Below are positions 1 through 64,000 of a DNA stretch of 64,000 nt, piece by piece (positions within the stretch are counted from its first letter, which is position 1; each line of letters starts with the position of its first letter). The translations under genes and the position numbers were made by a program. This stretch comes from a virus. The stretch lies in the IMG/VR virus record IMGVR_UViG_3300003690_003399, positions 1-64,000 of that record, one strand, 5' to 3'. A model generated the notes under the pieces. The model did no database searches. It was not told where the DNA came from and saw nothing but the letters and a program-made list of their open reading frames with translations.

Positions 1-2
1 TG

Positions 3-467
3 AAAGGAATTGTACCGCAAACTTCAATGCCTTATCAAATATCCGATCTTCAATGGATTCCTTGGGTTGGCTCAGTACCTGATCTCCAAAAATTCTCGGT
101 AAGTTGGCGACCCAATGCGAATCACGTTATAATTGTTTTTACCGACGAAGATGGCCAAAGTTATATGAATTCTCCGACCCTCCCTCCAATCGATGGAAAA
201 ACAGCATATGGAAATGGCTATATTACACAACCCATATTGTTAGACTTGATTAAACAAGATCCTAAGTTATCAATTTATACATTCACGCCGCTTTATTACA
301 AAACATATAATTATGCTGGTAAATCAGGTGGCTGGGAGCCACTTTCTTTGGCCAGCGCATTAGGAAAGTGGTTCGAACTGACAAATTCAGCAACAGAGAT
401 ATACGCACACCTCTCAGAAATTTTAAGCGAAACTGCATGTGGCGAAGAAGCGGGTACGACGCCATGA
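3..467 (+). CDS. 3' part of a probable vWA-domain protein (5'-truncated by the window edge)
   Basis: Frame is open from base 3; WRPNANHVIIVFTDED resembles the vWA beta4 'IIVxTDE' motif. Confidence 0.55.
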   Translation, partial: KGIVPQTSMPYQISDLQWIPWVGSVPDLQKFSVSWRPNANHVIIVFTDEDGQSYMNSPTLPPIDGKTAYGNGYITQPILLDLIKQDPKLSIYTFTPLYYKTYNYAGKSGGWEPLSLASALGKWFELTNSATEIYAHLSEILSETACGEEAGTTP

Positions 468-694
468 AATGGATTATTATAGCAGGCTTTGCCATTATAA
501 TAATGATTTTCGGATGCGATATTGAAGGTAAGATAGACGACGCAAGCATGAGATGCGAAGATAAGATTTCAGAGCTTTTAGAAGGCGCCGAAGATATATG
601 TTTAACTAAAGAAGAAATATTAGAACTAATTACTTCCGTGCAGGGCCTTGAAGACACAGGAAACTTAAATGAAACTAATTACGAAGAAGAATAA
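464..694 (+). CDS. Small lipoprotein (76 aa; true start 464, not 368)
   Basis: ATGA overlap with the upstream stop; MKW + hydrophobic stretch + lipobox IFG-C. Confidence 0.65.
   Translation: MKWIIIAGFAIIIMIFGCDIEGKIDDASMRCEDKISELLEGAEDICLTKEEILELITSVQGLEDTGNLNETNYEEE
673..681 (+). promoter_or_regulatory. Candidate late-promoter motif variant AACTAATTA
   Basis: 12 nt upstream of the iscA ATG; variant of a motif repeated before other genes. Confidence 0.3.
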
Positions 695-1014
695 TGATTA
701 TTACTGAAAAAGCAATCAAAAAAGTACACGATTTAGCAACGCAACGAAATTTAGTAGATTGCGGTCTACGTATTATGGTAGTTGGCGGTGGCTGTTCTGG
801 ATTTACCTATGATATGGATCTGGAAACCAAGGAAAACCCAGGTGATCAGATTTTTGACGAAAATGGACTCAAAATTTATGTCGATCCCATGAGTTACCAA
901 TATTTGGACGGTACGACCATCGACTACATCGAGTCGTTTAAGTTCTCCGGATTTCACTTTGAAAACCCGAACGCGACTCGCACGTGCGGCTGTGGTTCTT
1001 CCTTCGCCGTTTGA
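694..1014 (+). CDS. iscA: A-type Fe-S cluster carrier (IscA/ErpA/HesB family)
   Basis: GGGCSG and CGCGSSF motifs, 106 aa, IYVDPMS..YLDGT.IDY. Confidence 0.93.
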   Translation: MIITEKAIKKVHDLATQRNLVDCGLRIMVVGGGCSGFTYDMDLETKENPGDQIFDENGLKIYVDPMSYQYLDGTTIDYIESFKFSGFHFENPNATRTCGCGSSFAV

Positions 1015-1226
1015 AGCTCCTAGCTGAAAAAAATAAAAGAAAATTTACAGTTGGCGACTTAGTACAATTTGATATATCACATATATTAGGAATTGTAACT
1101 GACATAAAAATAGCTGAAACCTTTAGCCCTTTAGAAGAAATATTAGATGTACAAGTTCGCTGGATCGATGGCGAAGAGTTTTGGTGTTTAGAATTCACTT
1201 TAAAGCTAATTTCTAGCGTTAAGTAA
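1011..1226 (+). CDS. Small SH3-like beta-barrel phage protein
   Basis: TTG start overlapping the iscA stop; FTVGDLV...GIVT...VRW pattern. Confidence 0.55.
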   Translation: MKLLAEKNKRKFTVGDLVQFDISHILGIVTDIKIAETFSPLEEILDVQVRWIDGEEFWCLEFTLKLISSVK

Positions 1227-1233
1227 CTATTTA
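1225..1233 (+). promoter_or_regulatory. Candidate phage late promoter AACTATTTA
   Basis: Exact motif ending 28 nt before ATG 1262; same spacing at 5937 and 18719. Confidence 0.55.
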
Positions 1234-1261
1234 ATAATACATATATAAAAAGGGTTCTCCT

Positions 1262-2203
1262 ATGAAAAACGACATGATGCTTATAATGGAAAATTGGCGC
1301 AAAGGTCAAGAAAAACTTTTACTTGAAGGTAAAATTCTTGATTGGATTAAACAAAGCATTAAAAACGGCTTTAAGAAATTAACAAAGAAGCCCGAAGTGT
1401 TTGATGCAATGGTAGAAGACGCAAAAGCATCCTTCGAAGAAATAATGATGGATAAATTAAAAAACAATCCTGAAGTCCAAGAAATAGGAAGAGAAGTTGC
1501 AGATATAATTAACGCACAACAATCTTCAAATGATGAATTGGCTTTAAATGAGGGCTGGACGGATCCCGAACCGGCCGGCGCGCAGCCCGAAGATCCTGAA
1601 GACCCTGAAGACCCTGAAGACCCTGAAGATCTCGACCCAGAGACTCCCGAAACTGAAGAAAAAAAAGAATTATCCGATGATGATTTGAGAGAAATAGGTT
1701 TATCTGATGAACAGATTGATAAATACAGGGAGAAGTTTTCAGAAATAATTGCATCGAGCATTCTCGAAGCAGCGGAAGAAGCTACTGGTAAAGTGGCCCC
1801 ACCAGAAGTTAAAGATTTCCTTGTGCGGTTTTTTAAACGATCATCGAAGATGATTGCATTTGGATTTGTTGATAACTTTATTATGATCACAGCCGGAGAC
1901 TATATTGATCCTGAATTAAAGAATTTGTTAGGTACTTCTACTATGTTTGCAGCCGGAATAGGAAATATGATATCAGATGTCGCTGGTGAAGAGGCCGGCG
2001 GCCTACTCGACTCTACATTAGAAAAAATGGGCCTGGATATCCAGGATGTCTCTGATGAACAAATGGAGGTGTCGCCGGGCTGGATGCGATTTATGGACAG
2101 ACGCGCAGGAACGTTTGGTGTCGCAATTGGCTGCCTTTTAGGAATGATTCCACTGGCATTTATGGAAGATAAGGAAAAAGATGACCGTGAAACTCTTATT
2201 TGA
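1262..2203 (+). CDS. TMEM65-family membrane domain fused to an N-terminal IMENWR tag and acidic linker
   Basis: FGFVDNFIMITAGDYID...STMFAAGIGNMISDVAG...GVAIGCLLGMIPL matches the TMEM65 signature (FGFLDNAIMIVAG...STMAAAALGNLVSDLAG...GVTIGCILGMFPL). Confidence 0.85.
   Translation: MKNDMMLIMENWRKGQEKLLLEGKILDWIKQSIKNGFKKLTKKPEVFDAMVEDAKASFEEIMMDKLKNNPEVQEIGREVADIINAQQSSNDELALNEGWTDPEPAGAQPEDPEDPEDPEDPEDLDPETPETEEKKELSDDDLREIGLSDEQIDKYREKFSEIIASSILEAAEEATGKVAPPEVKDFLVRFFKRSSKMIAFGFVDNFIMITAGDYIDPELKNLLGTSTMFAAGIGNMISDVAGEEAGGLLDSTLEKMGLDIQDVSDEQMEVSPGWMRFMDRRAGTFGVAIGCLLGMIPLAFMEDKEKDDRETLI
1586..1630 (+). repeat. 9-bp tandem repeat x5 (ccygaagay) encoding (PED)5
   Basis: cccgaagat cctgaagac cctgaagac cctgaagac cctgaagat. 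Confidence 0.9.
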
Positions 2204-3332
2204 AAATTGGCGAGAATACCGATTGCAGGAGGCCGAAGAAGCAGAGACTGAAGAAGAAACTGAAGAAGAAACTTCTGAGGATGCTGTATTAGATTTATCA
2301 AGAGAGTTTGATTCTGGTTTCTGTAAATATAACCCCCTTATAAACGAGTATGCACAATACTCTCCAGATCAATTAGCTGATGTATTAATGTTTGTAATCG
2401 GTACACAACAAATGAGGTGGTATGATGTAGTGCCAAAGTTTCCAATATTATTAAAATTTGTTCATGAAAATGATGGTTTAATGACTGATAAAAATTTGCT
2501 GAACCCGGGCAAAAAGAAACCTAGATATGATTTTTCTGGATTTGGCCAATTGGTTATGGGCCCGCGCAAACATGCAATTGATTATTTGTGGAAAAACAGA
2601 GAAAAGATATATTCTAGTTTTAGTAGCTTGTTCAGTGAATATAATAATTCTAGTGGACTAAAAAAAGAAGAAGCATTGTTTAATATTTATTTGCAAACAT
2701 TAACATTACCAGGATTTGGCTTACCAAAAGCGGCGTTTGCAACTCAATTAATCATTGGTCGTTTGGGTTGTATTGATTCAATTAACCTCAACATATATAA
2801 AGGAATATCAAAAGAATTTAACATATTGACACCTGGAGGTAAAGGATTTCGAGCACCTAAAGTTACTACATCTGGTAAAAAAGTTATTCAAGCGGGGGAA
2901 TTCGATAGCAACATAATTAAGCTCGGACCTAGGGGCATTGAATTGGCCGAAAAATACGTAGAATTTTTAAGGCAAATTGCAAAAGAAACTGGTGCTAGTG
3001 ATATCTCTCACAAATTGTGGGATTCTTGGGTAGAGTTGGTAGCTAAAAAAATCAACATAAAAGACGACATCAAAGTAATAATGCCAGATGGGTCTGAGCA
3101 TGTTGTACCTAATGATTATTCCAAAAATATAAAAGGAGCAGAAACAAATCCTTCTGCCGCCTTCAGAAAAAAATATATAGGTAAAATAACCGGTCAAGAT
3201 GTTTCTAGACAACATCATATACCAACAATGAATGAAAACAAAAAAGATCAACTATTATTTGAAAGCTGGTCCAAATATTTTTATAACTCTTTAAAAGAGC
3301 GTTTAATTAGAATAAAGGTCAAAACAAGATGA
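2181..3332 (+). CDS. HhH-GPD/Ogg-like DNA glycosylase-fold protein with KLLFENWR tag
   Basis: LPGFGLPKAAF helix-hairpin-helix with conserved Lys, followed by GCIDS Asp. Confidence 0.55.
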   Translation: MTVKLLFENWREYRLQEAEEAETEEETEEETSEDAVLDLSREFDSGFCKYNPLINEYAQYSPDQLADVLMFVIGTQQMRWYDVVPKFPILLKFVHENDGLMTDKNLLNPGKKKPRYDFSGFGQLVMGPRKHAIDYLWKNREKIYSSFSSLFSEYNNSSGLKKEEALFNIYLQTLTLPGFGLPKAAFATQLIIGRLGCIDSINLNIYKGISKEFNILTPGGKGFRAPKVTTSGKKVIQAGEFDSNIIKLGPRGIELAEKYVEFLRQIAKETGASDISHKLWDSWVELVAKKINIKDDIKVIMPDGSEHVVPNDYSKNIKGAETNPSAAFRKKYIGKITGQDVSRQHHIPTMNENKKDQLLFESWSKYFYNSLKERLIRIKVKTR

Positions 3333-5494
3333 AGTTATTATTTGAAAATTGGCGAAATCATTTAGCTTCCCTCGAAACACAACTTTTGATTGAGGGCATT
3401 GTAAAAGATGTCAAAACGAAATATATACATATCTCTGAAGTGATTGACCATCTGGTAGAAAATCTACAACCTTTCGACGGGATTAAATATCTTAGGTGGG
3501 CGGCTAAACAGGCCATGAAATCTTATGATGCGGCGAAGGCTCACGATCACGTCGATCCCAAAGAACCCGCAATGGGACAGGCAGTCATGTTAATTCCACA
3601 AATTAAAAGATTCGATGAATCTAAGCAACGCTTCCCGAAATTTGGCTTCTCTACAGATATTAATTCTTATCAGTCTTTCGAAGATCTACAAAGTGCAGTT
3701 GAAACCGTCGAGGCAGAAGAAACACAGAAAACAAAAAGAGCAGAAGAAAAGCGCGCAGCTTTTAGCGAAGCGGATATACTTACAGGCCAAGATAAAGGTG
3801 ATGATTTTTTTATTGTTCGCCCATATACGAAAAAAGCCGCCTGTTATTTTGGTCAAAGATATGGCGGCACACAAGTAAAATGGTGTATCACTCAAGAAGA
3901 GATGGACTATTTTGATGACTACACTGATCGTGGAGACGCCTTTTATTTTGTTTTTCCGACACATCTTTCAAAGGATAATCAATATAAAAAATTAGCTTTT
4001 GTTTTTAACTCAGATCTGCGCGTTACAAGCGTATGGGATGCGCCGAATAGTACTATAGACAAAGAAGAACAAGAGCAAGTATTCGTACAAAATCTCCTGC
4101 GCCAGGGTGAAGAAGAAGGAGCCTGGATGACCTATTTGTGGGCCACGGAGGGCAAGTTTGAAGATGAGGCGACCCAAAAAGATATAGAAAAATATAATCA
4201 AGCATTAAAAAGACTCGGATTACCCACATTAACCACAGTAAATGAATGGAAGGTCAAGAGAAGTGAGGACCCATCGCCCACCGAAGCGATTGCTCAAAGC
4301 CGTCTGAGTGAATACAAGAACGATGTACAGAAAGAAATTAAGGATTGGTCAAACGAAGCAATTCTCAAAAAGGCAAAAGACGCCCTGCGCGCAGTTGAAG
4401 ACGATACCCGCGAACATCTAAGAGAGAACCCGGTTGAATATACTGGACCAACATTTGCAGACTTTGAAGAGATCAAAGACGAGTACGAGGAAGAAGCAGA
4501 AAACATATGGATTGACCTTGAAGAATCAGATGATCCTCGCAATCCGTATTGGTCCGCGGGCGGCCAATTTGATTTTGTTCAAACAGATGAAGAAGGAAAC
4601 GAGCACATATTTGAATCAGATGATATACTGAATATGCTTGAACAGTCGTCCACCGAGGCTGGTATTTATATGGAGAACATCCAGGCCTCTATTGACGGTG
4701 GTGCAAACGTTCATTTCACCGCGGATCGTGATGAACATGGCTTAGAAGGATTTAGGTCATGGATCAATAGAATGAAAGAATGGGATGAAAAATGGGATGA
4801 ATTGTATGCTGACACGCTTAAGGCGCTGAAGCGACAAGAAATTTCAAGAGCCCGAAAAGGGGGCATGCCCGAAACTAAACATTTCAAAATAGAAGAAAAA
4901 AGAGAGGATTTAGAAGCTACTGCGGTGATAGAACTTAAATTACCAGGAGTACTTAATTTGTTAGGCGACCTCGGCGCCATGGACGAAGTCGAGTCGCACA
5001 GAGCAAGAGTAAACCTCAAGATAAAAACTAGAGATCTCTTCGATAGATATACTATAGCCAGAAATATTTATTTTAAAAGAATACAAGCCTATATTGATGA
5101 AGCTGAAAAAATAGCTGCAAAACAGTTAAATCTGCCGGGCATTGATGCACCGGAAAAAGAAAAAGTAGGTATACCCGCACTTGATGGGGTCTTTGCCAAT
5201 ACAAACTTTGATGTAGACAATGAAACTTTATACACTACACTTATGTTTACCATCCGCGGAGCACGTCAGGATGATGAAATAGAATATATTGTAAACTTCA
5301 TTAAATATCTAGATGATCATTTCGAAGAAATGATGCAAATATTAGCAGATTCAACGATACAGATGTTACGCAGAGCTATTAAACAGGGGTTAGAAAATTT
5401 ATTTGATTTTGGAGCACCGCCCGAGTCAAGCCTATCAGAATCAAAGAAAAGAACCAAACTTATCATCGAGATAAGAAAAAGAAAACAAACATAA
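3329..5494 (+). CDS. Large phage protein with KLLFENWR tag and a 'KWCIT' (PcfJ-like) domain
   Basis: IVRPYTKKAACYFG...KWCIT...YFDDY...FYFV...VWDAPN pattern typical of large-phage proteins. Confidence 0.5.
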   Translation: MKLLFENWRNHLASLETQLLIEGIVKDVKTKYIHISEVIDHLVENLQPFDGIKYLRWAAKQAMKSYDAAKAHDHVDPKEPAMGQAVMLIPQIKRFDESKQRFPKFGFSTDINSYQSFEDLQSAVETVEAEETQKTKRAEEKRAAFSEADILTGQDKGDDFFIVRPYTKKAACYFGQRYGGTQVKWCITQEEMDYFDDYTDRGDAFYFVFPTHLSKDNQYKKLAFVFNSDLRVTSVWDAPNSTIDKEEQEQVFVQNLLRQGEEEGAWMTYLWATEGKFEDEATQKDIEKYNQALKRLGLPTLTTVNEWKVKRSEDPSPTEAIAQSRLSEYKNDVQKEIKDWSNEAILKKAKDALRAVEDDTREHLRENPVEYTGPTFADFEEIKDEYEEEAENIWIDLEESDDPRNPYWSAGGQFDFVQTDEEGNEHIFESDDILNMLEQSSTEAGIYMENIQASIDGGANVHFTADRDEHGLEGFRSWINRMKEWDEKWDELYADTLKALKRQEISRARKGGMPETKHFKIEEKREDLEATAVIELKLPGVLNLLGDLGAMDEVESHRARVNLKIKTRDLFDRYTIARNIYFKRIQAYIDEAEKIAAKQLNLPGIDAPEKEKVGIPALDGVFANTNFDVDNETLYTTLMFTIRGARQDDEIEYIVNFIKYLDDHFEEMMQILADSTIQMLRRAIKQGLENLFDFGAPPESSLSESKKRTKLIIEIRKRKQT

Positions 5495-5501
5495 CTATTT
5501 A
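5493..5501 (+). promoter_or_regulatory. Candidate phage late promoter AACTATTTA
   Basis: Exact motif 7 nt before ATG 5509. Confidence 0.5.
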
Positions 5502-5508
5502 ATATATA

Positions 5509-7152
5509 ATGCCTTGTACAATCAACAACAACACTTCCCACGACCTATCTCAGTTGGAAGACTTAACCAAGAAATTAGTTCCTTTTGCGCAAAAGCAAAT
5601 AGGCTTTAATCGACCACCAACAATTAATTTTAATGATGACGAAAATAACGCAGCTAACCCGCTTGGAAGAACGGCGCAATACGATCCTTCAAATATGGAA
5701 ATTATTATCTTTGTTACAGGGCGCCACACAAAAGATATTCTGCGCTCAATTGCACACGAGCTAGTTCACCACGGACAAAATTGTAGAGGCGATCTGGACG
5801 GTGACATTCAGACAGAACTTGGTTATGCACAAAACAACAAACACATGAGAGGGATGGAGCGCGAAGCGTACGAAGTCGGCAATCTTTGTTTTCGAGATTG
5901 GGAAGACGGGATAAAACAGCAATTACCGCTACATGAAACTATTTATAGGGAATCTCTTATAGGAGGAGAAAGCATGACACTTAAAAACTGGAGAATCAAG
6001 GAACTTAATGATCTTATGATGGAAAAATGGGGGTATAAACCGCCCGTTAAAAAGAAGCTTGATGAAGAACTTGATGCCTACATGGATATGCTCGATTATC
6101 AAACTGGTGAAGAGAGTTTAGATGAAGACGACGATGACGATGACGGTGATGGCGATGGGGACGGCGATGACGATGATGAGTCTAGTAGTCATCTACATTT
6201 AAATCCTCAAAGCCCTACATTTAGGCTCAAAATAAAAAGCGGCCGAAAGCGACTGCAGGAAGTTGTCCCACCGAGAAAGCCGCCGCGAAAGCCGCCGCAG
6301 AGAAGGCGAACAGCGGCGGATATACAGATTAAGAAGGCCGCCGCTGTGGGACACCACCGGACATTCTGGACGACATTTACATGGGCCCCGCGCACTTCAC
6401 CAGCTAGTTGGACCCCTAGACAAGTTCACAAAGCCTACAAACAACTTCATCTGACAAAGGGCAAGCTGAAGCCCGGAAGCTGGCCCGGCGAGGCTAGGGT
6501 CCGGGTAGCTTTGGAAAATATGTACAACACAGGAAAATTTACATTACCACCCGCCCCGATGCTTCCAATACGCAGGTGGGAAAAAGAAGGAAGAGTAAAA
6601 AAAGATAAAGATAAACGAACAAAAGAGCAACAAAAAAAAGATCATGACAAATTAAAAGAACTAGAACGAGATTTTTGGGAAGAAGGGCCAGAAGTTATAC
6701 AAAAAGGCCGCTGGCGGCGATGGTGTGGGGGGCACAAAGGTGTTTGTACACTACTCTGGGTTGCCGGTATTGCCACCGCCACAACATTCCTCGCTAAATC
6801 ATTTGACGTAGACTTGCTACAGCACTATCGCAACTGGCAAAAAGGGTCAGCAACACCTCGCGCGGCGGAGTGGGAAACAAAAGTAGGTACCATAGAAGGA
6901 AGCCCGGGCGAACAAATACCAGCTGCGCCGGTCACAGCACCAGTAAAACAAGCCACCGCGGAGAAGTGGAAAACTATAAAGAAAGACGGTACCCCATGTC
7001 CTACAGGCACCTGGACTCAATTAACAGCTCATGGGGATCCCGTAGAATGCGGAGTTTCATTGAACGGTCAGATTAATCCTGATACCAAAAGAAAAACGGC
7101 GAAGTGTAAGTGGGTAAATGGGTGTCCTGAATTTAATCCCACTATCGAGTAA
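5509..7152 (+). CDS. Zincin (HExxH) metallopeptidase domain fused to an acidic/basic, TM-containing, Cys-rich C-terminal part; probable internal start at 5974
   Basis: RSIAHELVHHGQ...MEREAY; hydrophobic LLWVAGIATATTFLA; internal SD AGGAGG at 5961. Confidence 0.7.
   Translation: MPCTINNNTSHDLSQLEDLTKKLVPFAQKQIGFNRPPTINFNDDENNAANPLGRTAQYDPSNMEIIIFVTGRHTKDILRSIAHELVHHGQNCRGDLDGDIQTELGYAQNNKHMRGMEREAYEVGNLCFRDWEDGIKQQLPLHETIYRESLIGGESMTLKNWRIKELNDLMMEKWGYKPPVKKKLDEELDAYMDMLDYQTGEESLDEDDDDDDGDGDGDGDDDDESSSHLHLNPQSPTFRLKIKSGRKRLQEVVPPRKPPRKPPQRRRTAADIQIKKAAAVGHHRTFWTTFTWAPRTSPASWTPRQVHKAYKQLHLTKGKLKPGSWPGEARVRVALENMYNTGKFTLPPAPMLPIRRWEKEGRVKKDKDKRTKEQQKKDHDKLKELERDFWEEGPEVIQKGRWRRWCGGHKGVCTLLWVAGIATATTFLAKSFDVDLLQHYRNWQKGSATPRAAEWETKVGTIEGSPGEQIPAAPVTAPVKQATAEKWKTIKKDGTPCPTGTWTQLTAHGDPVECGVSLNGQINPDTKRKTAKCKWVNGCPEFNPTIE
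5937..5945 (+). promoter_or_regulatory. Intragenic late-promoter motif AACTATTTA with SD AGGAGG (5961) and in-frame ATG 5974
   Basis: Motif-to-ATG spacing of 28 nt is identical to the copies at 1225 and 18719. Confidence 0.55.
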
Positions 7153-7165
7153 AGGAGACTATATA

Positions 7166-10100
7166 TTGAATATTTGCCTTAAAAAGTCACCCCCCTTGCT
7201 CACCGAACAACAAACAAAACCGAGCGGCATTTCTGCATACGTTGTAGGCACCATAGATGGTACGGTATTAGGAAACTATCGCGGCAATAAAACTTTTTAT
7301 GGCGCGTCAATGGAAAAGCCTATCCTGGCATTAATGAATGCCATATATTATACTAATATAAAATACCATACGATTACTACTAAAAAAGATGATGAATCAC
7401 ATGAAGCTCATGTAAAACGGGATAACAAAGTATTTGCTATGGCCAAACGACTACAGCACGGGTGGATAACGTGCCCCGAGCAGTTAACGGGGGCGCCCCC
7501 AATCTGCTCAGAACTCATTCTTGACGAGAAGATTTTCTACCAAGAGGCAAAAAATCATTTATTAACAGATGAAGAACTCGATGGACTTTTGGGTTATCGT
7601 GGGCTAAATTCGAATGCTGTGAATAGAAGTATCAAGGGCACAAACCCCGGCGTTAAGTGGAGCACAGCCGACAAACGATATACAAATAGTAGAAATGGTA
7701 GGTGTACACCAAAACCGTGTGGCAAACCACCGCTGGCGGTCCCAATTTCTGCAATGAAGCAAATTTTACAAGATATTGACCCTAACGGACTTTTAAAAGG
7801 AATACGATTTGCAAATGGTCGACAGACCGCCTTAAGCATGTACAACTTCATGATGTTTTTACTAAATGCAGAAACAATACCCGCGCTAAAGGATTACAAC
7901 CCGCAAGTAAAGAGAATTTTAAATTATATGACGCGAAGCGTATTCGGCGACACATACCCTGGTGGGTATGATCGAGACTCAGCCGGGATTATTAAATTAA
8001 AAAAAGAATTGAATCGTTACTGGCCTAATAAAATTACGAGCATATGGGGAAAAGGAGGGTTCACACAAAAAACACCAGTTTTAAACTATGCTCTCGTAAT
8101 CAACAACCAATATATATTAGTTGTATATACTAGACAACCAATAATGAACACTGCGTGCAAACCACAACAATATCGCTGCGCTAAAAATGCAGCATTTCCA
8201 CCACTTACAAATGCAATAGTTCAAGCCTTGTCGAGTGCAGAAGTATTTGGAGCACCAACAACACAAGTTAAGAAAAAAGCAACATTTATAGACATAAGTA
8301 AGAGTGAAGAAGTGCCTGAGAATATAAGTTTTTTCCCAGGTACGAAAAATGCATGCGGTACAGCTGCCATGCAACGATATGTGATGATCGTCTTAGGTAC
8401 CAATTTACAAAATTACGAGTGGTGTGTTGGAGACATTAGTAAATGTCCAACTGGCGGACCTATCGCGGGACATGATTCTCATAAAATCGGCATTGATATT
8501 GATGTAGCTCTTCCAACGGAAAGCCGAGGCCTCACAGGCTGCTCGACCAACCAAAAAGAAGGAAAATGGATAAAAAAGGGCGGCCAAAAATTTAAAAATA
8601 TAACCCCCGAACAATTAGATGCTACCGCTGCATTCAATTTTTTAAAAGCAACAGCACCATGGGCTCAGTATGTCGGCGTAGATAAACAATTCTGGCCGAA
8701 GATAAAGGAAGCTGCCGAAAAAGCTGGAATGGTCAAAGATAGCGCAGCATATAAACGTACCTTCTCTGTGTTGAGAGCGTGGAAACACCATAAAAGCCAT
8801 TTTCATGTACGACTAGGGACGAATACCGTAATCCGGGTGGCCCCGACGAAAGCCGGCGGAGCCACTACTGTCACAGCAACCGCACAACCCAGTATATCTT
8901 CCGAGATAGAAAAAATAGGCCAAGAAAAAGGCGCCGCCGTGGTGCGCTGCAATCAGTGGAAAGTCGAGGAATATAAAGACGCCAACAACAACGCCTGTGT
9001 GAAGGGGACAGCTGGGTGCAAGAAACGTGGTCAGCCGGCGCCCGGATTTGAGTATGATCCAGATTTTTCTTTTGCAGATTTTTATTGTGATCTTGAGCTT
9101 TGGGCGCCCTGGATTGATAAGAATCTTAAAAGCGCTGAAGACATTTTAAAAAAGTACGACGCAACACTTAATTGGATTTATGATGGTGGTCACGATAAAG
9201 CAGCCGATGTATTGCAAAAGGCATGGCTGCAAGCAGAGATTGCGGACAAACTAAGCCAACAACGAGAAGAAGAGATTGATTTCATGGGCCCCGAATGGCA
9301 AAAGTTGCTGCAGCAGCTTAAAAATAAACCCGGAGTCTCGTACCCCACTCCTATTAATTGTGGCGGTCGCGACGCTCTTTGTGGAAAAAACCAAACATGC
9401 GAGGAGTGGCCAGGGAAAAAGCGATGGAGATGCGTTTACAAAAAGAAGGAGGTAAAAGAAAATATGCTACCGAAAAGTATTAATAAGACAATACATTTGT
9501 CTATTCAAAAAACTAATTATAAGAAGTACCTTTTGGAGAAAAAGCCAGTGAAGGCTGAAAAAATAAAAATAAATAAAAACCTCCTACAAGAAAGCATTAA
9601 ACAAAAGCTATTAAATAACCCACAGCTATTAGATCGGCTCGCTTTAAACGAAGGCCCTGTTAGGTGGTTGAGAGAATTCGTCGCTATTTTTAGGGGAATG
9701 TTCCCCAAAATGGCGCCACGAGGAAAGGGCACGTGGGAATTTGTAAAGAGAGCATCAAAACGGTCAGCGAACGTTATGGGAGGATCTTGGAAACTGACAA
9801 AGCACATGAGACACACTCTATTTAATAAGTACGAGGGCTTGGCGACAGGGATTTGGATGACGAGCATGTTTTTAGACGACGAGGGCGATCAACCCCTTAC
9901 ACAAATCTTCAATGCGTTATATTCGAACTTCACCATGAGCGGCCAACTTATTTATATCTTTCAAAGGTATGGCATGAAAAACCGGTCACAACAATTTATA
10001 TACTGGACCCAGGGAAGGCCCGAAAGATGGGAAAAAATGGGAAAAAAACAATACCTTATGCTTCCACGTAATAGGTACAAAGGAGCCGTCGAGTGCGAAG

Positions 10101-11152
10101 AAGATGCTGAAGGAAATCTCGTCGATACAAACTGCTGGGCTAGCGATGATTTTTGTGGTGATCTAGAAAAAAAGTACCAAGGCGCCAAATCCTGTGGGCC
10201 CTCCTATTCTGGACATACATCTGGTCTCGGGACATCGTACTGGACATTTATGAATCCATTCCTGTTTGCACAGAACGTCAAACAATATCTCAAAGCAACT
10301 GATACACTGCCCGAAGATAAGAAAAAGGAAATTATTGACTCCTTTGATGCTGCGATGTCTGCAACAAGAAACTTTGAAAGCCAGTGTGGCAAAATGTACC
10401 CTGAAGATGAGAAAGGTCAGAAGGTATGTCTCCTATTGGGCAAAAAAATGCTTGCTGCGAATACGGCAATGACGCTCATCTGGGATAAATACCTTGGCGC
10501 ACTTCAAACACCAGAAGGATCGCCGTATTCTCCAACAAGCCCATTCATACATTCTCCCGAGGCTCAAGAAAAGAGCAGAGAGGTGAAAGAAAAACAAAAC
10601 GTGGCCATGCAACTACAGTATGGATATTTTGTGTTAAGCAAGTGTGAATATTATGTCAAAAATGGCCCACCAGGCGGGGCGCCAGATCCGGTTTATGACT
10701 GTAAAAATCTAAGTCCTAATTACAAACGATGCGCCTCAGAGTGTCCACAGAAGCATACAATGGTTGGTGGGCGCCCCGGCGATCTACTTGAGCTAGGTTC
10801 ATCTCCTATGAATGGCCCGGGCTTTAAATATTGGTTCCAGAAGTACGTTAATGATCCTAAAAATAATTTTGGTGGCATAACTGCGTATGAAGCAATGTGT
10901 ATGTTGGTAAATACTGGCAACACCAAAGGGTGCAAAAGCCCCGGCGTGGATCCGGAACTATGGCCATTGACGGCGCGCCTATGCGGCATTTGTCCCCAAC
11001 TTAAAAAGGGGCAAAGAGCGAGTGCCCATGAGTATGTATATGGGCCCCCCGGATGGATTTCACCAGCTACTAAAAAGACGCTTCCTGCGCGCCCAACTGC
11101 GCCGCTGACCAGCGACGAGCCAGAAGAATTCCAACCAGAAGAGGAATACTAA
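7166..11152 (+). CDS. Multidomain protein: serine beta-lactamase/PBP-fold domain + MepA-like (M74) murein endopeptidase + Cys-rich regions
   Basis: SD AAAGGAG at 7151 with in-frame TTG at 7166; YGASMEK (SxxK) and WGKGG; GDIS..GG...GHDSHKIGIDID...HHKSHFHVRL. Confidence 0.7.
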   Translation: MNICLKKSPPLLTEQQTKPSGISAYVVGTIDGTVLGNYRGNKTFYGASMEKPILALMNAIYYTNIKYHTITTKKDDESHEAHVKRDNKVFAMAKRLQHGWITCPEQLTGAPPICSELILDEKIFYQEAKNHLLTDEELDGLLGYRGLNSNAVNRSIKGTNPGVKWSTADKRYTNSRNGRCTPKPCGKPPLAVPISAMKQILQDIDPNGLLKGIRFANGRQTALSMYNFMMFLLNAETIPALKDYNPQVKRILNYMTRSVFGDTYPGGYDRDSAGIIKLKKELNRYWPNKITSIWGKGGFTQKTPVLNYALVINNQYILVVYTRQPIMNTACKPQQYRCAKNAAFPPLTNAIVQALSSAEVFGAPTTQVKKKATFIDISKSEEVPENISFFPGTKNACGTAAMQRYVMIVLGTNLQNYEWCVGDISKCPTGGPIAGHDSHKIGIDIDVALPTESRGLTGCSTNQKEGKWIKKGGQKFKNITPEQLDATAAFNFLKATAPWAQYVGVDKQFWPKIKEAAEKAGMVKDSAAYKRTFSVLRAWKHHKSHFHVRLGTNTVIRVAPTKAGGATTVTATAQPSISSEIEKIGQEKGAAVVRCNQWKVEEYKDANNNACVKGTAGCKKRGQPAPGFEYDPDFSFADFYCDLELWAPWIDKNLKSAEDILKKYDATLNWIYDGGHDKAADVLQKAWLQAEIADKLSQQREEEIDFMGPEWQKLLQQLKNKPGVSYPTPINCGGRDALCGKNQTCEEWPGKKRWRCVYKKKEVKENMLPKSINKTIHLSIQKTNYKKYLLEKKPVKAEKIKINKNLLQESIKQKLLNNPQLLDRLALNEGPVRWLREFVAIFRGMFPKMAPRGKGTWEFVKRASKRSANVMGGSWKLTKHMRHTLFNKYEGLATGIWMTSMFLDDEGDQPLTQIFNALYSNFTMSGQLIYIFQRYGMKNRSQQFIYWTQGRPERWEKMGKKQYLMLPRNRYKGAVECEEDAEGNLVDTNCWASDDFCGDLEKKYQGAKSCGPSYSGHTSGLGTSYWTFMNPFLFAQNVKQYLKATDTLPEDKKKEIIDSFDAAMSATRNFESQCGKMYPEDEKGQKVCLLLGKKMLAANTAMTLIWDKYLGALQTPEGSPYSPTSPFIHSPEAQEKSREVKEKQNVAMQLQYGYFVLSKCEYYVKNGPPGGAPDPVYDCKNLSPNYKRCASECPQKHTMVGGRPGDLLELGSSPMNGPGFKYWFQKYVNDPKNNFGGITAYEAMCMLVNTGNTKGCKSPGVDPELWPLTARLCGICPQLKKGQRASAHEYVYGPPGWISPATKKTLPARPTAPLTSDEPEEFQPEEEY

Positions 11153-13557
11153 TGGGAACACCAGGACATATGGCACACCCGTTTGGCGACGAAGATCATC
11201 CTAGTTTATGGCAGCGCGTCAGAACTGGTCAAGATTTACTACGATACTTTCACGATATCAAAGAATTTCTCGAATTAAATCCTGGTAGTCTTAAAATTGA
11301 TGGCATCAATGTAAGTTTTAAGCTTATAACCACAGAAGGCGGCAAAAAAGAATTCCGAATGGATCGTGGTACAACGTACACTGAATCTGTTATCGGAATG
11401 ACCGCTGAAGATGCCTACAAAAAATGGCTACCCACACTAGAAGCTGATCCTGAAAAAACAGAAATGTGGAATACCCTTGGAAAAGATGAACAAAGAAACG
11501 CTTTTTTAAGGTTTCGCGAACTGCAATCCGAGCAAAAAACAGAAGAGGAAATATCTCAAGAAATGGGAGCATATTTTCAGAGCATAGAAAGATTGCCTGA
11601 TGAACATGTTCGTATGCTGCCTGGATTGTTTGTGGATGGATCATTTAAAGAACATGGCATGCCGGGCGCAATCAAAACTCTTTTAGAAATATTCAACGAG
11701 GCCTTACCAAGTATCCAGTACGAGCTTAAAGATTTGGGAATGTGGGACAATCCCCAAAAATTCTTTAACACTGAATATGTCGAAGGAAAAACAAACGTCC
11801 AACAATATGATAAAAACTTTTTAGCTATTCATGGTATTAATCAATTCTACGAAAAGAAAGCTCCTAAGTCTTGGGTAGCAGCTGGAAAATCCATGGACCG
11901 CAAGGGACTAGAAAGACCAACAAACCCCAAAACTGGTAAACTCGTTAAAGACGCAGGCGTCGAAATTCTTTATAATAGAGGCGCTTTAGAATCTCTTATC
12001 AAAAAAGTTAAACCAATTGCCTCGCAGCGCGGATTTGAAATTTATGGCGATATACCAACCCAACTCATAGCAGAAATCGATTATACTGAGACTCTCGGAT
12101 CTCCTTTTACAATTCAAATGACGGCGGAAGAGCAAACCACACATTCTTTAAGTGAATGGCTTGAGGAAGTACATAACCCTAAAAATGAAAAAGTTACAAA
12201 AGCCGATGGAACAACGGTCCCAGCTATTGGCAAAGATGTTTACATGGCAGTAACAAAACATATTCCCCTTACTGAATATCTCAAATCTCCAGAAGACGTA
12301 AAGAGGGCCGTTAGCGGCGCCATTTTTAATCACGCGACTCGAATGCTAGGAAATGACGTTAAGAGCGCTCTAGATAGCTCTATGGGCTCCGTAACGGATC
12401 ATGAAGGGGTAGTACTTAGGGGGATGGAAGATTTTCCAGTAAAAGTCACTGGAGAATTTATTGTTGGCGGTATGCAAACAGCATTTCGAGAGGGGGTGAT
12501 AAAAGAAGTCGAAGAGCTAAAAGGCATAAAAGATGTAGAAGAAGAATACAACATAGAAACTGTTAATATGGATGAGCCAGAAGCAAAGAAAAAGATTGCT
12601 TTAATTCCAGGGGGCTTTAAACCGCCACACAGAGGACATTTAGCTTTAGTTACACACTATTTAGAAGAAGTTGCACCGGACGGAAAAGTAATTCTTTTTA
12701 TGGGCAGTGGAGGCAAAACGCCGCGAACAATTCATGGGAAAGCTATAACTTATGAACACGCTTTACAAGTATGGAAAATATATTTAAACAATGAAAATAT
12801 TGCGTTCCCCAATGAAATTTTAGAGATTAAAGAAATTAAAGACGCCGGCCCAGTTGGTGCAGTTGTAGACTATATTAAAGAAGTCGACCCAGATAAAGAA
12901 ATTATTTATTTAGGCGCCGGAGAAAAAGATTCCGAACGATGGAAATTTATGCTTGATAACCCCAAGTATAACCCCAATAATGTAAAAGTATTTATTGAGC
13001 CTGTACCAAACTATAATGACAAAGAAGGCAAGCCAATGAGCGGCACAAATTTTCGTGATGCCATAGAAAGCGCCGATGAAGAATTAATTAAAAGCTACAT
13101 GCCAGAAGCTAGCCAAGATTCTTATAGAGAATTCATGGACGCTTTTGAAGATAGGCTAAAGGAGTCCCAGCAGCCGCTGGGCATATTTCTGCGGTTAATA
13201 GAGCAGACGCTTAATGAAACAATACCTGGTAGCGATATGACTAATATGTTTGGTTACGCTGCTGGGAACCTGAGCAATATAACTCGCCCCGATATCGCCA
13301 CTGGATCGGAAGAAGAGGAAGAAGTAGAAGAAAAGCCAACGGCCAAAGACGTATTCGAAGCATTTATTGCTGCGATAAAAGGCGTAGCAGAAGAAAGTGG
13401 TGTTAAAAATGGCGATGACGAAGAATTAGAAGAAATATCGGCGATGGGAGCAGGCGCAGTTGAAATGGGCGCAGGCAAGCGCGATGATAAAGAGAAAGAA
13501 ACGTTAATTCGTGAGGTTGAAGACTATTTATTTAGTACTTTAGGAGATATTTTATGA
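11152..13557 (+). CDS. Ligase-fold nucleotidyltransferase (DUF6267-like) fused to a HIGH-superfamily cytidylyl/NMN adenylyltransferase-like domain
   Basis: GHMAHPF, KIDG (motif I), EGVV and VKVTG; then PGGFKPPHRGH and MSGT. Confidence 0.7.
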   Translation: MGTPGHMAHPFGDEDHPSLWQRVRTGQDLLRYFHDIKEFLELNPGSLKIDGINVSFKLITTEGGKKEFRMDRGTTYTESVIGMTAEDAYKKWLPTLEADPEKTEMWNTLGKDEQRNAFLRFRELQSEQKTEEEISQEMGAYFQSIERLPDEHVRMLPGLFVDGSFKEHGMPGAIKTLLEIFNEALPSIQYELKDLGMWDNPQKFFNTEYVEGKTNVQQYDKNFLAIHGINQFYEKKAPKSWVAAGKSMDRKGLERPTNPKTGKLVKDAGVEILYNRGALESLIKKVKPIASQRGFEIYGDIPTQLIAEIDYTETLGSPFTIQMTAEEQTTHSLSEWLEEVHNPKNEKVTKADGTTVPAIGKDVYMAVTKHIPLTEYLKSPEDVKRAVSGAIFNHATRMLGNDVKSALDSSMGSVTDHEGVVLRGMEDFPVKVTGEFIVGGMQTAFREGVIKEVEELKGIKDVEEEYNIETVNMDEPEAKKKIALIPGGFKPPHRGHLALVTHYLEEVAPDGKVILFMGSGGKTPRTIHGKAITYEHALQVWKIYLNNENIAFPNEILEIKEIKDAGPVGAVVDYIKEVDPDKEIIYLGAGEKDSERWKFMLDNPKYNPNNVKVFIEPVPNYNDKEGKPMSGTNFRDAIESADEELIKSYMPEASQDSYREFMDAFEDRLKESQQPLGIFLRLIEQTLNETIPGSDMTNMFGYAAGNLSNITRPDIATGSEEEEEVEEKPTAKDVFEAFIAAIKGVAEESGVKNGDDEELEEISAMGAGAVEMGAGKRDDKEKETLIREVEDYLFSTLGDIL
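13522..13530 (+). promoter_or_regulatory. Candidate late promoter GACTATTTA
   Basis: 23 nt before ATG 13554, followed by SD AGGAG. Confidence 0.45.
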
Positions 13558-14324
13558 ACCAAGAAGAAGCAAGGCTCAGAGCATTGATTAGAAAAGGCAT
13601 TCAGATTGTAACAGAGCGCAAAGAACAGCAACAAACTGAAGTACAAAGATTACGCAATGTTATTCATCATTTAATTGGCGAAGTTAAAGGTACCACCGAT
13701 GTTGCCGATAGAGTAATTCATAAAAATAGCGGAATTAACGTTTTAGACACTCTCCTAAAAAATGTTATTAAACAAATAGAAAGCTATTATAAAGATCTCT
13801 CTTCAAATGATCAACAGCGTAAATCCTTTAGATATCACTTTTTAATTAATTTTAAAAATGCTCTCGCGCCCATTAATGCAAATAGAGACGCACCAGATAA
13901 AGAGGCATTAGCAGAGCAAGATCTTAGTGTATTAATCGATGATGAACTAGATGATGAGGACATTGATACTCCTCCCGATGAATCAAAATTCCTCCCCGCG
14001 AGACCTCAAGATGAAGAAGAAGCCAAAGACGAAGAAGAAAAAGAAACTGGTTTTATTAAGTTAGACTCCGATGATCCTTCGGTTCGACAGGGCGCCGCAT
14101 TTGCTGAAAAAGCCTGGAATGATGTAGAGAATCAAATTCAAACTGCATACGAAGATTTGATTGATCCAGAAGATGCCGCGGCATTTTATGATTGGGGTCT
14201 TACAAATTTAAAACTTTATTTTGATAAATTTGAAGATGAAATGGCAGAATCTGGACAAGAACCGGAAAGTCCCGATTACCCACCAACGGGGCAGGCCCCT
14301 CTAGAAGAAACATATGAAATATGA
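13554..14324 (+). CDS. Acidic conserved phage protein (putative internal head protein)
   Basis: 256-aa ORF with good SD; RLRALIRKGI and RLRNVIHHLIGE amphipathic repeats. Confidence 0.6.
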   Translation: MNQEEARLRALIRKGIQIVTERKEQQQTEVQRLRNVIHHLIGEVKGTTDVADRVIHKNSGINVLDTLLKNVIKQIESYYKDLSSNDQQRKSFRYHFLINFKNALAPINANRDAPDKEALAEQDLSVLIDDELDDEDIDTPPDESKFLPARPQDEEEAKDEEEKETGFIKLDSDDPSVRQGAAFAEKAWNDVENQIQTAYEDLIDPEDAAAFYDWGLTNLKLYFDKFEDEMAESGQEPESPDYPPTGQAPLEETYEI

Positions 14325-14665
14325 AACTAACTAAATCAAAACTTAAACAGCTAATCAAAGAAGAGTTGCGAAAAGCGCTTCATGAATCATTTGATGAAAA
14401 AGAGTTTCAAACTTGTGTACAACAAATAATAACTAAAGACTACACGGGTACTAATTTCCAAAAGAAATACGACGCCACAATGTCATGTTGTACAGAATAC
14501 TGGAAAAGAACGGGTCGATCCACTCACGAAACATACGATCAAAATGTTGCAGATTGTAAATATGTTCGATGCATCCAAATAATAAAAGGCACTAGTGGCT
14601 ACCAAAAGGCTGATGCAAGTGGGAAGAAAGAGCGTATGCAAAGGTGCCGTCGGTGGCATCCTTGA
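14321..14665 (+). CDS. MKLTKSKLKQLIKEEL-tagged small Cys-rich protein
   Basis: N-terminal motif common in uncultured T4-like phage proteins; ALHE site; six Cys. Confidence 0.65.
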   Translation: MKLTKSKLKQLIKEELRKALHESFDEKEFQTCVQQIITKDYTGTNFQKKYDATMSCCTEYWKRTGRSTHETYDQNVADCKYVRCIQIIKGTSGYQKADASGKKERMQRCRRWHP

Positions 14666-14675
14666 AAATATAACT

Positions 14676-14684
14676 AACTAATTA
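14676..14684 (+). promoter_or_regulatory. Candidate late-promoter variant AACTAATTA
   Basis: In the intergenic gap before 14722. Confidence 0.4.
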
Positions 14685-14721
14685 CTTAAATATTATACCA
14701 TATTTCAGAATTTAAATTAAG

Positions 14722-15081
14722 ATGGCATGGAATAAAAAAAGAAGACTCTTTGGAAAAAATGCTTATTACAGCATATCCAAAAAATTAAGAAGAGAAGGCA
14801 AATCTAGCGAAGAATTTGAGCTAATGCTCAATGGCCTTTCTTTAGAAGATGTTATTGCCCTTAAATTAGAATTAGCAACAAGACCATTCGGCGGTAAATC
14901 TTTTGGAATTCCCATATGGCATTCCATGAGAGAAATTGTACAAGACGCTGTGCTTAAAATGGCCCTATCTACCACTAGATCAAAAAAAGAAGCTGCGAGA
15001 TTTTTAGGACTCATTCCTCAAGACTTCAGGAAATTAATGAAGAAATACAAGACTGAGAGCTTTTTTGAAGAAAAAGATTAA
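14722..15081 (+). CDS. Fis-like HTH (HTH_8) DNA-binding protein
   Basis: VLKMALSTTRSKKEAARFLGL...KLMKKY matches the Fis/NtrC C-terminal HTH. Confidence 0.7.
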   Translation: MAWNKKRRLFGKNAYYSISKKLRREGKSSEEFELMLNGLSLEDVIALKLELATRPFGGKSFGIPIWHSMREIVQDAVLKMALSTTRSKKEAARFLGLIPQDFRKLMKKYKTESFFEEKD

Positions 15082-15087
15082 AAAAAC

Positions 15088-15116
15088 TTGACATATAATA
15101 TAATATTGTATATACT
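15088..15116 (+). promoter_or_regulatory. Sigma70-type promoter for tmRNA
   Basis: TTGACA (15088) - 17 nt - TATACT (15111), preceded by an A-tract. Confidence 0.85.
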
Positions 15117-15135
15117 TATTACAGATCTTTAACAT

Positions 15136-15509
15136 GGGGACGAAACGGTTTCGACGAAGAGCGAAGAAAATAGCACGCAAGACTGTGTGAGTAACACAGT
15201 AAAAATGCTCAAACTTTATAAATGCCAACGATAACGTTGAATTTGATTACGCCTTAGCTGCATAATCGGAAGTTGTTAGTGACTTTCTAAAAGAACACTA
15301 GACGTTTTCAATTTTAGGAAAAATTGATAGGAACTTAGTCATTTTGGTGACTATGTATATCTCGGTAGCCAACACCTTAAGTTGGTAAATGGATTCCCTG
15401 ACTTTGATCAAGGTGGCTGGTACTTCGGCGGTGAATGTACCAATTTCTTGTATATCGCGTTATTTTTGATTCTTTTCGGACTCGGGTTCGACTCCCGACG
15501 TCTCCACCA
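15136..15509 (+). ncRNA. ssrA: tmRNA, one-piece; tag ORF 15224-15265 encodes ANDNVEFDYALAA*
   Basis: 5' GGGGACG pairs with 3' CGTCTCC-ACCA with G3:U; T-arm GGGTTCGACTCCC; PK1 stem actgtgt/acacagt with loop gagta pairing tgctc; tag ends in LAA. Confidence 0.96.
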
Positions 15510-15529
15510 AAGACATAAAAGGAGAAATT

Positions 15530-15613
15530 ATGAGTGGACTAGTAGGTTATTTAGTTACGCTTGCAGCAGGTGCCGTTATTGGCATCGCGCTGGTTAAGAA
15601 AGGCGTAGTATAA
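15530..15613 (+). CDS. 27-aa single-TM peptide MSGLVGYLVTLAAGAVIGIALVKKGVV (absent from the ORF track)
   Basis: SD AAGGAG upstream; TAATG overlap with the next gene. Confidence 0.7.
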   Translation: MSGLVGYLVTLAAGAVIGIALVKKGVV

Positions 15614-15918
15614 TGGAAGAAACTCTAAGAACAAAAGATTGGAAAACTGTTGGTACTTTTTCAACTTACGAAGAAGCAGACAATCTTCGAAAAGAATTAG
15701 TAGAAAAACATACATCAGTTAAAGTCAAGAGAGGGGCCCTAGCAAGCAAAGAAGATGTTTTTAGAGTTAAATGCTGGGACCCTCCTCCTATTAAAAAAGA
15801 AATAAAAAAAGAACGAAAGCATCTTAACAGGGGCAAAAATAATAGAAGGCAGCTAAAAAATGAAAACAGGAAGATACGCGCTGGACGAAACAAATCGGAA
15901 GATTTTTATCGGAAGTAA
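15613..15918 (+). CDS. Hypothetical basic protein
   Basis: Coupled start; GTFSTYEEA motif and a K/R-rich tail. Confidence 0.55.
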   Translation: MEETLRTKDWKTVGTFSTYEEADNLRKELVEKHTSVKVKRGALASKEDVFRVKCWDPPPIKKEIKKERKHLNRGKNNRRQLKNENRKIRAGRNKSEDFYRK

Positions 15919-16066
15919 AGTGAAATACAAAAATCGTATTTTTCTTGTTGAGGACATTCAATATTTAGACTGGACTATTAAGCAATTTTTAACCCTTGTA
16001 GATAATAAGAATAAAAATAAAAAATTAGAATTTATCTCACCTAAAGATGTAAAGGCACTACGTTGA
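15860..16066 (+). CDS. Small SH3/KOW-like protein
   Basis: D...RKIFIGSKVKY...FLV pattern; fills the gap in the operon. Confidence 0.55.
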   Translation: MKTGRYALDETNRKIFIGSKVKYKNRIFLVEDIQYLDWTIKQFLTLVDNKNKNKKLEFISPKDVKALR

Positions 16067-17115
16067 AAAAAAATATATTGATTGTTGGTACTGGCACAAT
16101 TGGAGAACCTCTTATTGGTCTCCTGGCAGACTTCAGAAAAAAATTAAATATTGGACATGTGATATTTCACAAGCGCACCCCCCTAGTAGACGAAGTGGCA
16201 AAAGTTAATAGTTTAATAAAAAGAGGTGCGAGACTGGCTGTAAATGAGGATCTGATTCCAGCTTTTAAAGACCTGGGGCACGATGTAAAATATGATTTCC
16301 AGACAGCGTTGAAGGCGGCGGATGTTGTAATTGACTGCACCCCCGCTGGCAATGAACATAAAAAGAAGCATTACGTAAAATACCCAGGCAAAACTTTTAT
16401 AGCACAAGGAAGCGAAAAGGGATTTGGAGTGCCATATGCACACGGCATCAATGACGAGGTACTCGATAAGAAACCAGCTTTCATTCAAGTTGTTAGTTGT
16501 AACACACACAATATTGCTTCTATTTTAAATTCAATCGACCCAAGCGTTGCTAGCATAGAGCGTGGAGACTTTGTTTGTATTCGGAGAGCTAACGATATAA
16601 GCCAAGAAGGGGGCTTTATACCTTCCCCACAGGTAGGCGCCCACGATTCTGAAAAATTTGGTACCCACCACGCCAAAGATGCATATGACCTGTTTCGCGC
16701 GAAGGAAAAGTTTGTTAATATTTTTTCAAGCGCCCTTAAAGTTAATTCTCAATATATGCATATTATTCGCTTTAATGTGGTAGCTTATGGATACATATCA
16801 AAAGAAAATTTAATTAATCGCTTTAGAGAGAATAAGTTTGTAGCACTCACCCACAAAGAAGCTACAAATAGAGTATTTTCTTTTGGGAGAGACCATGGAT
16901 ATTATGGACGTATTTTTAATCAAACGGTAATATCAATACCAACCCTCGCAGTCGAGAATCTACCGGGCAAAACAAAAATAAGTGGATTTTGCTTCACGCC
17001 ACAAGATGGAAACTCACTTCTCAGCAGCGTTGCGGCCGCACTATACGGAATATACGAAGAAGAATATCTTTCTAAAATGAAGTTATTTGATGATTTTCTT
17101 TTTGCGGAGATCTAA
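16063..17115 (+). CDS. Archaeal-type (class II) glyceraldehyde-3-phosphate dehydrogenase homolog
   Basis: GTGTIG Rossmann motif, VIDCTP, AQGSEK, catalytic VVSCNT, IRRAND, HHAKD, YMH. Confidence 0.8.
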   Translation: MKKNILIVGTGTIGEPLIGLLADFRKKLNIGHVIFHKRTPLVDEVAKVNSLIKRGARLAVNEDLIPAFKDLGHDVKYDFQTALKAADVVIDCTPAGNEHKKKHYVKYPGKTFIAQGSEKGFGVPYAHGINDEVLDKKPAFIQVVSCNTHNIASILNSIDPSVASIERGDFVCIRRANDISQEGGFIPSPQVGAHDSEKFGTHHAKDAYDLFRAKEKFVNIFSSALKVNSQYMHIIRFNVVAYGYISKENLINRFRENKFVALTHKEATNRVFSFGRDHGYYGRIFNQTVISIPTLAVENLPGKTKISGFCFTPQDGNSLLSSVAAALYGIYEEEYLSKMKLFDDFLFAEI

Positions 17116-17441
17116 TGAAATTTAATCGTAGCTACGTTTGCGAACCAAATAATATATCGATAACAGCTGAAAACACTCCCCACCACAGCAAGGGAATCAA
17201 ACTTATTTTTTATTTTGACAATAAAGAAGCATTTGCCACAACACAAGGTTTACCAACATATATTCCCGATAATGATGATATTGATAATATAGTTCGTTCC
17301 TATTGTAATTTGATAAAAGGCTGTACTAAAAGGTATATACAAGACAGATTTCCAACAGATAAAGTAATGGTAATCATGTTAGTAAATAAATCTTTAAAGA
17401 CGGTGCGCGCAAAAACTGGAAAGCTAATTTGGAGAAGCTAG
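17115..17441 (+). CDS. Hypothetical protein
   Basis: TAATG coupling, 108 aa. Confidence 0.55.
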   Translation: MKFNRSYVCEPNNISITAENTPHHSKGIKLIFYFDNKEAFATTQGLPTYIPDNDDIDNIVRSYCNLIKGCTKRYIQDRFPTDKVMVIMLVNKSLKTVRAKTGKLIWRS

Positions 17442-18185
17442 CTAAAGGTGATAATATTTAGCACTTTTTTCTTCAATAAAGTCCATCAATGAGTTATAAG
17501 GTGGCCCAATAGAAATTTGAGGAAATCTTCTAAGTAACGAGTGAATTAACCCTATTAATTCAAATTTATCATTTAAAACCATTGATCCTGAAGATCCCGG
17601 CGCCGCCATCAAAGTGTAGACAGAAACGCGATCAAGGCCCCATTTGTTAGTGGCTTCTCCGTTATAAAAACCCTCATTGATTGGCACCATTTGATAATCG
17701 AATATTCCTATGGGCGCGCCAATATTGTATATACGGGATCCAGGCAATGGCTTGTATGCCGCAACCTTTAGTGGGGGCCTACGTAAGTCTTTAGAGAAGA
17801 GCATACATATATCACTAGCATTATCTTTTGTTAATAAACGGGCTTTATATTTTTTACCATCAATATCGATCAATTTAAATGTGGTATAAAAAGCGGTGGG
17901 CGCCGAAGTGCAAACATGAGCAGCGGTTATAACTAAACTTCCATTATTGGTATTTTTTATTACAAAGCCAGATCCGATATAATGAGCAGTCTGGCCAATT
18001 TTAAAACATCTCTTAAAAAGACATATTTTACTTTCTTCCTTCACAGTCACAAACATAAAAGATTCGCGAGGTAAATTATGAGCCGTTTCTTCTGCGGTAT
18101 AGTTATAAGTATTTCTATGATGGTGGTGAGTATATGTACAAGTCATCAAAAAAAGAACTAATAAAGGCATTAGAAATTTTTTCAT
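17442..18185 (-). CDS. Trypsin-like (S1) serine protease with signal/lipoprotein peptide
   Basis: TAAHVC, DIC, PGSSGS catalytic triad motifs; MKK + hydrophobic stretch + C. Confidence 0.88.
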   Translation of the reverse strand: MKKFLMPLLVLFLMTCTYTHHHHRNTYNYTAEETAHNLPRESFMFVTVKEESKICLFKRCFKIGQTAHYIGSGFVIKNTNNGSLVITAAHVCTSAPTAFYTTFKLIDIDGKKYKARLLTKDNASDICMLFSKDLRRPPLKVAAYKPLPGSRIYNIGAPIGIFDYQMVPINEGFYNGEATNKWGLDRVSVYTLMAAPGSSGSMVLNDKFELIGLIHSLLRRFPQISIGPPYNSLMDFIEEKSAKYYHL

Positions 18186-18646
18186 TTCTTAGCCAACTCC
18201 AATTTCCATTTTATTTTAACACTTTTCTTCCCATTCTTATCTTTGAATTCCTTTTCTTCATATTCTGCAACCACTCTCATTCCTTTATTTGTCCACTTTG
18301 CAACCACCTTTTCAGGATCCATTTCAGGATAGCGACCCATTACTACGTCAATTATAAATTGTATACTTGCTTTAATAAGAGCTGCATCTTCTGTTTCATA
18401 TCGCGTGACTACATGCTTTTTTTTATCCTTATGAATTTTATCCAACCAAACAAGACATCTTGCAAATTTGGGTAAAATTTGCATTTTAATTGAGGCCTCC
18501 TGTGATGCGCTAACTTCATATAAAAATCCTTTAATGGCATATACCTGGTCGTTATCCATGGGGGTACAACCCTTCTCACATAAGGCGATTTTAGCTTGCG
18601 CTATAGTCGGGATAAGTAAGAATGTAACTATCAATGCTTTTTTCAT
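18182..18646 (-). CDS. Secreted hypothetical protein
   Basis: SD AGGAG; signal peptide ending AQA; ATGA-coupled to the protease. Confidence 0.65.
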   Translation of the reverse strand: MKKALIVTFLLIPTIAQAKIALCEKGCTPMDNDQVYAIKGFLYEVSASQEASIKMQILPKFARCLVWLDKIHKDKKKHVVTRYETEDAALIKASIQFIIDVVMGRYPEMDPEKVVAKWTNKGMRVVAEYEEKEFKDKNGKKSVKIKWKLELAKK

Positions 18647-18718
18647 TTTTAAAAAGTCTCCTAATAATAACTATGAATGAATTAAAACAACAGTTCTTTT
18701 TCTTATTAAAATAATTAA

Positions 18719-18727
18719 AACTATTTA
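18719..18727 (+). promoter_or_regulatory. Candidate late promoter AACTATTTA
   Basis: Intergenic, 28 nt before the phoH ATG. Confidence 0.55.
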
Positions 18728-18755
18728 TAATGTGTATTAAATACAAATTATTTAT

Positions 18756-20072
18756 ATGGCGAAGAAAACTTATATCCTAGACACAAGCGTGTATTTGACA
18801 GACGCTACCGCAATAACGGCTTACCACAATAATGATATAATTATTCCATTTAAAGTGTTGGAAGAAATTGATAAGCACAAAAAACGACAAGACAACGTTG
18901 GTTCTAATGCTCGAAGAACAATTCGGACGTTAGATTCACTAAGAGAACGAGGGTCTTTATATAAAGGTGTTCGTTTAGCCAAGGGCAAAGGAATCGTCTT
19001 TGTTAAAAGCTGTGATAAGATCACAAAAAATTTAGATTTATTTGTCGCAGACAATGAAATAATTACAGTTGCGTTAGAAGAACAACAACGAAACCCCCAA
19101 AGAAAAGTAATTCTTGTTTCACGCGATATTAATATGCGCGTTAAATGTGATGCGTTGGGTCTTTTAACAGAGGATTACATTATTAATCAAGTAGTTGAAG
19201 ATACGGATCATTTATATACAGGCTTTAAAACACACCTCGTTGATGAACAAACTATTGATCAATTTTATAATGGTGAAAAAATTTACTTAGATAAAGAAGA
19301 AGTTAAATTACAGCCAAATCATTTTTTGATGCTAGTTTCAAATTCGAATGAAAAGAAAACAGCACTTGCAAGATTTTATAGTTATTCGAAACCACTTAAA
19401 AGGATTAATGGAGAATACAAACAGGGAATATGGAGCGTTCGTCCCCGGAATAAAGAACAAAGCTTCGCTTTTGAATTATTGATGGATCCAGATATACGAG
19501 TTGTAACATTAGTTGGAAAAGCCGGCAGCGGCAAAACGCTTTTGACAATTGCTGCAGGCCTTGCACAAGTTGTGGAAGAGTCAAAAGAATCTATATACAA
19601 AAGATTAATTATTTCACGCCCAATTGAACCCTTGGGCAAAGATATTGGTTATTTACCAGGAACTATGGAAGAAAAAATGATGCCATGGTTAAGCCCAATC
19701 CAAGATAATTTAAGATATTTAATGGGGAACGATAAAGAAACCTTAAGAATGTATACTTCACAAGGTATAATAGAAATTGAAGCTTTGACTTACATAAGAG
19801 GCCGGTCAATTGCAGATGCCTTTATTATAATTGACGAAGCGCAAAACTTGACAGCACACGAATTAAAGACTATAATTACAAGAGTGGGCGAAAACACAAA
19901 AGTTATACTAACTGGAGATATCGATCAAATTGATAATGCCTATGTTGACGAAACGTCAAATGGACTAGCATATGCAGTTGAAAAATTTAAGAGTCATAGC
20001 ATAGCAGGACATATTACACTAGTTAAAGGTGAAAGATCTAAAGTTGCGACACTAGCAGCAAAAATTCTTTAA
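18756..20072 (+). CDS. phoH: PIN-domain PhoH-family ATPase (PhoH2 architecture)
   Basis: ILDTSV..LEEID..ADN..SRDIN (PIN); GKAGSGKT, IGYLPG, RGRS, IIDEAQN, GDIDQID. Confidence 0.93.
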   Translation: MAKKTYILDTSVYLTDATAITAYHNNDIIIPFKVLEEIDKHKKRQDNVGSNARRTIRTLDSLRERGSLYKGVRLAKGKGIVFVKSCDKITKNLDLFVADNEIITVALEEQQRNPQRKVILVSRDINMRVKCDALGLLTEDYIINQVVEDTDHLYTGFKTHLVDEQTIDQFYNGEKIYLDKEEVKLQPNHFLMLVSNSNEKKTALARFYSYSKPLKRINGEYKQGIWSVRPRNKEQSFAFELLMDPDIRVVTLVGKAGSGKTLLTIAAGLAQVVEESKESIYKRLIISRPIEPLGKDIGYLPGTMEEKMMPWLSPIQDNLRYLMGNDKETLRMYTSQGIIEIEALTYIRGRSIADAFIIIDEAQNLTAHELKTIITRVGENTKVILTGDIDQIDNAYVDETSNGLAYAVEKFKSHSIAGHITLVKGERSKVATLAAKIL

Positions 20073-20077
20073 AAAAC

Positions 20078-20106
20078 TTGACAAGGTAATATATTATATA
20101 TATAAT
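20078..20106 (+). promoter_or_regulatory. Perfect sigma70 promoter
   Basis: TTGACA (20078) - 17 nt - TATAAT (20101); shares aaaaaacTTGACA with the tmRNA promoter. Confidence 0.85.
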
Positions 20107-20116
20107 GGAGATAAAT

Positions 20117-20383
20117 ATGAGTATTGAAAATGAAAATCCAGATCTGCTTAAGCCAGTAGAGAAATCGAATGAACTAAAAGAGTGGCTTGTAGACTACGTA
20201 GGAAACAAATATGATCCAGATTCTGAAGAAGTAAATGTAGAAATGATTATTAAAACAATGGCTGACGAGTTTCCTGAATTTCTTTTAATTTTAGCCGAAG
20301 AAAATTTTATACGAGGATACCAACAAGCCATGGCTGACATCGATGAAGGAGAAAAGTTGATGAGAAAAGAAGGGCTGATCTAA
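20117..20383 (+). CDS. Conserved hypothetical phage protein
   Basis: GGAG SD 6 nt before ATG 20117. Confidence 0.6.
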   Translation: MSIENENPDLLKPVEKSNELKEWLVDYVGNKYDPDSEEVNVEMIIKTMADEFPEFLLILAEENFIRGYQQAMADIDEGEKLMRKEGLI

Positions 20384-20385
20384 CA

Positions 20386-21087
20386 ATGAACTATATTTCG
20401 GAAAGTGCCGAGAGGGCGAAAAATAATAGTAGAGAAAAATATATTTATGGAGATAAATTAGTTTACATAAAAGATCAATTGCCTTATGGATTTGATTTAG
20501 ATTACGTACTCAAAACAATTGAGAATTTGATTCCGCGTAATTTTTTTGAAAACATTGATTCAATTTATATAGGAAAGTTTAAAGACTTTGAAAATGGAGA
20601 CCTCCCCTTTAACGCAAAATACAAAGACAACGCTTTATATGTTACAAACAAACAAGATAACGAAAATGATATGATGGATGATATTATACATGAAGTAGCA
20701 CATGCTGTCGAAGAACGTTTTGGAGACCAAATTTATTCTGATTTTACAATAGAGAATGAATTCAAAGGCAAAAAGCGCACCCTTTATCACCTTTTAGATC
20801 AGGAGGGCTATGAACCTTCTTTAGAACAATTTGATAATGTTGAATATGACAAACATTTTGATCGATATCTTTATAAAGTAGTAGAATACCCCACCCTTAG
20901 TACTTTAACGACGGGCCTATTTTATTCTCCCTATGCGATAACCTCACTTAGAGAATATTTCGCCAACGGGTTCGAGAACTACTTTTTAAGAGACAAAAGC
21001 TATTTAAAGAAAATAAGCCCAGCAGTATATAGCAATATTGCTGATTTATTAGATAAACAATTAGGAGAAGAAAAAAATGAATATTGA
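20386..21087 (+). CDS. Zincin-like metallopeptidase
   Basis: IIHEVAHAVE plus downstream REYFANGF third ligand. Confidence 0.7.
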   Translation: MNYISESAERAKNNSREKYIYGDKLVYIKDQLPYGFDLDYVLKTIENLIPRNFFENIDSIYIGKFKDFENGDLPFNAKYKDNALYVTNKQDNENDMMDDIIHEVAHAVEERFGDQIYSDFTIENEFKGKKRTLYHLLDQEGYEPSLEQFDNVEYDKHFDRYLYKVVEYPTLSTLTTGLFYSPYAITSLREYFANGFENYFLRDKSYLKKISPAVYSNIADLLDKQLGEEKNEY

Positions 21088-21394
21088 GTTCATTAATGAA
21101 AATACTGTTAAAATAAATGCATCAATGCATTGGTCGGGCCAAAGACCGCCGTCACCTCAGAGGAGCTTTATAAAAAAATCTGATGTGGCTAGAAAGTTTA
21201 ACGAAAAGCACCGACGCTATGAAATTAAAAATATTACCGGTCCAGACGAGATATGTAACTTTAGAGGAGAAGGGCATTCTAAAGGTGAATGGATTCTCAC
21301 CGTCGAGAAGACGACACCCAAAAAAGTTTTCCCCAGACCTACCATCACTACAGTTAAACCATCTACAAAAAAGACCACCAAGAAAGGTGCATAG
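21077..21394 (+). CDS. Hypothetical protein
   Basis: SD AGGAG; coupled. Confidence 0.55.
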   Translation: MNIEFINENTVKINASMHWSGQRPPSPQRSFIKKSDVARKFNEKHRRYEIKNITGPDEICNFRGEGHSKGEWILTVEKTTPKKVFPRPTITTVKPSTKKTTKKGA

Positions 21395-22170
21395 TGCCAC
21401 ATATATCTTTTTCAGAACTGAAATTATGGAATGAGTGCCCCTGGAAACACAAATTAGTCTATTTAGATGGGATTAAAGTTTTCGAGGGCAATGAGCATAC
21501 TGCTTTCGGCACTGCCGTTCATTCAACCTGTGAACAGTTAGTCGAAAACAATATTAAAAATGCGGCCGAATACTTTCAGGAACAATTTTTGAAAGAACTG
21601 AAAGAACTTCCAGAAGGCTACGATCTCAAAAAAGACCTTATAGCCAGTATGCGCATGCAAGGATGTATGCTGACTGGTCATATACTGCCTTCACTAAAAG
21701 AATATTTTGGCCAATATACTATGATTTCTGTGGAAGAGAAACTATATGAAGACATCGAAAGGTACGATGATTATAGTTTTAAAGGGTATATCGATTTAGT
21801 TTTAAAGACTTCAGATGGAAAATATCATATCATTGACTGGAAAACATGTTCGTGGGGATGGGACACGAGACGTAAAAGCGAAAGAATGACGACATATCAA
21901 TTAACACTATATAAGCATTTCTTTTGCGCAAAACACAATATAAATCCATCAGATGTAACTACACATTTTGCATTGCTTAAAAGAACAGCTAAAAAAAATA
22001 ATATAGAAATATTTAAGGTTACAAGCGGTAACAAAAAAACTGAAAATGCCCTTAAATTATTGAATAAATCTCTTTATAATTTAACTAATAAAAATTATAT
22101 TAAAAATCGCATGGCATGCCAAGGAAAATTTGGTCTTTGCGAATTTTTTAAATCACAAAATTGTAACTAA
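21394..22170 (+). CDS. PD-(D/E)xK nuclease, RecB/Cas4-like with probable Fe-S cluster
   Basis: SFS..L...CP, VEE, GYIDLV, IIDWKT, YQL..Y, C-terminal C..C..C. Confidence 0.85.
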   Translation: MPHISFSELKLWNECPWKHKLVYLDGIKVFEGNEHTAFGTAVHSTCEQLVENNIKNAAEYFQEQFLKELKELPEGYDLKKDLIASMRMQGCMLTGHILPSLKEYFGQYTMISVEEKLYEDIERYDDYSFKGYIDLVLKTSDGKYHIIDWKTCSWGWDTRRKSERMTTYQLTLYKHFFCAKHNINPSDVTTHFALLKRTAKKNNIEIFKVTSGNKKTENALKLLNKSLYNLTNKNYIKNRMACQGKFGLCEFFKSQNCN

Positions 22171-22179
22171 AAGGCCAAC

Positions 22180-23448
22180 ATGAGCGAAAAAATTAAGATC
22201 ATGACCATTAGTGATATGCCTTTCGCGCCTTCTGGCGTGGGCACGCAAACAAGATATATCATCGAAGGCATGTTAAAGACCGGTAAATACCAATTTGTTA
22301 GTTTAGGCGGAGCTATGAAACACCCCAATCATAATCCAATTAGGACAGAAGAGTGGGGCGATGATTGGGTCACATTTCCTGTTGATGGATACGGTTCACA
22401 AGAGATTGTGAGATCTATCCTGCGACAGGAAAGACCCCATATTCTTTGGTTTATGACTGATCCACGTTTTTGGGGCTGGCTGTGGGAAATGGAAAATGAA
22501 ATCCGCCCATTAGTTCCTATGATATATTACCACGTTTGGGATAACTACCCTTATCCCACTTATAATAAAAAGTTTTATGAATCAAACGACTTGATTGCAA
22601 CCATCTCCAAAGTAACTGATGATATCGTTAAAACAGTTGCCCCCTCAGTAAAAACAATCTATTTGCCACACGCAGTTAACACGGAAGCATTTAAAAAGTA
22701 TGATGAAGAAAAGGTTAAACCATTTATTATGAATAGTTTTGGCGACAAATATGATCCAGATAAATTCATTTTCTTTTGGAATAACAGAAATGCGCGCCGA
22801 AAACAAAGCGGTTCATTAATTTTTTGGTTCAAAAAGTTTTTAGATAAAGTAGGACACAATAAAGCATCTTTAGTAATGCACACTGATATTAAAGACGCGC
22901 ACGGGCAAGATCTCGAAGCCATTATTCAGCACCTAGGAATAAACAATGGAGAAGTAATGTTCTCACAACAAAAAATAGAACCAGAAATGTTAGCGCTTTT
23001 ATATAATATGGCTGATTGCACTATTAATATATCAGACGCAGAAGGCTTTGGTCTCTCAACTTTAGAATCATTAGCATGCGAAACTCCAATAATTGTCAAT
23101 ATGACGGGAGGGCTTAAAGAACAAGTAACAGATGGTAAAAAATGGTTTGGTATCGGTGTAGAGCCAACATCTAAAGGAGTAATTGGTTCCCAAGAAATAT
23201 CATGGATTTATGAAGATCGTCTCTCAGAAGAAGTGGTAGTCAACGCATTACTAGAAATATACAATAAACCAAAAGAAGAGAGAGATGAGCTAGGTCGTAA
23301 AGGGCGAGAGCACGTGATGACTAACTATAATTTTGATGACTTCATTCAAAAGTGGGATGAGTTATTTACGATGGTTTATGAAGAATACGGTTCTTGGGAT
23401 ACACGCAAACCGCATAACGACCGCTGGATTCTAAAGGAGATCGCATGA
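22180..23448 (+). CDS. GT-B glycosyltransferase (GT4-like)
   Basis: SGVG, NRNARRK, EGFGLSTLES..C.TPII. Confidence 0.9.
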   Translation: MSEKIKIMTISDMPFAPSGVGTQTRYIIEGMLKTGKYQFVSLGGAMKHPNHNPIRTEEWGDDWVTFPVDGYGSQEIVRSILRQERPHILWFMTDPRFWGWLWEMENEIRPLVPMIYYHVWDNYPYPTYNKKFYESNDLIATISKVTDDIVKTVAPSVKTIYLPHAVNTEAFKKYDEEKVKPFIMNSFGDKYDPDKFIFFWNNRNARRKQSGSLIFWFKKFLDKVGHNKASLVMHTDIKDAHGQDLEAIIQHLGINNGEVMFSQQKIEPEMLALLYNMADCTINISDAEGFGLSTLESLACETPIIVNMTGGLKEQVTDGKKWFGIGVEPTSKGVIGSQEISWIYEDRLSEEVVVNALLEIYNKPKEERDELGRKGREHVMTNYNFDDFIQKWDELFTMVYEEYGSWDTRKPHNDRWILKEIA

Positions 23449-24455
23449 AAAAAAAAGTATTAGTTCGAGCCCCAGTTTTGACACGCTCTGGTTATGGAGA
23501 GCATTCTAGATTTGTTTTGCGATCTTTGCGCACACAAGAAGATAAGTTGGATATATATCTACTACCAGTCTCTTGGGGTCAGTGCGGTTGGATTTACAAC
23601 GACGACGAAGAAAGACTATGGCTGGATCGCCTCATCACCAAAACCGCTCAATATCATCAACAACAAGAAAATCCTCAGTACGATATAAGCATTCAAGTTA
23701 CTATACCAAATGAATGGGAAAAAATGGCACCTGTTAATATTGGTGTCACGGCTGGTATCGAAACTAATCGAACTGCTCCGATTTGGCTTGAAAAAGCGAA
23801 TATGATGGATAAAGTTATAACAATTTCTAGTCATTCAAAAAATGTTTTTTTGGATACAGTATATGATGCAGTACATAAAGAAAGTGGTCAAAAGCTTCAA
23901 TTGAGGTGCAACAAACCGGTAGAAGTTGTACACTACCCTGTAAAAGAGTTTGAAAGTATAAATCTTAATTTAAAATTGAAGACTGATTTTAACTTTTTAG
24001 CGGTTGCTCAATGGGGCCCCCGAAAAAATTTAGAAAACACAATCAGATGGTTTGTAGAAGAATTTATCGATCAGCCTGTTGGTCTCGTTGTTAAAACTTT
24101 CAGGAAAGGCAACTCTATTATTGACCGCGCGCATATTGATACCCTAATTACAAATTTATTAAAAAGCTATGAGAACAGAGAGTGTAAGATCTATTTATTA
24201 CATGGAGATATGACAGACGAAGAGTTACATTCTCTTTATAAACATCCAAAAATTAAAGCATTTATTTCGCTTGCTCACGGAGAAGGGTTCGGGCTACCAC
24301 AGTTTGAAGCCGCATATTCGGGACTTCCCGTAATAGCGCCAGAATGGAGCGGCTATCTTGATTTTCTTTGCGCGCCTAAAAGAGATAAAAAGACGGGGAA
24401 AGAAAAAATTAAACCATATTTCGCATGTGTAGATCCCACAACAAGGTTCATATAA
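23445..24455 (+). CDS. GT4-like glycosyltransferase, C-terminally broken by a frameshift near 24435
   Basis: RSGYG, RKN, GEGFGLPQFEAA..GLPVIA; terminal helices lie in the next frame. Confidence 0.8.
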   Translation: MKKKVLVRAPVLTRSGYGEHSRFVLRSLRTQEDKLDIYLLPVSWGQCGWIYNDDEERLWLDRLITKTAQYHQQQENPQYDISIQVTIPNEWEKMAPVNIGVTAGIETNRTAPIWLEKANMMDKVITISSHSKNVFLDTVYDAVHKESGQKLQLRCNKPVEVVHYPVKEFESINLNLKLKTDFNFLAVAQWGPRKNLENTIRWFVEEFIDQPVGLVVKTFRKGNSIIDRAHIDTLITNLLKSYENRECKIYLLHGDMTDEELHSLYKHPKIKAFISLAHGEGFGLPQFEAAYSGLPVIAPEWSGYLDFLCAPKRDKKTGKEKIKPYFACVDPTTRFI

Positions 24456-24456
24456 A

Positions 24457-25410
24457 ATGAAGCTTCGAGAAGTTTATAAAGATCATGGAAGATTCAAGAA
24501 ACAAGCAAAAAATTTACAAAAATGGATTCTGGAAAACTTTGCAAGCGAAAAACAGTATTCATTACTTATAGAGAATATTTTCGATAAAGAATTTTTAAAA
24601 GCTTTTGATTATAAGAAAGTCAGTATTAATGAGATCCCCAAAATAAGTTTAATCACATCGGTTTTTAAGGCCGATGATTATATTGAACAGCTAATGGAAG
24701 ATGTCACTAGACAAACCATTTTTGAAGATAAATGTGAATGGATTATTTTAAATGCTAACGAAAAGGGTCACGATTATGAAGAAAAAGTCATTCTTAAGTA
24801 TGCAGAAAAATATCCTAATAACATAATTTACAAACGATTGGAAAAAGATCCGGGCGTTTATGATACTTGGAACATGGCAATTGAAATGTCGACCGGCGAA
24901 TATATTACAAATGTTAATTGCGATGATCGTCGACGACCGGATGGTCTAGAAGAACAAGCGAAATTGCTTACATACAATTCAGATATTGATCTAGTTTATA
25001 ATGATTCTTATATTGTACGCGAACCTAATATGAAGTGGGAAGACATAAGCCTAGAAACTTCAAGGTATAATTTCGATCAGTTCTCTAAAGAAGCGATGTT
25101 AAGAGGCAACCTTCCTCATAACAATCCCATGTGGAGAAAATCTCTTCATCAAAAGAATGGCTTTTTTAATCAAAAATATAGATCTGCCGCTGACTGGGAT
25201 TTGTGGTTAAGATGTGCGTTTAATGGCGCCAAATATTTGAAACATCCTGAAATATTAGGAGTTTATTATTATAATCCAACTGGGGTCTCCACCAATCCAG
25301 AGCACGATTCCTGGAAAAAAGAAGAGGAAAAAGAAATATGGACGGTATACCGTAAAAAACTGCAACAAGAAAAGGAAGACGAATCAACACCAGAGAGTAT
25401 TATTTTATAA
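24457..25410 (+). CDS. GT2-family glycosyltransferase preceded by the orphaned C-terminal helices of the upstream GT4
   Basis: PKISLITSVF, GVYDTWN.AI..STGEYI...NCDD, AADWDLWLR. Confidence 0.85.
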   Translation: MKLREVYKDHGRFKKQAKNLQKWILENFASEKQYSLLIENIFDKEFLKAFDYKKVSINEIPKISLITSVFKADDYIEQLMEDVTRQTIFEDKCEWIILNANEKGHDYEEKVILKYAEKYPNNIIYKRLEKDPGVYDTWNMAIEMSTGEYITNVNCDDRRRPDGLEEQAKLLTYNSDIDLVYNDSYIVREPNMKWEDISLETSRYNFDQFSKEAMLRGNLPHNNPMWRKSLHQKNGFFNQKYRSAADWDLWLRCAFNGAKYLKHPEILGVYYYNPTGVSTNPEHDSWKKEEEKEIWTVYRKKLQQEKEDESTPESIIL

Positions 25411-25412
25411 AA

Positions 25413-26207
25413 ATGGTTACGACTGTAAAAGATACCCAATTGAAAGCATTAAAGGATGTTGGTGCTTTTCTTAAAAACACAGATCAGAACAATCCACAGT
25501 TAGCTTCAACAATATGGAAGTATATTAACGATAACAATATCCAAACAGTCGTGTCACAAGCGGAATCTAATGATTATAGTGAGAATTGGTCACAAGAACT
25601 GGTAGGAAAATTACAACGAATATTCGTTAATTACCAACTTCGACAGCTTAATTTGGGAAATCCCTCCCCGGTTTTTTTTAAACTAAAAGAAGCTTTAGAT
25701 GTTCTACTGGATGAAAACCTTAGCTTGTCTTTGATCGATATTGGATGCACGAGTGGTTATTACTACGATGTTATTAACTTTTATTTTTCTAATAAATTCT
25801 ATTATACGGGATGTGATTATAATAAAGAATCAATTGAATTGGCCAAAGAATATTATCCTACGATTAATTTTCAAGTCGAAGACATAACAGAACTAAGCTT
25901 TAAAGACCGTGAATTCGAAGTTTCTTTATTGGCGGGCGTTATTGAACATGTTCCACAGTATAAAAAGGGATTAAAAGAGCTATGCAGAATAACGGATAAA
26001 TATATTGTTTTACACAGAATTTGGCTAACAGATGATGAGACTATTTGCAAAAAAGGAACACAATATTTTGTTCCTGTGATAAGAAACATGTATAATAAAG
26101 AAGATTTTTTTCATATTTTGAAAGAAAATAGTTTTACAGTTAAATGGAGTGGCGATGTTTATGACCAGAATTGTAGAACGTATATTTTAGAGAGAACAAC
26201 TGAGTAG
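25413..26207 (+). CDS. Class I SAM methyltransferase
   Basis: LIDIGCTSG, YTGCD, VIEHV, ELCRI. Confidence 0.85.
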   Translation: MVTTVKDTQLKALKDVGAFLKNTDQNNPQLASTIWKYINDNNIQTVVSQAESNDYSENWSQELVGKLQRIFVNYQLRQLNLGNPSPVFFKLKEALDVLLDENLSLSLIDIGCTSGYYYDVINFYFSNKFYYTGCDYNKESIELAKEYYPTINFQVEDITELSFKDREFEVSLLAGVIEHVPQYKKGLKELCRITDKYIVLHRIWLTDDETICKKGTQYFVPVIRNMYNKEDFFHILKENSFTVKWSGDVYDQNCRTYILERTTE

Positions 26208-26214
26208 GATTTTT

Positions 26215-27036
26215 ATGCTATTACCAGTAGCTTCTGTTGTAACTAATAAGACTATTTGCGAATTTGATTTACTTAAATTAAGCTTAGAACAATATCATGA
26301 GTGTAGCTGGGTCATTTCATGCGATGAAACGGCTTATCAAAAATACAATAATGTTGAAAATATTGAGTGTTTGAAGTTAATAGAAAGCGATGATTGCGAT
26401 CATAATATAGCTTCAGAAGAACAGAAAGATAATTGGATGAAAGTCATGATGACCAAGTTTGATGCTGTTGAACGTTTAATCCTAAAGTTTAATCATGCTT
26501 TATTTTTAGATTCTGATATGATTTTTGTAAACCCCATTGAAGATAGAATATTAGAAATATTTAACAATGAAAATATTGATGCGTGTATATGTCAACATAT
26601 GACTAATGATTGGCAGAATGAAGCTCAACATGGATTATATAATGGTGGAATGTTTCATGTAAGAAGCAGTGATTTTATTGCTGAATGGAAAAGTCTATCT
26701 AAACAGTATAAAAAATATGGGTTTTATTTTGAACAGCAGCCTCTAGAATTTGTACAAAGAAATTTTAATTCTTTTAATCTCCCCATAAACTATAACATTG
26801 GGTGGTGGAGATTTAACAGGCCTAGCACTCAAAATAGATTGAATTTATTAAAGAATCTCGACGACAAGATATTTTTTGGCAACAAACCAGCAATTAATTT
26901 TCATGTGCATGCTTTACGTGAAATTGGATATCAAAACTTTGGTCAGTTTTTAGTTGAGAAAATTTGCAACTTATTAGATAACACATCTAATAAAAATTAT
27001 AGGACGATTTTAGGGGTTATTAGAAATGGCGTTTGA
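26215..27036 (+). CDS. GT-A nucleotide-diphospho-sugar transferase (GT77/GT8-like)
   Basis: K...LFLDSD DxD, YNGG, FEQ, YNIGWW. Confidence 0.7.
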   Translation: MLLPVASVVTNKTICEFDLLKLSLEQYHECSWVISCDETAYQKYNNVENIECLKLIESDDCDHNIASEEQKDNWMKVMMTKFDAVERLILKFNHALFLDSDMIFVNPIEDRILEIFNNENIDACICQHMTNDWQNEAQHGLYNGGMFHVRSSDFIAEWKSLSKQYKKYGFYFEQQPLEFVQRNFNSFNLPINYNIGWWRFNRPSTQNRLNLLKNLDDKIFFGNKPAINFHVHALREIGYQNFGQFLVEKICNLLDNTSNKNYRTILGVIRNGV

Positions 27037-27649
27037 TTTGGTTGGAACAAATTATGGCGGTTGGATGATTGACATTGATTTGATACCGCACCAAAGCGTC
27101 ATTATTTCTGCCGGTGTGGGAGAGGATATAAGCTTTGATTTACAATTGATAAAAATGCGGAATTGCAAGATTATTGGTATTGATCCTACTCTCAAGAGTC
27201 ATAGGTTTATAGAAAACCGAAAAAATCTTGATAACTTTAAGTTAATAAAGGGCGCCCTGCACCCTGCTGATGGTGATGTTATCAAAATATACAAAACGAA
27301 GAGAAGTGACTATGTTTCAGAATCCATTTTACCAGATCATCAAAGCGTAAATAATTTTGATTCATATTTTTCAGAAACAATCAGCTTAAATAAAATCTTC
27401 GAAGAATATGAAGAGATTTCTGTTATCAAAATGGATATTGAAGGTTCTGAATACGGGGTAATACAGGCTTTAAAATACATTCCTGATAGCGTTAAACAAT
27501 TTTGTGTTGAATTCCATCATTTTTGCACCAGCAAAACCATTGAAGACACTAAAGAAATGATTAAAATGTTAGCAGAGTTAGGCTTCAAGAATTATGTCGA
27601 AAAGCCTTCTACCCAGCATTTAAACGAATTAACGTTTTGGAGGGGCTAA
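27026..27649 (+). CDS. FkbM-family methyltransferase
   Basis: GTNYGGW, SAGVGEDISFD, KMDIEGSE, VEFH. Confidence 0.88.
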   Translation: MAFDLVGTNYGGWMIDIDLIPHQSVIISAGVGEDISFDLQLIKMRNCKIIGIDPTLKSHRFIENRKNLDNFKLIKGALHPADGDVIKIYKTKRSDYVSESILPDHQSVNNFDSYFSETISLNKIFEEYEEISVIKMDIEGSEYGVIQALKYIPDSVKQFCVEFHHFCTSKTIEDTKEMIKMLAELGFKNYVEKPSTQHLNELTFWRG

Positions 27650-28444
27650 ATGGATTATTTCACTGACACAAAGAAAAAAATTATTTATGATCCAATAGAA
27701 ACCATCGAGGCCCTAAAAGAATTTCATAATTTATATGCTAAACGCCCCGTTAAAAATAATTCAGGAGGGATGCAGTCTCCTCATCTTTTTAATACTTGGT
27801 ATGCATTAAAAAAACTAAAACCTAAATTAGTAATTGAGAGTGGGGTGTGGAAAGGCCTCGGAACGTGGGCGATAGAGAAGGCGCTTCCCAGCGCTCAAAT
27901 AATTTCAATAGATGTTGATTATTCACATTTAGAATTTAAAAGTTCAAATGCGACTTATCTAGATAAAGATATTAAAACTCATAACTGGGATAAAGTATTC
28001 AATGAACAATATCCCGATATTAAGAGAAATGAAATTGTAGTTTTTTTAGATGATCATCAAGATTTTTTAGAGCGATTAGAATTTATTTATAATTTGGGAA
28101 TAAAGCATATCTTATATGAGGATAACTATCCTTCTTCACAAGGAGACGTTCTTTCTCCTAAGAAAATTTTATCTTGTCAAGATTATATAATGGAGAGAAG
28201 AGGTATCCCCCAAATGAATCAATTTTCATATTTTGATTATGATAAATTTGTAAATTTTGTCAAAACTTATGAAGAGCTGCCCCCCATTTTTAAACTAGAT
28301 AAAACTCGATGGAAAGATAAATGGGATCCCCATACTTATCCTACGATAAAAGCTTTGTTACCTTTAGAAAAACAAAATGAATTTCCTATTTTTTTTGAAG
28401 AAGCATTATCATATACATGGCTATGTTATATGGAATTAAAATAA
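27650..28444 (+). CDS. Methyltransferase-fold protein
   Basis: KPKLVIESGVWKG, FLDDH, EDNY. Confidence 0.6.
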   Translation: MDYFTDTKKKIIYDPIETIEALKEFHNLYAKRPVKNNSGGMQSPHLFNTWYALKKLKPKLVIESGVWKGLGTWAIEKALPSAQIISIDVDYSHLEFKSSNATYLDKDIKTHNWDKVFNEQYPDIKRNEIVVFLDDHQDFLERLEFIYNLGIKHILYEDNYPSSQGDVLSPKKILSCQDYIMERRGIPQMNQFSYFDYDKFVNFVKTYEELPPIFKLDKTRWKDKWDPHTYPTIKALLPLEKQNEFPIFFEEALSYTWLCYMELK

Positions 28445-28455
28445 GATACGATTAA

Positions 28456-29274
28456 ATGAACACGATTTACATAATGAATTTTGATGACGTAAACGACCCT
28501 GTTAAAACCGAAGAAACTATCTTCAATCAATTATGGGAGCTTAAAGACACGATTAATACAGATTATGTGTATGTTGTTTTTCCGTGGGCATTTTCCATCA
28601 ATCATCATGGCATTGTCCATACCCAGAAGCTTATTGATCAAATTTGTACTCAACACTGTGATAAAAAAATGTTTTTTGTTTGCCAACATATTTTAGTGAA
28701 CAAATTAAACTTTCACGGTAATTTGGTCTTTACGCCGCATGCAACTATTTTAGATTCTTATGTGCCAATTCCACATTATTCTTGCAATTATGAGTTAGAA
28801 TTAGTTAAACCCTGGGATGAAAGAGAATATGAATTTAGCTTTATTGGATCTTTTCGTACACACCCTGTAAGGCAAAAGCTTTATGAATTTTTTAAAGCAA
28901 GGAAAGATTGCTTGATTGTTGATACCGGCTCTTGGCATTTTGAAGCATCCGAAAAGAAGCAAGAAATTAATGCAAGAAAGTACATTGAAATTTTAGGTAA
29001 TACGAAATATTCGCTTTGCCCTAGAGGCACAGGACCATCTACTATTAGAATATGGGAGTCTATGGCAATGGGATCCTGTCCTGTGATTGTAAGTGACTAT
29101 TTAAAAATGCCTTTAGAGCGTGAATTAGATTCTACAATGTGGTTAAGAGTACTGGAAAAGTGTGATAATATAAGGGATATAGATTTTTGCTTTGATAACG
29201 AAGAGTATTGGGAGTGGTTTTCTAATGAGAATTTGTATAGGTCGATTCTCAGCGCGCTAAGGGATAAAAAGTGA
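28456..29274 (+). CDS. Exostosin-family (GT47) glycosyltransferase
   Basis: FIGS..THPVR; YSLCPRGTGPSTIRIWESMAMGSCPVIVSD. Confidence 0.85.
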   Translation: MNTIYIMNFDDVNDPVKTEETIFNQLWELKDTINTDYVYVVFPWAFSINHHGIVHTQKLIDQICTQHCDKKMFFVCQHILVNKLNFHGNLVFTPHATILDSYVPIPHYSCNYELELVKPWDEREYEFSFIGSFRTHPVRQKLYEFFKARKDCLIVDTGSWHFEASEKKQEINARKYIEILGNTKYSLCPRGTGPSTIRIWESMAMGSCPVIVSDYLKMPLERELDSTMWLRVLEKCDNIRDIDFCFDNEEYWEWFSNENLYRSILSALRDKK

Positions 29275-29960
29275 CAGAAATTTTAGTTATTGGAAACAAA
29301 CCTTATACTAATCTATGTCTTAACAAGGTTGTTGATCGTTTTGATATAATTTATAGATTTAATCTTGCTTATCCCGGTAAAAATAATGGTACAAAATTTG
29401 GTAAGTTGGCAATGTGTCAACATGTGTACAATAATTTTGTAAAAAATCCTATTAGCAAGGAGCAAATAATACAAATATATGGTCGAGAGCAGGAAGCAGT
29501 ATTTGTAAGTGACTGGTATGATTTCTTTCAAGAAAATAAAGAAAACTTTGATGAGATATTTCATGAAAATGAACACAATTGGGGGGAATGGAACAGGATG
29601 CTTGAAAAATATGGCAGTCCTCATAAATTTTCAAAAATGGCGTCAACAGGATATTCAGTTATTTTTAGAAATTTAGCAGCTGGCAATAGAGTATATGTTT
29701 CGGGCTTTACTTTATGTAATAATGAAATTAGAAAAACAATAGGAGAGAAAGATGAAGTTGTCAAAGCAAAAAATCAAGGGAAAACCTGTCACTCATTTTC
29801 TGACGAAAGTCGCATCTTAGCTTGGTTGCACAACAATAAAAAGATCGACGCAACATTGTGTATGTTAGATGACACCGACGAACTTAGTCTAAAAATCAAC
29901 GAATATAACACAGAACCTTCGGAGTTCATACTTAATTTATTAAATGGGAAAATATTATGA
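29271..29960 (+). CDS. GT29-like (sialyl/Kdo-transferase fold) protein
   Basis: LVIGN...VDRFDIIYRFN......GTK (sialylmotif L-like), STG...VYVSGF (S-like), H..SDE (VS-like). Confidence 0.6.
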   Translation: MTEILVIGNKPYTNLCLNKVVDRFDIIYRFNLAYPGKNNGTKFGKLAMCQHVYNNFVKNPISKEQIIQIYGREQEAVFVSDWYDFFQENKENFDEIFHENEHNWGEWNRMLEKYGSPHKFSKMASTGYSVIFRNLAAGNRVYVSGFTLCNNEIRKTIGEKDEVVKAKNQGKTCHSFSDESRILAWLHNNKKIDATLCMLDDTDELSLKINEYNTEPSEFILNLLNGKIL

Positions 29961-30307
29961 AAATACAAGGTAAAGTGTGGGGAAAGACCCAAGATATATT
30001 TAAAAACTCTAATTTTGAGCTTCATAGAATCGAGGCCAGAAAAGGCGGGTTTTGCTCAAAGCACCAACATAAGCATAAATATAATGCTTTTTTTGTTGAA
30101 AAAGGCAAGCTAAAGATAACAATATATGAAATTGATTATGATTTGGTCGATGAAACTATCATCTCCACAGGAGAGCTAACAATAGTTAAGCCTGGAGCCT
30201 ACCACAGATTTGAGGCACTCGAAGATACAATTTGTTATGAAATCTATTGGGTAGAATTGGATCATGACGACATAGAAAGGGAAGACGTTGGCGGGAACAT
30301 TAAATAA
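29957..30307 (+). CDS. Cupin (sugar isomerase-like)
   Basis: GKVWG, CSKHQH..K.N.F.V..G, PG.YH.F.A. Confidence 0.8.
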   Translation: MKIQGKVWGKTQDIFKNSNFELHRIEARKGGFCSKHQHKHKYNAFFVEKGKLKITIYEIDYDLVDETIISTGELTIVKPGAYHRFEALEDTICYEIYWVELDHDDIEREDVGGNIK

Positions 30308-30998
30308 AATAGGTATCATACCAGCGAGACTACACTCAACAAGGTTTCCTAAAAAAATATTAACAGATATAAATGGAAAGCCGATGGTGATATGCACAGC
30401 CGAACAAGCGTCTAAAGCTAAAAGTTTAGATAGAGTACTTATAGCTATTGATAGTGACGAAACATATCAAGCCTTAAAAGACTTTAATTATGAATTAGTA
30501 ATGACATCAAACGAGCACAAGTCAGGAACAGATAGAATTGCAGAAGTGGTAAAGCGCATTAAAAGTATTGATATAGTTGTTAATATTCAAGCAGATGAGC
30601 CTTTTATCGACCCTACACTAATTGATAAACTAACAGAAGCCCATCTTGATTCAACTGTAGAAATGTCAACACTGGTCAGCACACAACTATCAACAAAAGA
30701 CTATGATAATGAAAGCATTGTCAAAGCTTTTTTAAATGAAAATAATTTCGTAACAGACTTTAAAAGAAAATCTAGGGCGCGCCATAAGCATTTAGGCATA
30801 TACGGTTTTACAAGAAAAACATTATTAGATTTTATATCATTTGAACAGACAGTCAACGAAAAAAACAGAAATCTAGAGCAAATGAGAGCGCTCGATAATG
30901 GGATTAAGATTAAAGCTGTGTTAACCAGTAAAGATTCTTTATCTATTAACACATTAAATGATCTTTTATATGTTTATAAAAAGGGCAATACGCGATGA
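30288..30998 (+). CDS. kdsB: CMP-Kdo synthetase
   Basis: IIPARLHSTRFPKK, HKSGTDRIAE, NIQADEP, HLGIYG, LEQMRAL. Confidence 0.9.
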   Translation: MAGTLNKIGIIPARLHSTRFPKKILTDINGKPMVICTAEQASKAKSLDRVLIAIDSDETYQALKDFNYELVMTSNEHKSGTDRIAEVVKRIKSIDIVVNIQADEPFIDPTLIDKLTEAHLDSTVEMSTLVSTQLSTKDYDNESIVKAFLNENNFVTDFKRKSRARHKHLGIYGFTRKTLLDFISFEQTVNEKNRNLEQMRALDNGIKIKAVLTSKDSLSINTLNDLLYVYKKGNTR

Positions 30999-31906
30999 AA
31001 CCCTTAGATATATCTAAAAAGTCTATGAAAAAAGGAATGAAAGACAACATAGAAAGGAAGCAGCCTTCTATAAACGATGTCGTTAGACACAAAGGTCTCC
31101 CCTTGTTCAGCTTTATTGAATTAAATATAAATGAAATTTGTAATAGAGTATGTCCTTTTTGCCCAAGAGTGGATCCAAAAATATATCCTAATCAAAATAT
31201 CCACATGGATATGGAAATAGTGGAAAAAATAGCTGAACAACTTAAAGAATTGAATTTTACTGGTATTGTGAATATAAGCGGTACCGGGGAACCGCTACTA
31301 ACCAAATATATCACTGATATTATAAATGAATTTGGAAAACGAGGAATTCATATTGAAATAGTGACCAATGGTGATGTACTGCAAAGCCGGAAAGGGCCAG
31401 AGTTAATCAAAAATTTATATGCAGCAGGATTGCAACAGTTTGTAGTTAGCATGTATGACGGCCCTGAGCAAATAGAATCATTTAATACGTTATTTGCTAG
31501 TTGTGGTATAGATGAAAGCTTATACTCCTTAAGGGATAGGTGGTACGATGAATCAGAGGATTATGGGCTCCTGTATACAAATAGAGCCGGTAACATAGGG
31601 TTTGAACATTTATCGGACATAGCTAAAGAAAAGTTAATAAATTCAGGCAAGTCGGCTTGTTTTTATACACATTATTCTATGATGATTGATTGGAATGGTG
31701 ATGCGTTATTGTGCTGCCAAGACATGTATAATCGTACAGTAAAATTTGGAAATGTTAAAAACAAATCTCTTATCGATATATGGAGAGATACAAAACTAAT
31801 GGAATTTAGAAATAAACTTAAAAATGGGGAGAGGTCATCATCACCCTGTAATAATTGCAATGCAAATGGTCAAATATTTGGAAGCAATCATGTAAAAGCA
31901 TGGTAG
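30995..31906 (+). CDS. Radical SAM protein with SPASM/twitch domain
   Basis: CNRVCPFC, GEP, NRAG, C...IDWNG...CCQD...GN...C..C. Confidence 0.9.
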   Translation: MKPLDISKKSMKKGMKDNIERKQPSINDVVRHKGLPLFSFIELNINEICNRVCPFCPRVDPKIYPNQNIHMDMEIVEKIAEQLKELNFTGIVNISGTGEPLLTKYITDIINEFGKRGIHIEIVTNGDVLQSRKGPELIKNLYAAGLQQFVVSMYDGPEQIESFNTLFASCGIDESLYSLRDRWYDESEDYGLLYTNRAGNIGFEHLSDIAKEKLINSGKSACFYTHYSMMIDWNGDALLCCQDMYNRTVKFGNVKNKSLIDIWRDTKLMEFRNKLKNGERSSSPCNNCNANGQIFGSNHVKAW

Positions 31907-31914
31907 GTCGAAAA

Positions 31915-32562
31915 ATGAATTATATTTTTAAACCAAATGGAGACAAACTAGAGTTTGTTGGCGATTTTGAGGCACTTTATCAAAATGACAACGACCCGTG
32001 GAATCAGTCAGGAAAAGATGGAGAAATAAGCTATTACTATGCTCATAGCAGAAAGAGGCTGGTCGATCAGCTAAAGAAAATCAATCCCGACTCTTTGCTT
32101 GAAACCGGATGCGATTTGGGCTATACTACCAAGATCATTCAGAAATCTTTACCAGATTGCAATGTTGTTGGCATGGATATTAGTAGAACGGCAATAGTGA
32201 AGGCTGTAAACTTATTCCCTAATTTGGACTTCATAACTGAAGATATTGGTAGCGCAAACTTTAATTCAGATACAAAATATGATGTAGTTATTCTAAATCA
32301 ATTGTTGTGGTATGTCTTAGAATCGCTTTCCGAGACATTTGAAAATTGTTTTTCTATACTAAATCCAAATGGTAGGATAATAATCAGCCAAGCATTTTTA
32401 CAGGCACCACAGAAATACGGGAAAGATATTTGTGATGGGTTTGATGGGTTAATCAGTTACTTGAGCGACCACAAGTTTAATATAGAATATTCTCAATTAG
32501 ATAATTCTAATTCTTTTGTCCATAATGATGGGCTGATCATATTAAAAAAGCATGATAGTTAA
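31915..32562 (+). CDS. Class I SAM methyltransferase
   Basis: DPW, LETGCDLG, GMDIS, LNPNG. Confidence 0.8.
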   Translation: MNYIFKPNGDKLEFVGDFEALYQNDNDPWNQSGKDGEISYYYAHSRKRLVDQLKKINPDSLLETGCDLGYTTKIIQKSLPDCNVVGMDISRTAIVKAVNLFPNLDFITEDIGSANFNSDTKYDVVILNQLLWYVLESLSETFENCFSILNPNGRIIISQAFLQAPQKYGKDICDGFDGLISYLSDHKFNIEYSQLDNSNSFVHNDGLIILKKHDS

Positions 32563-33679
32563 AAAAGCCTATAAATGTTATATTGAAAATGATAAAGGTG
32601 TCAAGCTAATTGACACCTCAATGGGGTCAGGTGTCCAAATAATAGGACACAACAACCCGTTGATTAAAGAAATGGGCAAGCAGATAGAAAGAGGAACTAT
32701 TTATACAATTCCCAACTGCCACACAGGTAAGGTAAATTCTTATTTGAAAGAACACATAAACCCCGATCTTGATGAGCAATACATATTCTGTAATTCGGGT
32801 ACGGAAGCTAACATGAGGGCTATAAGATTAGCCCGTGCATACACAGGCAAAAATTTAGTTGGCAGATTCCATGGCGGCTGGCACGGCGGACTAGATGGTT
32901 TCCTAGAAGAACACCCCGACAACAAGGGTATACCTTCAGAGACTGATAGCTTGTTTAGGGTCTTGCCCTACAATGATGATCAGTGTTTCGAGAAGATTAC
33001 TCATGATATGGCTGCTGTAATAACAGAGCCCGTGCAGGGATCTAATCCTAGATCTGACGTTAAACAGTTTCTGCAAAAATTAAGAGCCCATTGCACCAAG
33101 ACGGGAGTATTGTTAATATTTGATGAAGTTCTGACGGGATTTAGATTATCCGCAAAGGGTGCCGCTGGTGTTTTTAATGTGATGCCCGATATAGTAACTT
33201 ATGGGAAAGTTTTAGGAGGAGGATTCCCAATTGGAGCGGTTGGCGCCAAGTCAGAAATTATAAAAACAAAAAATGTTTTTTATGGAGGAACTTTTTCTGC
33301 GAATCCATTAAGCATGTATGCCGCTATCCTAATTCTTGAAACTATAATTGATACAAAGTACATTCAATACGATAAGCTAAATTATGCTGGAAAGCTATTT
33401 AGAGGTGAATTAAATAAGTTTTTTATTGCGGAAGATAAAAAAATGAGAGTAATAGGCTGCGGCGCAGTCAATAGAATTATCTTTACAGATAAATTTATCA
33501 AAAATAGAAAAGATAGAGATAACTTTGAGCCTAAAAATGCACAAGAAATGTTTTCTAATAAACTAAAAGAACTGGGTGTGTTTATTAATGGAAATGGACT
33601 ATATCATTTTTCTATGAGTCATACACCAGAGGTTATTAAAGAACTTATTAATATAATCAAACTAGCGAGCAAAACATGA
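32552..33679 (+). CDS. Class III PLP aminotransferase (HemL-like)
   Basis: NSGTEA, GGWHG, LIFDEVLTGFR, TYGKVLGGGFP, GGTFSANP. Confidence 0.9.
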   Translation: MIVKKAYKCYIENDKGVKLIDTSMGSGVQIIGHNNPLIKEMGKQIERGTIYTIPNCHTGKVNSYLKEHINPDLDEQYIFCNSGTEANMRAIRLARAYTGKNLVGRFHGGWHGGLDGFLEEHPDNKGIPSETDSLFRVLPYNDDQCFEKITHDMAAVITEPVQGSNPRSDVKQFLQKLRAHCTKTGVLLIFDEVLTGFRLSAKGAAGVFNVMPDIVTYGKVLGGGFPIGAVGAKSEIIKTKNVFYGGTFSANPLSMYAAILILETIIDTKYIQYDKLNYAGKLFRGELNKFFIAEDKKMRVIGCGAVNRIIFTDKFIKNRKDRDNFEPKNAQEMFSNKLKELGVFINGNGLYHFSMSHTPEVIKELINIIKLASKT

Positions 33680-34485
33680 AGATTGAAAAGTGCTGCAAAG
33701 AGGATATATTTAAATGTATAGACCTACAGGAAAATGATGTTATCTTATATTTGGGGGGAAGAATTGACGATGACGCCCTATACCCGCCGGGATACAGAGA
33801 ATATTTAAAGGCTAAAATAAAAAAGTTGAAGCCAACTAAAATAATTTGTCACAACCACTGGTATGCTAAGAAATATTATGAGAAGGGAATCTTAACCAAG
33901 CATACTAAAATAGATATGGTATTAGTTTGTTACCACCATCTTAGAAACGGTAATTTCCCATCAATTGATCCTGCGGATTATATCGATCATCGCACCTACA
34001 TGAAGACATTGATAGATAAGAATCCTAGCATAGTCTATGCAATATATATAAGCCAGGGAAACAAGCCCCCCTCGGTGGATGTTAACGATGGTTGGTTTAG
34101 AGAAGATTACGATCTAAATAATGCTAAATACTTCTCTTTCGATAGAACATATTCTCCCAAGGATTTAACGGATGAGGAACTGGGTCATGGAGGACGAACA
34201 AGAAATGCTAGTGATGGGTTTGCTATGGTTGCCAATTTGGTGAAGGCGGGTTTTAAGAATATAAATATACTTGGATTTTCTGCATTTGGATCCGATGAAG
34301 ACATGTCTTATCATACTGCGTATAAGTCAGGAGACCGTAGGCTCTTCGGTCGAAAATACTTCAATCTTGGTACCTCGGAAGATCAACCAGCAGAAGCAGA
34401 TATATTGCAATTTTGGGTAAAAACTAAAAAGATAAAGAACGTGGAAGATTATAGTAAATTGATGTTTCACTTAAAGGAGAAATAA
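33676..34485 (+). CDS. Hypothetical, possibly a divergent GT29/MAF-like transferase
   Basis: SDG...GFKNINILGF resembles the STG...I.L.GF motif. Confidence 0.35.
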   Translation: MKIEKCCKEDIFKCIDLQENDVILYLGGRIDDDALYPPGYREYLKAKIKKLKPTKIICHNHWYAKKYYEKGILTKHTKIDMVLVCYHHLRNGNFPSIDPADYIDHRTYMKTLIDKNPSIVYAIYISQGNKPPSVDVNDGWFREDYDLNNAKYFSFDRTYSPKDLTDEELGHGGRTRNASDGFAMVANLVKAGFKNINILGFSAFGSDEDMSYHTAYKSGDRRLFGRKYFNLGTSEDQPAEADILQFWVKTKKIKNVEDYSKLMFHLKEK

Positions 34486-34487
34486 AT

Positions 34488-35198
34488 ATGGTAGACAAAA
34501 AAAAAAGAGAGGAGTATAACAAATCTTTGGAGTACAACGGACAAGCGTTGGCAGACAAATTTGTTTTAAATTGCACAGGTTTTAAGAGGGGTGGTTACTT
34601 TTTAGAACTAGGATCTAGGGAGTTTAAACGGAACAACAACTCTTATATTTTAGAGAAAAGTTTTGGATGGAAAGGTGTGATGGTCGAAAAGGTCGCTACA
34701 CACAAAGGAGACTATAAATCCAATAGACCGAACAGCATACCTATCATCCAAGACGCCACTCAAATAAACTATAAAAAAGTATTTGAGGATAATAATTTTC
34801 CGTCTAATTTGGATTTTTGGCAATTAGATTTAGAGGTGAGAGACAATACCGCTTTAGATACCTTAATAAAGATTAACGAAGAAATACTGGGTTATTATAG
34901 TTTTGCAACAGTAACAATGGAACACGATATTTATAATGGTCTGCAAAATTCTGTCAATACTCGAATTAAATCAAGAGAGATTTTAGAGAGCAGAGGTTAC
35001 TACTGTGTGTTTAGAGATACTATGACTTTCATGGACGGTCCGCCGAACTCTCCCTACGAAGATTGGTGGGTCCATCCAGACTTAGTTAATATGGAATATA
35101 TAAAATCCCTTCAGGAAAGAAATCAAGATAATTATTCATTAATTAATGTAAAGGGAAGAAATATAGAGTGTTTCAACTCTGATCTGATAGAATATTAA
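34488..35198 (+). CDS. FkbM-like methyltransferase
   Basis: GYFLELGS, NNSY.LE..FGWKG, LDLE, EHD, YEDWWV. Confidence 0.8.
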   Translation: MVDKKKREEYNKSLEYNGQALADKFVLNCTGFKRGGYFLELGSREFKRNNNSYILEKSFGWKGVMVEKVATHKGDYKSNRPNSIPIIQDATQINYKKVFEDNNFPSNLDFWQLDLEVRDNTALDTLIKINEEILGYYSFATVTMEHDIYNGLQNSVNTRIKSREILESRGYYCVFRDTMTFMDGPPNSPYEDWWVHPDLVNMEYIKSLQERNQDNYSLINVKGRNIECFNSDLIEY

Positions 35199-35213
35199 AT
35201 AGAGGGTAATAAA

Positions 35214-35906
35214 ATGCAACCAACCATAAAAGACCTTTTCGATAAAATTCAGAATGCAGAAGTTCAGACTGAACCGTTTGATCATCTGGTTGTAGATAAT
35301 TTATTACCTGATGATTTTTTTAAAGAGCTAGCTAAAGAATTAGAGGCTGAGGACTTTCCTAGCAATTATGTAAGGGGGCCTTACGGAAATAAAGAACGCT
35401 TTGGGGTAGATTTAACAGATTATTCTGCTTGGAAAACCTCTGGAAAGAATCTTCCCATAAAGATCCACGAGGGTAATTACAAATCATTATCATCGGGAAA
35501 GAGTGCCAATGTTCAATTCTTTGTTGACCTTCTTTTGGAAAATGAAAAGGGCTTTTATTCTTTACTTGGCTCTAAACTGCCTACTGAGAGATTTCAAGAT
35601 AACTATTTTTTTCATGTAAATATGACCAAAGATAGCGTAGGCTACACAATAGAAGCCCACACAGACGATAAAGAGAACATTTTTACTATTCTTTTCTACA
35701 CTCCAGAGACAGATGTAAATAAAGAGTTCGGACTACATGTCTGTAAAGAAAAAATAGATTTTATGCCTAATAGAATGATCATTTTTGCTCCCTCTAAACC
35801 ACACAGCGAGAGGACACCCACTTGGCATGAAGTAAAGCGCTTATCAGATAAATTAATTGGAACGAGAAATTCGTTCCAAATGTTTTTTTTAAGAAATAAT
35901 AGCTAA
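35214..35906 (+). CDS. 2OG-Fe(II) oxygenase
   Basis: PFDH.VVDNLLP, HTD, WH, RNS. Confidence 0.8.
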   Translation: MQPTIKDLFDKIQNAEVQTEPFDHLVVDNLLPDDFFKELAKELEAEDFPSNYVRGPYGNKERFGVDLTDYSAWKTSGKNLPIKIHEGNYKSLSSGKSANVQFFVDLLLENEKGFYSLLGSKLPTERFQDNYFFHVNMTKDSVGYTIEAHTDDKENIFTILFYTPETDVNKEFGLHVCKEKIDFMPNRMIIFAPSKPHSERTPTWHEVKRLSDKLIGTRNSFQMFFLRNNS

Positions 35907-35910
35907 GGAT

Positions 35911-36681
35911 ATGATAAATACTAAATTCATAATAGCTGGACCATGTGTGTTAGAATCAAAAGATATGTGTCTAGAAATAGCAAAATATTGTAAATCTATT
36001 TGTGATGAATACGGCTTTACATATGTTTTTAAAGCTTCGTTTGATAAAGCAAACAGGACTTCAATAAATTCATTTAGAGGCCCCGGATTGAAGAAATCAA
36101 TAGATACATTCGTTGAAATAAGAAAGCATGTAGACTTCATAACTACCGATATACACGAACCTTATCAGGCAAAAGAAATTGCTCCATATGTAGATGTAAT
36201 ACAAATACCTGCTTTCCTTTGTAGACAAACAGATCTGCTAGTTGCAGCAGGAGAGACTGGTAAAATTGTTAATATTAAAAAAGCCCAATTTTTATCTGTT
36301 GATAAGATGGAGCACGCAATTAAAAAAATCTATCATACTGGTAACAAAAATGTGATGTTGACAGAACGAGGTTCCATGCTGGGCACGGACGATTTAGTGG
36401 TTGACTTCAGGAATATACATAAATTAAAACAATTTGGCTGTCCAGTTATTATGGATGTTACGCATGCTTGTCAAACATATAAGCAAACAAATGGTATAAC
36501 TGGCGGGAATAGAATTTATGGTCCACTCTTTGCTCAGTGTGCTAAAATATTTGGTGCTGATGGCACCTTCGCAGAGGTCCACCCAAAACCAGAGGCAGCA
36601 TTGAGTGATTCTGCAAATACTATGAATTTTAATATGTTTGAGAACATGGTAAAAGCATTAGCAACATTGGAGGATGATTAA
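35911..36681 (+). CDS. kdsA: Kdo-8-phosphate synthase
   Basis: IAGPCVLES, KASFDKANRTS, TDIHE, QIPAFLCRQTDL, TERG, DVTH, EVHP...SD. Confidence 0.95.
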   Translation: MINTKFIIAGPCVLESKDMCLEIAKYCKSICDEYGFTYVFKASFDKANRTSINSFRGPGLKKSIDTFVEIRKHVDFITTDIHEPYQAKEIAPYVDVIQIPAFLCRQTDLLVAAGETGKIVNIKKAQFLSVDKMEHAIKKIYHTGNKNVMLTERGSMLGTDDLVVDFRNIHKLKQFGCPVIMDVTHACQTYKQTNGITGGNRIYGPLFAQCAKIFGADGTFAEVHPKPEAALSDSANTMNFNMFENMVKALATLEDD

Positions 36682-37001
36682 TGATTTATTACGTTGATAT
36701 TGACGAAACAATTTGTGATTATGAAGGCGGCGATAAATACGCCGCAAGGGATTATGAGAACGCTAGACCAATAAAAGAAAACATTCAGAAAATAAATGAT
36801 CTATTTGATGAAGGGCATACAGTGGTTTATTGGACAGCCAGAGGTAGTACCACTGGAATTGATTGGTATGATCTTACTGGCCGCCAACTAAAAGAGTGGG
36901 GTGCTAAGCACCATAACTACAAGGTTGGAAAGCCTGCTTATGATGTTTTTATATGTGACAAAGCAATAAATTCTGAAGTTTTTTTTAAGGAAGGAGAATA
37001 G
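36681..37001 (+). CDS. Minimal HAD phosphatase (capsule-biosynthesis type)
   Basis: VDIDETI, WTARG, GKP..D..ICDKA. Confidence 0.8.
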   Translation: MIYYVDIDETICDYEGGDKYAARDYENARPIKENIQKINDLFDEGHTVVYWTARGSTTGIDWYDLTGRQLKEWGAKHHNYKVGKPAYDVFICDKAINSEVFFKEGE

Positions 37002-37002
37002 A

Positions 37003-37554
37003 ATGAAAGAATACAATAACACTGATCGAACTGCTAGCTTAGAAAGACTCGCACCGGATTTGTTCAAATATAAATCGGTTTTGAATATAGGCGCCCGCAC
37101 TAGTCGATTTAATTATGGACAAGAATTTAGAGAAGCGGGGTATAATATTACGGTTTTGGAGCCGTTTAAACCAAATGTAGAATATTTGCGTACATTACTG
37201 TGGATACATGAAGTTATTCAAGGAGACGTTCGTGATTTGAAAGTTTTTAAGGAAAGAGAGCAAAAATTTGATGTTGTTTTCTGGTGGCATGGCCCCGAGC
37301 ATGTGATAGAAGAAGATATGATAAAGGTTATACCCGAACTAGAAAAAATTTGTAATCATCTGGTTGTGTTGGGGTGTCCATGGGGACATTGCCCGCAAGG
37401 CGAGATTCATAATAATCCATGGGAAAAGCACATTGGGCACTATTCATATTATGTGTTCGAAGAATTTGGTTATGATGTTGAATGCTTGGGCCTACAGAGC
37501 GTCGCAGGATCTAACATTACAAGCGTGAAGAGAATAGACGGGAGAAAAAAATGA
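37003..37554 (+). CDS. Class I SAM methyltransferase-fold protein
   Basis: VLNIGA, GDVR, FDVV....PEH. Confidence 0.65.
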   Translation: MKEYNNTDRTASLERLAPDLFKYKSVLNIGARTSRFNYGQEFREAGYNITVLEPFKPNVEYLRTLLWIHEVIQGDVRDLKVFKEREQKFDVVFWWHGPEHVIEEDMIKVIPELEKICNHLVVLGCPWGHCPQGEIHNNPWEKHIGHYSYYVFEEFGYDVECLGLQSVAGSNITSVKRIDGRKK

Positions 37555-38387
37555 AAGTTGGAATTGTTGGTCAAGGATTTGTAGGACAAGCTCTTAAAAA
37601 AGGTTTTGAAAAATATTTTCATATTGAAACTTATGATAAGTTTAAGAAGAAAGAATCAAGTTGCTTAAGTTTAGAAGAGCTAACATCTAAAACAAAGATA
37701 ATTTTTATTTGCGTGCCCACCCCAATGAACAAAGATGGTACGTGTAATTTAAATATAGTTAATGAAGTCGTACGGAACATTGATTTTTGTAATAATAAAA
37801 ATGTTGTCGTAATCAAATCTACCATCCCACCAAACACCACCGCTATGTTAAACGCTGAGTGTAATAATATACAAGTTATTTTTAACCCAGAATTTTTAAC
37901 AGAAGCTAACTTTATTGAAGATTTCAAAAATCAAACTAGAATTATTATTGGCGGTCCGCGCCCAGGTTCAACACTGGTTAAAAATTTATACAGAAAAGCA
38001 TTTCCTGAGACGCCATTGATTAAAACTAGTTCAACAATTGCAGAAATGGTTAAGTATTTTACTAACTGTTTTTTAGCCACAAAAGTTAGTTTTTCTAATG
38101 AAATTAAACAAATATGTGAAAAAATTGATATAGATTATGATAAAATAGTAGAGTACGCTTTATATGATAGCCGATTGGGGAAAACGCACTTCTCAGCTCC
38201 GGGCCCAGACGGAAAAAGTGGGTTTGGTGGATCCTGTTTTCCTAAAGATTTAAATGCGCTAATTAAAACGGCTGAAAATTTAGATATAGATCCTAAAGTT
38301 TTAAAATCAGTCTGGGAAAAGAATCTTGAAGTAAGACCAGAGAAAGACTGGGAAAAATTAAAAGGAAGAGCCGTAAGCGAATCATGA
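37551..38387 (+). CDS. ugd: UDP-glucose/GDP-mannose dehydrogenase family (lacks C-terminal UDP-binding domain)
   Basis: GQGFVG, ICVPTP, KSTIPP, FNPEFL, AEMVKY..N, GFGGSCFPKD. Confidence 0.88.
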   Translation: MKVGIVGQGFVGQALKKGFEKYFHIETYDKFKKKESSCLSLEELTSKTKIIFICVPTPMNKDGTCNLNIVNEVVRNIDFCNNKNVVVIKSTIPPNTTAMLNAECNNIQVIFNPEFLTEANFIEDFKNQTRIIIGGPRPGSTLVKNLYRKAFPETPLIKTSSTIAEMVKYFTNCFLATKVSFSNEIKQICEKIDIDYDKIVEYALYDSRLGKTHFSAPGPDGKSGFGGSCFPKDLNALIKTAENLDIDPKVLKSVWEKNLEVRPEKDWEKLKGRAVSES

Positions 38388-38560
38388 AATTAGGAATTGG
38401 AGTATTGGTAAAACACACTCGACGTTGGGATTTAAGTTTGGGGCTTGTGACCAAAATTTTATATACCGAAGAAAAAACCCCTTTATACGATGTTTTATGG
38501 GCACAAGTACAAAAACGAACAAGTCGTCACTTAAAAGACGAACTACAATTAGCATATTAA
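38384..38560 (+). CDS. 58-aa SH3-like protein (absent from the ORF track)
   Basis: ATGA-coupled; MKLGIGVLVKH...GLVTKI...YDVLW...DELQL. Confidence 0.6.
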   Translation: MKLGIGVLVKHTRRWDLSLGLVTKILYTEEKTPLYDVLWAQVQKRTSRHLKDELQLAY

Positions 38561-38576
38561 AATATAGGAGAATAAT

Positions 38577-38813
38577 ATGTCAAAAGAAATGAATATGTCA
38601 GATCAAGCAGTGGGAGCCGTTATGATGGCTCTACAAAAGAGTTTAATGGAACAAAGCGATATTGTCCCAGTATTAAAGGCTTTTAAATTTAAACTCTCAG
38701 AGCAAGGACTAGCCGTAGTAAACCCGCCCATTGTTAAAGTCAATGAAGAAACCCAAAAGAATTTTCAAGAATGTTTAGACTTTGAAGAGCCCCCCGAAAT
38801 TGTAAAATCATAA
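38577..38813 (+). CDS. Conserved hypothetical phage protein
   Basis: SD AGGAG; 78 aa. Confidence 0.6.
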   Translation: MSKEMNMSDQAVGAVMMALQKSLMEQSDIVPVLKAFKFKLSEQGLAVVNPPIVKVNEETQKNFQECLDFEEPPEIVKS

Positions 38814-39067
38814 TGCCCATTTATATTTATGGTTGCGGTCACTGTGGAAGCGAAATAACAGTTAGTCACTCAATGACTGAGACAATAGAAGACTGCGAAG
38901 TATGTGAGATCTCCGGTTCTTTAACTAGACGGCCCCCAATGTTTTCTAATATTAAGAAAAAACCACAGCACAAACCCAAAATTGGTGATTGCGTTAAAAG
39001 CTTCATAGAGGAAGCCAAGGAAGACCTGCACCAACAAAAAGATAATTTAAGGAAGAAAAATGATTGA
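38813..39067 (+). CDS. FmdB-family zinc-ribbon protein
   Basis: MPIY.Y.C..CG...C..C. Confidence 0.85.
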   Translation: MPIYIYGCGHCGSEITVSHSMTETIEDCEVCEISGSLTRRPPMFSNIKKKPQHKPKIGDCVKSFIEEAKEDLHQQKDNLRKKND

Positions 39068-39374
39068 AATATTACTAGGAGTATCCATTTTAGTTAGTGG
39101 ATTTTTAATATGGTATGTTGTTAGGTTAATAAAGAAATTTCTTCATATTTCTGAAGAGTTAGAAAATCTTTTTATTCTTTTAGAAGAATATGCAGACGAT
39201 ATAGAAAAAGTATATAATTTAGATAGATTTTATGGTGATACAACATTGGAACACCTAATGAAACAGTCTAAGTTTGTGGCCGAAACCTCTAAGAACTTCC
39301 GTGCCATTTATGATATAAATTATGATTTAGAAGAAGATGAAGAAGACGAAGAATACGAGGAAGAGGAAGAATAA
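39060..39374 (+). CDS. Single-TM coiled-coil protein with acidic tail
   Basis: N-terminal hydrophobic helix; EEDEEDEEYEEEEE. Confidence 0.6.
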   Translation: MIEILLGVSILVSGFLIWYVVRLIKKFLHISEELENLFILLEEYADDIEKVYNLDRFYGDTTLEHLMKQSKFVAETSKNFRAIYDINYDLEEDEEDEEYEEEEE

Positions 39375-39377
39375 TGT

Positions 39378-40070
39378 ATGACCAGTAAAAGAAAAAAAAA
39401 CCACTACTTTACTAAAGTTCATGAACAGGCAATTATAGATTATTGTTCGTCTCATGATCAAAAAGAAAGAAACCAGTTGTATAATGAGTATATTGGACCC
39501 GCTTTTAACGAAATGGTAGATAAAATCGTTTATACATATAAGTTTACCAACTTACCAAATTGTGATTATTTGAGAGAAGATTGTAAAAATTGGCTAATAA
39601 CTGTATTAAACAAATACGATCCAGAAAGGGGCTCGAAAGCTTTTTCTTATTTTAGCGTTATTACAAAAAATTGGTTTATTCATAAAGTCAAAAAAAATTC
39701 ACAAAGATCTAGAAGAGAGGTGGTGATCGAAGACTATTGTGCCCCGATCAGTCAACAACAAAATATGCGCCACCCCTTAGTGGTCTACAACACATATATT
39801 CAGGATAGTATAAAAAATGAATTTTGGACCTCTTTTAGAGAACAAATAAGTGATTGGGAAAAAATACCTGTTAGAAATAATGAAAAAAAAGTTATTCAAG
39901 CTGTTAAGATTCTTTTCGAAGAATCTGAAAATATAGAAATTTTTAATAAAAAAGCTATTTACTTATACATACGAGAAATTACGGGCTTGAATACCAAACA
40001 AGTTGTTAGTAGTTTGAATAGAATCAGAGTTCGGTATAGGGAATTTAAAGAAAAATGGGACAAAGAATAA
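39378..40070 (+). CDS. Phage sigma factor, T4 gp55-like (late transcription)
   Basis: HYFT N-terminus and region-2 motif KYDPERGSKAFSYFSVITKN; located just before virion genes. Confidence 0.72.
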   Translation: MTSKRKKNHYFTKVHEQAIIDYCSSHDQKERNQLYNEYIGPAFNEMVDKIVYTYKFTNLPNCDYLREDCKNWLITVLNKYDPERGSKAFSYFSVITKNWFIHKVKKNSQRSRREVVIEDYCAPISQQQNMRHPLVVYNTYIQDSIKNEFWTSFREQISDWEKIPVRNNEKKVIQAVKILFEESENIEIFNKKAIYLYIREITGLNTKQVVSSLNRIRVRYREFKEKWDKE

Positions 40071-40360
40071 AAAATGTTGACAAGTACATTGAAGAATCAC
40101 TTACCAATATAAGGGACGACCGCGCAGTAACTTCTACTCTTTTAACTGAGCTGTTAATAGAGATGAAAAAAGCTGGCGACCTTGAAACTCACAAACAGTT
40201 AGGCCTCATCGCTTCTAAATATGTTGAAACTCTCCAGCGTTCCAACGAACAATTAGTTAAAATTGCCGCGCTGCTAAATAAAAGACAGGGCGGCTCTATT
40301 GAATTAGATGAAAGCGACAAACAAGAACTTTTTGACTTAATCCAGGGAGAAGGTAATTAA
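40055..40360 (+). CDS. Helical hypothetical protein
   Basis: Coupled ORF, 101 aa. Confidence 0.55.
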   Translation: MGQRIKNVDKYIEESLTNIRDDRAVTSTLLTELLIEMKKAGDLETHKQLGLIASKYVETLQRSNEQLVKIAALLNKRQGGSIELDESDKQELFDLIQGEGN

Positions 40361-43300
40361 TGGCCATTAATATGCGCGGCGACGCGTCGACGACTCCAGC
40401 AACGATGCATTATCGGCCGGGTACTCTAAATGTATTGGACACGCCCGAATGGGCAATTGCGATTAGCCCCAATGACAGCGGCAAGTCTGTGCAATACTTG
40501 ATTAATCAACATGTACTTACACCCAACAAGTTTGAAAGTGTTGGCACTCTGTATGGCATTTTGTTACGAGAAAATAGTCCTTACAGCGACAATGATCCTT
40601 ACACACCTTTAGATATTTTGCACGCGGCAACTTTTGCCATGCGCGGCGCCGATGGTCTCAGGTTACCCACTTATAAAGTTCGCATACCAGAACTTCATTT
40701 TATGTTACCGATTCCTAAAAATTTGAATAACCCCACACAGACTGATAAAATTATTATAGATTGTTATCCCACCATACAAGCAGTTGATACAAAAGTATCA
40801 CGCGCACAACCCGGCGACATAGTAAAAATTGAAATGGCAAATAGAGGCACTATTTCTAGGCTTTATTATCTTGGTCCCGTTGATCCCGACAGTACAGCAA
40901 ACCCATGGGTTGTTGGCCCACACAGTCCTCCTTATAACTATGGGCAACTTCTTGAAGAGTGCAAAAAGAAATATTCTAATGCTGGCTCTCGCGGAGATGT
41001 AATCGGCAGGGGTGACAATGTGGCAAAACCAAATAGTGATGTTCCCATCGTTGTTAAAGGCCTCGGCCACGGAGAAAATAAAATCATCATTGGTACGGTA
41101 TATAAAAAGTGGCTTCATAAACTATTTCAAAGATTAAAGGCTGAAGACAAATATAAAGGCCTCGTGTGGCTAGGGGTGTGTAAAAACAATGGCGCAGAAG
41201 ACCAAGAAAAAATGCTCACAGGCAATGGTGCAACCATAGGCCGCGGCACCGGACGTTCTACTATAATCTACATGCCGGCTAGCACAGATCCCCATTCTCC
41301 ACTAGAGATAATTTATTGGTTTCATGACGCCTTGGGGTTTAAAAACAACACAAAAGAGTGGAATAAACTTTGGGTCTCCTTAAAAGCGATGTCAAAGAAA
41401 AAGAGCACACTCGACGGCGCTCGCCGCAATTTTATTCTTGTTATTCCTGAAATGTTGTGGTCCGAAGAGGCATCTGGAATATATTCTTCAAGAGAGGGAG
41501 AATTGATATTTGGCGCCTCAGCCATGCCCACAACAAACGGAGCTTTTTCAGGAGGCTACAAAAATAGAGAGTGGGCTGCATGGGGGTTTGATGGCATACC
41601 AAACGAAAAAAATATAGTATGGGAAACGTTTGGGGACAAATCTATTTCATTTGCGCCAATTTCTTACTCCGAAGCCGGCGCCCCAGTGTATACAGGTGCC
41701 GACCTCCTAAAGATCCCCGCGGGCCATTCGTCTCTTTCCATGGTCGGCAACCCTCGCCTAGGCATACCATTTGGATTTCAACCACTTTCTTCACAAGTCG
41801 CCCCCATACCATTCGGCGATACAATTACTTGGCAGTGGGTCCAAGGTTTGCCATCGAACGTCGCCGGAGATATGGTGCTTCTTCACCAAGAAATATTAGC
41901 AATATTGAAGGATCGCTTTGGTGTCGCCACCGATACTAATAAATATGTAACGCTAGTTGGCCACAAAAAAGGAGGAATTGCAATTGCTAATTTGGCGCGC
42001 CTAAACAAGCTTGGCAAAGGCCCCGCGCAACTATATGCTTCAAAAATATCTTTCATTGACGGAGATTATGCTGGGATGAATTATGTGTCTCCAAAAAAAC
42101 TCTACGACTATGGAAAAAATTGGTATCATGGTGGCGATTTATACGAAGTTATAAGAAACATAGATGATAGTACTACACTAGAAATACATCTTAGTTGGGG
42201 CGCAGGGACTCCCCTACGACCAAAACAGACAGCCGGCGCTTTCCTCGGCGCACTGCAACATGTCCGAACATGGGCACTTGCACTTCCTGGTTTTAATTTT
42301 GATAAGGGGGTTGAAGCATTAGACAAATTTTATTCTTATATTTGGCCAAAATATTGGCCCAACGACTGGAGCATGACCGGCCCAGCGTACACTTCGATTG
42401 TAACTTATCCAGTCTGGTCCAGCGCCAAGTTTTTGAAAAAAACTTATACTGAAGGATACGGAGCCATACAGGGGAAAATAAATGAGATGATACAATTACC
42501 TTCTCCTTTTTCAAATATCATTTTTAAAGGATGGCCAACCTCCGATGCCCAAGGCGCCTTAGCGTGGCTCCCCCACAATGCACCAATGTCCGTTGCAACC
42601 GTGAAAGAAACCACACAAGATAAATTTTATAAAAAGTTTAATATAGATCCAGATATTCCATCTAATATAAAAAATATATTTAAAGACTTTAGAGGCAATC
42701 TCATATTATATAGATCTCAAAATGTTGGGCCCAGTAAGACTGTAGCGATATTAGAGCCATACGGTACGGCTGCACAGGCGCCCTATGAGCTTATTTATTA
42801 TTTCCATGGAGATATAGGATTAAATGGGGCAGCAAAAACATTCCAATCAGCACTAAAAAATCAATTTAATGTTATGATAGGAAATAAACGAAATGTGATT
42901 ATTGTTTTAATGGATATTGATCCATATCCTATGAGCCCATCATCAAATTTGTGGGATCTAGATCATGATCCTTCGGCAAGCTCGTTTGGTGATTTTCATC
43001 AAGAAGTTTTAAATAAAATATCTTCTATTTGGAGCGCAGATTGGCTGGACACCTTTGGTCATTTCGTATACCCCGAGTCGGACGCGCAAGAGTTAGGCCC
43101 TGTCGAGCAACAGCATTACTCGGAGAATGTACTCCCGTCCTTTGAAATGGCCACATATCCCTCGTTTATCACATTTAAGGCCCACGGTGGCGCCGGCCGA
43201 ATGCTTAAACACATTATAGATCATATGAATAATAACGATATCACTTCTACTTGGCAGACAACAACTAAATGGAAATATGACCCCCTCACCGGCGTACCCC

Positions 43301-44694
43301 TTCCTGACCCGACCACATATTCAATTACGACCCCCCTTCGAAGAATAGATTTTTGGGACGCAAATTGGGGCCCCGAATATGGGATATTTAATAAAATATA
43401 TTATACTTGGCCAGCCGCAACACTAGGACCGGCCCAAATGAAAATTAACCCGGGTACAAATTTTGAGATTCAAATGGTAGCAACTCCCCGTACATTCCCT
43501 CCACACAAGGTAACAGCAATCCAGCGCGCCAAAAAATATATGGCAGGCGAAAAAGATGCAAAACCAGGTCTCTGGGTTGAACAGACAATTGCCGCTCATG
43601 GCACACTTCCTTTTAAGTTTTTTTCAAAACCAAGCAAACTTGATAAATATGTTCCTCCAACGCCACCCGCAGGGGCTCTGGAAAACAAGGAATATGGAGG
43701 ATCCCCCCCTGGCGAAGGAGCTAAAAATGTTCCACCCGTGCCCTTGAAATTCGACAATAAAGGGAAAGCATATACCCTAGATGGAGAAAAAATGCCGGCC
43801 TATGATTTAAAAAAGGCAGCAGCTTTTATTAAAGGCCTCTTGAAAAATCATATCCCGTCAACAGAACAAATCGGAGGAACCATGGGTTGCGAAGTGGGCT
43901 CAAGAAAAACCTATGGTATTACAAAAATCCCATCCATGTCACCAGTCGGAGGAGAGATGTATAAATGCAAAACAAATCCGCTTGGATTAGTGGAATATGA
44001 GACATCACAGTTTGCTAGCATCAATATAAGCCCAACCAGATCGGGATATTCGTGGGGCTCTAGTGAACTAGACAGTTATTTAAAGGGGATAGATAATATT
44101 TTTTGGACCACGACTTCCCCACCGACCACCTGGGTTGTCAAAGATATATCGCCCCAAGGAGTTAATGGTATCGACAAAGTCCGAGGACACGATTCTCATA
44201 GAGAGGGTATAGACGTTGATATACTGTTGCCACAATTAAATATTGATACATCACCCCCAACCCCAACCGGAAAACCAAATGAGAAAAAAAAGGTGGTTAC
44301 AGTAAAAGAATTTAATGTTGATAAGGCGCTTATATTTATAATGTTATCTAAATTTTATGGCGCAAAAGTAATCTTTTTAGATAAAAAGTTTTTTAAGCGC
44401 ATACGAGATCGAGCAATCTTTATAGCAACAGATGGCACCCCAACGGGCTCTTCTGACAAGTTTTTAAAAGTAGATAAAGCATATAAATCATTTTTAAAAG
44501 AAAATTTATTTGGAAAGTTAGATTTTGTTAATCAATTGATGCGCCTTCTTAAACACAAAAAACATCATGAGAACCATTTTCATGTAAGAATCGGGCGTGA
44601 GTGGGGCTCTCATGAAACAAGTGATTATCCTAAATGGGCACTCCAGCGTCTAAAAAGCTTGGGATGTGATTATAAAAATTCAAGCATTATATAA
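40360..44694 (+). CDS. Baseplate hub (gp5-like OB N-terminus) with two alpha/beta-hydrolase-like domains and a C-terminal MepA-like endopeptidase
   Basis: YKVRIPE...PGDIVKIE; YWFHD...GHKKGG..FIDG; YYFHG...AHGGAG..FWDA; KDIS...GHDSHREGIDVD...HHENHFHVRI. Confidence 0.65.
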   Translation: MAINMRGDASTTPATMHYRPGTLNVLDTPEWAIAISPNDSGKSVQYLINQHVLTPNKFESVGTLYGILLRENSPYSDNDPYTPLDILHAATFAMRGADGLRLPTYKVRIPELHFMLPIPKNLNNPTQTDKIIIDCYPTIQAVDTKVSRAQPGDIVKIEMANRGTISRLYYLGPVDPDSTANPWVVGPHSPPYNYGQLLEECKKKYSNAGSRGDVIGRGDNVAKPNSDVPIVVKGLGHGENKIIIGTVYKKWLHKLFQRLKAEDKYKGLVWLGVCKNNGAEDQEKMLTGNGATIGRGTGRSTIIYMPASTDPHSPLEIIYWFHDALGFKNNTKEWNKLWVSLKAMSKKKSTLDGARRNFILVIPEMLWSEEASGIYSSREGELIFGASAMPTTNGAFSGGYKNREWAAWGFDGIPNEKNIVWETFGDKSISFAPISYSEAGAPVYTGADLLKIPAGHSSLSMVGNPRLGIPFGFQPLSSQVAPIPFGDTITWQWVQGLPSNVAGDMVLLHQEILAILKDRFGVATDTNKYVTLVGHKKGGIAIANLARLNKLGKGPAQLYASKISFIDGDYAGMNYVSPKKLYDYGKNWYHGGDLYEVIRNIDDSTTLEIHLSWGAGTPLRPKQTAGAFLGALQHVRTWALALPGFNFDKGVEALDKFYSYIWPKYWPNDWSMTGPAYTSIVTYPVWSSAKFLKKTYTEGYGAIQGKINEMIQLPSPFSNIIFKGWPTSDAQGALAWLPHNAPMSVATVKETTQDKFYKKFNIDPDIPSNIKNIFKDFRGNLILYRSQNVGPSKTVAILEPYGTAAQAPYELIYYFHGDIGLNGAAKTFQSALKNQFNVMIGNKRNVIIVLMDIDPYPMSPSSNLWDLDHDPSASSFGDFHQEVLNKISSIWSADWLDTFGHFVYPESDAQELGPVEQQHYSENVLPSFEMATYPSFITFKAHGGAGRMLKHIIDHMNNNDITSTWQTTTKWKYDPLTGVPLPDPTTYSITTPLRRIDFWDANWGPEYGIFNKIYYTWPAATLGPAQMKINPGTNFEIQMVATPRTFPPHKVTAIQRAKKYMAGEKDAKPGLWVEQTIAAHGTLPFKFFSKPSKLDKYVPPTPPAGALENKEYGGSPPGEGAKNVPPVPLKFDNKGKAYTLDGEKMPAYDLKKAAAFIKGLLKNHIPSTEQIGGTMGCEVGSRKTYGITKIPSMSPVGGEMYKCKTNPLGLVEYETSQFASINISPTRSGYSWGSSELDSYLKGIDNIFWTTTSPPTTWVVKDISPQGVNGIDKVRGHDSHREGIDVDILLPQLNIDTSPPTPTGKPNEKKKVVTVKEFNVDKALIFIMLSKFYGAKVIFLDKKFFKRIRDRAIFIATDGTPTGSSDKFLKVDKAYKSFLKENLFGKLDFVNQLMRLLKHKKHHENHFHVRIGREWGSHETSDYPKWALQRLKSLGCDYKNSSII

Positions 44695-44709
44695 GGAGAA
44701 TATTAAAAC

Positions 44710-45849
44710 ATGAGCGAGACATACACGACAACAAGACAGAAGCCACCAAAAAAGACCCTTAGCCGTACAAGAATCGATGGAAATGAAACACGCACCTCTA
44801 ATTTATCGAAAGATCAGGAAGTAGAAGCAAATTCTGGAATCGATGGTGCCAAACTTAATGAAAAATTACCTAAATTAAAATATCCTACCACCTCAACGGT
44901 GATTGGCAATGGACAAGATTTCGGCCGCTGTCACATAGAATTTGGTCGAGACCGAATAAATGAAAGAGACGATAAGTTTGGCACCTTTAAATACGGAAGT
45001 GGGAATGGAGGCCTCGGAGCTATGGCATCTGGCTGCGTACGCATAACCGCAGGATTAGCTTCTTATGATCAATGTCGAGGAAATGTACCCTCTGAGCCTG
45101 TAAATCCGAGCACTGACCGAGACGCAGCGATGTGCTATATTTCTCAAAACGCAAATGTTGATGACGAATTCGATTGTTCGGGGATAAATGTGAAAAACAG
45201 GTCATGTGTAGCTATCAAAGCCGATGAACTTAGATTCCTGGCAAGAGGTACTCTTAAACTTATAACAACGAATGATAAGTTTAATTCGAAAGGGCGCGAA
45301 TTAGGATCGGTGGGAGACATTCATCTTATTGCTGGAAACCAAGACGTAACAGACGAAGACGGCGAGTATACATTATTAGAGGGCGCCGTCCGTATGGGTA
45401 ATCCCCTCGCCGGCGAACCCCCCATCCCGTTACCCGTCCCCACAGGTCAAAATCCATATTTCAAAGTTTTGCAACCAGTCCCGAGAGGAGATCTTTTAGT
45501 AGCGGCTTTAGATGAGGTGGTAGAAAGACTGGCAGTTTTTTCAGATCTTATGTATGATATGTGGAACGCACAAATGACCTTTAACAGTGCAGTAAAATCT
45601 CACAACCACCATTGCCCAGGAACCATAGGTCTTGGCGGGATGGTGGGGCAACCCCTCGGATTGAATGGCGGCAAAAGCTACATGTCTCCAGGCCTTCAAA
45701 TAAAGGGAGTTTTTACTGGTATAAAACAGCACATAGTACAAATCAAAAAACAAGGTCCTTTCCATGTTACTTTACAAGCCGTAAGACAAGAGTATTTAAC
45801 AACAGGCGCCGCAAAGAGTATATTGAGCACAAACGTAAAAACAACTTAA
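44710..45849 (+). CDS. Baseplate spike-like protein (gp5 C-terminal/gpV-like)
   Basis: Beta-repeat IKADELRFLAR..LKL; late HNHH motif; position between hub and gp25. Confidence 0.5.
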   Translation: MSETYTTTRQKPPKKTLSRTRIDGNETRTSNLSKDQEVEANSGIDGAKLNEKLPKLKYPTTSTVIGNGQDFGRCHIEFGRDRINERDDKFGTFKYGSGNGGLGAMASGCVRITAGLASYDQCRGNVPSEPVNPSTDRDAAMCYISQNANVDDEFDCSGINVKNRSCVAIKADELRFLARGTLKLITTNDKFNSKGRELGSVGDIHLIAGNQDVTDEDGEYTLLEGAVRMGNPLAGEPPIPLPVPTGQNPYFKVLQPVPRGDLLVAALDEVVERLAVFSDLMYDMWNAQMTFNSAVKSHNHHCPGTIGLGGMVGQPLGLNGGKSYMSPGLQIKGVFTGIKQHIVQIKKQGPFHVTLQAVRQEYLTTGAAKSILSTNVKTT

Positions 45850-45862
45850 AAGAGAACAAAAC

Positions 45863-48800
45863 ATGGCTGAACAACCAAATATAGATAACTTTTTAGATGA
45901 AGAATTAGAAAAATTATACGAGAGACTTAAAGAATTTCCTGAGATGGGATGGTGGCCAACCGACCCCCCCTTAAAAGAAGATTGGATCGCAGAAAAAAAA
46001 GAAGCTTTTGATAGTTTAGCAGTAGAAACCCCTCCGGTATCTGCATGGAAATTTATAGTTGATTTATACGATCAGTACGGAGTCGCACCGGCATCAACTA
46101 TTATTGATGAAAATCAATATGAGACTATTGCATCTCAATTCTCTTTGAAAAATCGCTGGTACCAGAATACAACCACTCATCTCTCAAAAGATAGAAAATA
46201 TTACATAGTTCCGATAGTTTATGAAAGATTGATTAACAATCCAGGTTTAAAGCCATTTATTTCGACCACAACTGGCAAGTTAAATATCACCGAATTGCTT
46301 GAAAACATAACTCTCTCTTCATATGTATTTTTAAAAGCTGCAAAAAGATGGGCCCTCGAAAAAGCCGCCTCTGATTTGGCGAAAGCTATTAGTTTAGACC
46401 ATCAAGAAAAAGCTGAAACGATGGGTTTTTTCCCAAAGAATTCTCAAGGTATCGACGGCACAGAACCAATTGCTGCCGAGGCCTGGTATATCGATCCCAG
46501 GCCGCCAGAATACCAAAATTTGTTTTTAAAAGCGATGTTTCCAAGAGACTGGATAGATAGTTTGCCGAATAAAATTGAGCCTTGTCCCGTCGGCGGAGCG
46601 ACCCGGACTGTTATTCTCCATACAGACACATTAAAAAAAGATTTGGCTCACCTTCGAGAAATATTAAGACATTTTAATTATCAGATACAAAACACACCAG
46701 TACATATAGATTTTGATGGTATATGTTTTGCACAAAAAGTTTCGAAAATTTTTGAACTTTTAAATAATGTATTAACATTAAATGAAAAGACAAATTTAAA
46801 TATATCTTTAACCGGAGGAGCACTCCAGCTTGGTTTCACCGAAAACATGCAATTAAAATATATAGCCCACAGTGAAATTCCAGATTGCTTATGCGATGAA
46901 AAAAATATTAACGCGTATACATTAAAAAAAGGTGTTCATAAATTAAAGACTACTCCCCCTTTTGATTCTCCAACTGTTAACGGCCTTTTATTTTATCTTC
47001 CAGAAATTATAAGAAAATACGCTCCCTACCTGAAAGGCAATAAACGTATGTATCTATTTGCGGCTCAAGAATCGTGGCTTCACTTCATAAAATCTTATAT
47101 ATTTCCCAAGCCTGAAATAACATACGATACATCCGAAACAGAGGGAGAATTTTTTGTTAAAAAAATAACAGCGATTGGCGACTTAACAAAATCTATAGGA
47201 AGTGTTACCAAAAATATTTTATATACCAGAGATCCCACTGTTCTTATGGCGCCCGATATACGGCAACGAATTCTGGGCGCCGTTAGCCAGGAAATGATAT
47301 ATGGCGGCGACAAAGTGATGTTGGATGCTTTAACTTCTGAGATACTTTCTATGACCGCTCTTTATGATAATTTACTTAATAAAGTACCAATAACAGAATT
47401 AATTAAATTAGCTCTCAGTGCTCTTGTTAAGTGTGTATCAGACGATGATCTTAAGAAGAAGATGTGCGATTCAATTTTAAGAGCAATGCCCGGCTCCGAA
47501 ATAAAAACAAAGGTTATTCCATGCCTACGCGCATCAGGAGCTGATGATGCGATTGCTCATATGGAATCTTTGATGTTAACACGACGCAGCCTTGTATATC
47601 GGCAGGCCCAAGCGCGCGCGCCTGAAAAATTTACAAAAACAGTTGCGGACGCAATGAAATCAGAACTTGATATGGCCGCCGTCAATGAGCTTTATTGTTC
47701 GGACCCAGAATTTCAAGATATCCTCGGGCGCCCAGCTGACGATTTTTCTGAAGAAATGCTTCTTGCGAGGGAGCAAGATAAAGATGACGCAATTTGCGAA
47801 TGCATATTATCAGTTTATGGCCCAGTGGAACAAATATTTGGGTTTATAGAAGAGGCAAAAGATACCGGTGGAGATATTTTAGATATACTAGTATCCAATA
47901 GAGCACAAGCCATTCAACAATCAAGGTCGGATGTAATAGATCGTATCTTGAGGGTATTTCGAACTTCCGACCAACGAACTTTATCAGGTATGGCCACAAG
48001 CATCATGACAGCTCTCGTAGAATCATACGTTGCCGTTGTGCTCGCCGCTATGCTAATTGTTTTGCAGCATGTCAAGAGCACGGTACTTGGAGGTTTAGCT
48101 ACAGATATCTGCGCAGCACCCGCAAACCCATTTTCAGAGAAAAATTTTAGTAAAATGGTTATGAACTCAACTCTCTATAAAGATAATGATTTCAATAAGT
48201 TAAGAAAAAATTTCAATAAGTTAAAAACCTTGGCTGGCCTCAGCGGAGACATTAATGCCATAATAACAGCATGCGATGAGTTAGGTCGACAATTTACCCC
48301 TACCGAGTTTAAACGGATCTTTACTACACCATGCAGTGACAATTCCGCTGATGATTTATACAAGCAAATACATTTTCCAGGTATCACATACGATCCCAAG
48401 AAAACCGGAGACGCCCCCTTCGGATCTTCTTTGGAGTACATTCAAGAAATATATTATGGAAGCGCCACGGCGACAGCGGAAGCCGCGCTTGCTTTAGACG
48501 AGGGAGAGTCGTTGGATGGAATAGTAACTTCTTTTTGTGATATGGATAACGAAGGAGGAAGAGGGGGACTCCCTATCGACGCTAAACATACTTTGCTGTA
48601 CAGCTTTGGCTCGCAGGTTGATGATTCTTTTTATGATGAGATTATAAATGATCATGAAGACCTAAAAGCAGAACTAGCTAATTTTTGTGATCCAGAATCC
48701 ATCGAAATTTTTTCAAAAACTTTAGGTTCTAGTGACATCGCCGCCCATGCGCAAAAAGGCAAAGAGGATATACTCGAAGATATTGTTTCGATATTGCCGC

Positions 48801-51800
48801 TTTTAGACAAAGATAAATTAATGGACATGATGCCGCCTCTATTTTGTGGCCCTTGTAATCCACGAAAAGTTGGCCAAAAGCCCCTAATAGAAAATCAGAT
48901 TCCTGGGCCTCTTTTAGACACATTCGATGAATTGAACAAAGATACGCTTAATACAATTAACAACATGTTTAATAACACGGTTGATTCTTATAAGCCAATT
49001 TTGCTCGGTCAAACAGATGCCCATTCCGACATGATTGATGCCATTGTCCAAGCAGCAGACGACGCTATGCAGGTAAAAGAGAAGGACAAAGACGGGAAGT
49101 TGGTTTATGATGAAGATGGCAAAACAATACCTACCGGTGTATATTACAAAGGCCCCGCCGCGTTCGGCGCATCCGGCAACGCCCAACAAGAGTTAATGGA
49201 AAGTCTCGCTACGTACGCTCAAGACAATGTCAAGGACGCCGATAAAATCATTTCAAAAAATTTGTTAACCGCACTAGAAACAGCGACCACTACAGACTTT
49301 GTTGCATATGAATATGGCGCCTTTAAAGTTTTCGTGTATACGGTGCCACCAGTTGAAGGAAAAAGCCCCGCAAAAACAATATATTTATTATTTAACAAAA
49401 CGGATAGCTCGAAATCGTATCAAAATCGTATGGTGGGCCCGGGCCAAATAAAAATTGTTGTACAAGAAACGGGCTCAGATGTTCCACTATATGAATGGCC
49501 ACCACCCAACAACAATATTGATTTTATGATTGGGGGGGGATCTTCCACTGGTACTGAAATTACTCAAGGGCTCGAAAAGATGGGGCTCGGTCTTGATTTC
49601 GCTGACGTCAGCACTTATGATGGTTATTTTATTAATATTATCCAACTATTGCTTGAAACTATTTTTCTTGAAGGGACCAAACATGATATGTTTAATGGGG
49701 TTGTTTTTAATAAAATACCGTTAACTGATTTAGAGGCATTACAATCTTGTAACTCCGACGTGGGACGTACACCTCTTTTAAATATCGAACAAATTCTTAG
49801 CGACCTGAGAGATACACAAAAAGCTTTAGAATGTGTGGTAAGCAGGTTTGATACGCCCAGCGCGTTTGAAATAACAGCCGTGTATGGGGTATGCAAAGCC
49901 TTATTTAAGAGCTGTATAGTAGAAGAATATTTAAAAAATATATTTATTTTTGGTTTTTTAAGAATTGAAGATATTATGCAATCCAGCGCTTACATGAAAC
50001 TGTTATTAGACAACGTAGTTAATTCTTTGCAATCAGCAGTTGGTGCCGATAGCTATGAAGATGTTTTAGATTATTCATCAAAAATTATTAATGGACGCAT
50101 GCAACTGGGGGAAACTTTCCCCAACCCCCCCGGCTCTTCAGCCGAAGAGTCGCCGGCTAGCGGTCCGCTAGGAGAAATGCAGGTATTGAGATCTTCCGAG
50201 GATTGTTTAAAGATTTTAATTTTGGAAAGCGCGACCGAAATCAGTGATATTCTCGATAATCGAATACAATCAGTTGTCGACCCATCCTGGCAGAAAAAAT
50301 TTAACAAATTTGGCGACGCAGACGGCGCCGCAGCAGAGATAAAGGACACTCTCTCAGAGCGGCTTTTAAATTATGTGGCATCTTCATCGCCAGAATATTG
50401 GTCTCCAAATATATTTCCTTTCGATTATGGAAATGAAGTTAGTCCTTTTGGCAATCTTTGTCCAATGCGTATTGCCCGCGCGTGGGAAAATAATTCGAAG
50501 GCATCGATTCCATGGCCTCTTCAATTTGGTGTTGGCGGCACCAGCGCCGGGGAAAAAGATTCAAGCGAAAGATTCACTAACATGGAGGACTTTTTTAACA
50601 ACACGGGCTGGCCGAACAGAGGCGCCGAAAATGATGAGCCATGGTCAGGAGGCTTCTTTTTTCAACCATATGTAAAGATTATTCCACGAGTATTTGCGTA
50701 CGCTGGGCAGCAGTACCACACGTTGGGTGATGTCGTCATGTCAGACTTAGCAGACAATCTCCAAGTTTTTTGGGAGACTTTTAAAGAATCTTATAAATAC
50801 TACGCGCCTGACGTCATCAATGAAAACAAGCCGCAAATCTCCGGTAATGCGCCCAAAAATGAATTAATTGATCTTATAATAAAACAAGTTGAATACGAGG
50901 CGACTCCGGACGGATTGTTCGAGACTGTCGAAGGAACCGACGGCAAACCCACGTCTTGGGTCATCGGCGGCACCCTCGAAAAGTTTTTTAAGCTTTTCTT
51001 TTCGCCGTACGATAATGTCTCAGAAAGCATAGATTCACAGAAATATAGTAGATCTCTTTTTATGAGATTGGTTTCTTCTTTTGTGCCCAGCAAAGTAGAT
51101 AATACTTTTACCGACTGGAAAGAAGGGTATTACTATTGGGAAGACCATCCAAGCGGTGCTGGAAACGCACAAAAATGGAATTGGATTAACAGGGGTACCA
51201 CATCAGTCAATCTTGCCTCTGGAGAGCCTTTGGGGATGAAAAATTCACAATTAATGGAAGGACGAGATGGAAGTACAATCAGTATGTTTGGCTTTGCTAA
51301 AGAATTGAAAGCCCCAGATGCTCCTAATTTTTATGATAAACTAATTGCATTTGCTACCGAGATGGGTAGTGGAGAATTCGGTGGAGAAGATGAGGTTATA
51401 GCCGATGGCGATGGCGGAACGACCATAGTTCCTTACGCATATGAAACAGAAAAAAACTTTTGGTATGAAATCAGAGATATAATTTTTGATAGTCCATCTC
51501 ATTATTGGTTTGATTTTAAAATAGGCATGCGCTTAAATCTGATAGTTAAAATTAATAATTTAGACTCAGAAGTAAATACTATTGATTCAGTTACATCGGC
51601 GATGGATAACTTTAATTTAAAAAAATATAATGAAGAAAAAGTCTTTATATGGCAAAAAACTGCGGATGAAGCATATTATTGCTTCCCTCTTGAAAGCGAA
51701 GAACAAGAGGCACGGGACATGTTTAGTGGGCTAGTAAATAACTGGCATTGGACATCGAAGTTGGCACCTGCGAAAGTAATATCCCATCCCTCACAAGCGC

Positions 51801-53230
51801 CTTGCTTGTGGGCTATCAGCCGTGCGATAAACCAAAGACTAGACCATGACAACCAAAGCCAAACTTTAGAAAATTTAAAATTAAAATTATTAAAAAAACT
51901 AAAAACGTCAGAATTGCTAACTAAGGCATTTTCTTTTAAAGACTTGGCAGTTCTAGTCGCCATAATATATCGACACTACATGCAATCAGCATATCCGTCT
52001 ATTGATAGATTGTTTATACCCCTAAAGAACACCATTAATAGATATATAGCAGCCACAACTGCAGCAATTAATGGCGATTATCAATATGCCGACCCACTAG
52101 CCGAAGAAACGAACCCTCTCGCCGAACTTCAGGCCGCCGTACCTGATTTTAATGAATTAAAGAAAAAGTTTACAATAATGTGTATTCAAATGGCTGCTAA
52201 TATTGTTGACCCCACTTGGGTAACTCAATGGTTTCTGCCCGGGCCCATTACGCCGATTGGTATAATTGCTAAGACCTTATCTACCAAGTGGACAGAAGAC
52301 AAAGAAGGCCCCGAAGATATTACGACAGAGCTTTGCCCACCCCCCGATTGGGACACTGTGTCTAAGGAATCTGAAGAATATAAAACAGAGCTGCAGGCCA
52401 AGGAAGCTGAAGAGTTTTTCTCTAGTGATGACGCTGTTGAAGGTACCACACTTGAAGCGTGGATAACTATGCTTGAACATACTCAGGATCCCCTTGTGAA
52501 TGAGGAAAGATGGAACAGTGTATTAACTAAATGGACTTTCAATATTCGTTATGCGCTTGGCCAAGCACCCCTCCTCGGGCCATCGCTGTCCGAATCGATG
52601 ATCTCTCACGATATGAATGGATTAACCTTAAAGATTGACTTCAAACATGAGTTATCCCCCCTCTCGGAAATACACACATATGAAGCTGCCCTTGACACAA
52701 GTTTAAATTCATACGAGTCTTCCATCACCCGTATTGGTGTAAAAGATATAGTCGACAATTGCATCGATGGGGCCACAGGGTGTCAGGCACAAATCGGCTC
52801 AGATATACTCTTAGGCCAGGCTATAGTACAAAGTATCCAGGCCTTTATAAATAGCATCGAGTGGCCACCCATCCTTGCACCGCTAGTAACAACTACTTGG
52901 GGCCTCTCGGAGATTGCGCAAGCGGTGGGCGGCGCGGGTAATGTCCATGACGTCTACGGCACTGCTGTTTACATGCAAGGTTTAATTATAAAGCCTCCAT
53001 ATGGAACACTTATTACTACCACCGAAGGACGTCAGCGGCTGACCTACGGCTACCACAATCACGTTTGGACCCCACAGGATATCGTCGCGACGCCTCCGCC
53101 CGATGAGAGTGGGTACCTTAAGTGGGAGTGTGTACCCTGGGACCACAATATAACATCTTGTGATGACCTTTGGTTTATTAATTTCACTAACATGAAATAC
53201 CTTAAAAACAAACCCGTCGGAGTACCTTAA
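45863..53230 (+). CDS. 2455-aa virion-module protein of unknown function
   Basis: Uninterrupted ORF within the baseplate operon. Confidence 0.6.
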   Translation: MAEQPNIDNFLDEELEKLYERLKEFPEMGWWPTDPPLKEDWIAEKKEAFDSLAVETPPVSAWKFIVDLYDQYGVAPASTIIDENQYETIASQFSLKNRWYQNTTTHLSKDRKYYIVPIVYERLINNPGLKPFISTTTGKLNITELLENITLSSYVFLKAAKRWALEKAASDLAKAISLDHQEKAETMGFFPKNSQGIDGTEPIAAEAWYIDPRPPEYQNLFLKAMFPRDWIDSLPNKIEPCPVGGATRTVILHTDTLKKDLAHLREILRHFNYQIQNTPVHIDFDGICFAQKVSKIFELLNNVLTLNEKTNLNISLTGGALQLGFTENMQLKYIAHSEIPDCLCDEKNINAYTLKKGVHKLKTTPPFDSPTVNGLLFYLPEIIRKYAPYLKGNKRMYLFAAQESWLHFIKSYIFPKPEITYDTSETEGEFFVKKITAIGDLTKSIGSVTKNILYTRDPTVLMAPDIRQRILGAVSQEMIYGGDKVMLDALTSEILSMTALYDNLLNKVPITELIKLALSALVKCVSDDDLKKKMCDSILRAMPGSEIKTKVIPCLRASGADDAIAHMESLMLTRRSLVYRQAQARAPEKFTKTVADAMKSELDMAAVNELYCSDPEFQDILGRPADDFSEEMLLAREQDKDDAICECILSVYGPVEQIFGFIEEAKDTGGDILDILVSNRAQAIQQSRSDVIDRILRVFRTSDQRTLSGMATSIMTALVESYVAVVLAAMLIVLQHVKSTVLGGLATDICAAPANPFSEKNFSKMVMNSTLYKDNDFNKLRKNFNKLKTLAGLSGDINAIITACDELGRQFTPTEFKRIFTTPCSDNSADDLYKQIHFPGITYDPKKTGDAPFGSSLEYIQEIYYGSATATAEAALALDEGESLDGIVTSFCDMDNEGGRGGLPIDAKHTLLYSFGSQVDDSFYDEIINDHEDLKAELANFCDPESIEIFSKTLGSSDIAAHAQKGKEDILEDIVSILPLLDKDKLMDMMPPLFCGPCNPRKVGQKPLIENQIPGPLLDTFDELNKDTLNTINNMFNNTVDSYKPILLGQTDAHSDMIDAIVQAADDAMQVKEKDKDGKLVYDEDGKTIPTGVYYKGPAAFGASGNAQQELMESLATYAQDNVKDADKIISKNLLTALETATTTDFVAYEYGAFKVFVYTVPPVEGKSPAKTIYLLFNKTDSSKSYQNRMVGPGQIKIVVQETGSDVPLYEWPPPNNNIDFMIGGGSSTGTEITQGLEKMGLGLDFADVSTYDGYFINIIQLLLETIFLEGTKHDMFNGVVFNKIPLTDLEALQSCNSDVGRTPLLNIEQILSDLRDTQKALECVVSRFDTPSAFEITAVYGVCKALFKSCIVEEYLKNIFIFGFLRIEDIMQSSAYMKLLLDNVVNSLQSAVGADSYEDVLDYSSKIINGRMQLGETFPNPPGSSAEESPASGPLGEMQVLRSSEDCLKILILESATEISDILDNRIQSVVDPSWQKKFNKFGDADGAAAEIKDTLSERLLNYVASSSPEYWSPNIFPFDYGNEVSPFGNLCPMRIARAWENNSKASIPWPLQFGVGGTSAGEKDSSERFTNMEDFFNNTGWPNRGAENDEPWSGGFFFQPYVKIIPRVFAYAGQQYHTLGDVVMSDLADNLQVFWETFKESYKYYAPDVINENKPQISGNAPKNELIDLIIKQVEYEATPDGLFETVEGTDGKPTSWVIGGTLEKFFKLFFSPYDNVSESIDSQKYSRSLFMRLVSSFVPSKVDNTFTDWKEGYYYWEDHPSGAGNAQKWNWINRGTTSVNLASGEPLGMKNSQLMEGRDGSTISMFGFAKELKAPDAPNFYDKLIAFATEMGSGEFGGEDEVIADGDGGTTIVPYAYETEKNFWYEIRDIIFDSPSHYWFDFKIGMRLNLIVKINNLDSEVNTIDSVTSAMDNFNLKKYNEEKVFIWQKTADEAYYCFPLESEEQEARDMFSGLVNNWHWTSKLAPAKVISHPSQAPCLWAISRAINQRLDHDNQSQTLENLKLKLLKKLKTSELLTKAFSFKDLAVLVAIIYRHYMQSAYPSIDRLFIPLKNTINRYIAATTAAINGDYQYADPLAEETNPLAELQAAVPDFNELKKKFTIMCIQMAANIVDPTWVTQWFLPGPITPIGIIAKTLSTKWTEDKEGPEDITTELCPPPDWDTVSKESEEYKTELQAKEAEEFFSSDDAVEGTTLEAWITMLEHTQDPLVNEERWNSVLTKWTFNIRYALGQAPLLGPSLSESMISHDMNGLTLKIDFKHELSPLSEIHTYEAALDTSLNSYESSITRIGVKDIVDNCIDGATGCQAQIGSDILLGQAIVQSIQAFINSIEWPPILAPLVTTTWGLSEIAQAVGGAGNVHDVYGTAVYMQGLIIKPPYGTLITTTEGRQRLTYGYHNHVWTPQDIVATPPPDESGYLKWECVPWDHNITSCDDLWFINFTNMKYLKNKPVGVP

Positions 53231-53280
53231 TAAGCACTTAGAGATTAATATAAAAGCTTAAGAGGAATAATTGTTTTAAT

Positions 53281-53289
53281 TTCTAATTA
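53281..53289 (+). promoter_or_regulatory. Candidate late-promoter variant TTCTAATTA
   Basis: Intergenic, 18 nt before the gp25-like ATG. Confidence 0.35.
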
Positions 53290-53307
53290 TTAAAAAGGAA
53301 TAAAAAT

Positions 53308-53718
53308 ATGGCAGTTGGCTTTTCTCCCAGTTTACCCTTACGATATGATTCTATTGATGGTTTTTATAAATTAAATAAAACTTTGGGCGATGTCGCAAAA
53401 CAAAATTTAAAGACAGTTGTACTCACCGCCCCTGGCGAGAGAATAATGCATCCGGATTTTGGCGTGGGCGCCCGTAATTACTTATTTGACCAAACCGAAG
53501 GCACATACCAAGACCTTAGTACAAAAATAATTGAACAGGTCCGGAAGTATGTTCCTTTTATTAAAATTATTAATATTGCTATAGTGGATGTAAATTTAGA
53601 TGAGACTCGGAAGTACGATTATAAAGACACTCAATATTTAGGTATCGAAATTATATATTATATTCCAAATTTAAATTTAAACGAAACTTTAAAAATAATT
53701 GTTTCTAGCATCAGCTAA
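53308..53718 (+). CDS. Baseplate wedge protein, gp25-like
   Basis: QNLK.VVLT.PGERIMHPDFGVG...YLF. Confidence 0.9.
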   Translation: MAVGFSPSLPLRYDSIDGFYKLNKTLGDVAKQNLKTVVLTAPGERIMHPDFGVGARNYLFDQTEGTYQDLSTKIIEQVRKYVPFIKIINIAIVDVNLDETRKYDYKDTQYLGIEIIYYIPNLNLNETLKIIVSSIS

Positions 53719-53738
53719 CCAAGAAGGAAAAACTAAAG

Positions 53739-55529
53739 ATGCCAAAAATGAAACCATCCATAAATTACACTAGTCGAGATTTCGAATCCATTAGGGCAGA
53801 TTTAGAAGCTTACACAAAAAGATACTACCCTGACAATTTTAAAGACTTTACAGAAGCTTCTTTTGGTTCCTTAATGTTGGACACCGTTGCGTACGTTGGA
53901 GACATGTTATCTTTTTACACAGATTATCAAGCTAATGAATCATTTTTAGATACAGCAATGGAATTTAATAATATCTTAAAATTAAGCAGCGAATTAGGTT
54001 ATAAATATAAACCTTATCCATCTTCATTTGGTATCTGTAATTTTTATATAACTGTACCGGCGCAATCTAATTATCCAGCACCAGATAACACCTATAAGCC
54101 GATATTAAAGAAAGGCTCGACTTTCTTTTCTACAGCGAATACAATTTTTACTTTATTAGAAGATGTGGATTTTTCAAAAAGTACCTATCCCATTGTAGTG
54201 GCCGACCAAAATTCAAATACAGGCGCACCTCTTTCATATGCGATACGAGCGGCAGGACAAGTAGTATCGGGCGAGCTGGCAATTCAAGAAATTTCAATTG
54301 GAGAGTTCCAAAAATTCTTAAGAATTAGATTAGATGGCCAAAATATCAGTGAAATAATTTCTATTTTTGACGATAATGGAAATCAATATTATGAAGTAGA
54401 TTATCTCACACAAAACATTTTGCAGGTTCCTGTTTTGAACAAAGGGGATAATTCAAATACAGTCCCTTATATATTAAAACCTGTCTCAGTTTCCAGGCGC
54501 TTTGTGGTCGAGAGCACACCAACAGGTGTGTTTTTGCAATTTGGGTATGGCAGTGAAGAAACACCTGTTTCTTTACAAGATCCTTCAGAGGTCATCCTCC
54601 AGTTGCATGGAAAAGACTATACCACCGCTACTTCATTTGATCCATCGATATTAAATGAAACTGACAAACTTGGAGTAGTACCGGCTAATACTATTTTAAC
54701 GATAATTTATAGAATTAACACAAATGAAAATACAAATGCCGCAGCCAATACTGTAACAAGAGTCGGTACCGCCAATTTCCAATTTAATGCCCCCGAAAGT
54801 TTAAATCAGGGTAAGAGAAATAGTGTTACAAATAGTTTGGCTACTTTAAACGAAGAGCCGATTATTGGTAACGTGACCATAGCCACTGCGGACGAAATCA
54901 AACAAAGAGCCAGAGGGAACTTCGCGGCTCAATATCGAGCGGTCACAAAAGAAGACTATATTAGTCTTGCTTATAATATGCCTTCAAAATTTGGAAAATT
55001 TAAGAGAGTAACAATAGAATTAGATTCCGACTCGTATAATCAGAGAAATCTAAATTTGTATACTATTTCGGAAAACACAGATGGAACTTTGATTAAAAGC
55101 AATGGCACTCTTAAAAATAATTTGAAAACATGGATAACTCAGTATAAGATGATTAATGACACAATGGACATATTAGATGCCAAGATTGCTAATATAGGAA
55201 TTGAGTTTAAAGCCCTAGCTTTCCCCGGGGTCAACAAGTATGATCTTTTAAACGAGGCAGTTACAACTTTACAAGTTGCCTTCGATCAAACATTTTATAT
55301 TGGAGAACCATTTTTAATTACTGATGTATACCAAAATTTAAAATCGATTCCAAACTTAATGGACGTAATCGACGTCAATATTATAATTAAAAGCGGCGCC
55401 GCGTACGCGGATTCTCCAATTAGCATCGAAGAGTCATTGTCGGCAGATGGAAGATATGTTATTCCACCAATGGACACAATCTTTGAAATCAAATTTCCAA
55501 ATTCAGATATAATGGGGACAATACTCTAA
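53739..55529 (+). CDS. Baseplate wedge protein, gp6-like
   Basis: INYTSRDFESI, D.LSFY.D....ESFLDTA, LQFG.G, RAVTKEDY. Confidence 0.88.
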   Translation: MPKMKPSINYTSRDFESIRADLEAYTKRYYPDNFKDFTEASFGSLMLDTVAYVGDMLSFYTDYQANESFLDTAMEFNNILKLSSELGYKYKPYPSSFGICNFYITVPAQSNYPAPDNTYKPILKKGSTFFSTANTIFTLLEDVDFSKSTYPIVVADQNSNTGAPLSYAIRAAGQVVSGELAIQEISIGEFQKFLRIRLDGQNISEIISIFDDNGNQYYEVDYLTQNILQVPVLNKGDNSNTVPYILKPVSVSRRFVVESTPTGVFLQFGYGSEETPVSLQDPSEVILQLHGKDYTTATSFDPSILNETDKLGVVPANTILTIIYRINTNENTNAAANTVTRVGTANFQFNAPESLNQGKRNSVTNSLATLNEEPIIGNVTIATADEIKQRARGNFAAQYRAVTKEDYISLAYNMPSKFGKFKRVTIELDSDSYNQRNLNLYTISENTDGTLIKSNGTLKNNLKTWITQYKMINDTMDILDAKIANIGIEFKALAFPGVNKYDLLNEAVTTLQVAFDQTFYIGEPFLITDVYQNLKSIPNLMDVIDVNIIIKSGAAYADSPISIEESLSADGRYVIPPMDTIFEIKFPNSDIMGTIL

Positions 55530-57328
55530 TGGCTATTAAAAGATATACAGCGGATGCAGACACAACAATAACAAACGCCTTCAAATCAAACTTGTCTACT
55601 CGCGGTGTGAGTGGAAATATGGGCCAATCAGATATTCTTGAAGTCTTTTCGATTTACGCGCAAGCTTCAACAGCATCGTCGGAGCTAGAAAGAGTTTTAA
55701 TAAAGTTTCCCGCTAGCGGCACAGCCGCTGGCTATATTTCTTATGATCGATCACAGGGGGACATACCAGCCTCCGGGAGTGTTTCATTCTATTTAAGAAT
55801 GTTCGATGCACCTCATTCGCAAACTACCCCTAAAGATTTCAATTTAATTATTTCTGCTGTTTCTCAGTCTTGGCAAGAAGGGCTCGGTCTCGATATGGAA
55901 GAATATTCCGACGAAGACGAGGCCAATTGGCTCTATGCAACCGACACCAAAATTCAAGCTAGTGCCTCGATTACAGTAAGGGCAAATACTGCCGCAAACA
56001 CAATTACTTTTACTGGCTCAAACTCGAATTATTTATTTACATCTATTGATGATGCAACGCCAGCCCCAAATTATTTTCATATTGGTGCGAACACCAGCGC
56101 ATGCGCTACAAATATAAAAACAATAATCGATGCATCTGCAAGCGCTGACTTTAGCGCATCTGTGGATTCTGCAGTTGTCACTATATACGCATTTACCGCT
56201 GGGACATCTGGAAATTCAGATTCTCTATCTTCAAGTTTAGCTAGCGTTTTTGATGTAACCGGAAGTGATAGTGTTGCCAACAGCGGTCTAAGTGGAACTT
56301 TTGCAGGGGGAGCCAACTTTACTTCATGGATAGCGGAAGGAGGCGATTATTTAACAGACGCTTCTTCTTCTTTTACTGCATCTTTTGACACAGGGTTTGA
56401 AGATGTAGAATTAGATATTACTCCACTGGTTGAACAATGGATTAATAGCGCAGGCAATGAAGCAGTCTTAGGTGCTAGAGGGTCACAATTTTTCTTTAGG
56501 CGCCCCTACATAGAAGCGCGTTGGGATTCTTCCACTCAAGACAATCGAGGAAGTTTTTATTATAGTAGTTCATTGGCACCCGCAGCAGACAATTTAAACA
56601 CTATTTATCTATATAATTATGTACGCGGGCAATTGAAAAACATCCCAGATATTGGAACAGGCAATATTTATATTAGGGCCTATTCTGGTTCGGCTGCTAA
56701 TTCTGCCCCCTCGGGATCCAAATTACAATTAAGTATTGGCGGGGGTGTGATATCAACTGATCTTTATAATATCACTGGAGGATATGTATCTCCCGGCGTC
56801 TACTCTGCATCCTTTGCGTTCACAGGATCCACCTCTTTAACACGAATATTCGATGTGTGGCATAGCGGGAGTACACAATATTTTACCGGGACCATCAATC
56901 CAGCTAGCTTAACTCAAGTTTGGCCAGGCCAAGCATATAATCCAAATCAACAATACGTGTCTAGTATCACAAACTTAAAACCCTCGTATTCAAATCAAAA
57001 TACAACTGCTAGATTCCGGTTATACACAAGAAAGAAAAATTGGAACCCAAACATTTATAGTGTGGCATCCGTAGCGGCACCCCTTGATTTGGTAGAGAGT
57101 GCTTATTATAGGATATACCGCGTAACTGATGACCTAAATATTATTTCTTATGGCACTGGTAGTGATAATAATACTAAACTATCTTATGATGATAGCGGCA
57201 GTTATTTTGATTTAGACATGTCGTTACTTGAAGCAGATAACGCATATGGGATCAAGTTTGTATATTATCTAAACGGCCAGTATAATCAACAGCCAGAAAA
57301 ATTTATATTTAGAGTAGAAAAAGCATGA
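55529..57328 (+). CDS. Ser/Thr-rich baseplate/virion protein
   Basis: Coupled to gp6; beta-rich, many SGS/TGS/SAS triplets. Confidence 0.65.
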   Translation: MAIKRYTADADTTITNAFKSNLSTRGVSGNMGQSDILEVFSIYAQASTASSELERVLIKFPASGTAAGYISYDRSQGDIPASGSVSFYLRMFDAPHSQTTPKDFNLIISAVSQSWQEGLGLDMEEYSDEDEANWLYATDTKIQASASITVRANTAANTITFTGSNSNYLFTSIDDATPAPNYFHIGANTSACATNIKTIIDASASADFSASVDSAVVTIYAFTAGTSGNSDSLSSSLASVFDVTGSDSVANSGLSGTFAGGANFTSWIAEGGDYLTDASSSFTASFDTGFEDVELDITPLVEQWINSAGNEAVLGARGSQFFFRRPYIEARWDSSTQDNRGSFYYSSSLAPAADNLNTIYLYNYVRGQLKNIPDIGTGNIYIRAYSGSAANSAPSGSKLQLSIGGGVISTDLYNITGGYVSPGVYSASFAFTGSTSLTRIFDVWHSGSTQYFTGTINPASLTQVWPGQAYNPNQQYVSSITNLKPSYSNQNTTARFRLYTRKKNWNPNIYSVASVAAPLDLVESAYYRIYRVTDDLNIISYGTGSDNNTKLSYDDSGSYFDLDMSLLEADNAYGIKFVYYLNGQYNQQPEKFIFRVEKA

Positions 57329-60300
57329 GCACAGACTATAGTAAGATATTTGGTCAAAAAGATATTATTTTGACTAATACAGATAGAGACACGTTAGCAG
57401 CATCAGCAGAATCTGTCAACTACATGACAGAATATTTTAATAAAAAACAAAGATTTGTACCGCCAGTAAACTTTTCAAACCCAAAATATTTTGCTAGATT
57501 TGGGTCTGCTGAAAAGTATTATATTGATGCTATCGATAGAATCTATAAAACATATCCCTACGATGGCTCGCTAAAAGAGCGAGTACAGTGGGAACTTAGT
57601 TCTTCCTACCTGGATCTTCACGTTTTTGAAAATGGTTACCCTCGCACAAATGGGTATGTCTTATTTTCTGCTGAAGGGTGGGGAACTCAAGTTGCGACTT
57701 CAGATGGTTATGGTGCACCAGCCACTTCTTCTTATGAATATATCTTATCTAAAGGCGGCCCCAACACATCTTATCGTAGCCAGGGAAAAAACATCAGAGA
57801 TCAGACTGGAGACTATAAAGACGGGTATGCTAATGTTTGGGATGTCGACAAAAATAGAGAATCTAATCTAAAAATTGGCGGTATCGATGGCAATACAGTT
57901 GAATTTTGGTTAAAGAAAGGTGAGTTCTTAGGATCTTCTCTCACCAACCAAGAAGTCTTATTCGACCTTCATACGAGCGAGTTCATTTCATCTAGTTTGA
58001 ACTACGGGCGCCTAACAGTTGAGCTAACTGCATCCACTAGCGGAAGCCCATTCAGAGTCACTTATATGTCCGGGACCGCCGGCTTTTCTTACGAAACTAT
58101 CGGAAGCGGTATAGATACATCTTCTGTAGCAGACGACTCTTGGCACCACTATGCCTTTACTTTAAAAAACACAGAAAGCGCAGTAGAGGTTAACTTTTTT
58201 GTCGATGGCGCGTGTAACCACACAATTATTACTGGTTCTTCAATTAGTTATGTAAGTGGCAACATTAATGCAACACTCGGCGCCTTAGCAACAGCACCAT
58301 CGGGCACGTTTACCCCAACATTAGGGTGGGGTGGTCTATCTGGTTCTATGGATGAATTCAGATTTTGGAAATCCGAAAGAACTTCCCAACAAATAGGGCT
58401 CCAATATATTGAGCCAGTTGGCGGGGGCACCAATACTGACGACGCAAATACTACTCTTGGCGTTTATTATAAATTTAATGAAGGCATTACACTCACCGCT
58501 TCAATCGATAAAACCATTTTAGATTATTCCGGAAGAATTAGCAACGGCAACTTTGTAGGATACAATTCCTCAGCTAGAAATATTAATTCGGCCATGGTGC
58601 AATCTGGCAAAGTCGATAGAGAATTTAAAGATCCCATTTTGTATAACTTCCACCCAGAAGTGGTTTCGTATTATGGCACAAAAAAAGAGGAGGGGAGACA
58701 ATATGATTATTCTAATAATTCATCAATCTATTTTACATTACCAGCATGGATTTTAGAAGAAGATGAAATCAAAGAATACTCTCCATTAAGAAATTTTACA
58801 CAAGTGATCGGCAGCTATTTTGATTCACTTGCTAGCCAAATTGAAGCCATTTCCAAATTAAAGCATAAAAATTATTTAAGTTCAAGTTATAAATCATATC
58901 CTTTTTCTGACAGATTGTTGGAATCTGTTGGGTTTACTTATTTTCCAGAGTTGTTTTCTGACGCTACGGCACTAGAACAGTTTAGGAACAGAGACGATAA
59001 GAAGCTTTTTCAGCAAAAATTATATGATACAAAAAATCGTATTTATCAAAATATTTATAACAACATAGTTTACATTTACAAAACAAAAGGAACGGAAAAG
59101 TCTTTTAGAAATCTTATTCGTTGTTTTGGCTTTGATGATGAGATTTATAAAATTAATCTATATGGTAATCGGGTTACATACCAATTAAAAGATAACTACT
59201 CGTCTGTAGCAGAATCAAAAAATTATGTTAATTTTGCATTAACAGGCACACAAAAAGCAACAGTCCATTCATTCTCTTCGAGCGGCAATCCAAATTCTAC
59301 ATCATTTATTTCGAATGTCACCCCGAAAATGAACTACTTTGGTTTTACAATGGAAACAGAAGTTGCCTTTCCTAGGCGCTACAGTGTCGCAGATTCAAAC
59401 ATTACAGTACAATCGAATAAGGGAACAAGCAAAACTTTTAGAGCCTATGTACCTTTTAAGACAGCTTCTCTTTTCGGGATGCACCAAGTAAACGGAACTA
59501 CCGAGAATGATTTAACATGGGCAACCACTGATTCCGCAAATTTTCAAGTTTATGCTATCAGAGACGAAGACCATTCAAAAAGATGCCGGTTTAAACTAAC
59601 CGGCGTCGGAGCTACGGTCATACCAACATTGACGAGCAGCTATTTTGATGAAGTTTTTGATGATACTCGTTGGATCTTTTCCGTCTCAGTAAAGCCAAAG
59701 ATGTATCCACAAGCAGATTTACCATACTTGACCAGTGTTGCTGTCTCCACCGGCCCGGAACGTGGCTACACAGTAGAGTTTTATGGTGTGGAGAAGATAT
59801 TAGATACTATTAAAAATGAATTTTTATTAACCGGCTCGATTACTTATAGCGACGGCCTCGCGCTATTAAATAATGCAAAAAGTATTTATATCGGAGCCCA
59901 TCGTACCAACTTTTCTGGGTCCCTCCAAGAAAAATCTGATGGACACATTTCTTCTACGCGCGTTTGGCTAATGCCGCTCACTACGGGAACAATACAACAA
60001 CACGCACAAGATGCTAAAAATTACGGAGTACCAAGCCCATATAGAAGTGGATATTTATACCAAACTTCAATGACGGGTACCCGCGTCCCCGAAATACATA
60101 CATTAGTATTAAATTGGGTATTTGATACTTTAACTGGATCAGATTCTAGTGGAGAATTTGTCGGACAAGACTTCTCATCTGGCTCAACGAGTTTACAAAA
60201 TCGCTATAACTGGATTGGGAATATTGTTGGCAAACAATATTTGCCAAAAGGTATTAATTTTCCACCTTCATTTTCCAAAACTCTAAATAAAAAATATGTT

Positions 60301-63300
60301 TATTCAGCAAAGAAACAATTACCAGAGTTTATTAATAGTTCAAACATGGTTAATGTCATGACCGATGATGACATATTCTTTAATAAAGTTGATCTACTGA
60401 GACCTACAAACTATTATCTTCACATTGAAAAAAGCATGTATCAAACAATCTCTGAAGAAATGATAAGAATGTTTTCCTCAATTAAAGATTTTAATAATTT
60501 AATTGGGGAGCCAGTAAACAAATATCGTAGCAAATACAAACACATGGAAAAACTTCGTCAACTTTTCTTTGAGAGAGTAGGGAATACACCGGACCTAGAT
60601 AAGTATATCGATTTTTATAAATGGGTTGACATCACATTAGATGTCCTCTTGGGGTACCTTGTACCAGCTTCAGCAGATATTGGTGATCAGTATGGCAGCA
60701 ATATTCGTACATTAGTAGAAAATCATGTGCTTGCGCGCAATAAATATAAGTGGCAGTTCCCAACGATAGAAGACAAAACTCCAGACATAGAAGGTCATAT
60801 TCTTAGTATTAACGAGCTTTTATATGGCTGGGAGTTCGGTCACAACCCGACAAGTAGTCTTCAGGCCGATAATTGTCTTTGGTGGAAAGAACGCGCAGAA
60901 AGAACCGACGCGCTAGCAAGTGGCGACTCAAATGTTAATAACGATAAACAAGCAATACTTAACTCTATTAACAACGAGACGAATGCTAAGAACTACATGC
61001 TATATGATAGTGCAACTAGCACAACTTATTCTGGTTCTACGTTTGCAATCCGCCGATTAGCTAAACCATACAAATTTAAAGTCGACGAATCTCGTACAAC
61101 TAAGGGTGGTACAAATTATTATCCAAATAAAAAAGTGGACATCATTCGAACGGAAACCAATTTAGAAACTTCTACAAATTTTCTTGCAGCTCCCGCAGCC
61201 AATGTAGAATCATTTAAAGATTGTAATGATGGACTTGATCTGATCACAAAACGTAAATATTCGTTTAATGCTCTTTTAAGAAGTGAATTAACAACAGCGA
61301 CCGAGAAAAACTATTTCAACGCAAAGGGCGCCCTGTTTGCCCCATTCAGTATGTATAGTGCCTCCATTTCAGGGGGTTATTATGATACAGTTTCCAATAA
61401 TTTTAAAACTTCTTTAGATATTACTAACTTACATGAAGATACCTATGGAACTTTATACGGTGTACCAGTACAGGGTCCGTTTACTGACAAGTATGTTGGA
61501 GGTCTTCAATCTCGTCATGTCGCCTTGACCGTTAATCCGGCACTGACAAGCTCCGCTAACCGCCCTGAAGGATGGTCTTTATCGTTTAGTAGCAATATCT
61601 TAACAATGTCAGGCCCAGCTGTGGGGGTCGAAGGCAGTCGTCCGAAAGCAACGCGGCTTAGAGACGAAACTGCTAAGCGCCCCATTAATGTGAGAAACAT
61701 TCAACAAACAACAGGCTCTACAATAATTGGTAACTATACCAAAGATTATGATTTGTTGATGATCGGTGGTCGCTCAATTAATAATCGCTTTTTTGTCAAA
61801 AACGAAGGCGTTTCCGCAAGCTCGATAAATTCTCAAGCTGTAAGTGGTGTTTTAGATTATGATTTACCAGGTGCTGCACAGTCACAAAGAGATCGACAAG
61901 AAGTTGTTATAAATGGTTTGACTTCATCTGCACGCAATGATTATATTATTGTCAACAGATTCTCTGCACCTGGAGACCCTTCAACGATGGGGTTTGCTTA
62001 TTTAGATATCGAGGCGCAGGAATACTCAATTTATAATTCCTTACCATGGCGCAACTTAATTGTTCGCGACAGCCTCCAAGAATTATATACAGATCATGCA
62101 AAACAATTTGGGTATTTTAGTGATGCACAAAATTCAGCAAGCTATGTGTTGGCTGGCATGCCCTATCCTGGAACGAGCGGATCTGTAAACGCTCTAGATT
62201 ATGCTGGAAGCGCGTCGTTTCACAAGGTTAATAGAAACCCGAGAAGAATTATTAAAAGCACAGGAGTAGAGTACGCCAGTTCATATGCTAGTGGAGTCAT
62301 TTATGATAATTGGCACGTACAACATCAGATCCCACAATCTGATTTACAGTATGCGTGGATTACAGCTAGTGTAATTGAAGGATATACCGGCTCAGCATAT
62401 TATGGCTTTGAGCAACCAAATTTCAGCAATGCAAGTCTAGCTTCTACCGATATTACATTTTGTAGTGCTAGTGACTTTGGCTCTTATTGGAAATCAGCAT
62501 GGGGATTACGACTTTTTGGTGGTACATATGCTGAATTCGGATCGGATCAATTTGTTCCGACTGATTTTGCTGGCATAAATTCTAATGTTTATGAGCCTAT
62601 AACGTCGTCTTTGAACATTTTGGGATATCCATCAGGAGTAGGATCTTATGCCAACTGCTGTGTCACCCCTGGCACCTTTCTTGGCTCATCCTACTATCCC
62701 CAACTTCTTAACGCTTTGATTCTCCACCGCCAAGGCCCATACGGGTGGCCTTCTTGGAAACAAATTAGAGGTGAAAGTCACCCTGTAATTAGAAATCATC
62801 GGAAAACTAATCGACAATCATTTTTGAAGCTAGAAAAAATTTCTAATGATACAGACGGTCAACCCCGAGATAAGAAAGTTTTAATTTCTCAAATAGAGCC
62901 GCCAGTAAGTTCAAAATATAAGCCGTTAATTCATAGTCTTTTCTTTAAACAAAACATCGATCCAAACAAGAATAATTGGTGGAAAAATTCTGAAGAAATT
63001 ATTATTGACCACACATATGCAAATGAAAAATGTTATTTTCCCCAAGTCGTTTCGGGCACAAAGGCGCTTATTGATGGAAATATAGACTTAAATAAGATAG
63101 ATTCTATTTCCACTTTGGCTGGGAGTATTTCTCAAGATGATAAAACTTTAATTTATGATTCTCTAAATAAGTTTATTTTTGGAGACACAATGCAACCTGC
63201 GAACCCAATTAGCCAATTTAACTATCTTAAAATTAAAGAGGTTATTTATCCTCGTGAACACTATACGTATCTAAGTGGTACCCGAGAGCGCACGAACTTT

Positions 63301-63999
63301 GCAAATAATTTCTGGCGCGATACACGGAATGCGAGAGACACCGAAGGATCTCCAGATGGAGGTCCATGGGCCAACTCACAAGGCTACATTGTTACCCAAA
63401 GTATGTGGCCACTAGACTGCCGCTCTGACACAAGTGTTCCCCCCATACCCAACTACTCTAATTTTACAGCATCTGCAGGTATGGAAGGGGAGCTACAAAA
63501 TGGATATAGTTTGTTCTTCTCCTCCTCGAACACGGGCCCATTCGCGGCCGCCACCTATCTGCGCCGTGTACCCGATAGTGCGTCAGAGGGAATACTGTAT
63601 GCTGGTGATACCTTGTGGGAAGCAAACACACAAGCAGGAGTAAACCCATTTTATAATAATTATGCAGAATATATTGAAGAGGCAAAGAGGATTGGGAAAG
63701 ATTATGGGATCCTACCAGAATTTAGAATTAGCGAACATATGGATTATTATATTAATAGTAATCCGGACGGCAATCCAAACTTTTTAGTAACCCCACAGCC
63801 ACCAGGCTTATTCACATTGACTGGTTCGGTTCTTTCTAGTAGTGCCGACGAAGGATTTTATACTGTGTATTCATACAGTGATTTTATGAAGTTTTTTGAG
63901 CTAGTTAAAAATGATTATATTAGTACGCCAATACCGCAAAAGGAAGCAGACGAGGACGCCGCCATAAGCACCATGGTCTCATATCCATCTGAATTAACT
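57325..63999 (+). CDS. Giant (>2200 aa) baseplate/virion protein with LamG-like domain; runs off the window and is missing from the ORF track
   Basis: ATGA-coupled start MSTDYSKIFGQ; frame open in the stretches read and at the window end; TVEFWLK..WHHYAF..FFVDG..MDEFRFW (LamG); YKTKGT..S.R.L (wedge-like). Confidence 0.85.
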   Translation, partial: MSTDYSKIFGQKDIILTNTDRDTLAASAESVNYMTEYFNKKQRFVPPVNFSNPKYFARFGSAEKYYIDAIDRIYKTYPYDGSLKERVQWELSSSYLDLHVFENGYPRTNGYVLFSAEGWGTQVATSDGYGAPATSSYEYILSKGGPNTSYRSQGKNIRDQTGDYKDGYANVWDVDKNRESNLKIGGIDGNTVEFWLKKGEFLGSSLTNQEVLFDLHTSEFISSSLNYGRLTVELTASTSGSPFRVTYMSGTAGFSYETIGSGIDTSSVADDSWHHYAFTLKNTESAVEVNFFVDGACNHTIITGSSISYVSGNINATLGALATAPSGTFTPTLGWGGLSGSMDEFRFWKSERTSQQIGLQYIEPVGGGTNTDDANTTLGVYYKFNEGITLTASIDKTILDYSGRISNGNFVGYNSSARNINSAMVQSGKVDREFKDPILYNFHPEVVSYYGTKKEEGRQYDYSNNSSIYFTLPAWILEEDEIKEYSPLRNFTQVIGSYFDSLASQIEAISKLKHKNYLSSSYKSYPFSDRLLESVGFTYFPELFSDATALEQFRNRDDKKLFQQKLYDTKNRIYQNIYNNIVYIYKTKGTEKSFRNLIRCFGFDDEIYKINLYGNRVTYQLKDNYSSVAESKNYVNFALTGTQKATVHSFSSSGNPNSTSFISNVTPKMNYFGFTMETEVAFPRRYSVADSNITVQSNKGTSKTFRAYVPFKTASLFGMHQVNGTTENDLTWATTDSANFQVYAIRDEDHSKRCRFKLTGVGATVIPTLTSSYFDEVFDDTRWIFSVSVKPKMYPQADLPYLTSVAVSTGPERGYTVEFYGVEKILDTIKNEFLLTGSITYSDGLALLNNAKSIYIGAHRTNFSGSLQEKSDGHISSTRVWLMPLTTGTIQQHAQDAKNYGVPSPYRSGYLYQTSMTGTRVPEIHTLVLNWVFDTLTGSDSSGEFVGQDFSSGSTSLQNRYNWIGNIVGKQYLPKGINFPPSFSKTLNKKYVYSAKKQLPEFINSSNMVNVMTDDDIFFNKVDLLRPTNYYLHIEKSMYQTISEEMIRMFSSIKDFNNLIGEPVNKYRSKYKHMEKLRQLFFERVGNTPDLDKYIDFYKWVDITLDVLLGYLVPASADIGDQYGSNIRTLVENHVLARNKYKWQFPTIEDKTPDIEGHILSINELLYGWEFGHNPTSSLQADNCLWWKERAERTDALASGDSNVNNDKQAILNSINNETNAKNYMLYDSATSTTYSGSTFAIRRLAKPYKFKVDESRTTKGGTNYYPNKKVDIIRTETNLETSTNFLAAPAANVESFKDCNDGLDLITKRKYSFNALLRSELTTATEKNYFNAKGALFAPFSMYSASISGGYYDTVSNNFKTSLDITNLHEDTYGTLYGVPVQGPFTDKYVGGLQSRHVALTVNPALTSSANRPEGWSLSFSSNILTMSGPAVGVEGSRPKATRLRDETAKRPINVRNIQQTTGSTIIGNYTKDYDLLMIGGRSINNRFFVKNEGVSASSINSQAVSGVLDYDLPGAAQSQRDRQEVVINGLTSSARNDYIIVNRFSAPGDPSTMGFAYLDIEAQEYSIYNSLPWRNLIVRDSLQELYTDHAKQFGYFSDAQNSASYVLAGMPYPGTSGSVNALDYAGSASFHKVNRNPRRIIKSTGVEYASSYASGVIYDNWHVQHQIPQSDLQYAWITASVIEGYTGSAYYGFEQPNFSNASLASTDITFCSASDFGSYWKSAWGLRLFGGTYAEFGSDQFVPTDFAGINSNVYEPITSSLNILGYPSGVGSYANCCVTPGTFLGSSYYPQLLNALILHRQGPYGWPSWKQIRGESHPVIRNHRKTNRQSFLKLEKISNDTDGQPRDKKVLISQIEPPVSSKYKPLIHSLFFKQNIDPNKNNWWKNSEEIIIDHTYANEKCYFPQVVSGTKALIDGNIDLNKIDSISTLAGSISQDDKTLIYDSLNKFIFGDTMQPANPISQFNYLKIKEVIYPREHYTYLSGTRERTNFANNFWRDTRNARDTEGSPDGGPWANSQGYIVTQSMWPLDCRSDTSVPPIPNYSNFTASAGMEGELQNGYSLFFSSSNTGPFAAATYLRRVPDSASEGILYAGDTLWEANTQAGVNPFYNNYAEYIEEAKRIGKDYGILPEFRISEHMDYYINSNPDGNPNFLVTPQPPGLFTLTGSVLSSSADEGFYTVYSYSDFMKFFELVKNDYISTPIPQKEADEDAAISTMVSYPSELT

Positions 64000-64000
64000 C

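Follow-up and report, generated by a model that had tools for sequence, protein, structure and literature searches.

Near the start of a 64,000-nucleotide stretch of DNA from an uncultured marine T4-like phage (the window; positions 1 to 64,000 of IMG/VR record IMGVR_UViG_3300003690_003399, an 80-kb record), eight consecutive genes, g1 to g8, raise the question of what short shared peptides do on proteins that have nothing else in common. The first-pass annotation had read these peptides as address tags that, together with L-x-E cleavage sites, load unrelated effectors into the capsid. The cargo was indeed unrelated, and no similarity was found among the eight proteins apart from the shared peptides. 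That such peptides frame most of the eight genes was borne out for g1, g2, and g3 (N-terminal tag A), for g8 (N-terminal tag B), and for g4, which has an internal tag-like segment, but not for g5 and g6, which have none, nor for g7, whose peptide is a helix of its own family. The features concerned are as follows.

1226..1234, + strand: promoter-like motif ACTATTTAA, 36 nt before g1
1262..2203, + strand: g1, 313 aa; variant of tag A (..MMLIMENWRKGQEKLLLE, residues 1-22), followed by a (PED)n linker, both helical and acidic, and by a TMEM65-like membrane domain at the C-terminus
2181..3332, + strand: g2, 383 aa; tag A (KLLFENWREYRLQE), acidic linker, conserved body
3252-3284, + strand: tag-like scar LLFESWSKYF at the C-terminal end of g2
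3300-3323, + strand: basic tail RLIRIKVK of g2
3329..5494, + strand: g3, 721 aa; tag A (MKLLFENWRNHLASLE), body opened by a family-specific LLIEG
5456-5479, + strand: basic tail KLIIEIRK of g3
5494..5502, + strand: promoter-like motif, 15 nt before g4
5509..7152, + strand: g4, 547 aa; untagged N-terminus, zincin-like HExxH domain (residues 1-150)
5938, + strand: promoter-like motif, with GGAGGAG, before the internal segment of g4
5974 (Met156), + strand: start of the internal tag-like segment of g4, reading MTLKNWRIKELNDLMMEKWGY
7118..11152, + strand: g5, 1344 aa, no tag; M74/LAS-type murein endopeptidase domain at about 8414-8818
11152..13557, + strand: g6, 801 aa, no tag; KIDG (ligase-like) N-terminal domain and HxGH cytidylyltransferase-like domain
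13523..13531, + strand: promoter-like motif, 31 nt before g7
13554..14324, + strand: g7, 256 aa; two N-terminal LRxxIRxxI helices, acidic C-terminus
14321..14665, + strand: g8, 114 aa; tag B (MKLTKSKLKQLIKEELRKALHE, residues 1-22, 14321-14386), small Cys-rich body

Tag A is a 14-residue peptide, MKLLFENWRx[YF][LI]xE, at the N-termini of g1, g2, and g3. In a six-frame translation of the whole 80-kb record, the pattern [LIM][LIM][FM]E[NSK]W matched 5 times, against 0.03 in triplet shuffles, and all five matches were in frame (one at the N-terminus of each of g1, g2, and g3, one at the C-terminal end of g2, and one in the interior of g4). Tag A matched at least 179 times in at least 119 viral-contig stretches. 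Among the matches listed, 152 were complete ORFs (14 to 837 aa), 14-codon ORFs consisting of tag A alone occurred, and 124 unique proteins of at least 60 aa fell into at least 68 unrelated body clusters; cargo domains in relatives included NUDIX, HD, kinase, exonuclease, and DnaJ. Residues 10 to 14 had been left free in the search pattern, which makes their conservation an independent observation: in the clusters listed, [YF] at residue 11 was found in 62/68, [LI] at residue 12 in 58/68, and E at residue 14 in 59/68. A hydrophobic-x-E at residues 12 to 14 was present in 57 of the 68 clusters listed ([LI]xE in 54), and the clusters lacking it mostly showed a one-residue shift. Conservation ended at residue 14, with none from residue 15 on in the clusters listed. 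Five Leu codons were used at position 3 (Phe in one cluster) and six Arg codons at position 9; codons thus vary freely while the peptide stays constant, and therefore selection acts on the peptide.

Tag A is specific to viruses, with one chance match in 185,579 prokaryote genomes. Both tags were absent from the nearest cultured phages, Mel-JY01 and immuto. Short tag queries in tblastn against GenBank phages returned chance matches or none, to which the low-complexity filter may contribute, and a full-text literature search on the tag A core peptide found no relevant paper.

The g1, g2, and g3 families keep the tag in relatives. Residues 197 to 302 of g1 matched Pfam PF10507 (3.5e-30), and its orthologues in loci L061 and L109 retain the tag, in L109 as the canonical MKELFENWRKYLKE. 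An alternative GTG start of g2 at 2187 would give exactly MKLLFENWR. When g2 was aligned with four orthologues, the tag and the body proved conserved, whereas the acidic spacer between them differed in length. No Pfam, PHROG, or PDB match was found for g2, and its AF2 model (5 sequences; pLDDT 46) was unusable for a fold search. Members of the g3 family in L014, L100, L004, L073, and L055 retain both the tag and EQLLIEGR, and their C-termini are basic and alternating; for g3, no PDB sequence match was found, nor any relatives by tblastn against GenBank phages. The basic tails that had been noted as recurring did so on g2, g3, and other tagged families in relatives, but 'RLKIK' of g4 turned out to be internal and no tail.

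Tag B, MK[LI]TKSxLKQ[IL]IKEEL..LxE, forms the N-terminus of g8 and of four genes at 78 to 80 kb of the record, and MKLTKSKLKQLIKE is common to g8 and these four (78371-79870). Its consensus has I-K-E at residues 12 to 14 and L-x-E at residues 20 to 22, and it was carried by 56 unrelated body clusters among 70 unique proteins. Tag B is built like tag A, as a short N-terminal peptide with a hydrophobic-x-Glu (Phi-x-E) at fixed register before varied bodies. The Phi-x-E that had been placed at the end of each tag held up, keeping a fixed register in relatives for both. Likeness of tag B to the scaffold N-terminus (LKQIIKE versus LEQAIID) was too weak to use; in T4 itself, such a likeness does exist between the capsid-targeting sequence (CTS; QEFIAEA) and the start of gp22 (EQLIAEA).

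Tag clusters were consistently preceded by one motif. ACTA[TA]TTA occurred 17 times on the + strand of the whole record and 0 times on the - strand, with 10/17 lying 10 to 100 nt before a start codon (7.6% expected). Every tag cluster lay directly behind it: in the window's record (G000) at g1, at g7-g8, and at the 78371 array, and in the related genome G001 at 6522, 94610, and 157063. In G001 the same motif was found upstream of scaffold/MCP, tail sheath, and gp25-like genes. The motif also precedes phoH and iscA-like genes. We provisionally assign the motif to a 'late' class by the genes downstream of it. No sigma-70-like promoter was found upstream of g1, the T4 late promoter TATAAATA could not be placed before the g1-g8 genes, and no RNA sequencing run was listed as containing the window.

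Peptidase_S77 (T4 gp21-type prohead protease) and the Gp23 capsid protein were present in 5/5 complete tag-bearing genomes. The record to which the window belongs, a 45% fragment, lacks head genes, and neither S77 nor gp23 was found in it; the protease link therefore rests on relatives. In G001, a scaffold-like ORF upstream of the MCP gene contained 4.3 [LI]xE per 100 aa (genome mean, 1.23), a richness that would fit a gp22-like substrate, as expected. In the whole G001 proteome, LL.E.[WY] matched nowhere but at the five tag A N-termini and at the start of the prohead protease, which is encoded at 107445-108044. All four recovered lineage protease N-termini begin M.K.LLREY[YF]ELC, with L-C-E at residues 12 to 14 in 3/4, and T4 gp21 begins ..QLLIETWG; this likeness was spotted post hoc. 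Mimicry by tag A of LLNKW..LLEG, a motif of the MCP propeptide in both T4 and the lineage, was also considered, but the register differs (LLxKW versus LLxExW); a loose resemblance remains. Complex prediction of the scaffold-like protein of G001 with 40 aa of a tag A N-terminus, run without controls, scored 0.00 and gave no verdict in either direction.

Taken together, g1, g2, and g3 (tag A) and g8 (tag B) are probably cargo of a variant of the T4-type capsid-targeting system. During assembly, a 14- to 22-residue N-terminal helix would dock the cargo onto the prohead core. The gp21-type prohead protease would then cut after the terminal hydrophobic-x-Glu, leaving the cargo free within the head, from which it would pass into the next host along with the DNA. 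The sequence around the tagged genes is hypervariable, and bodies would be exchanged there and the tag kept. We infer docking, cleavage, packaging, and injection of the tagged proteins. What the sequences establish is how the tags are built and that they are modular, that selection works on the peptide, that complete relatives encode the protease family together with gp23, and that promoter-like motifs are shared with structural genes. The packaging code with swappable payload that the first-pass annotation had extended over the locus is thus the best-supported reading for four genes, but not for g5, an insertion, nor for g6, g7, and the N-terminal domain of g4, which are conserved.

A broader version is tentative: the two tags may be interchangeable, with tag A copied from the N-terminal peptide of the protease and a basic C-terminal tail added on large cargo, such that an abundant marine T4-like lineage would pre-pack at least half a dozen swappable proteins (enzymes, a membrane protein, and a zincin protease) and inject them with its DNA, the tags doubling as recombination joints.

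Some observations speak against head loading: the cargo domains listed above are typical of early host-takeover enzymes, and the multi-pass membrane domain of g1 would be awkward to pack as a soluble protein. The lack of both tags in Mel-JY01 and immuto also counts against it, as does their dissimilarity to the T4 CTS outside the MK start and the Phi-x-E end. Against cleavage, Glu14 could be a plain part of the docking helix. On a rather unlikely alternative reading, the tags escape both cleavage and packaging and serve as helices that dock to a different hub, which could be a chaperone or compartment of the phage or a target in the host (membrane, ribosome, or polymerase, for instance). The tags are predicted to form amphipathic helices, albeit in a model of low confidence; the cargo is rich in enzymes, like early accessory genes; the conserved Glu could belong to the helix; and packaging is our inference. 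Docking to another hub nonetheless leaves unexplained why two unrelated tags carry a hydrophobic-x-Glu at residues 12 to 14 in a lineage where a gp21-type protease is always present, why conservation stops right after the Glu and a variable spacer follows, and why tag clusters and head and tail genes have promoter-like motifs in common.

Capsid targeting of the four tagged genes has also to be set against an improbable wider reading, in which a single code, combining an N-terminal tag, internal L-x-E cuts at domain borders, and basic beta tails, takes in all eight genes as cargo. All eight lie behind promoter-like motifs of the structural-gene type, several tagged families have basic tails, g4 contains a conserved internal tag-like segment, and the murein endopeptidase domain of g5 is of a kind found in virion-associated lysins. 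However, L-x-E at domain borders failed as a general feature: [LI]xE occurred 59 times in the eight proteins, where shuffles gave 55.4. This total is at chance, and LLTE, TLNE, the second RLQE, and both ALNE are therefore indistinguishable from chance. The hexamer LALNEG is common to g1 and g5. Neither g5 nor g6 has a tag, the g7 N-terminus is family specific, and g6, g7, and the N-terminal domain of g4 are found in unchanged order in relatives and do not behave as swappable genes.

The untagged genes differ in kind. By its predicted fold, the N-terminal domain of g4 is zincin-like; it is joined to a conserved segment that resembles the tags. H83, E84, and H87 were invariant in 18 sequences, and the N-terminal domain was modeled by AF2 at pLDDT 85.5, with weak fold matches to the IrrE/PprI, Wss1, and YbeY zincins (E, 0.009 to 0.03; probability, 0.97 to 0.99; TM, about 0.4); no Pfam or PDB sequence match was found. 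The internal M-S-x-K-x-W-[KR]...LLxExWG segment is conserved across the g4 family, whose members range from 164 to 1459 aa, and the two parts are separate genes in G001; residues from about 250 to 547 are an extension unique to the window's record. By virtue of the internal segment, g4 may use the same head-loading route. The g5 domain matched Pfam PF03411 (2.5e-10), a weak PDB match agreed, and the domain recurs in a 1444-aa protein at 40360-44694 that adjoins baseplate genes (26% identity over 161 aa). No homologue of g5 was found in any related locus compared, and by this comparison g5 is an insertion without relatives there. Residues 485 to 622 of g6 matched Pfam PF01467, with a weak PDB match to NaMN adenylyltransferase; its KxDG (ligase-like) motif was read by eye, and orthologues occur in L014, L058, L006, and G001. 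Twelve g7 orthologues keep the family-specific N-terminus and have no Phi-x-E in fixed register; 'RLRALIRKGI', which had been taken for a tag peptide, is a conserved helix of this family and not tag B, and an Atlas search matched nothing but unnamed viral clusters. Given their constant order in relatives, g6, g7, and the g4 N-terminal domain are conserved lineage genes, not swappable cargo. Overall, g5, g6, and g7 would be late-type neighbors with no sign of tagging.

It is very improbable that the shared N-termini are functionless by-products of recombination, common 5' gene ends serving as shuffling joints like T4-type mobile regulatory cassettes: a tag scar does lie at the 3' end of an upstream gene (g2, ending LLFESWSKYF), a 611-aa protein in L013 ends ..LFENWRGFLKED directly before a tagged gene, and tag-only 14-codon ORFs occur, but codons vary freely under an invariant peptide, and the tag is retained on at least 68 unrelated families. 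A functional tag does not conflict with recombination at the tags, which is probably the way in which cargo is exchanged.

The locus had been ranked as a candidate for an undescribed kind of system; it reads instead as a variant of the T4 CTS. In T4, the internal proteins IPI, IPII, IPIII, and Alt are diverse and share just the 10-residue CTS MKTYQEFIAE, which gp21 removes after L/I-X-E (PMC9026906, PMC3012670); we checked this peptide on the IPII and IPIII N-termini. Like it, tags A and B are short N-terminal peptides on unrelated proteins, starting with MK and ending in hydrophobic-x-Glu, in a T4-like lineage with an S77 protease and gp23 and in genes of a variable region, and the idea of cargo delivered with the DNA, here drawn from sequence, is the same. 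Unlike it, the tags have 14 and 22 residues, show no similarity to MKTYQEFIAE beyond the MK start and the Phi-x-E end, and occur as two families side by side. Their cargo in sampled loci comprises at least 68 (tag A) and at least 56 (tag B) families, including large enzymes and a membrane domain; some of it has an extra basic C-terminal tail, and tag A resembles the protease N-terminus. Tags A and B are read here from sequence.

In phiKZ-like giant phages, the proteases phiKZ gp175 and SPN3US gp245 process head and ejection proteins (PMC9026906, PMC5694885). The likeness lies in a gp21-related protease that cuts many head-internal proteins after Glu and, as a phiKZ feature, in a large injected set; unlike tags A and B, these phages have an S/A-X-E motif and long propeptides without a shared short tag, and they belong to a different lineage. 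Polymorphic toxins, which are substrates of bacterial secretion systems, combine a constant N-terminal trafficking module with swappable C-terminal cargo and recombine at the module border. They offer an analogy only, with no homology to the tags and no protease-released propeptide.

If the tags load heads, looking for them in sequence would be a simple way to list what uncultured marine phages inject before gene expression, a class of proteins likely to be rich in anti-defense and host-takeover functions and otherwise unrecognizable from sequence. The T4 capsid-targeting principle, which covers three or four T4 proteins, would then be scaled up to dozens of cargo families, and new short tags would become available for packing foreign proteins into phage heads. 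As to the source, 97% of the window's sampled words were found in one hydrothermal-vent metagenome run, from which the DNA may come, and 27 to 34% in two seawater runs.

Genes g1 to g8 are densely packed on the + strand and are mutually unrelated except for their tags, that is, short N-terminal peptides shared among several of them, and some acidic low-complexity stretches. The record (80,075 bases, 45% complete by CheckV, the window being its first 64 kb) belongs to a distant T4-like myovirus, with gp6-like and gp25-like baseplate proteins at 53-55 kb. Its closest cultured phages, Microcystis phage Mel-JY01 and Flavobacterium phage immuto, share only ~32% identity, and near-identical DNA is present in vent-plume and seawater metagenomes.

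Genes of the cluster
1262-2203, + strand: g1, tag A, with a TMEM65-like membrane domain as its body
2181-3332, + strand: g2, tag A, basic tail
3329-5494, + strand: g3, tag A, basic tail
5509-7152, + strand: g4, no N-terminal tag, zincin-like HExxH domain
7118-11152, + strand: g5, no tag, very large protein, M74/LAS murein endopeptidase domain
11152-13557, + strand: g6, KxDG ligase-like domain and HxGH nucleotidyltransferase
13554-14324, + strand: g7, family-specific N-terminal helix
14321-14665, + strand: g8, tag B

The first-pass annotation had read the eight genes as unrelated cargo, most of it framed by a modular address tag with L-x-E cleavage that would load effectors into the capsid; its observation was partly confirmed and its interpretation partly supported. 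The pattern [LIM][LIM][FM]E[NSK]W occurred five times in six-frame translation of the 80-kb record (0.03 expected by shuffling), and all five matches fell within the cluster: g1, g2 and g3 each have one at the N-terminus, and the other two lie near the C-terminus of g2 and inside g4. An alternative GTG start of g2 at 2187 yields an exact MKLLFENWR, and orthologues of g1 retain the tag. MKLTKSKLKQLIKE is the start of g8 and also of four genes lying side by side at 78-80 kb. Shared peptides stood as tag A on g1, g2 and g3 and tag B on g8, the g4 N-terminus and g5 being untagged; the start of g7, also counted as a shared tag, was ruled out as tag B, its helix being specific to the g7 family. L-x-E at domain borders did not hold as a general feature: the g1-g8 proteins contained 59 [LI]xE against 55.4 expected, and relatives support only those sites that close a tag. 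The hexamer LALNEG, common to g1 (residues 93-98, 1538-1555) and g5 (residues 841-846, 9638-9655) with a rough chance expectation of about 0.02, could reflect chance or a common internal processing site.

Tag A was surveyed in viral contigs with a degenerate DNA pattern for MKLLFENWR, which matched in at least 119 stretches. Among the matches listed there were 179, of which 152 were complete ORFs (14-837 aa), and the 124 unique ORFs of at least 60 aa fell into 68 body clusters without detectable mutual similarity. Residues 10-14, left free by the search pattern, were nevertheless conserved across the clusters listed ([YF]11 in 62/68, [LI]12 in 58/68 and E14 in 59/68), with hydrophobic-x-Glu at residues 12-14 in 57/68 and a one-residue shift in most exceptions, and conservation was absent from residue 15 onward, so the tag is the 14-mer MKLLFENWRx[YF][LI]xE. 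Synonymous codons varied freely (five Leu codons, and Phe in one cluster, at position 3; six Arg codons at position 9), so it is the peptide, rather than a DNA element, that is under selection. Domains following tag A included NUDIX, HD, RNase T-like exonuclease, protein kinase, HNH, DnaJ and PGDYG, and in g2 orthologues a variable-length acidic spacer separates the tag from a conserved body. Tag B (consensus MK[LI]TKSxLKQ[IL]IKEEL..[ILV]LxE) is built like tag A, I-K-E occupying residues 12-14 and another L-x-E residues 20-22, and preceded 56 unrelated, mostly small bodies. A search of 185,579 prokaryote genomes returned one match to the tag A pattern, a chance 32-codon frame; the tag is virus-specific. 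The tags were not found in any cultured relative, and a full-text literature search gave no mention of tag A. A single tag-B-like gene start, MKLTQTKLQKLIKE, was present at position 190291 of LR756508.1, a 484-kb uncultured and distant huge phage that has a gp6-like baseplate protein in common with this record.

Basic alternating tails close g2 (RLIRIKVK) and g3 (KLIIEIRK), and other tagged families in relatives end similarly (KIRIKVKK, KMRIRVKK, KIRLRIRR, KLKIRIKR). The recurrent tails of the first-pass annotation are a genuine second motif, restricted to a minority of mostly large cargo. Its notion of swappable cargo fits the tag-A genes, which lie in a variable stretch directly upstream of the conserved g4/g6/g7 block, and not for the g4 N-terminal domain, g6 and g7, which together with the gene after g8 keep a conserved order in many relatives.

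The first 150 residues of g4 (5509-5958) gave a confident domain model (pLDDT 85.5) with a fold weakly similar to minimal zincins, e.g., IrrE/PprI, Wss1 and YbeY, and with H83, E84 and H87 of the HExxH motif invariant. This domain is conserved in the lineage (relative loci L014, L013, L067 and L058, the complete tag-bearing genome G001 and others), in proteins of 164-1459 aa whose C-terminal extension ranges from none to about 1300 aa. Beyond it lies a conserved segment, M-S-x-K-x-W-[KR]...LLxExWG, which in this record has a promoter-like motif and GGAGGAG upstream; in G001 and locus L060 the gene is split directly after the zincin-like domain, and in G001 the segment starts a separate gene. 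The C-terminal 300 residues of g4 occur in this record only. No homologue of g5 (1344 aa) was found in any fetched locus; the M74/LAS domain is the sole part that it shares with a 1444-aa protein (40360-44694) adjoining the baseplate genes. The lineage-conserved g6 apparently joins a ligase-like domain, which has a KIDG motif and a conserved GHMxHPF start, to an HxGH nucleotidyltransferase.

The motif ACTA[TA]TTA had 17 sites on the + strand (span 625-78325) and none on the - strand of the record. Of the 17, 10 lay 10-100 nt ahead of a start codon (7.6% expected), and the usual distance to the start codon was 15-70 nt.

Examples of ACTA[TA]TTA sites
1226, 5494, 5938, 13523, 14677 and 18720, + strand: sites in the window
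74538 and 78317, + strand: sites beyond the window

It preceded g1, g4, Met156 inside g4, g7 and the gene after g8, as well as the gene that opens the tag-B array (78371) and, at 74567, a gene of structural type. In G001 (29 sites on the + strand versus 3 on the - strand) it stood upstream of the scaffold/capsid pair, the tail sheath and a gp25-like wedge gene, and also of every tag cluster (6522, 94610 and 157063). The motif, which differs from the T4 TATAAATA, is likely a late-type promoter of the lineage. Sigma-70-like promoters were absent upstream of g1 and not enriched in the region; with the motif ahead of tag clusters and structural genes alike, the tagged genes seem to share their regulation with virion genes. 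The best sigma-70-like site of the region (15088-15116, 11/12 matches) lies just past the cluster, ahead of some small genes (15.4-16 kb), and could be where transcription switches to the early type.

All five complete tag-bearing genomes (180-205 kb) encoded a gp21-type Peptidase_S77 and a gp23-type capsid protein. The ORF just before the capsid gene of G001 is acidic and contained 4.3 [LI]xE per 100 residues (genome mean, 1.23), as expected of a gp22-like scaffold that an L/I-X-E protease breaks down. The only matches to LL.E.[WY] across the G001 proteome were the starts of the five tag-A proteins and of the prohead protease itself. The four lineage protease N-termini recovered (L125, L122-L124) all begin M.K.LLREY[YF]ELC, with L-C-E at residues 12-14 in three, and T4 gp21 (L149:4449-5087) starts ..QLLIETWG, so that LL-x-E-x-aromatic is common to these proteases, tag A and the g4 internal segment. 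The gp21 N-terminal peptide has been proposed to target the enzyme to the core in the manner of the capsid targeting sequence (CTS) of T4 internal proteins (PMC9026906). The resemblance of tag A to the protease N-terminus was noticed after the fact and lends only moderate support to a head link.

The T4 CTS, formed by residues 1-10 of IPII and IPIII, targets proteins to the prohead core, is the sole common part of otherwise diverse internal proteins and can bring foreign proteins into the head, gp21 cleaving after L/I-X-E (PMC9026906, PMC3012670); our sequence check confirmed MKTYQEFIAE as the N-terminus of both. The CTS is the closest known system. The tags share its logic and, in the complete relatives, its protease family, whereas the peptides are different and longer, form two families, serve far more cargo families and are joined on some cargo by a C-terminal tail; at the sequence level, the system agrees with the CTS class in that a short conserved N-terminal peptide ending in L/I-X-E precedes unrelated bodies, but not in similarity to the T4 CTS itself. 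On balance it seems rather probable that tagged proteins are loaded into the head and then released by the protease. The T4 CTS (MKTYQEFIAEA) itself resembles the N-terminus of scaffold gp22 (MLKEQLIAEA; T4 loci L154:3417-4416 and L149:5118-5927), a likeness for which we found no statement in the T4 literature checked.

Tag-only ORFs of 14 codons (MKLLFENWRRSLNE followed by a stop) occurred at L027:11127 and L106:2727, and some genes that immediately precede a tagged gene carry a partial tag at their 3' end (L013:5740-7575; window 3252-3284, in g2). Both resemble scars left by tag-to-tag recombination, which suggests that such recombination swaps cargo.

What the first reader, a model, noticed from the sequence alone, without database searches (positions are those of the whole stretch)
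1262..2203. Phage homolog of mitochondrial TMEM65 on a capsid-type tag
Seen: the C-terminal ~115 aa follow the TMEM65 signature closely, but GEEAGG replaces a hydrophobic stretch. It sits behind the ENWR tag and an acidic (PED)5 linker. Known: TMEM65 is a mitochondrial inner-membrane protein linked to Na+/Ca2+ handling. Inference: an injected or late ion-flux modulator of the host membrane.
Basis: partly seen in the sequence, partly recalled or inferred. Interest (0 to 1): 0.75.

Follow-up and report, generated by a model that had tools for sequence, protein, structure and literature searches.

The report
Phage TMEM65-type membrane protein with address tag
An uncultured marine T4-like phage carries a true relative of TMEM65, the mitochondrial sodium/calcium exchanger, behind a short start peptide that this phage group puts on many unrelated proteins, probably to load them into the virus head; this suggests, untested, that the phage delivers an ion-transport module to its next host's membrane.

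Summary
ORF 1262-2203 (313 aa) matches Pfam TMEM65 at E 3.5e-30. It keeps every family-invariant residue and the counterparts of the four residues that human TMEM65 needs for Ca2+ efflux (D204, D239, G242, D250).

The protein belongs to a phage-only branch of the family.

The branch occurs in two settings. In marine T4-like phages it follows one of two interchangeable N-terminal tags, each ending at an [LI]xE site. In high-GC phages it lies inside 1300-1600 aa polyvalent proteins, one of them between terminase and portal. Both settings point to delivery by the virion.

Close complete relatives of this phage encode a T4 gp21-type prohead protease but no TMEM65, so this protein is accessory cargo.

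Packaging, cleavage, membrane insertion, ion flux and timing are all untested. No VIT1-like or other solved fold was found. This scan had already noted the ENWR tag on other DNA. What is new here is the TMEM65 cargo, its phage-specific signature and the polyvalent-protein link. Verdict: a new variant of a known kind, of moderate to high interest.

The parts
1262..2203 (+). Whole gene, 313 aa: tag, helical N-domain, acidic linker, helical neck, then a three-helix TMEM65 membrane domain with a short acidic tail. Net charge is about -37.
1262..1327 (+). N-terminal address tag MKNDMMLIMENWRKGQEKLLLE (aa 1-22). ENWR is at nt 1289-1300, and the tag ends in L-L-E22, a T4 prohead-protease-type [LI]xE site.
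1328..1552 (+). Conserved helical N-domain (aa 23-97; helices 24-40, 44-68, 70-89; GFKKL motif). It ends in a second conserved [LI]xE site, L95-N96-E97.
1553..1666 (+). Acidic, probably disordered linker (aa 98-135), including (PED)5 at nt 1586-1630. Its length and sequence differ in every relative.
1667..1846 (+). Conserved helical neck (aa 136-195) with I167-L168-E169, A179-P-P and the basic flank RFFKRSSK just before TM1. The basic flank predicts that the N-terminus faces the cytoplasm.
1847..2167 (+). TMEM65 domain (aa 196-302) with TM1 at nt 1847-1903, TM2 at 1934-1990 and TM3 at 2108-2161. D204/N205, G212, D216, S238/D239, G242, D250 and Q267 correspond to human D132, G140, E144, D167, G170, E178 and Q195. 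A GxxxGxxxG motif lies at aa 286-294.
   Evidence: PMC12830682
1985..2002 (+). GEEAGG (aa 242-247). E243 is the signature of the phage branch and replaces the I/L/V of cellular TMEM65. It lies one helical turn after the essential D239.
2181..3332 (+). Second ENWR-tagged gene (383 aa, MTVKLLFENWREYRLQE...) with an unrelated body. It overlaps the TMEM65 gene by 23 nt, and a homologue is kept in the close relative G006.
3329..5494 (+). Third ENWR-tagged gene (721 aa, MKLLFENWRNH...) with an unrelated body and a 4-nt overlap with the gene before it.

Best explanation
The gene encodes modular cargo of a marine T4-like phage.

Shown:
- The last ~120 residues are a true TMEM65-family three-helix membrane domain with the intramembrane acidic and polar residues intact.
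- The first ~22 residues are a peptide tag shared with many unrelated proteins. The tag is interchangeable with a second tag class and is bounded by an [LI]xE site.

Inferred:
- As with the T4 capsid-targeting sequence, the tag takes the protein into the prohead, where the gp21-type protease removes it. The protease may also cut at the conserved LNE97 and ILE169 sites.
- The protein is then ejected with the DNA into the next host.
- There the C-terminal domain inserts into the cytoplasmic membrane from the cytoplasmic side. The basic flank before TM1 and the short acidic loop and tail that must cross favour pmf- or YidC-type insertion, with the N-terminus inside.
- By analogy with TMEM65, which forms a homodimer, the domain pairs and moves cations (Na+/Ca2+ or a related exchange) early in infection.
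- The extra Glu243/Glu244 extend an acidic ladder (D239, E243, D250) on one face of TM2 towards the cytoplasm. This may alter ion selectivity or gating.
For: TMEM65 domain:
- The Pfam match has E 3.5e-30.
- All columns invariant across 97 diverse family members are kept.
- An ungapped alignment to a vertebrate TMEM65 reproduces the spacing of human D132, G140, E144, D167, G170, E178 and Q195. [quoted passage not shown] The phage protein has D, D, G and D at those four positions.
- Purified TMEM65 alone performs Na+-dependent Ca2+ exchange and forms a homodimer (as cited in PMC13254257).
- Hydropathy and the AlphaFold2 model both give three helices.

Tag:
- It is N-terminal in every strict ENWR occurrence in four records.
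- Synonymous codons vary freely, so the peptide itself is under selection.
- Of 152 tagged ORFs, 88% have [LI]xE within 14 aa after the tag, against 13% of background windows.
- P0016 carries the other tag class on the same body, and its homology to P0015 starts at the residue right after [LI]xE.
- All five near-complete tag-bearing genomes encode Peptidase_S77. Two of them are close kin of this phage.

Independent context:
- The same branch of the domain, with the Glu signature, lies inside giant proteins that carry ART-PolyVal, ddrB-ParB or DUF5661 domains. One of these sits between terminase and portal.
Against: - There are no virion proteomics, and no cultured relative carries the tag.
- The 80-kb record itself lacks the head genes, so its own protease was not seen.
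- A three-helix membrane protein would have to stay soluble inside a head. Only 11 of 152 tagged cargos have a strongly hydrophobic segment.
- The TMEM65-family form of the tag (ENWRGYQE) lacks the canonical Y-[LI]-x-E; its first site lies about 6 residues further on.
- TM2 is only weakly hydrophobic (mean 0.57) and has low model confidence.
- Five complete relatives lack the gene, so it is dispensable.
- Ion specificity is inferred only by homology.
Confidence: 0.42

Rival explanations
1. The protein is made and used inside the infected cell and is not packaged. It would be an auxiliary cation transporter inserted into the producer cell's membrane to adjust Ca2+/Na+ or pH balance during infection in seawater. 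The ENWR tag would then have another shared role, such as docking to a phage chaperone, localisation or control of turnover.
For: The predicted N-in topology, with a basic flank before TM1 and an acidic translocated loop and tail, fits ordinary insertion from the cytoplasm. Stand-alone 94-111 aa TMEM65 proteins without any tag exist in a Vibrio jumbo phage and in bacterial MAGs, so the domain can work without virion delivery. Packaging is unproven.
Against: This reading does not explain several results: two interchangeable tags bounded by [LI]xE sit on the same body; the tag heads about 150 mostly soluble, unrelated proteins in variable arrays; and the nearest domain relatives lie in polyvalent proteins, one of them beside the portal gene.
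Confidence: 0.28
2. The TMEM65 domain serves only as a membrane anchor or insertion device. It would hold the helical N-domain, or the enzyme domains in the polyvalent proteins, at the inner membrane near the DNA entry site, without transporting ions.
For: In the polyvalent proteins it is the only hydrophobic region among soluble effector domains. The phage branch has diverged from cellular forms in the TM2 end and the loop.
Against: A plain anchor would not need invariant intramembrane D204/N205, S238/D239, G242 and D/E250, yet these are kept across the whole phage branch.
Confidence: 0.15
3. The protein perturbs the membrane on purpose. It would act as a holin or antiholin-like lysis timer, or as a superinfection-exclusion or abortive factor, by dissipating the membrane potential.
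For: It is a small three-helix membrane domain of holin-like size (94 aa in the Vibrio phage). A 1344-aa protein with a murein endopeptidase-like domain lies 5 kb downstream.
Against: No endolysin or spanin gene is adjacent. Homologues occur in giant viruses of eukaryotes and in cells, where a holin makes no sense. Holins do not show this kind of residue-level conservation with a transporter family.
Confidence: 0.08

Closest known systems
Eukaryotic TMEM65 (Pfam PF10507), the mitochondrial inner-membrane Na+/Ca2+ exchanger
   Same: The three-helix domain is the same. About 32-50% of residues are identical over ~120 residues. All family-invariant residues and the four functionally required positions are kept, as are the GxxxGxxxG motif in TM3 and an acidic C-terminal tail.
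   Different: There is no mitochondrial presequence. In its place are a phage tag, a helical domain and an acidic linker. Glu243/Glu244 replace [ILV]-G. The TM2-TM3 loop is acidic (mean net charge -2.5 against +1.8) and has a two-residue insertion with a conserved PGWM motif. The phage branch lies outside the eukaryote clade.
Capsid targeting sequence of phage T4 internal proteins (IPI, IPII, IPIII, Alt), removed by the gp21 prohead protease at L/I-x-E (from established knowledge of T4)
   Same: A short N-terminal peptide is shared by unrelated proteins in a variable gene array. It ends in [LI]xE, and the lineage encodes a gp21-type protease.
   Different: The tag sequence is unlike the T4 one. 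It heads far more cargo families, here including a membrane protein. A second tag class is interchangeable with it. Packaging and cleavage have not been shown.
Polyvalent proteins of phages and conjugative elements (Iyer et al. 2017, PMC5512222)
   Same: The nearest domain relatives sit inside 1300-1600 aa proteins with ART-PolyVal, ddrB-ParB or DUF5661 domains. One lies between terminase and portal, in the head-gene region.
   Different: The window protein is single-cargo and tagged, not polyvalent. A word search of that paper found no mention of TMEM65 or of transmembrane domains.
Stand-alone minimal TMEM65 proteins: Vibrio phage 2.275.O NVP2275O_332 (94 aa, annotated 'TMhelix containing protein', pfam:PF10507) and ~111-aa proteins in proteobacterial MAGs
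   Same: They have the same domain and the same conserved polar residues.
   Different: They have no tag and no N-terminal extension. At the 243 position the bacterial forms have Ile and the Vibrio phage form has Ala. They form separate branches in the tree.

Membership tests
TMEM65 (PF10507) | Match to the family profile above the curated threshold, over the full domain | tested here: met
   E 3.5e-30 and 104.6 bits against a cut-off of 25, covering profile positions 6-109 of 109. The six-frame search gave 107.1 bits.
TMEM65 (PF10507) | Three transmembrane helices | tested here: met
   Hydropathy peaks lie at aa 196-214, 225-243 and 283-300. The AlphaFold2 model has helices at 183-214, 226-255 and 282-310. 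TM2 is weakly hydrophobic and has low model confidence.
TMEM65 (PF10507) | Residues required for Ca2+ efflux in human TMEM65 (D132, D167, G170, E178) | tested here: met
   The phage protein has D204, D239, G242 and D250. The mapping rests on an ungapped alignment to a fish TMEM65 that reproduces the human spacing and on PMC12830682. The human sequence itself was not in hand.
TMEM65 (PF10507) | Mitochondrial targeting presequence and inner-membrane location | tested here: not met
   The N-terminus is the phage ENWR tag plus a helical domain. This is expected for a phage protein; the feature defines the eukaryotic orthologue, not the domain family.
TMEM65 (PF10507) | Na+-dependent Ca2+ exchange activity and homodimer formation | not testable with these tools
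   This needs reconstitution or vesicle flux assays.
T4-type capsid-targeting sequence cargo | Short N-terminal peptide shared by unrelated proteins, always at the protein start | tested here: met
   All strict ENWR occurrences in four records lie 4-6 residues after a start Met. The fetched loci hold 152 distinct tagged ORFs.
T4-type capsid-targeting sequence cargo | [LI]-x-E protease site at the tag boundary | tested here: met
   88% of tagged ORFs have the site against 13% of background windows. All family members have L/I-x-E at aa 16-25. The natural tag swap breaks at this site. Cleavage itself is untested.
T4-type capsid-targeting sequence cargo | gp21-type prohead protease (Peptidase_S77) in the same phage | tested here: inconclusive
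   It is absent from the 80-kb fragment, which is about 45% complete. It is present in all five near-complete tag-bearing genomes, including two close relatives.
T4-type capsid-targeting sequence cargo | Presence of the processed protein in the virion | not testable with these tools
   No proteomic data and no cultured relative are available.
Polyvalent proteins (Iyer et al. 2017) | Several unrelated effector domains in one giant polypeptide | tested here: not met
   The window protein has a single Pfam domain in 313 aa. Only its domain relatives in L005-L007 are polyvalent.

The most novel reading that the evidence does not exclude
Phage-type TMEM65 domains, marked by Glu after the essential Asp, are a dedicated membrane module of virion-delivered proteins. 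Tailed phages of at least two unrelated lineages would inject a cation exchanger or channel into the next host's inner membrane, either as tagged head cargo or as part of polyvalent proteins. This would reset ion gradients, or open a path, in the first moments of infection. It would also supply 94-140 aa prokaryotic and viral versions of the mitochondrial Na+/Ca2+ exchanger for structural and mechanistic study.
Probability: 0.3. Interest if true: 0.8.

Novelty: new variant of a known kind. Interest (0 to 1): 0.6.

Why it matters
Small, autonomous relatives in phages and bacteria would be convenient material for biochemistry and structural work. They also support the view that the domain transports ions on its own.

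For phage biology, an ion-transport domain behind a probable head-loading tag, and inside polyvalent proteins, would add a new class of injected effector that acts on the membrane rather than on DNA, RNA or proteins. The natural tag swap also marks the tag boundary at the predicted protease site, which gives a precise construct design for testing the tag system.

Tried and rejected
- VIT1-like or any other solved fold: Foldseek against the PDB gave no hit with E <= 0.001. A sequence search of PDB chains found only low-complexity matches to the PED linker.
- BFVD gave one convincing fold match, to a 94-aa protein, and weak giant-virus rows.
- PHROGs has no family for this protein or for its tagged neighbours.
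- An ESM Atlas search of the N-terminal 190 aa gave no usable hit.
- Recent capture from a eukaryote was rejected, because the phage branch lies outside the eukaryote clade. The tree is unrooted and rests on 120 columns.
- A DNA-level explanation of the tag was rejected, because Leu and Arg codons vary freely.
- The T4 late promoter TATAAATA is not upstream of the gene. However, it also precedes phoH, so timing cannot be read from it.
- No RNA holder was listed among the sequencing runs.
- The 721-aa tagged neighbour has no match in cultured phages.
- The 'longer' protein search found few fused forms because of its word limits.
- The human TMEM65 sequence could not be fetched, so a fish orthologue was used for the residue numbering.

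Full report
**What is there.** The window is the first 64 kb of an 80,075-bp IMG/VR virus record, estimated to be about 45% complete. GC content is 38% and almost all genes lie on the + strand.
- The record encodes a gp25-type baseplate wedge protein.
- It also encodes a gp6-like wedge protein and a gp55-like late sigma factor, and PhoH.
- Its nearest cultured relatives are distant: Microcystis phage Mel-JY01 and Flavobacterium phage immuto, at about 31-32% identity for the wedge protein.
- Near-identical DNA occurs in hydrothermal-vent and seawater metagenomes.

It is therefore an uncultured marine T4-like myovirus.

**The ORF.** ORF 1262-2203 encodes 313 aa. Residues 197-302 match Pfam TMEM65 (PF10507) over essentially the whole profile, at E 3.5e-30 and 104.6 bits against a cut-off of 25. 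Hydropathy gives three segments, at aa 196-214, 225-243 and 283-300. An AlphaFold2 model built from 97 sequences has mean pLDDT 73 and places helices at the same positions.

**Is it a working TMEM65 domain?** The sequence evidence says yes.
- In an alignment of 97 diverse family members the invariant columns are F200, G201, D204, N205, G212, G234, S238, D239, G290, C291 and G294. The phage protein has all of them.
- Vetralla et al. (PMC12830682) found human D132, D167, G170 and E178 to be required for activity, G140L and Q195E to be neutral, and E144Q to be hyperactive.
- A BLASTP alignment to a fish TMEM65 is ungapped from the DN motif to the Q. The fish sequence has D, G, E, D, G, E, Q at exactly the human spacings.
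- The phage counterparts are D204, G212, D216, D239, G242, D250 and Q267. All four required positions are therefore kept, with one E-to-D change.
- Purified TMEM65 alone mediates Na+-dependent Ca2+ exchange and forms a homodimer (as cited in PMC13254257).
- I could not retrieve the human sequence itself, so the numbering rests on the conserved spacing.

**The phage signature.** About 25 full-length metagenomic homologues, 43-91% identical, share the whole architecture. A profile-free scan of 1.8 billion representatives found 1632 family members, but only 13 below E 1e-30.
- In these close relatives the residue at +4 after the essential Asp is Glu in 18 of 22 sequences. All 32 bacterial and eukaryote-type sequences examined have I/L/V there; the Vibrio phage form has Ala.
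- The segment after TM2 is hydrophilic (mean hydropathy -0.77, against +0.65 in the eukaryote type).
- The TM2-TM3 loop is acidic (mean net charge -2.5, against +1.8).

D239, E243 and D250 lie at i, i+4 and i+11, which places them on one helical face. This suggests an extended acidic path, but that is an inference.

**Where the branch sits.** A maximum-likelihood tree of 66 domains (120 columns, unrooted) gives the following groups:
- a phage-type group, 96/78 support, holding the tagged T4-like phage proteins and three domains from giant phage proteins;
- a eukaryote-type clade, 99/98;
- a clade of ~111-aa proteins from proteobacterial and other MAGs;
- a giant-virus MAG clade;
- the 94-aa protein of Vibrio phage 2.275.O on its own branch.

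The phage gene is thus not a recent capture of the eukaryotic gene. In 185,579 prokaryote species genomes a strict pattern scan found only 11 loci. One of them, on a Verrucomicrobiaceae MAG contig, looks eukaryotic.

**The tag.** In the window, ENWR occurs only at the starts of genes 1262, 2181 and 3329, which overlap one another.
- Related contigs carry arrays of 8-10 genes that all begin MKLL[FL]ENWRKYLxE, followed by unrelated bodies.
- Every strict ENWR occurrence in four records lies 4-6 residues after a start Met on the coding strand.
- Leu and Arg positions use four to five different codons, so selection acts on the peptide and not on the DNA.
- Among 152 distinct complete tagged ORFs, 88% have [LI]xE within 14 residues after the tag, against 13% of background windows. 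106 of them have the canonical ENWRxY[LI]xE.
- All TMEM65-family members have [LI]xE at residues 16-25. LNE97 and ILE169 are further conserved sites at domain borders.

**A natural tag swap.** P0016 has the same body but starts with the other tag class of these phages, MKITKPELEYIIKEELENVLNE. Its 54% identity to the ENWR-tagged P0015 begins at the residue right after [LI]xE in both proteins. P0098 is a second example. The two tags are therefore interchangeable modules bounded by the putative cleavage site.

**Protease and accessory status.** The fragment itself has no Peptidase_S77.
- All five near-complete tag-bearing genomes (185-204 kb) do have it, at E 1e-25 to 1e-34.
- Two of them are close kin of this phage, with 69-71% identity in the wedge protein.
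- None of the five has TMEM65.
- The syntenic locus in the closest one holds other tagged cargo.

The TMEM65 protein is therefore accessory cargo in a variable array, like the T4 internal-protein loci.

**An independent context.** In three high-GC viral contigs the same phage-type domain lies inside proteins of 1316 to at least 1597 aa. Their other domains are DUF5661, ART-PolyVal or ddrB-ParB. In the 109-kb, 97%-complete contig this protein lies between terminase and portal, next to another ddrB-ParB giant protein. This is the setting of the polyvalent proteins of Iyer et al. 2017, which are thought to enter the cell with the DNA. A word search of that paper found no mention of TMEM65 or of transmembrane domains.

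**Mechanism.** My best reading has these steps:
1. The tag loads the protein into the prohead.
2. The gp21-type protease trims the tag.
3. The protein is ejected with the DNA.
4. The C-terminal domain inserts into the inner membrane with its N-terminus inside. The basic RFFKRSSK flank before TM1, and the short acidic loop and tail that must cross, favour this.
5. The domain then moves cations.

Only the domain identity and the tag's modularity are shown; the rest is inferred. Three points weigh against this reading. A three-helix membrane protein would have to stay soluble in the head. Hydrophobic cargo is rare, at 11 of 152 ORFs, four of which are TMEM65. There are no virion data.

**Rivals.** The alternatives are an in-cell auxiliary transporter with the tag serving another purpose, a plain membrane anchor, and a holin-like or exclusion factor. 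The strict conservation of intramembrane acidic residues argues against a mere anchor. The presence of relatives in cells and in giant viruses argues against a holin.

**Prior knowledge.** This scan had already noted the ENWR tag in other genomes and reached the same T4-like reading, also without virion data. I re-tested the tag's position, its codon variation, the cleavage motif and the protease link independently. I found no open-access paper on phage or viral TMEM65. The Vibrio phage record carries only an automatic 'pfam:PF10507' note.

**Verdict.** This is a new variant of a known kind.

Noticed in passing
window 14321-14665; G000 78371-79870 (outside the window): A second N-terminal tag class, MKLTKSKLKQLIKE, heads one gene in the window and four tandem genes near the end of the record. 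The same tag class replaces ENWR on TMEM65 bodies P0016 and P0098.
   Followed up: partly
L005:8900-13147, L006:3-4793, L007:8696-12643: The TMEM65 domain is embedded in giant phage proteins of 1316 to at least 1597 aa, together with DUF5661, ART-PolyVal or ddrB-ParB domains. In L005 the gene lies between terminase and portal. A word search of the 2017 polyvalent-protein paper found no mention of this domain.
   Followed up: partly
L016-L025 (bacterial MAG contigs up to 854 kb): Minimal ~111-aa TMEM65 proteins occur in Pseudomonadota and Campylobacterota MAGs. The pattern scan found the family in only 11 loci among 185,579 species genomes, so it looks rare but real in bacteria.
   Followed up: partly
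L015:2620-3459: A contig of a Verrucomicrobiaceae MAG encodes a eukaryote-type TMEM65 with a presequence-like start and an EF-hand-like stretch, and it groups with eukaryotes in the tree. This may be eukaryotic contamination of the MAG.
   Followed up: no
P0051, P0064, P0070, P0074, P0100: Other TMEM65 architectures appear in metagenomes: EF-hand fusions, GAF-domain fusions and a tandem double TMEM65 domain in one 416-aa protein.
   Followed up: no
window 1225, 5493, 5937, 18719, 32695 and variants at 624, 673, 9511, 14676; G000 65868, 71076: AACTA[TA]TTA occurs 11 times on the + strand and never on the - strand. Several copies lie 7-37 nt before start codons, including those of the TMEM65 gene and phoH. 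It is a candidate promoter box of unknown timing.
   Followed up: partly
window 7118-11152 and 40360-44694: Two very large proteins (1344 and 1444 aa) carry stretches resembling penicillin-insensitive murein endopeptidase (Peptidase_M74), at E 2.5e-10 and 1.4e-4. They may be virion-borne cell-wall hydrolases.
   Followed up: no
window 5509-7152: This 547-aa protein has an HELVH zinc-protease-like motif, an acidic D/G run and a proline- and lysine-rich middle. Its N-terminal ~240 aa are conserved directly after the tagged array in L002, G006 and G009.
   Followed up: partly
window 17442-18185 (-): A trypsin-like peptidase (PF13365, E 1.7e-16) is one of the few genes on the minus strand.
   Followed up: no
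window 20386-21087: A 233-aa protein has a sub-threshold match to the ATLF zinc-metalloprotease domain family (E 5.6e-6, 26.6 bits against a cut-off of 27.4).
   Followed up: no
L041, L050, L082, L031, L063 (tagged ORFs listed): A few other ENWR-tagged cargos have a single central hydrophobic helix flanked by basic amphipathic stretches. Membrane-directed cargo is therefore a small recurring class, not unique to TMEM65.
   Followed up: no
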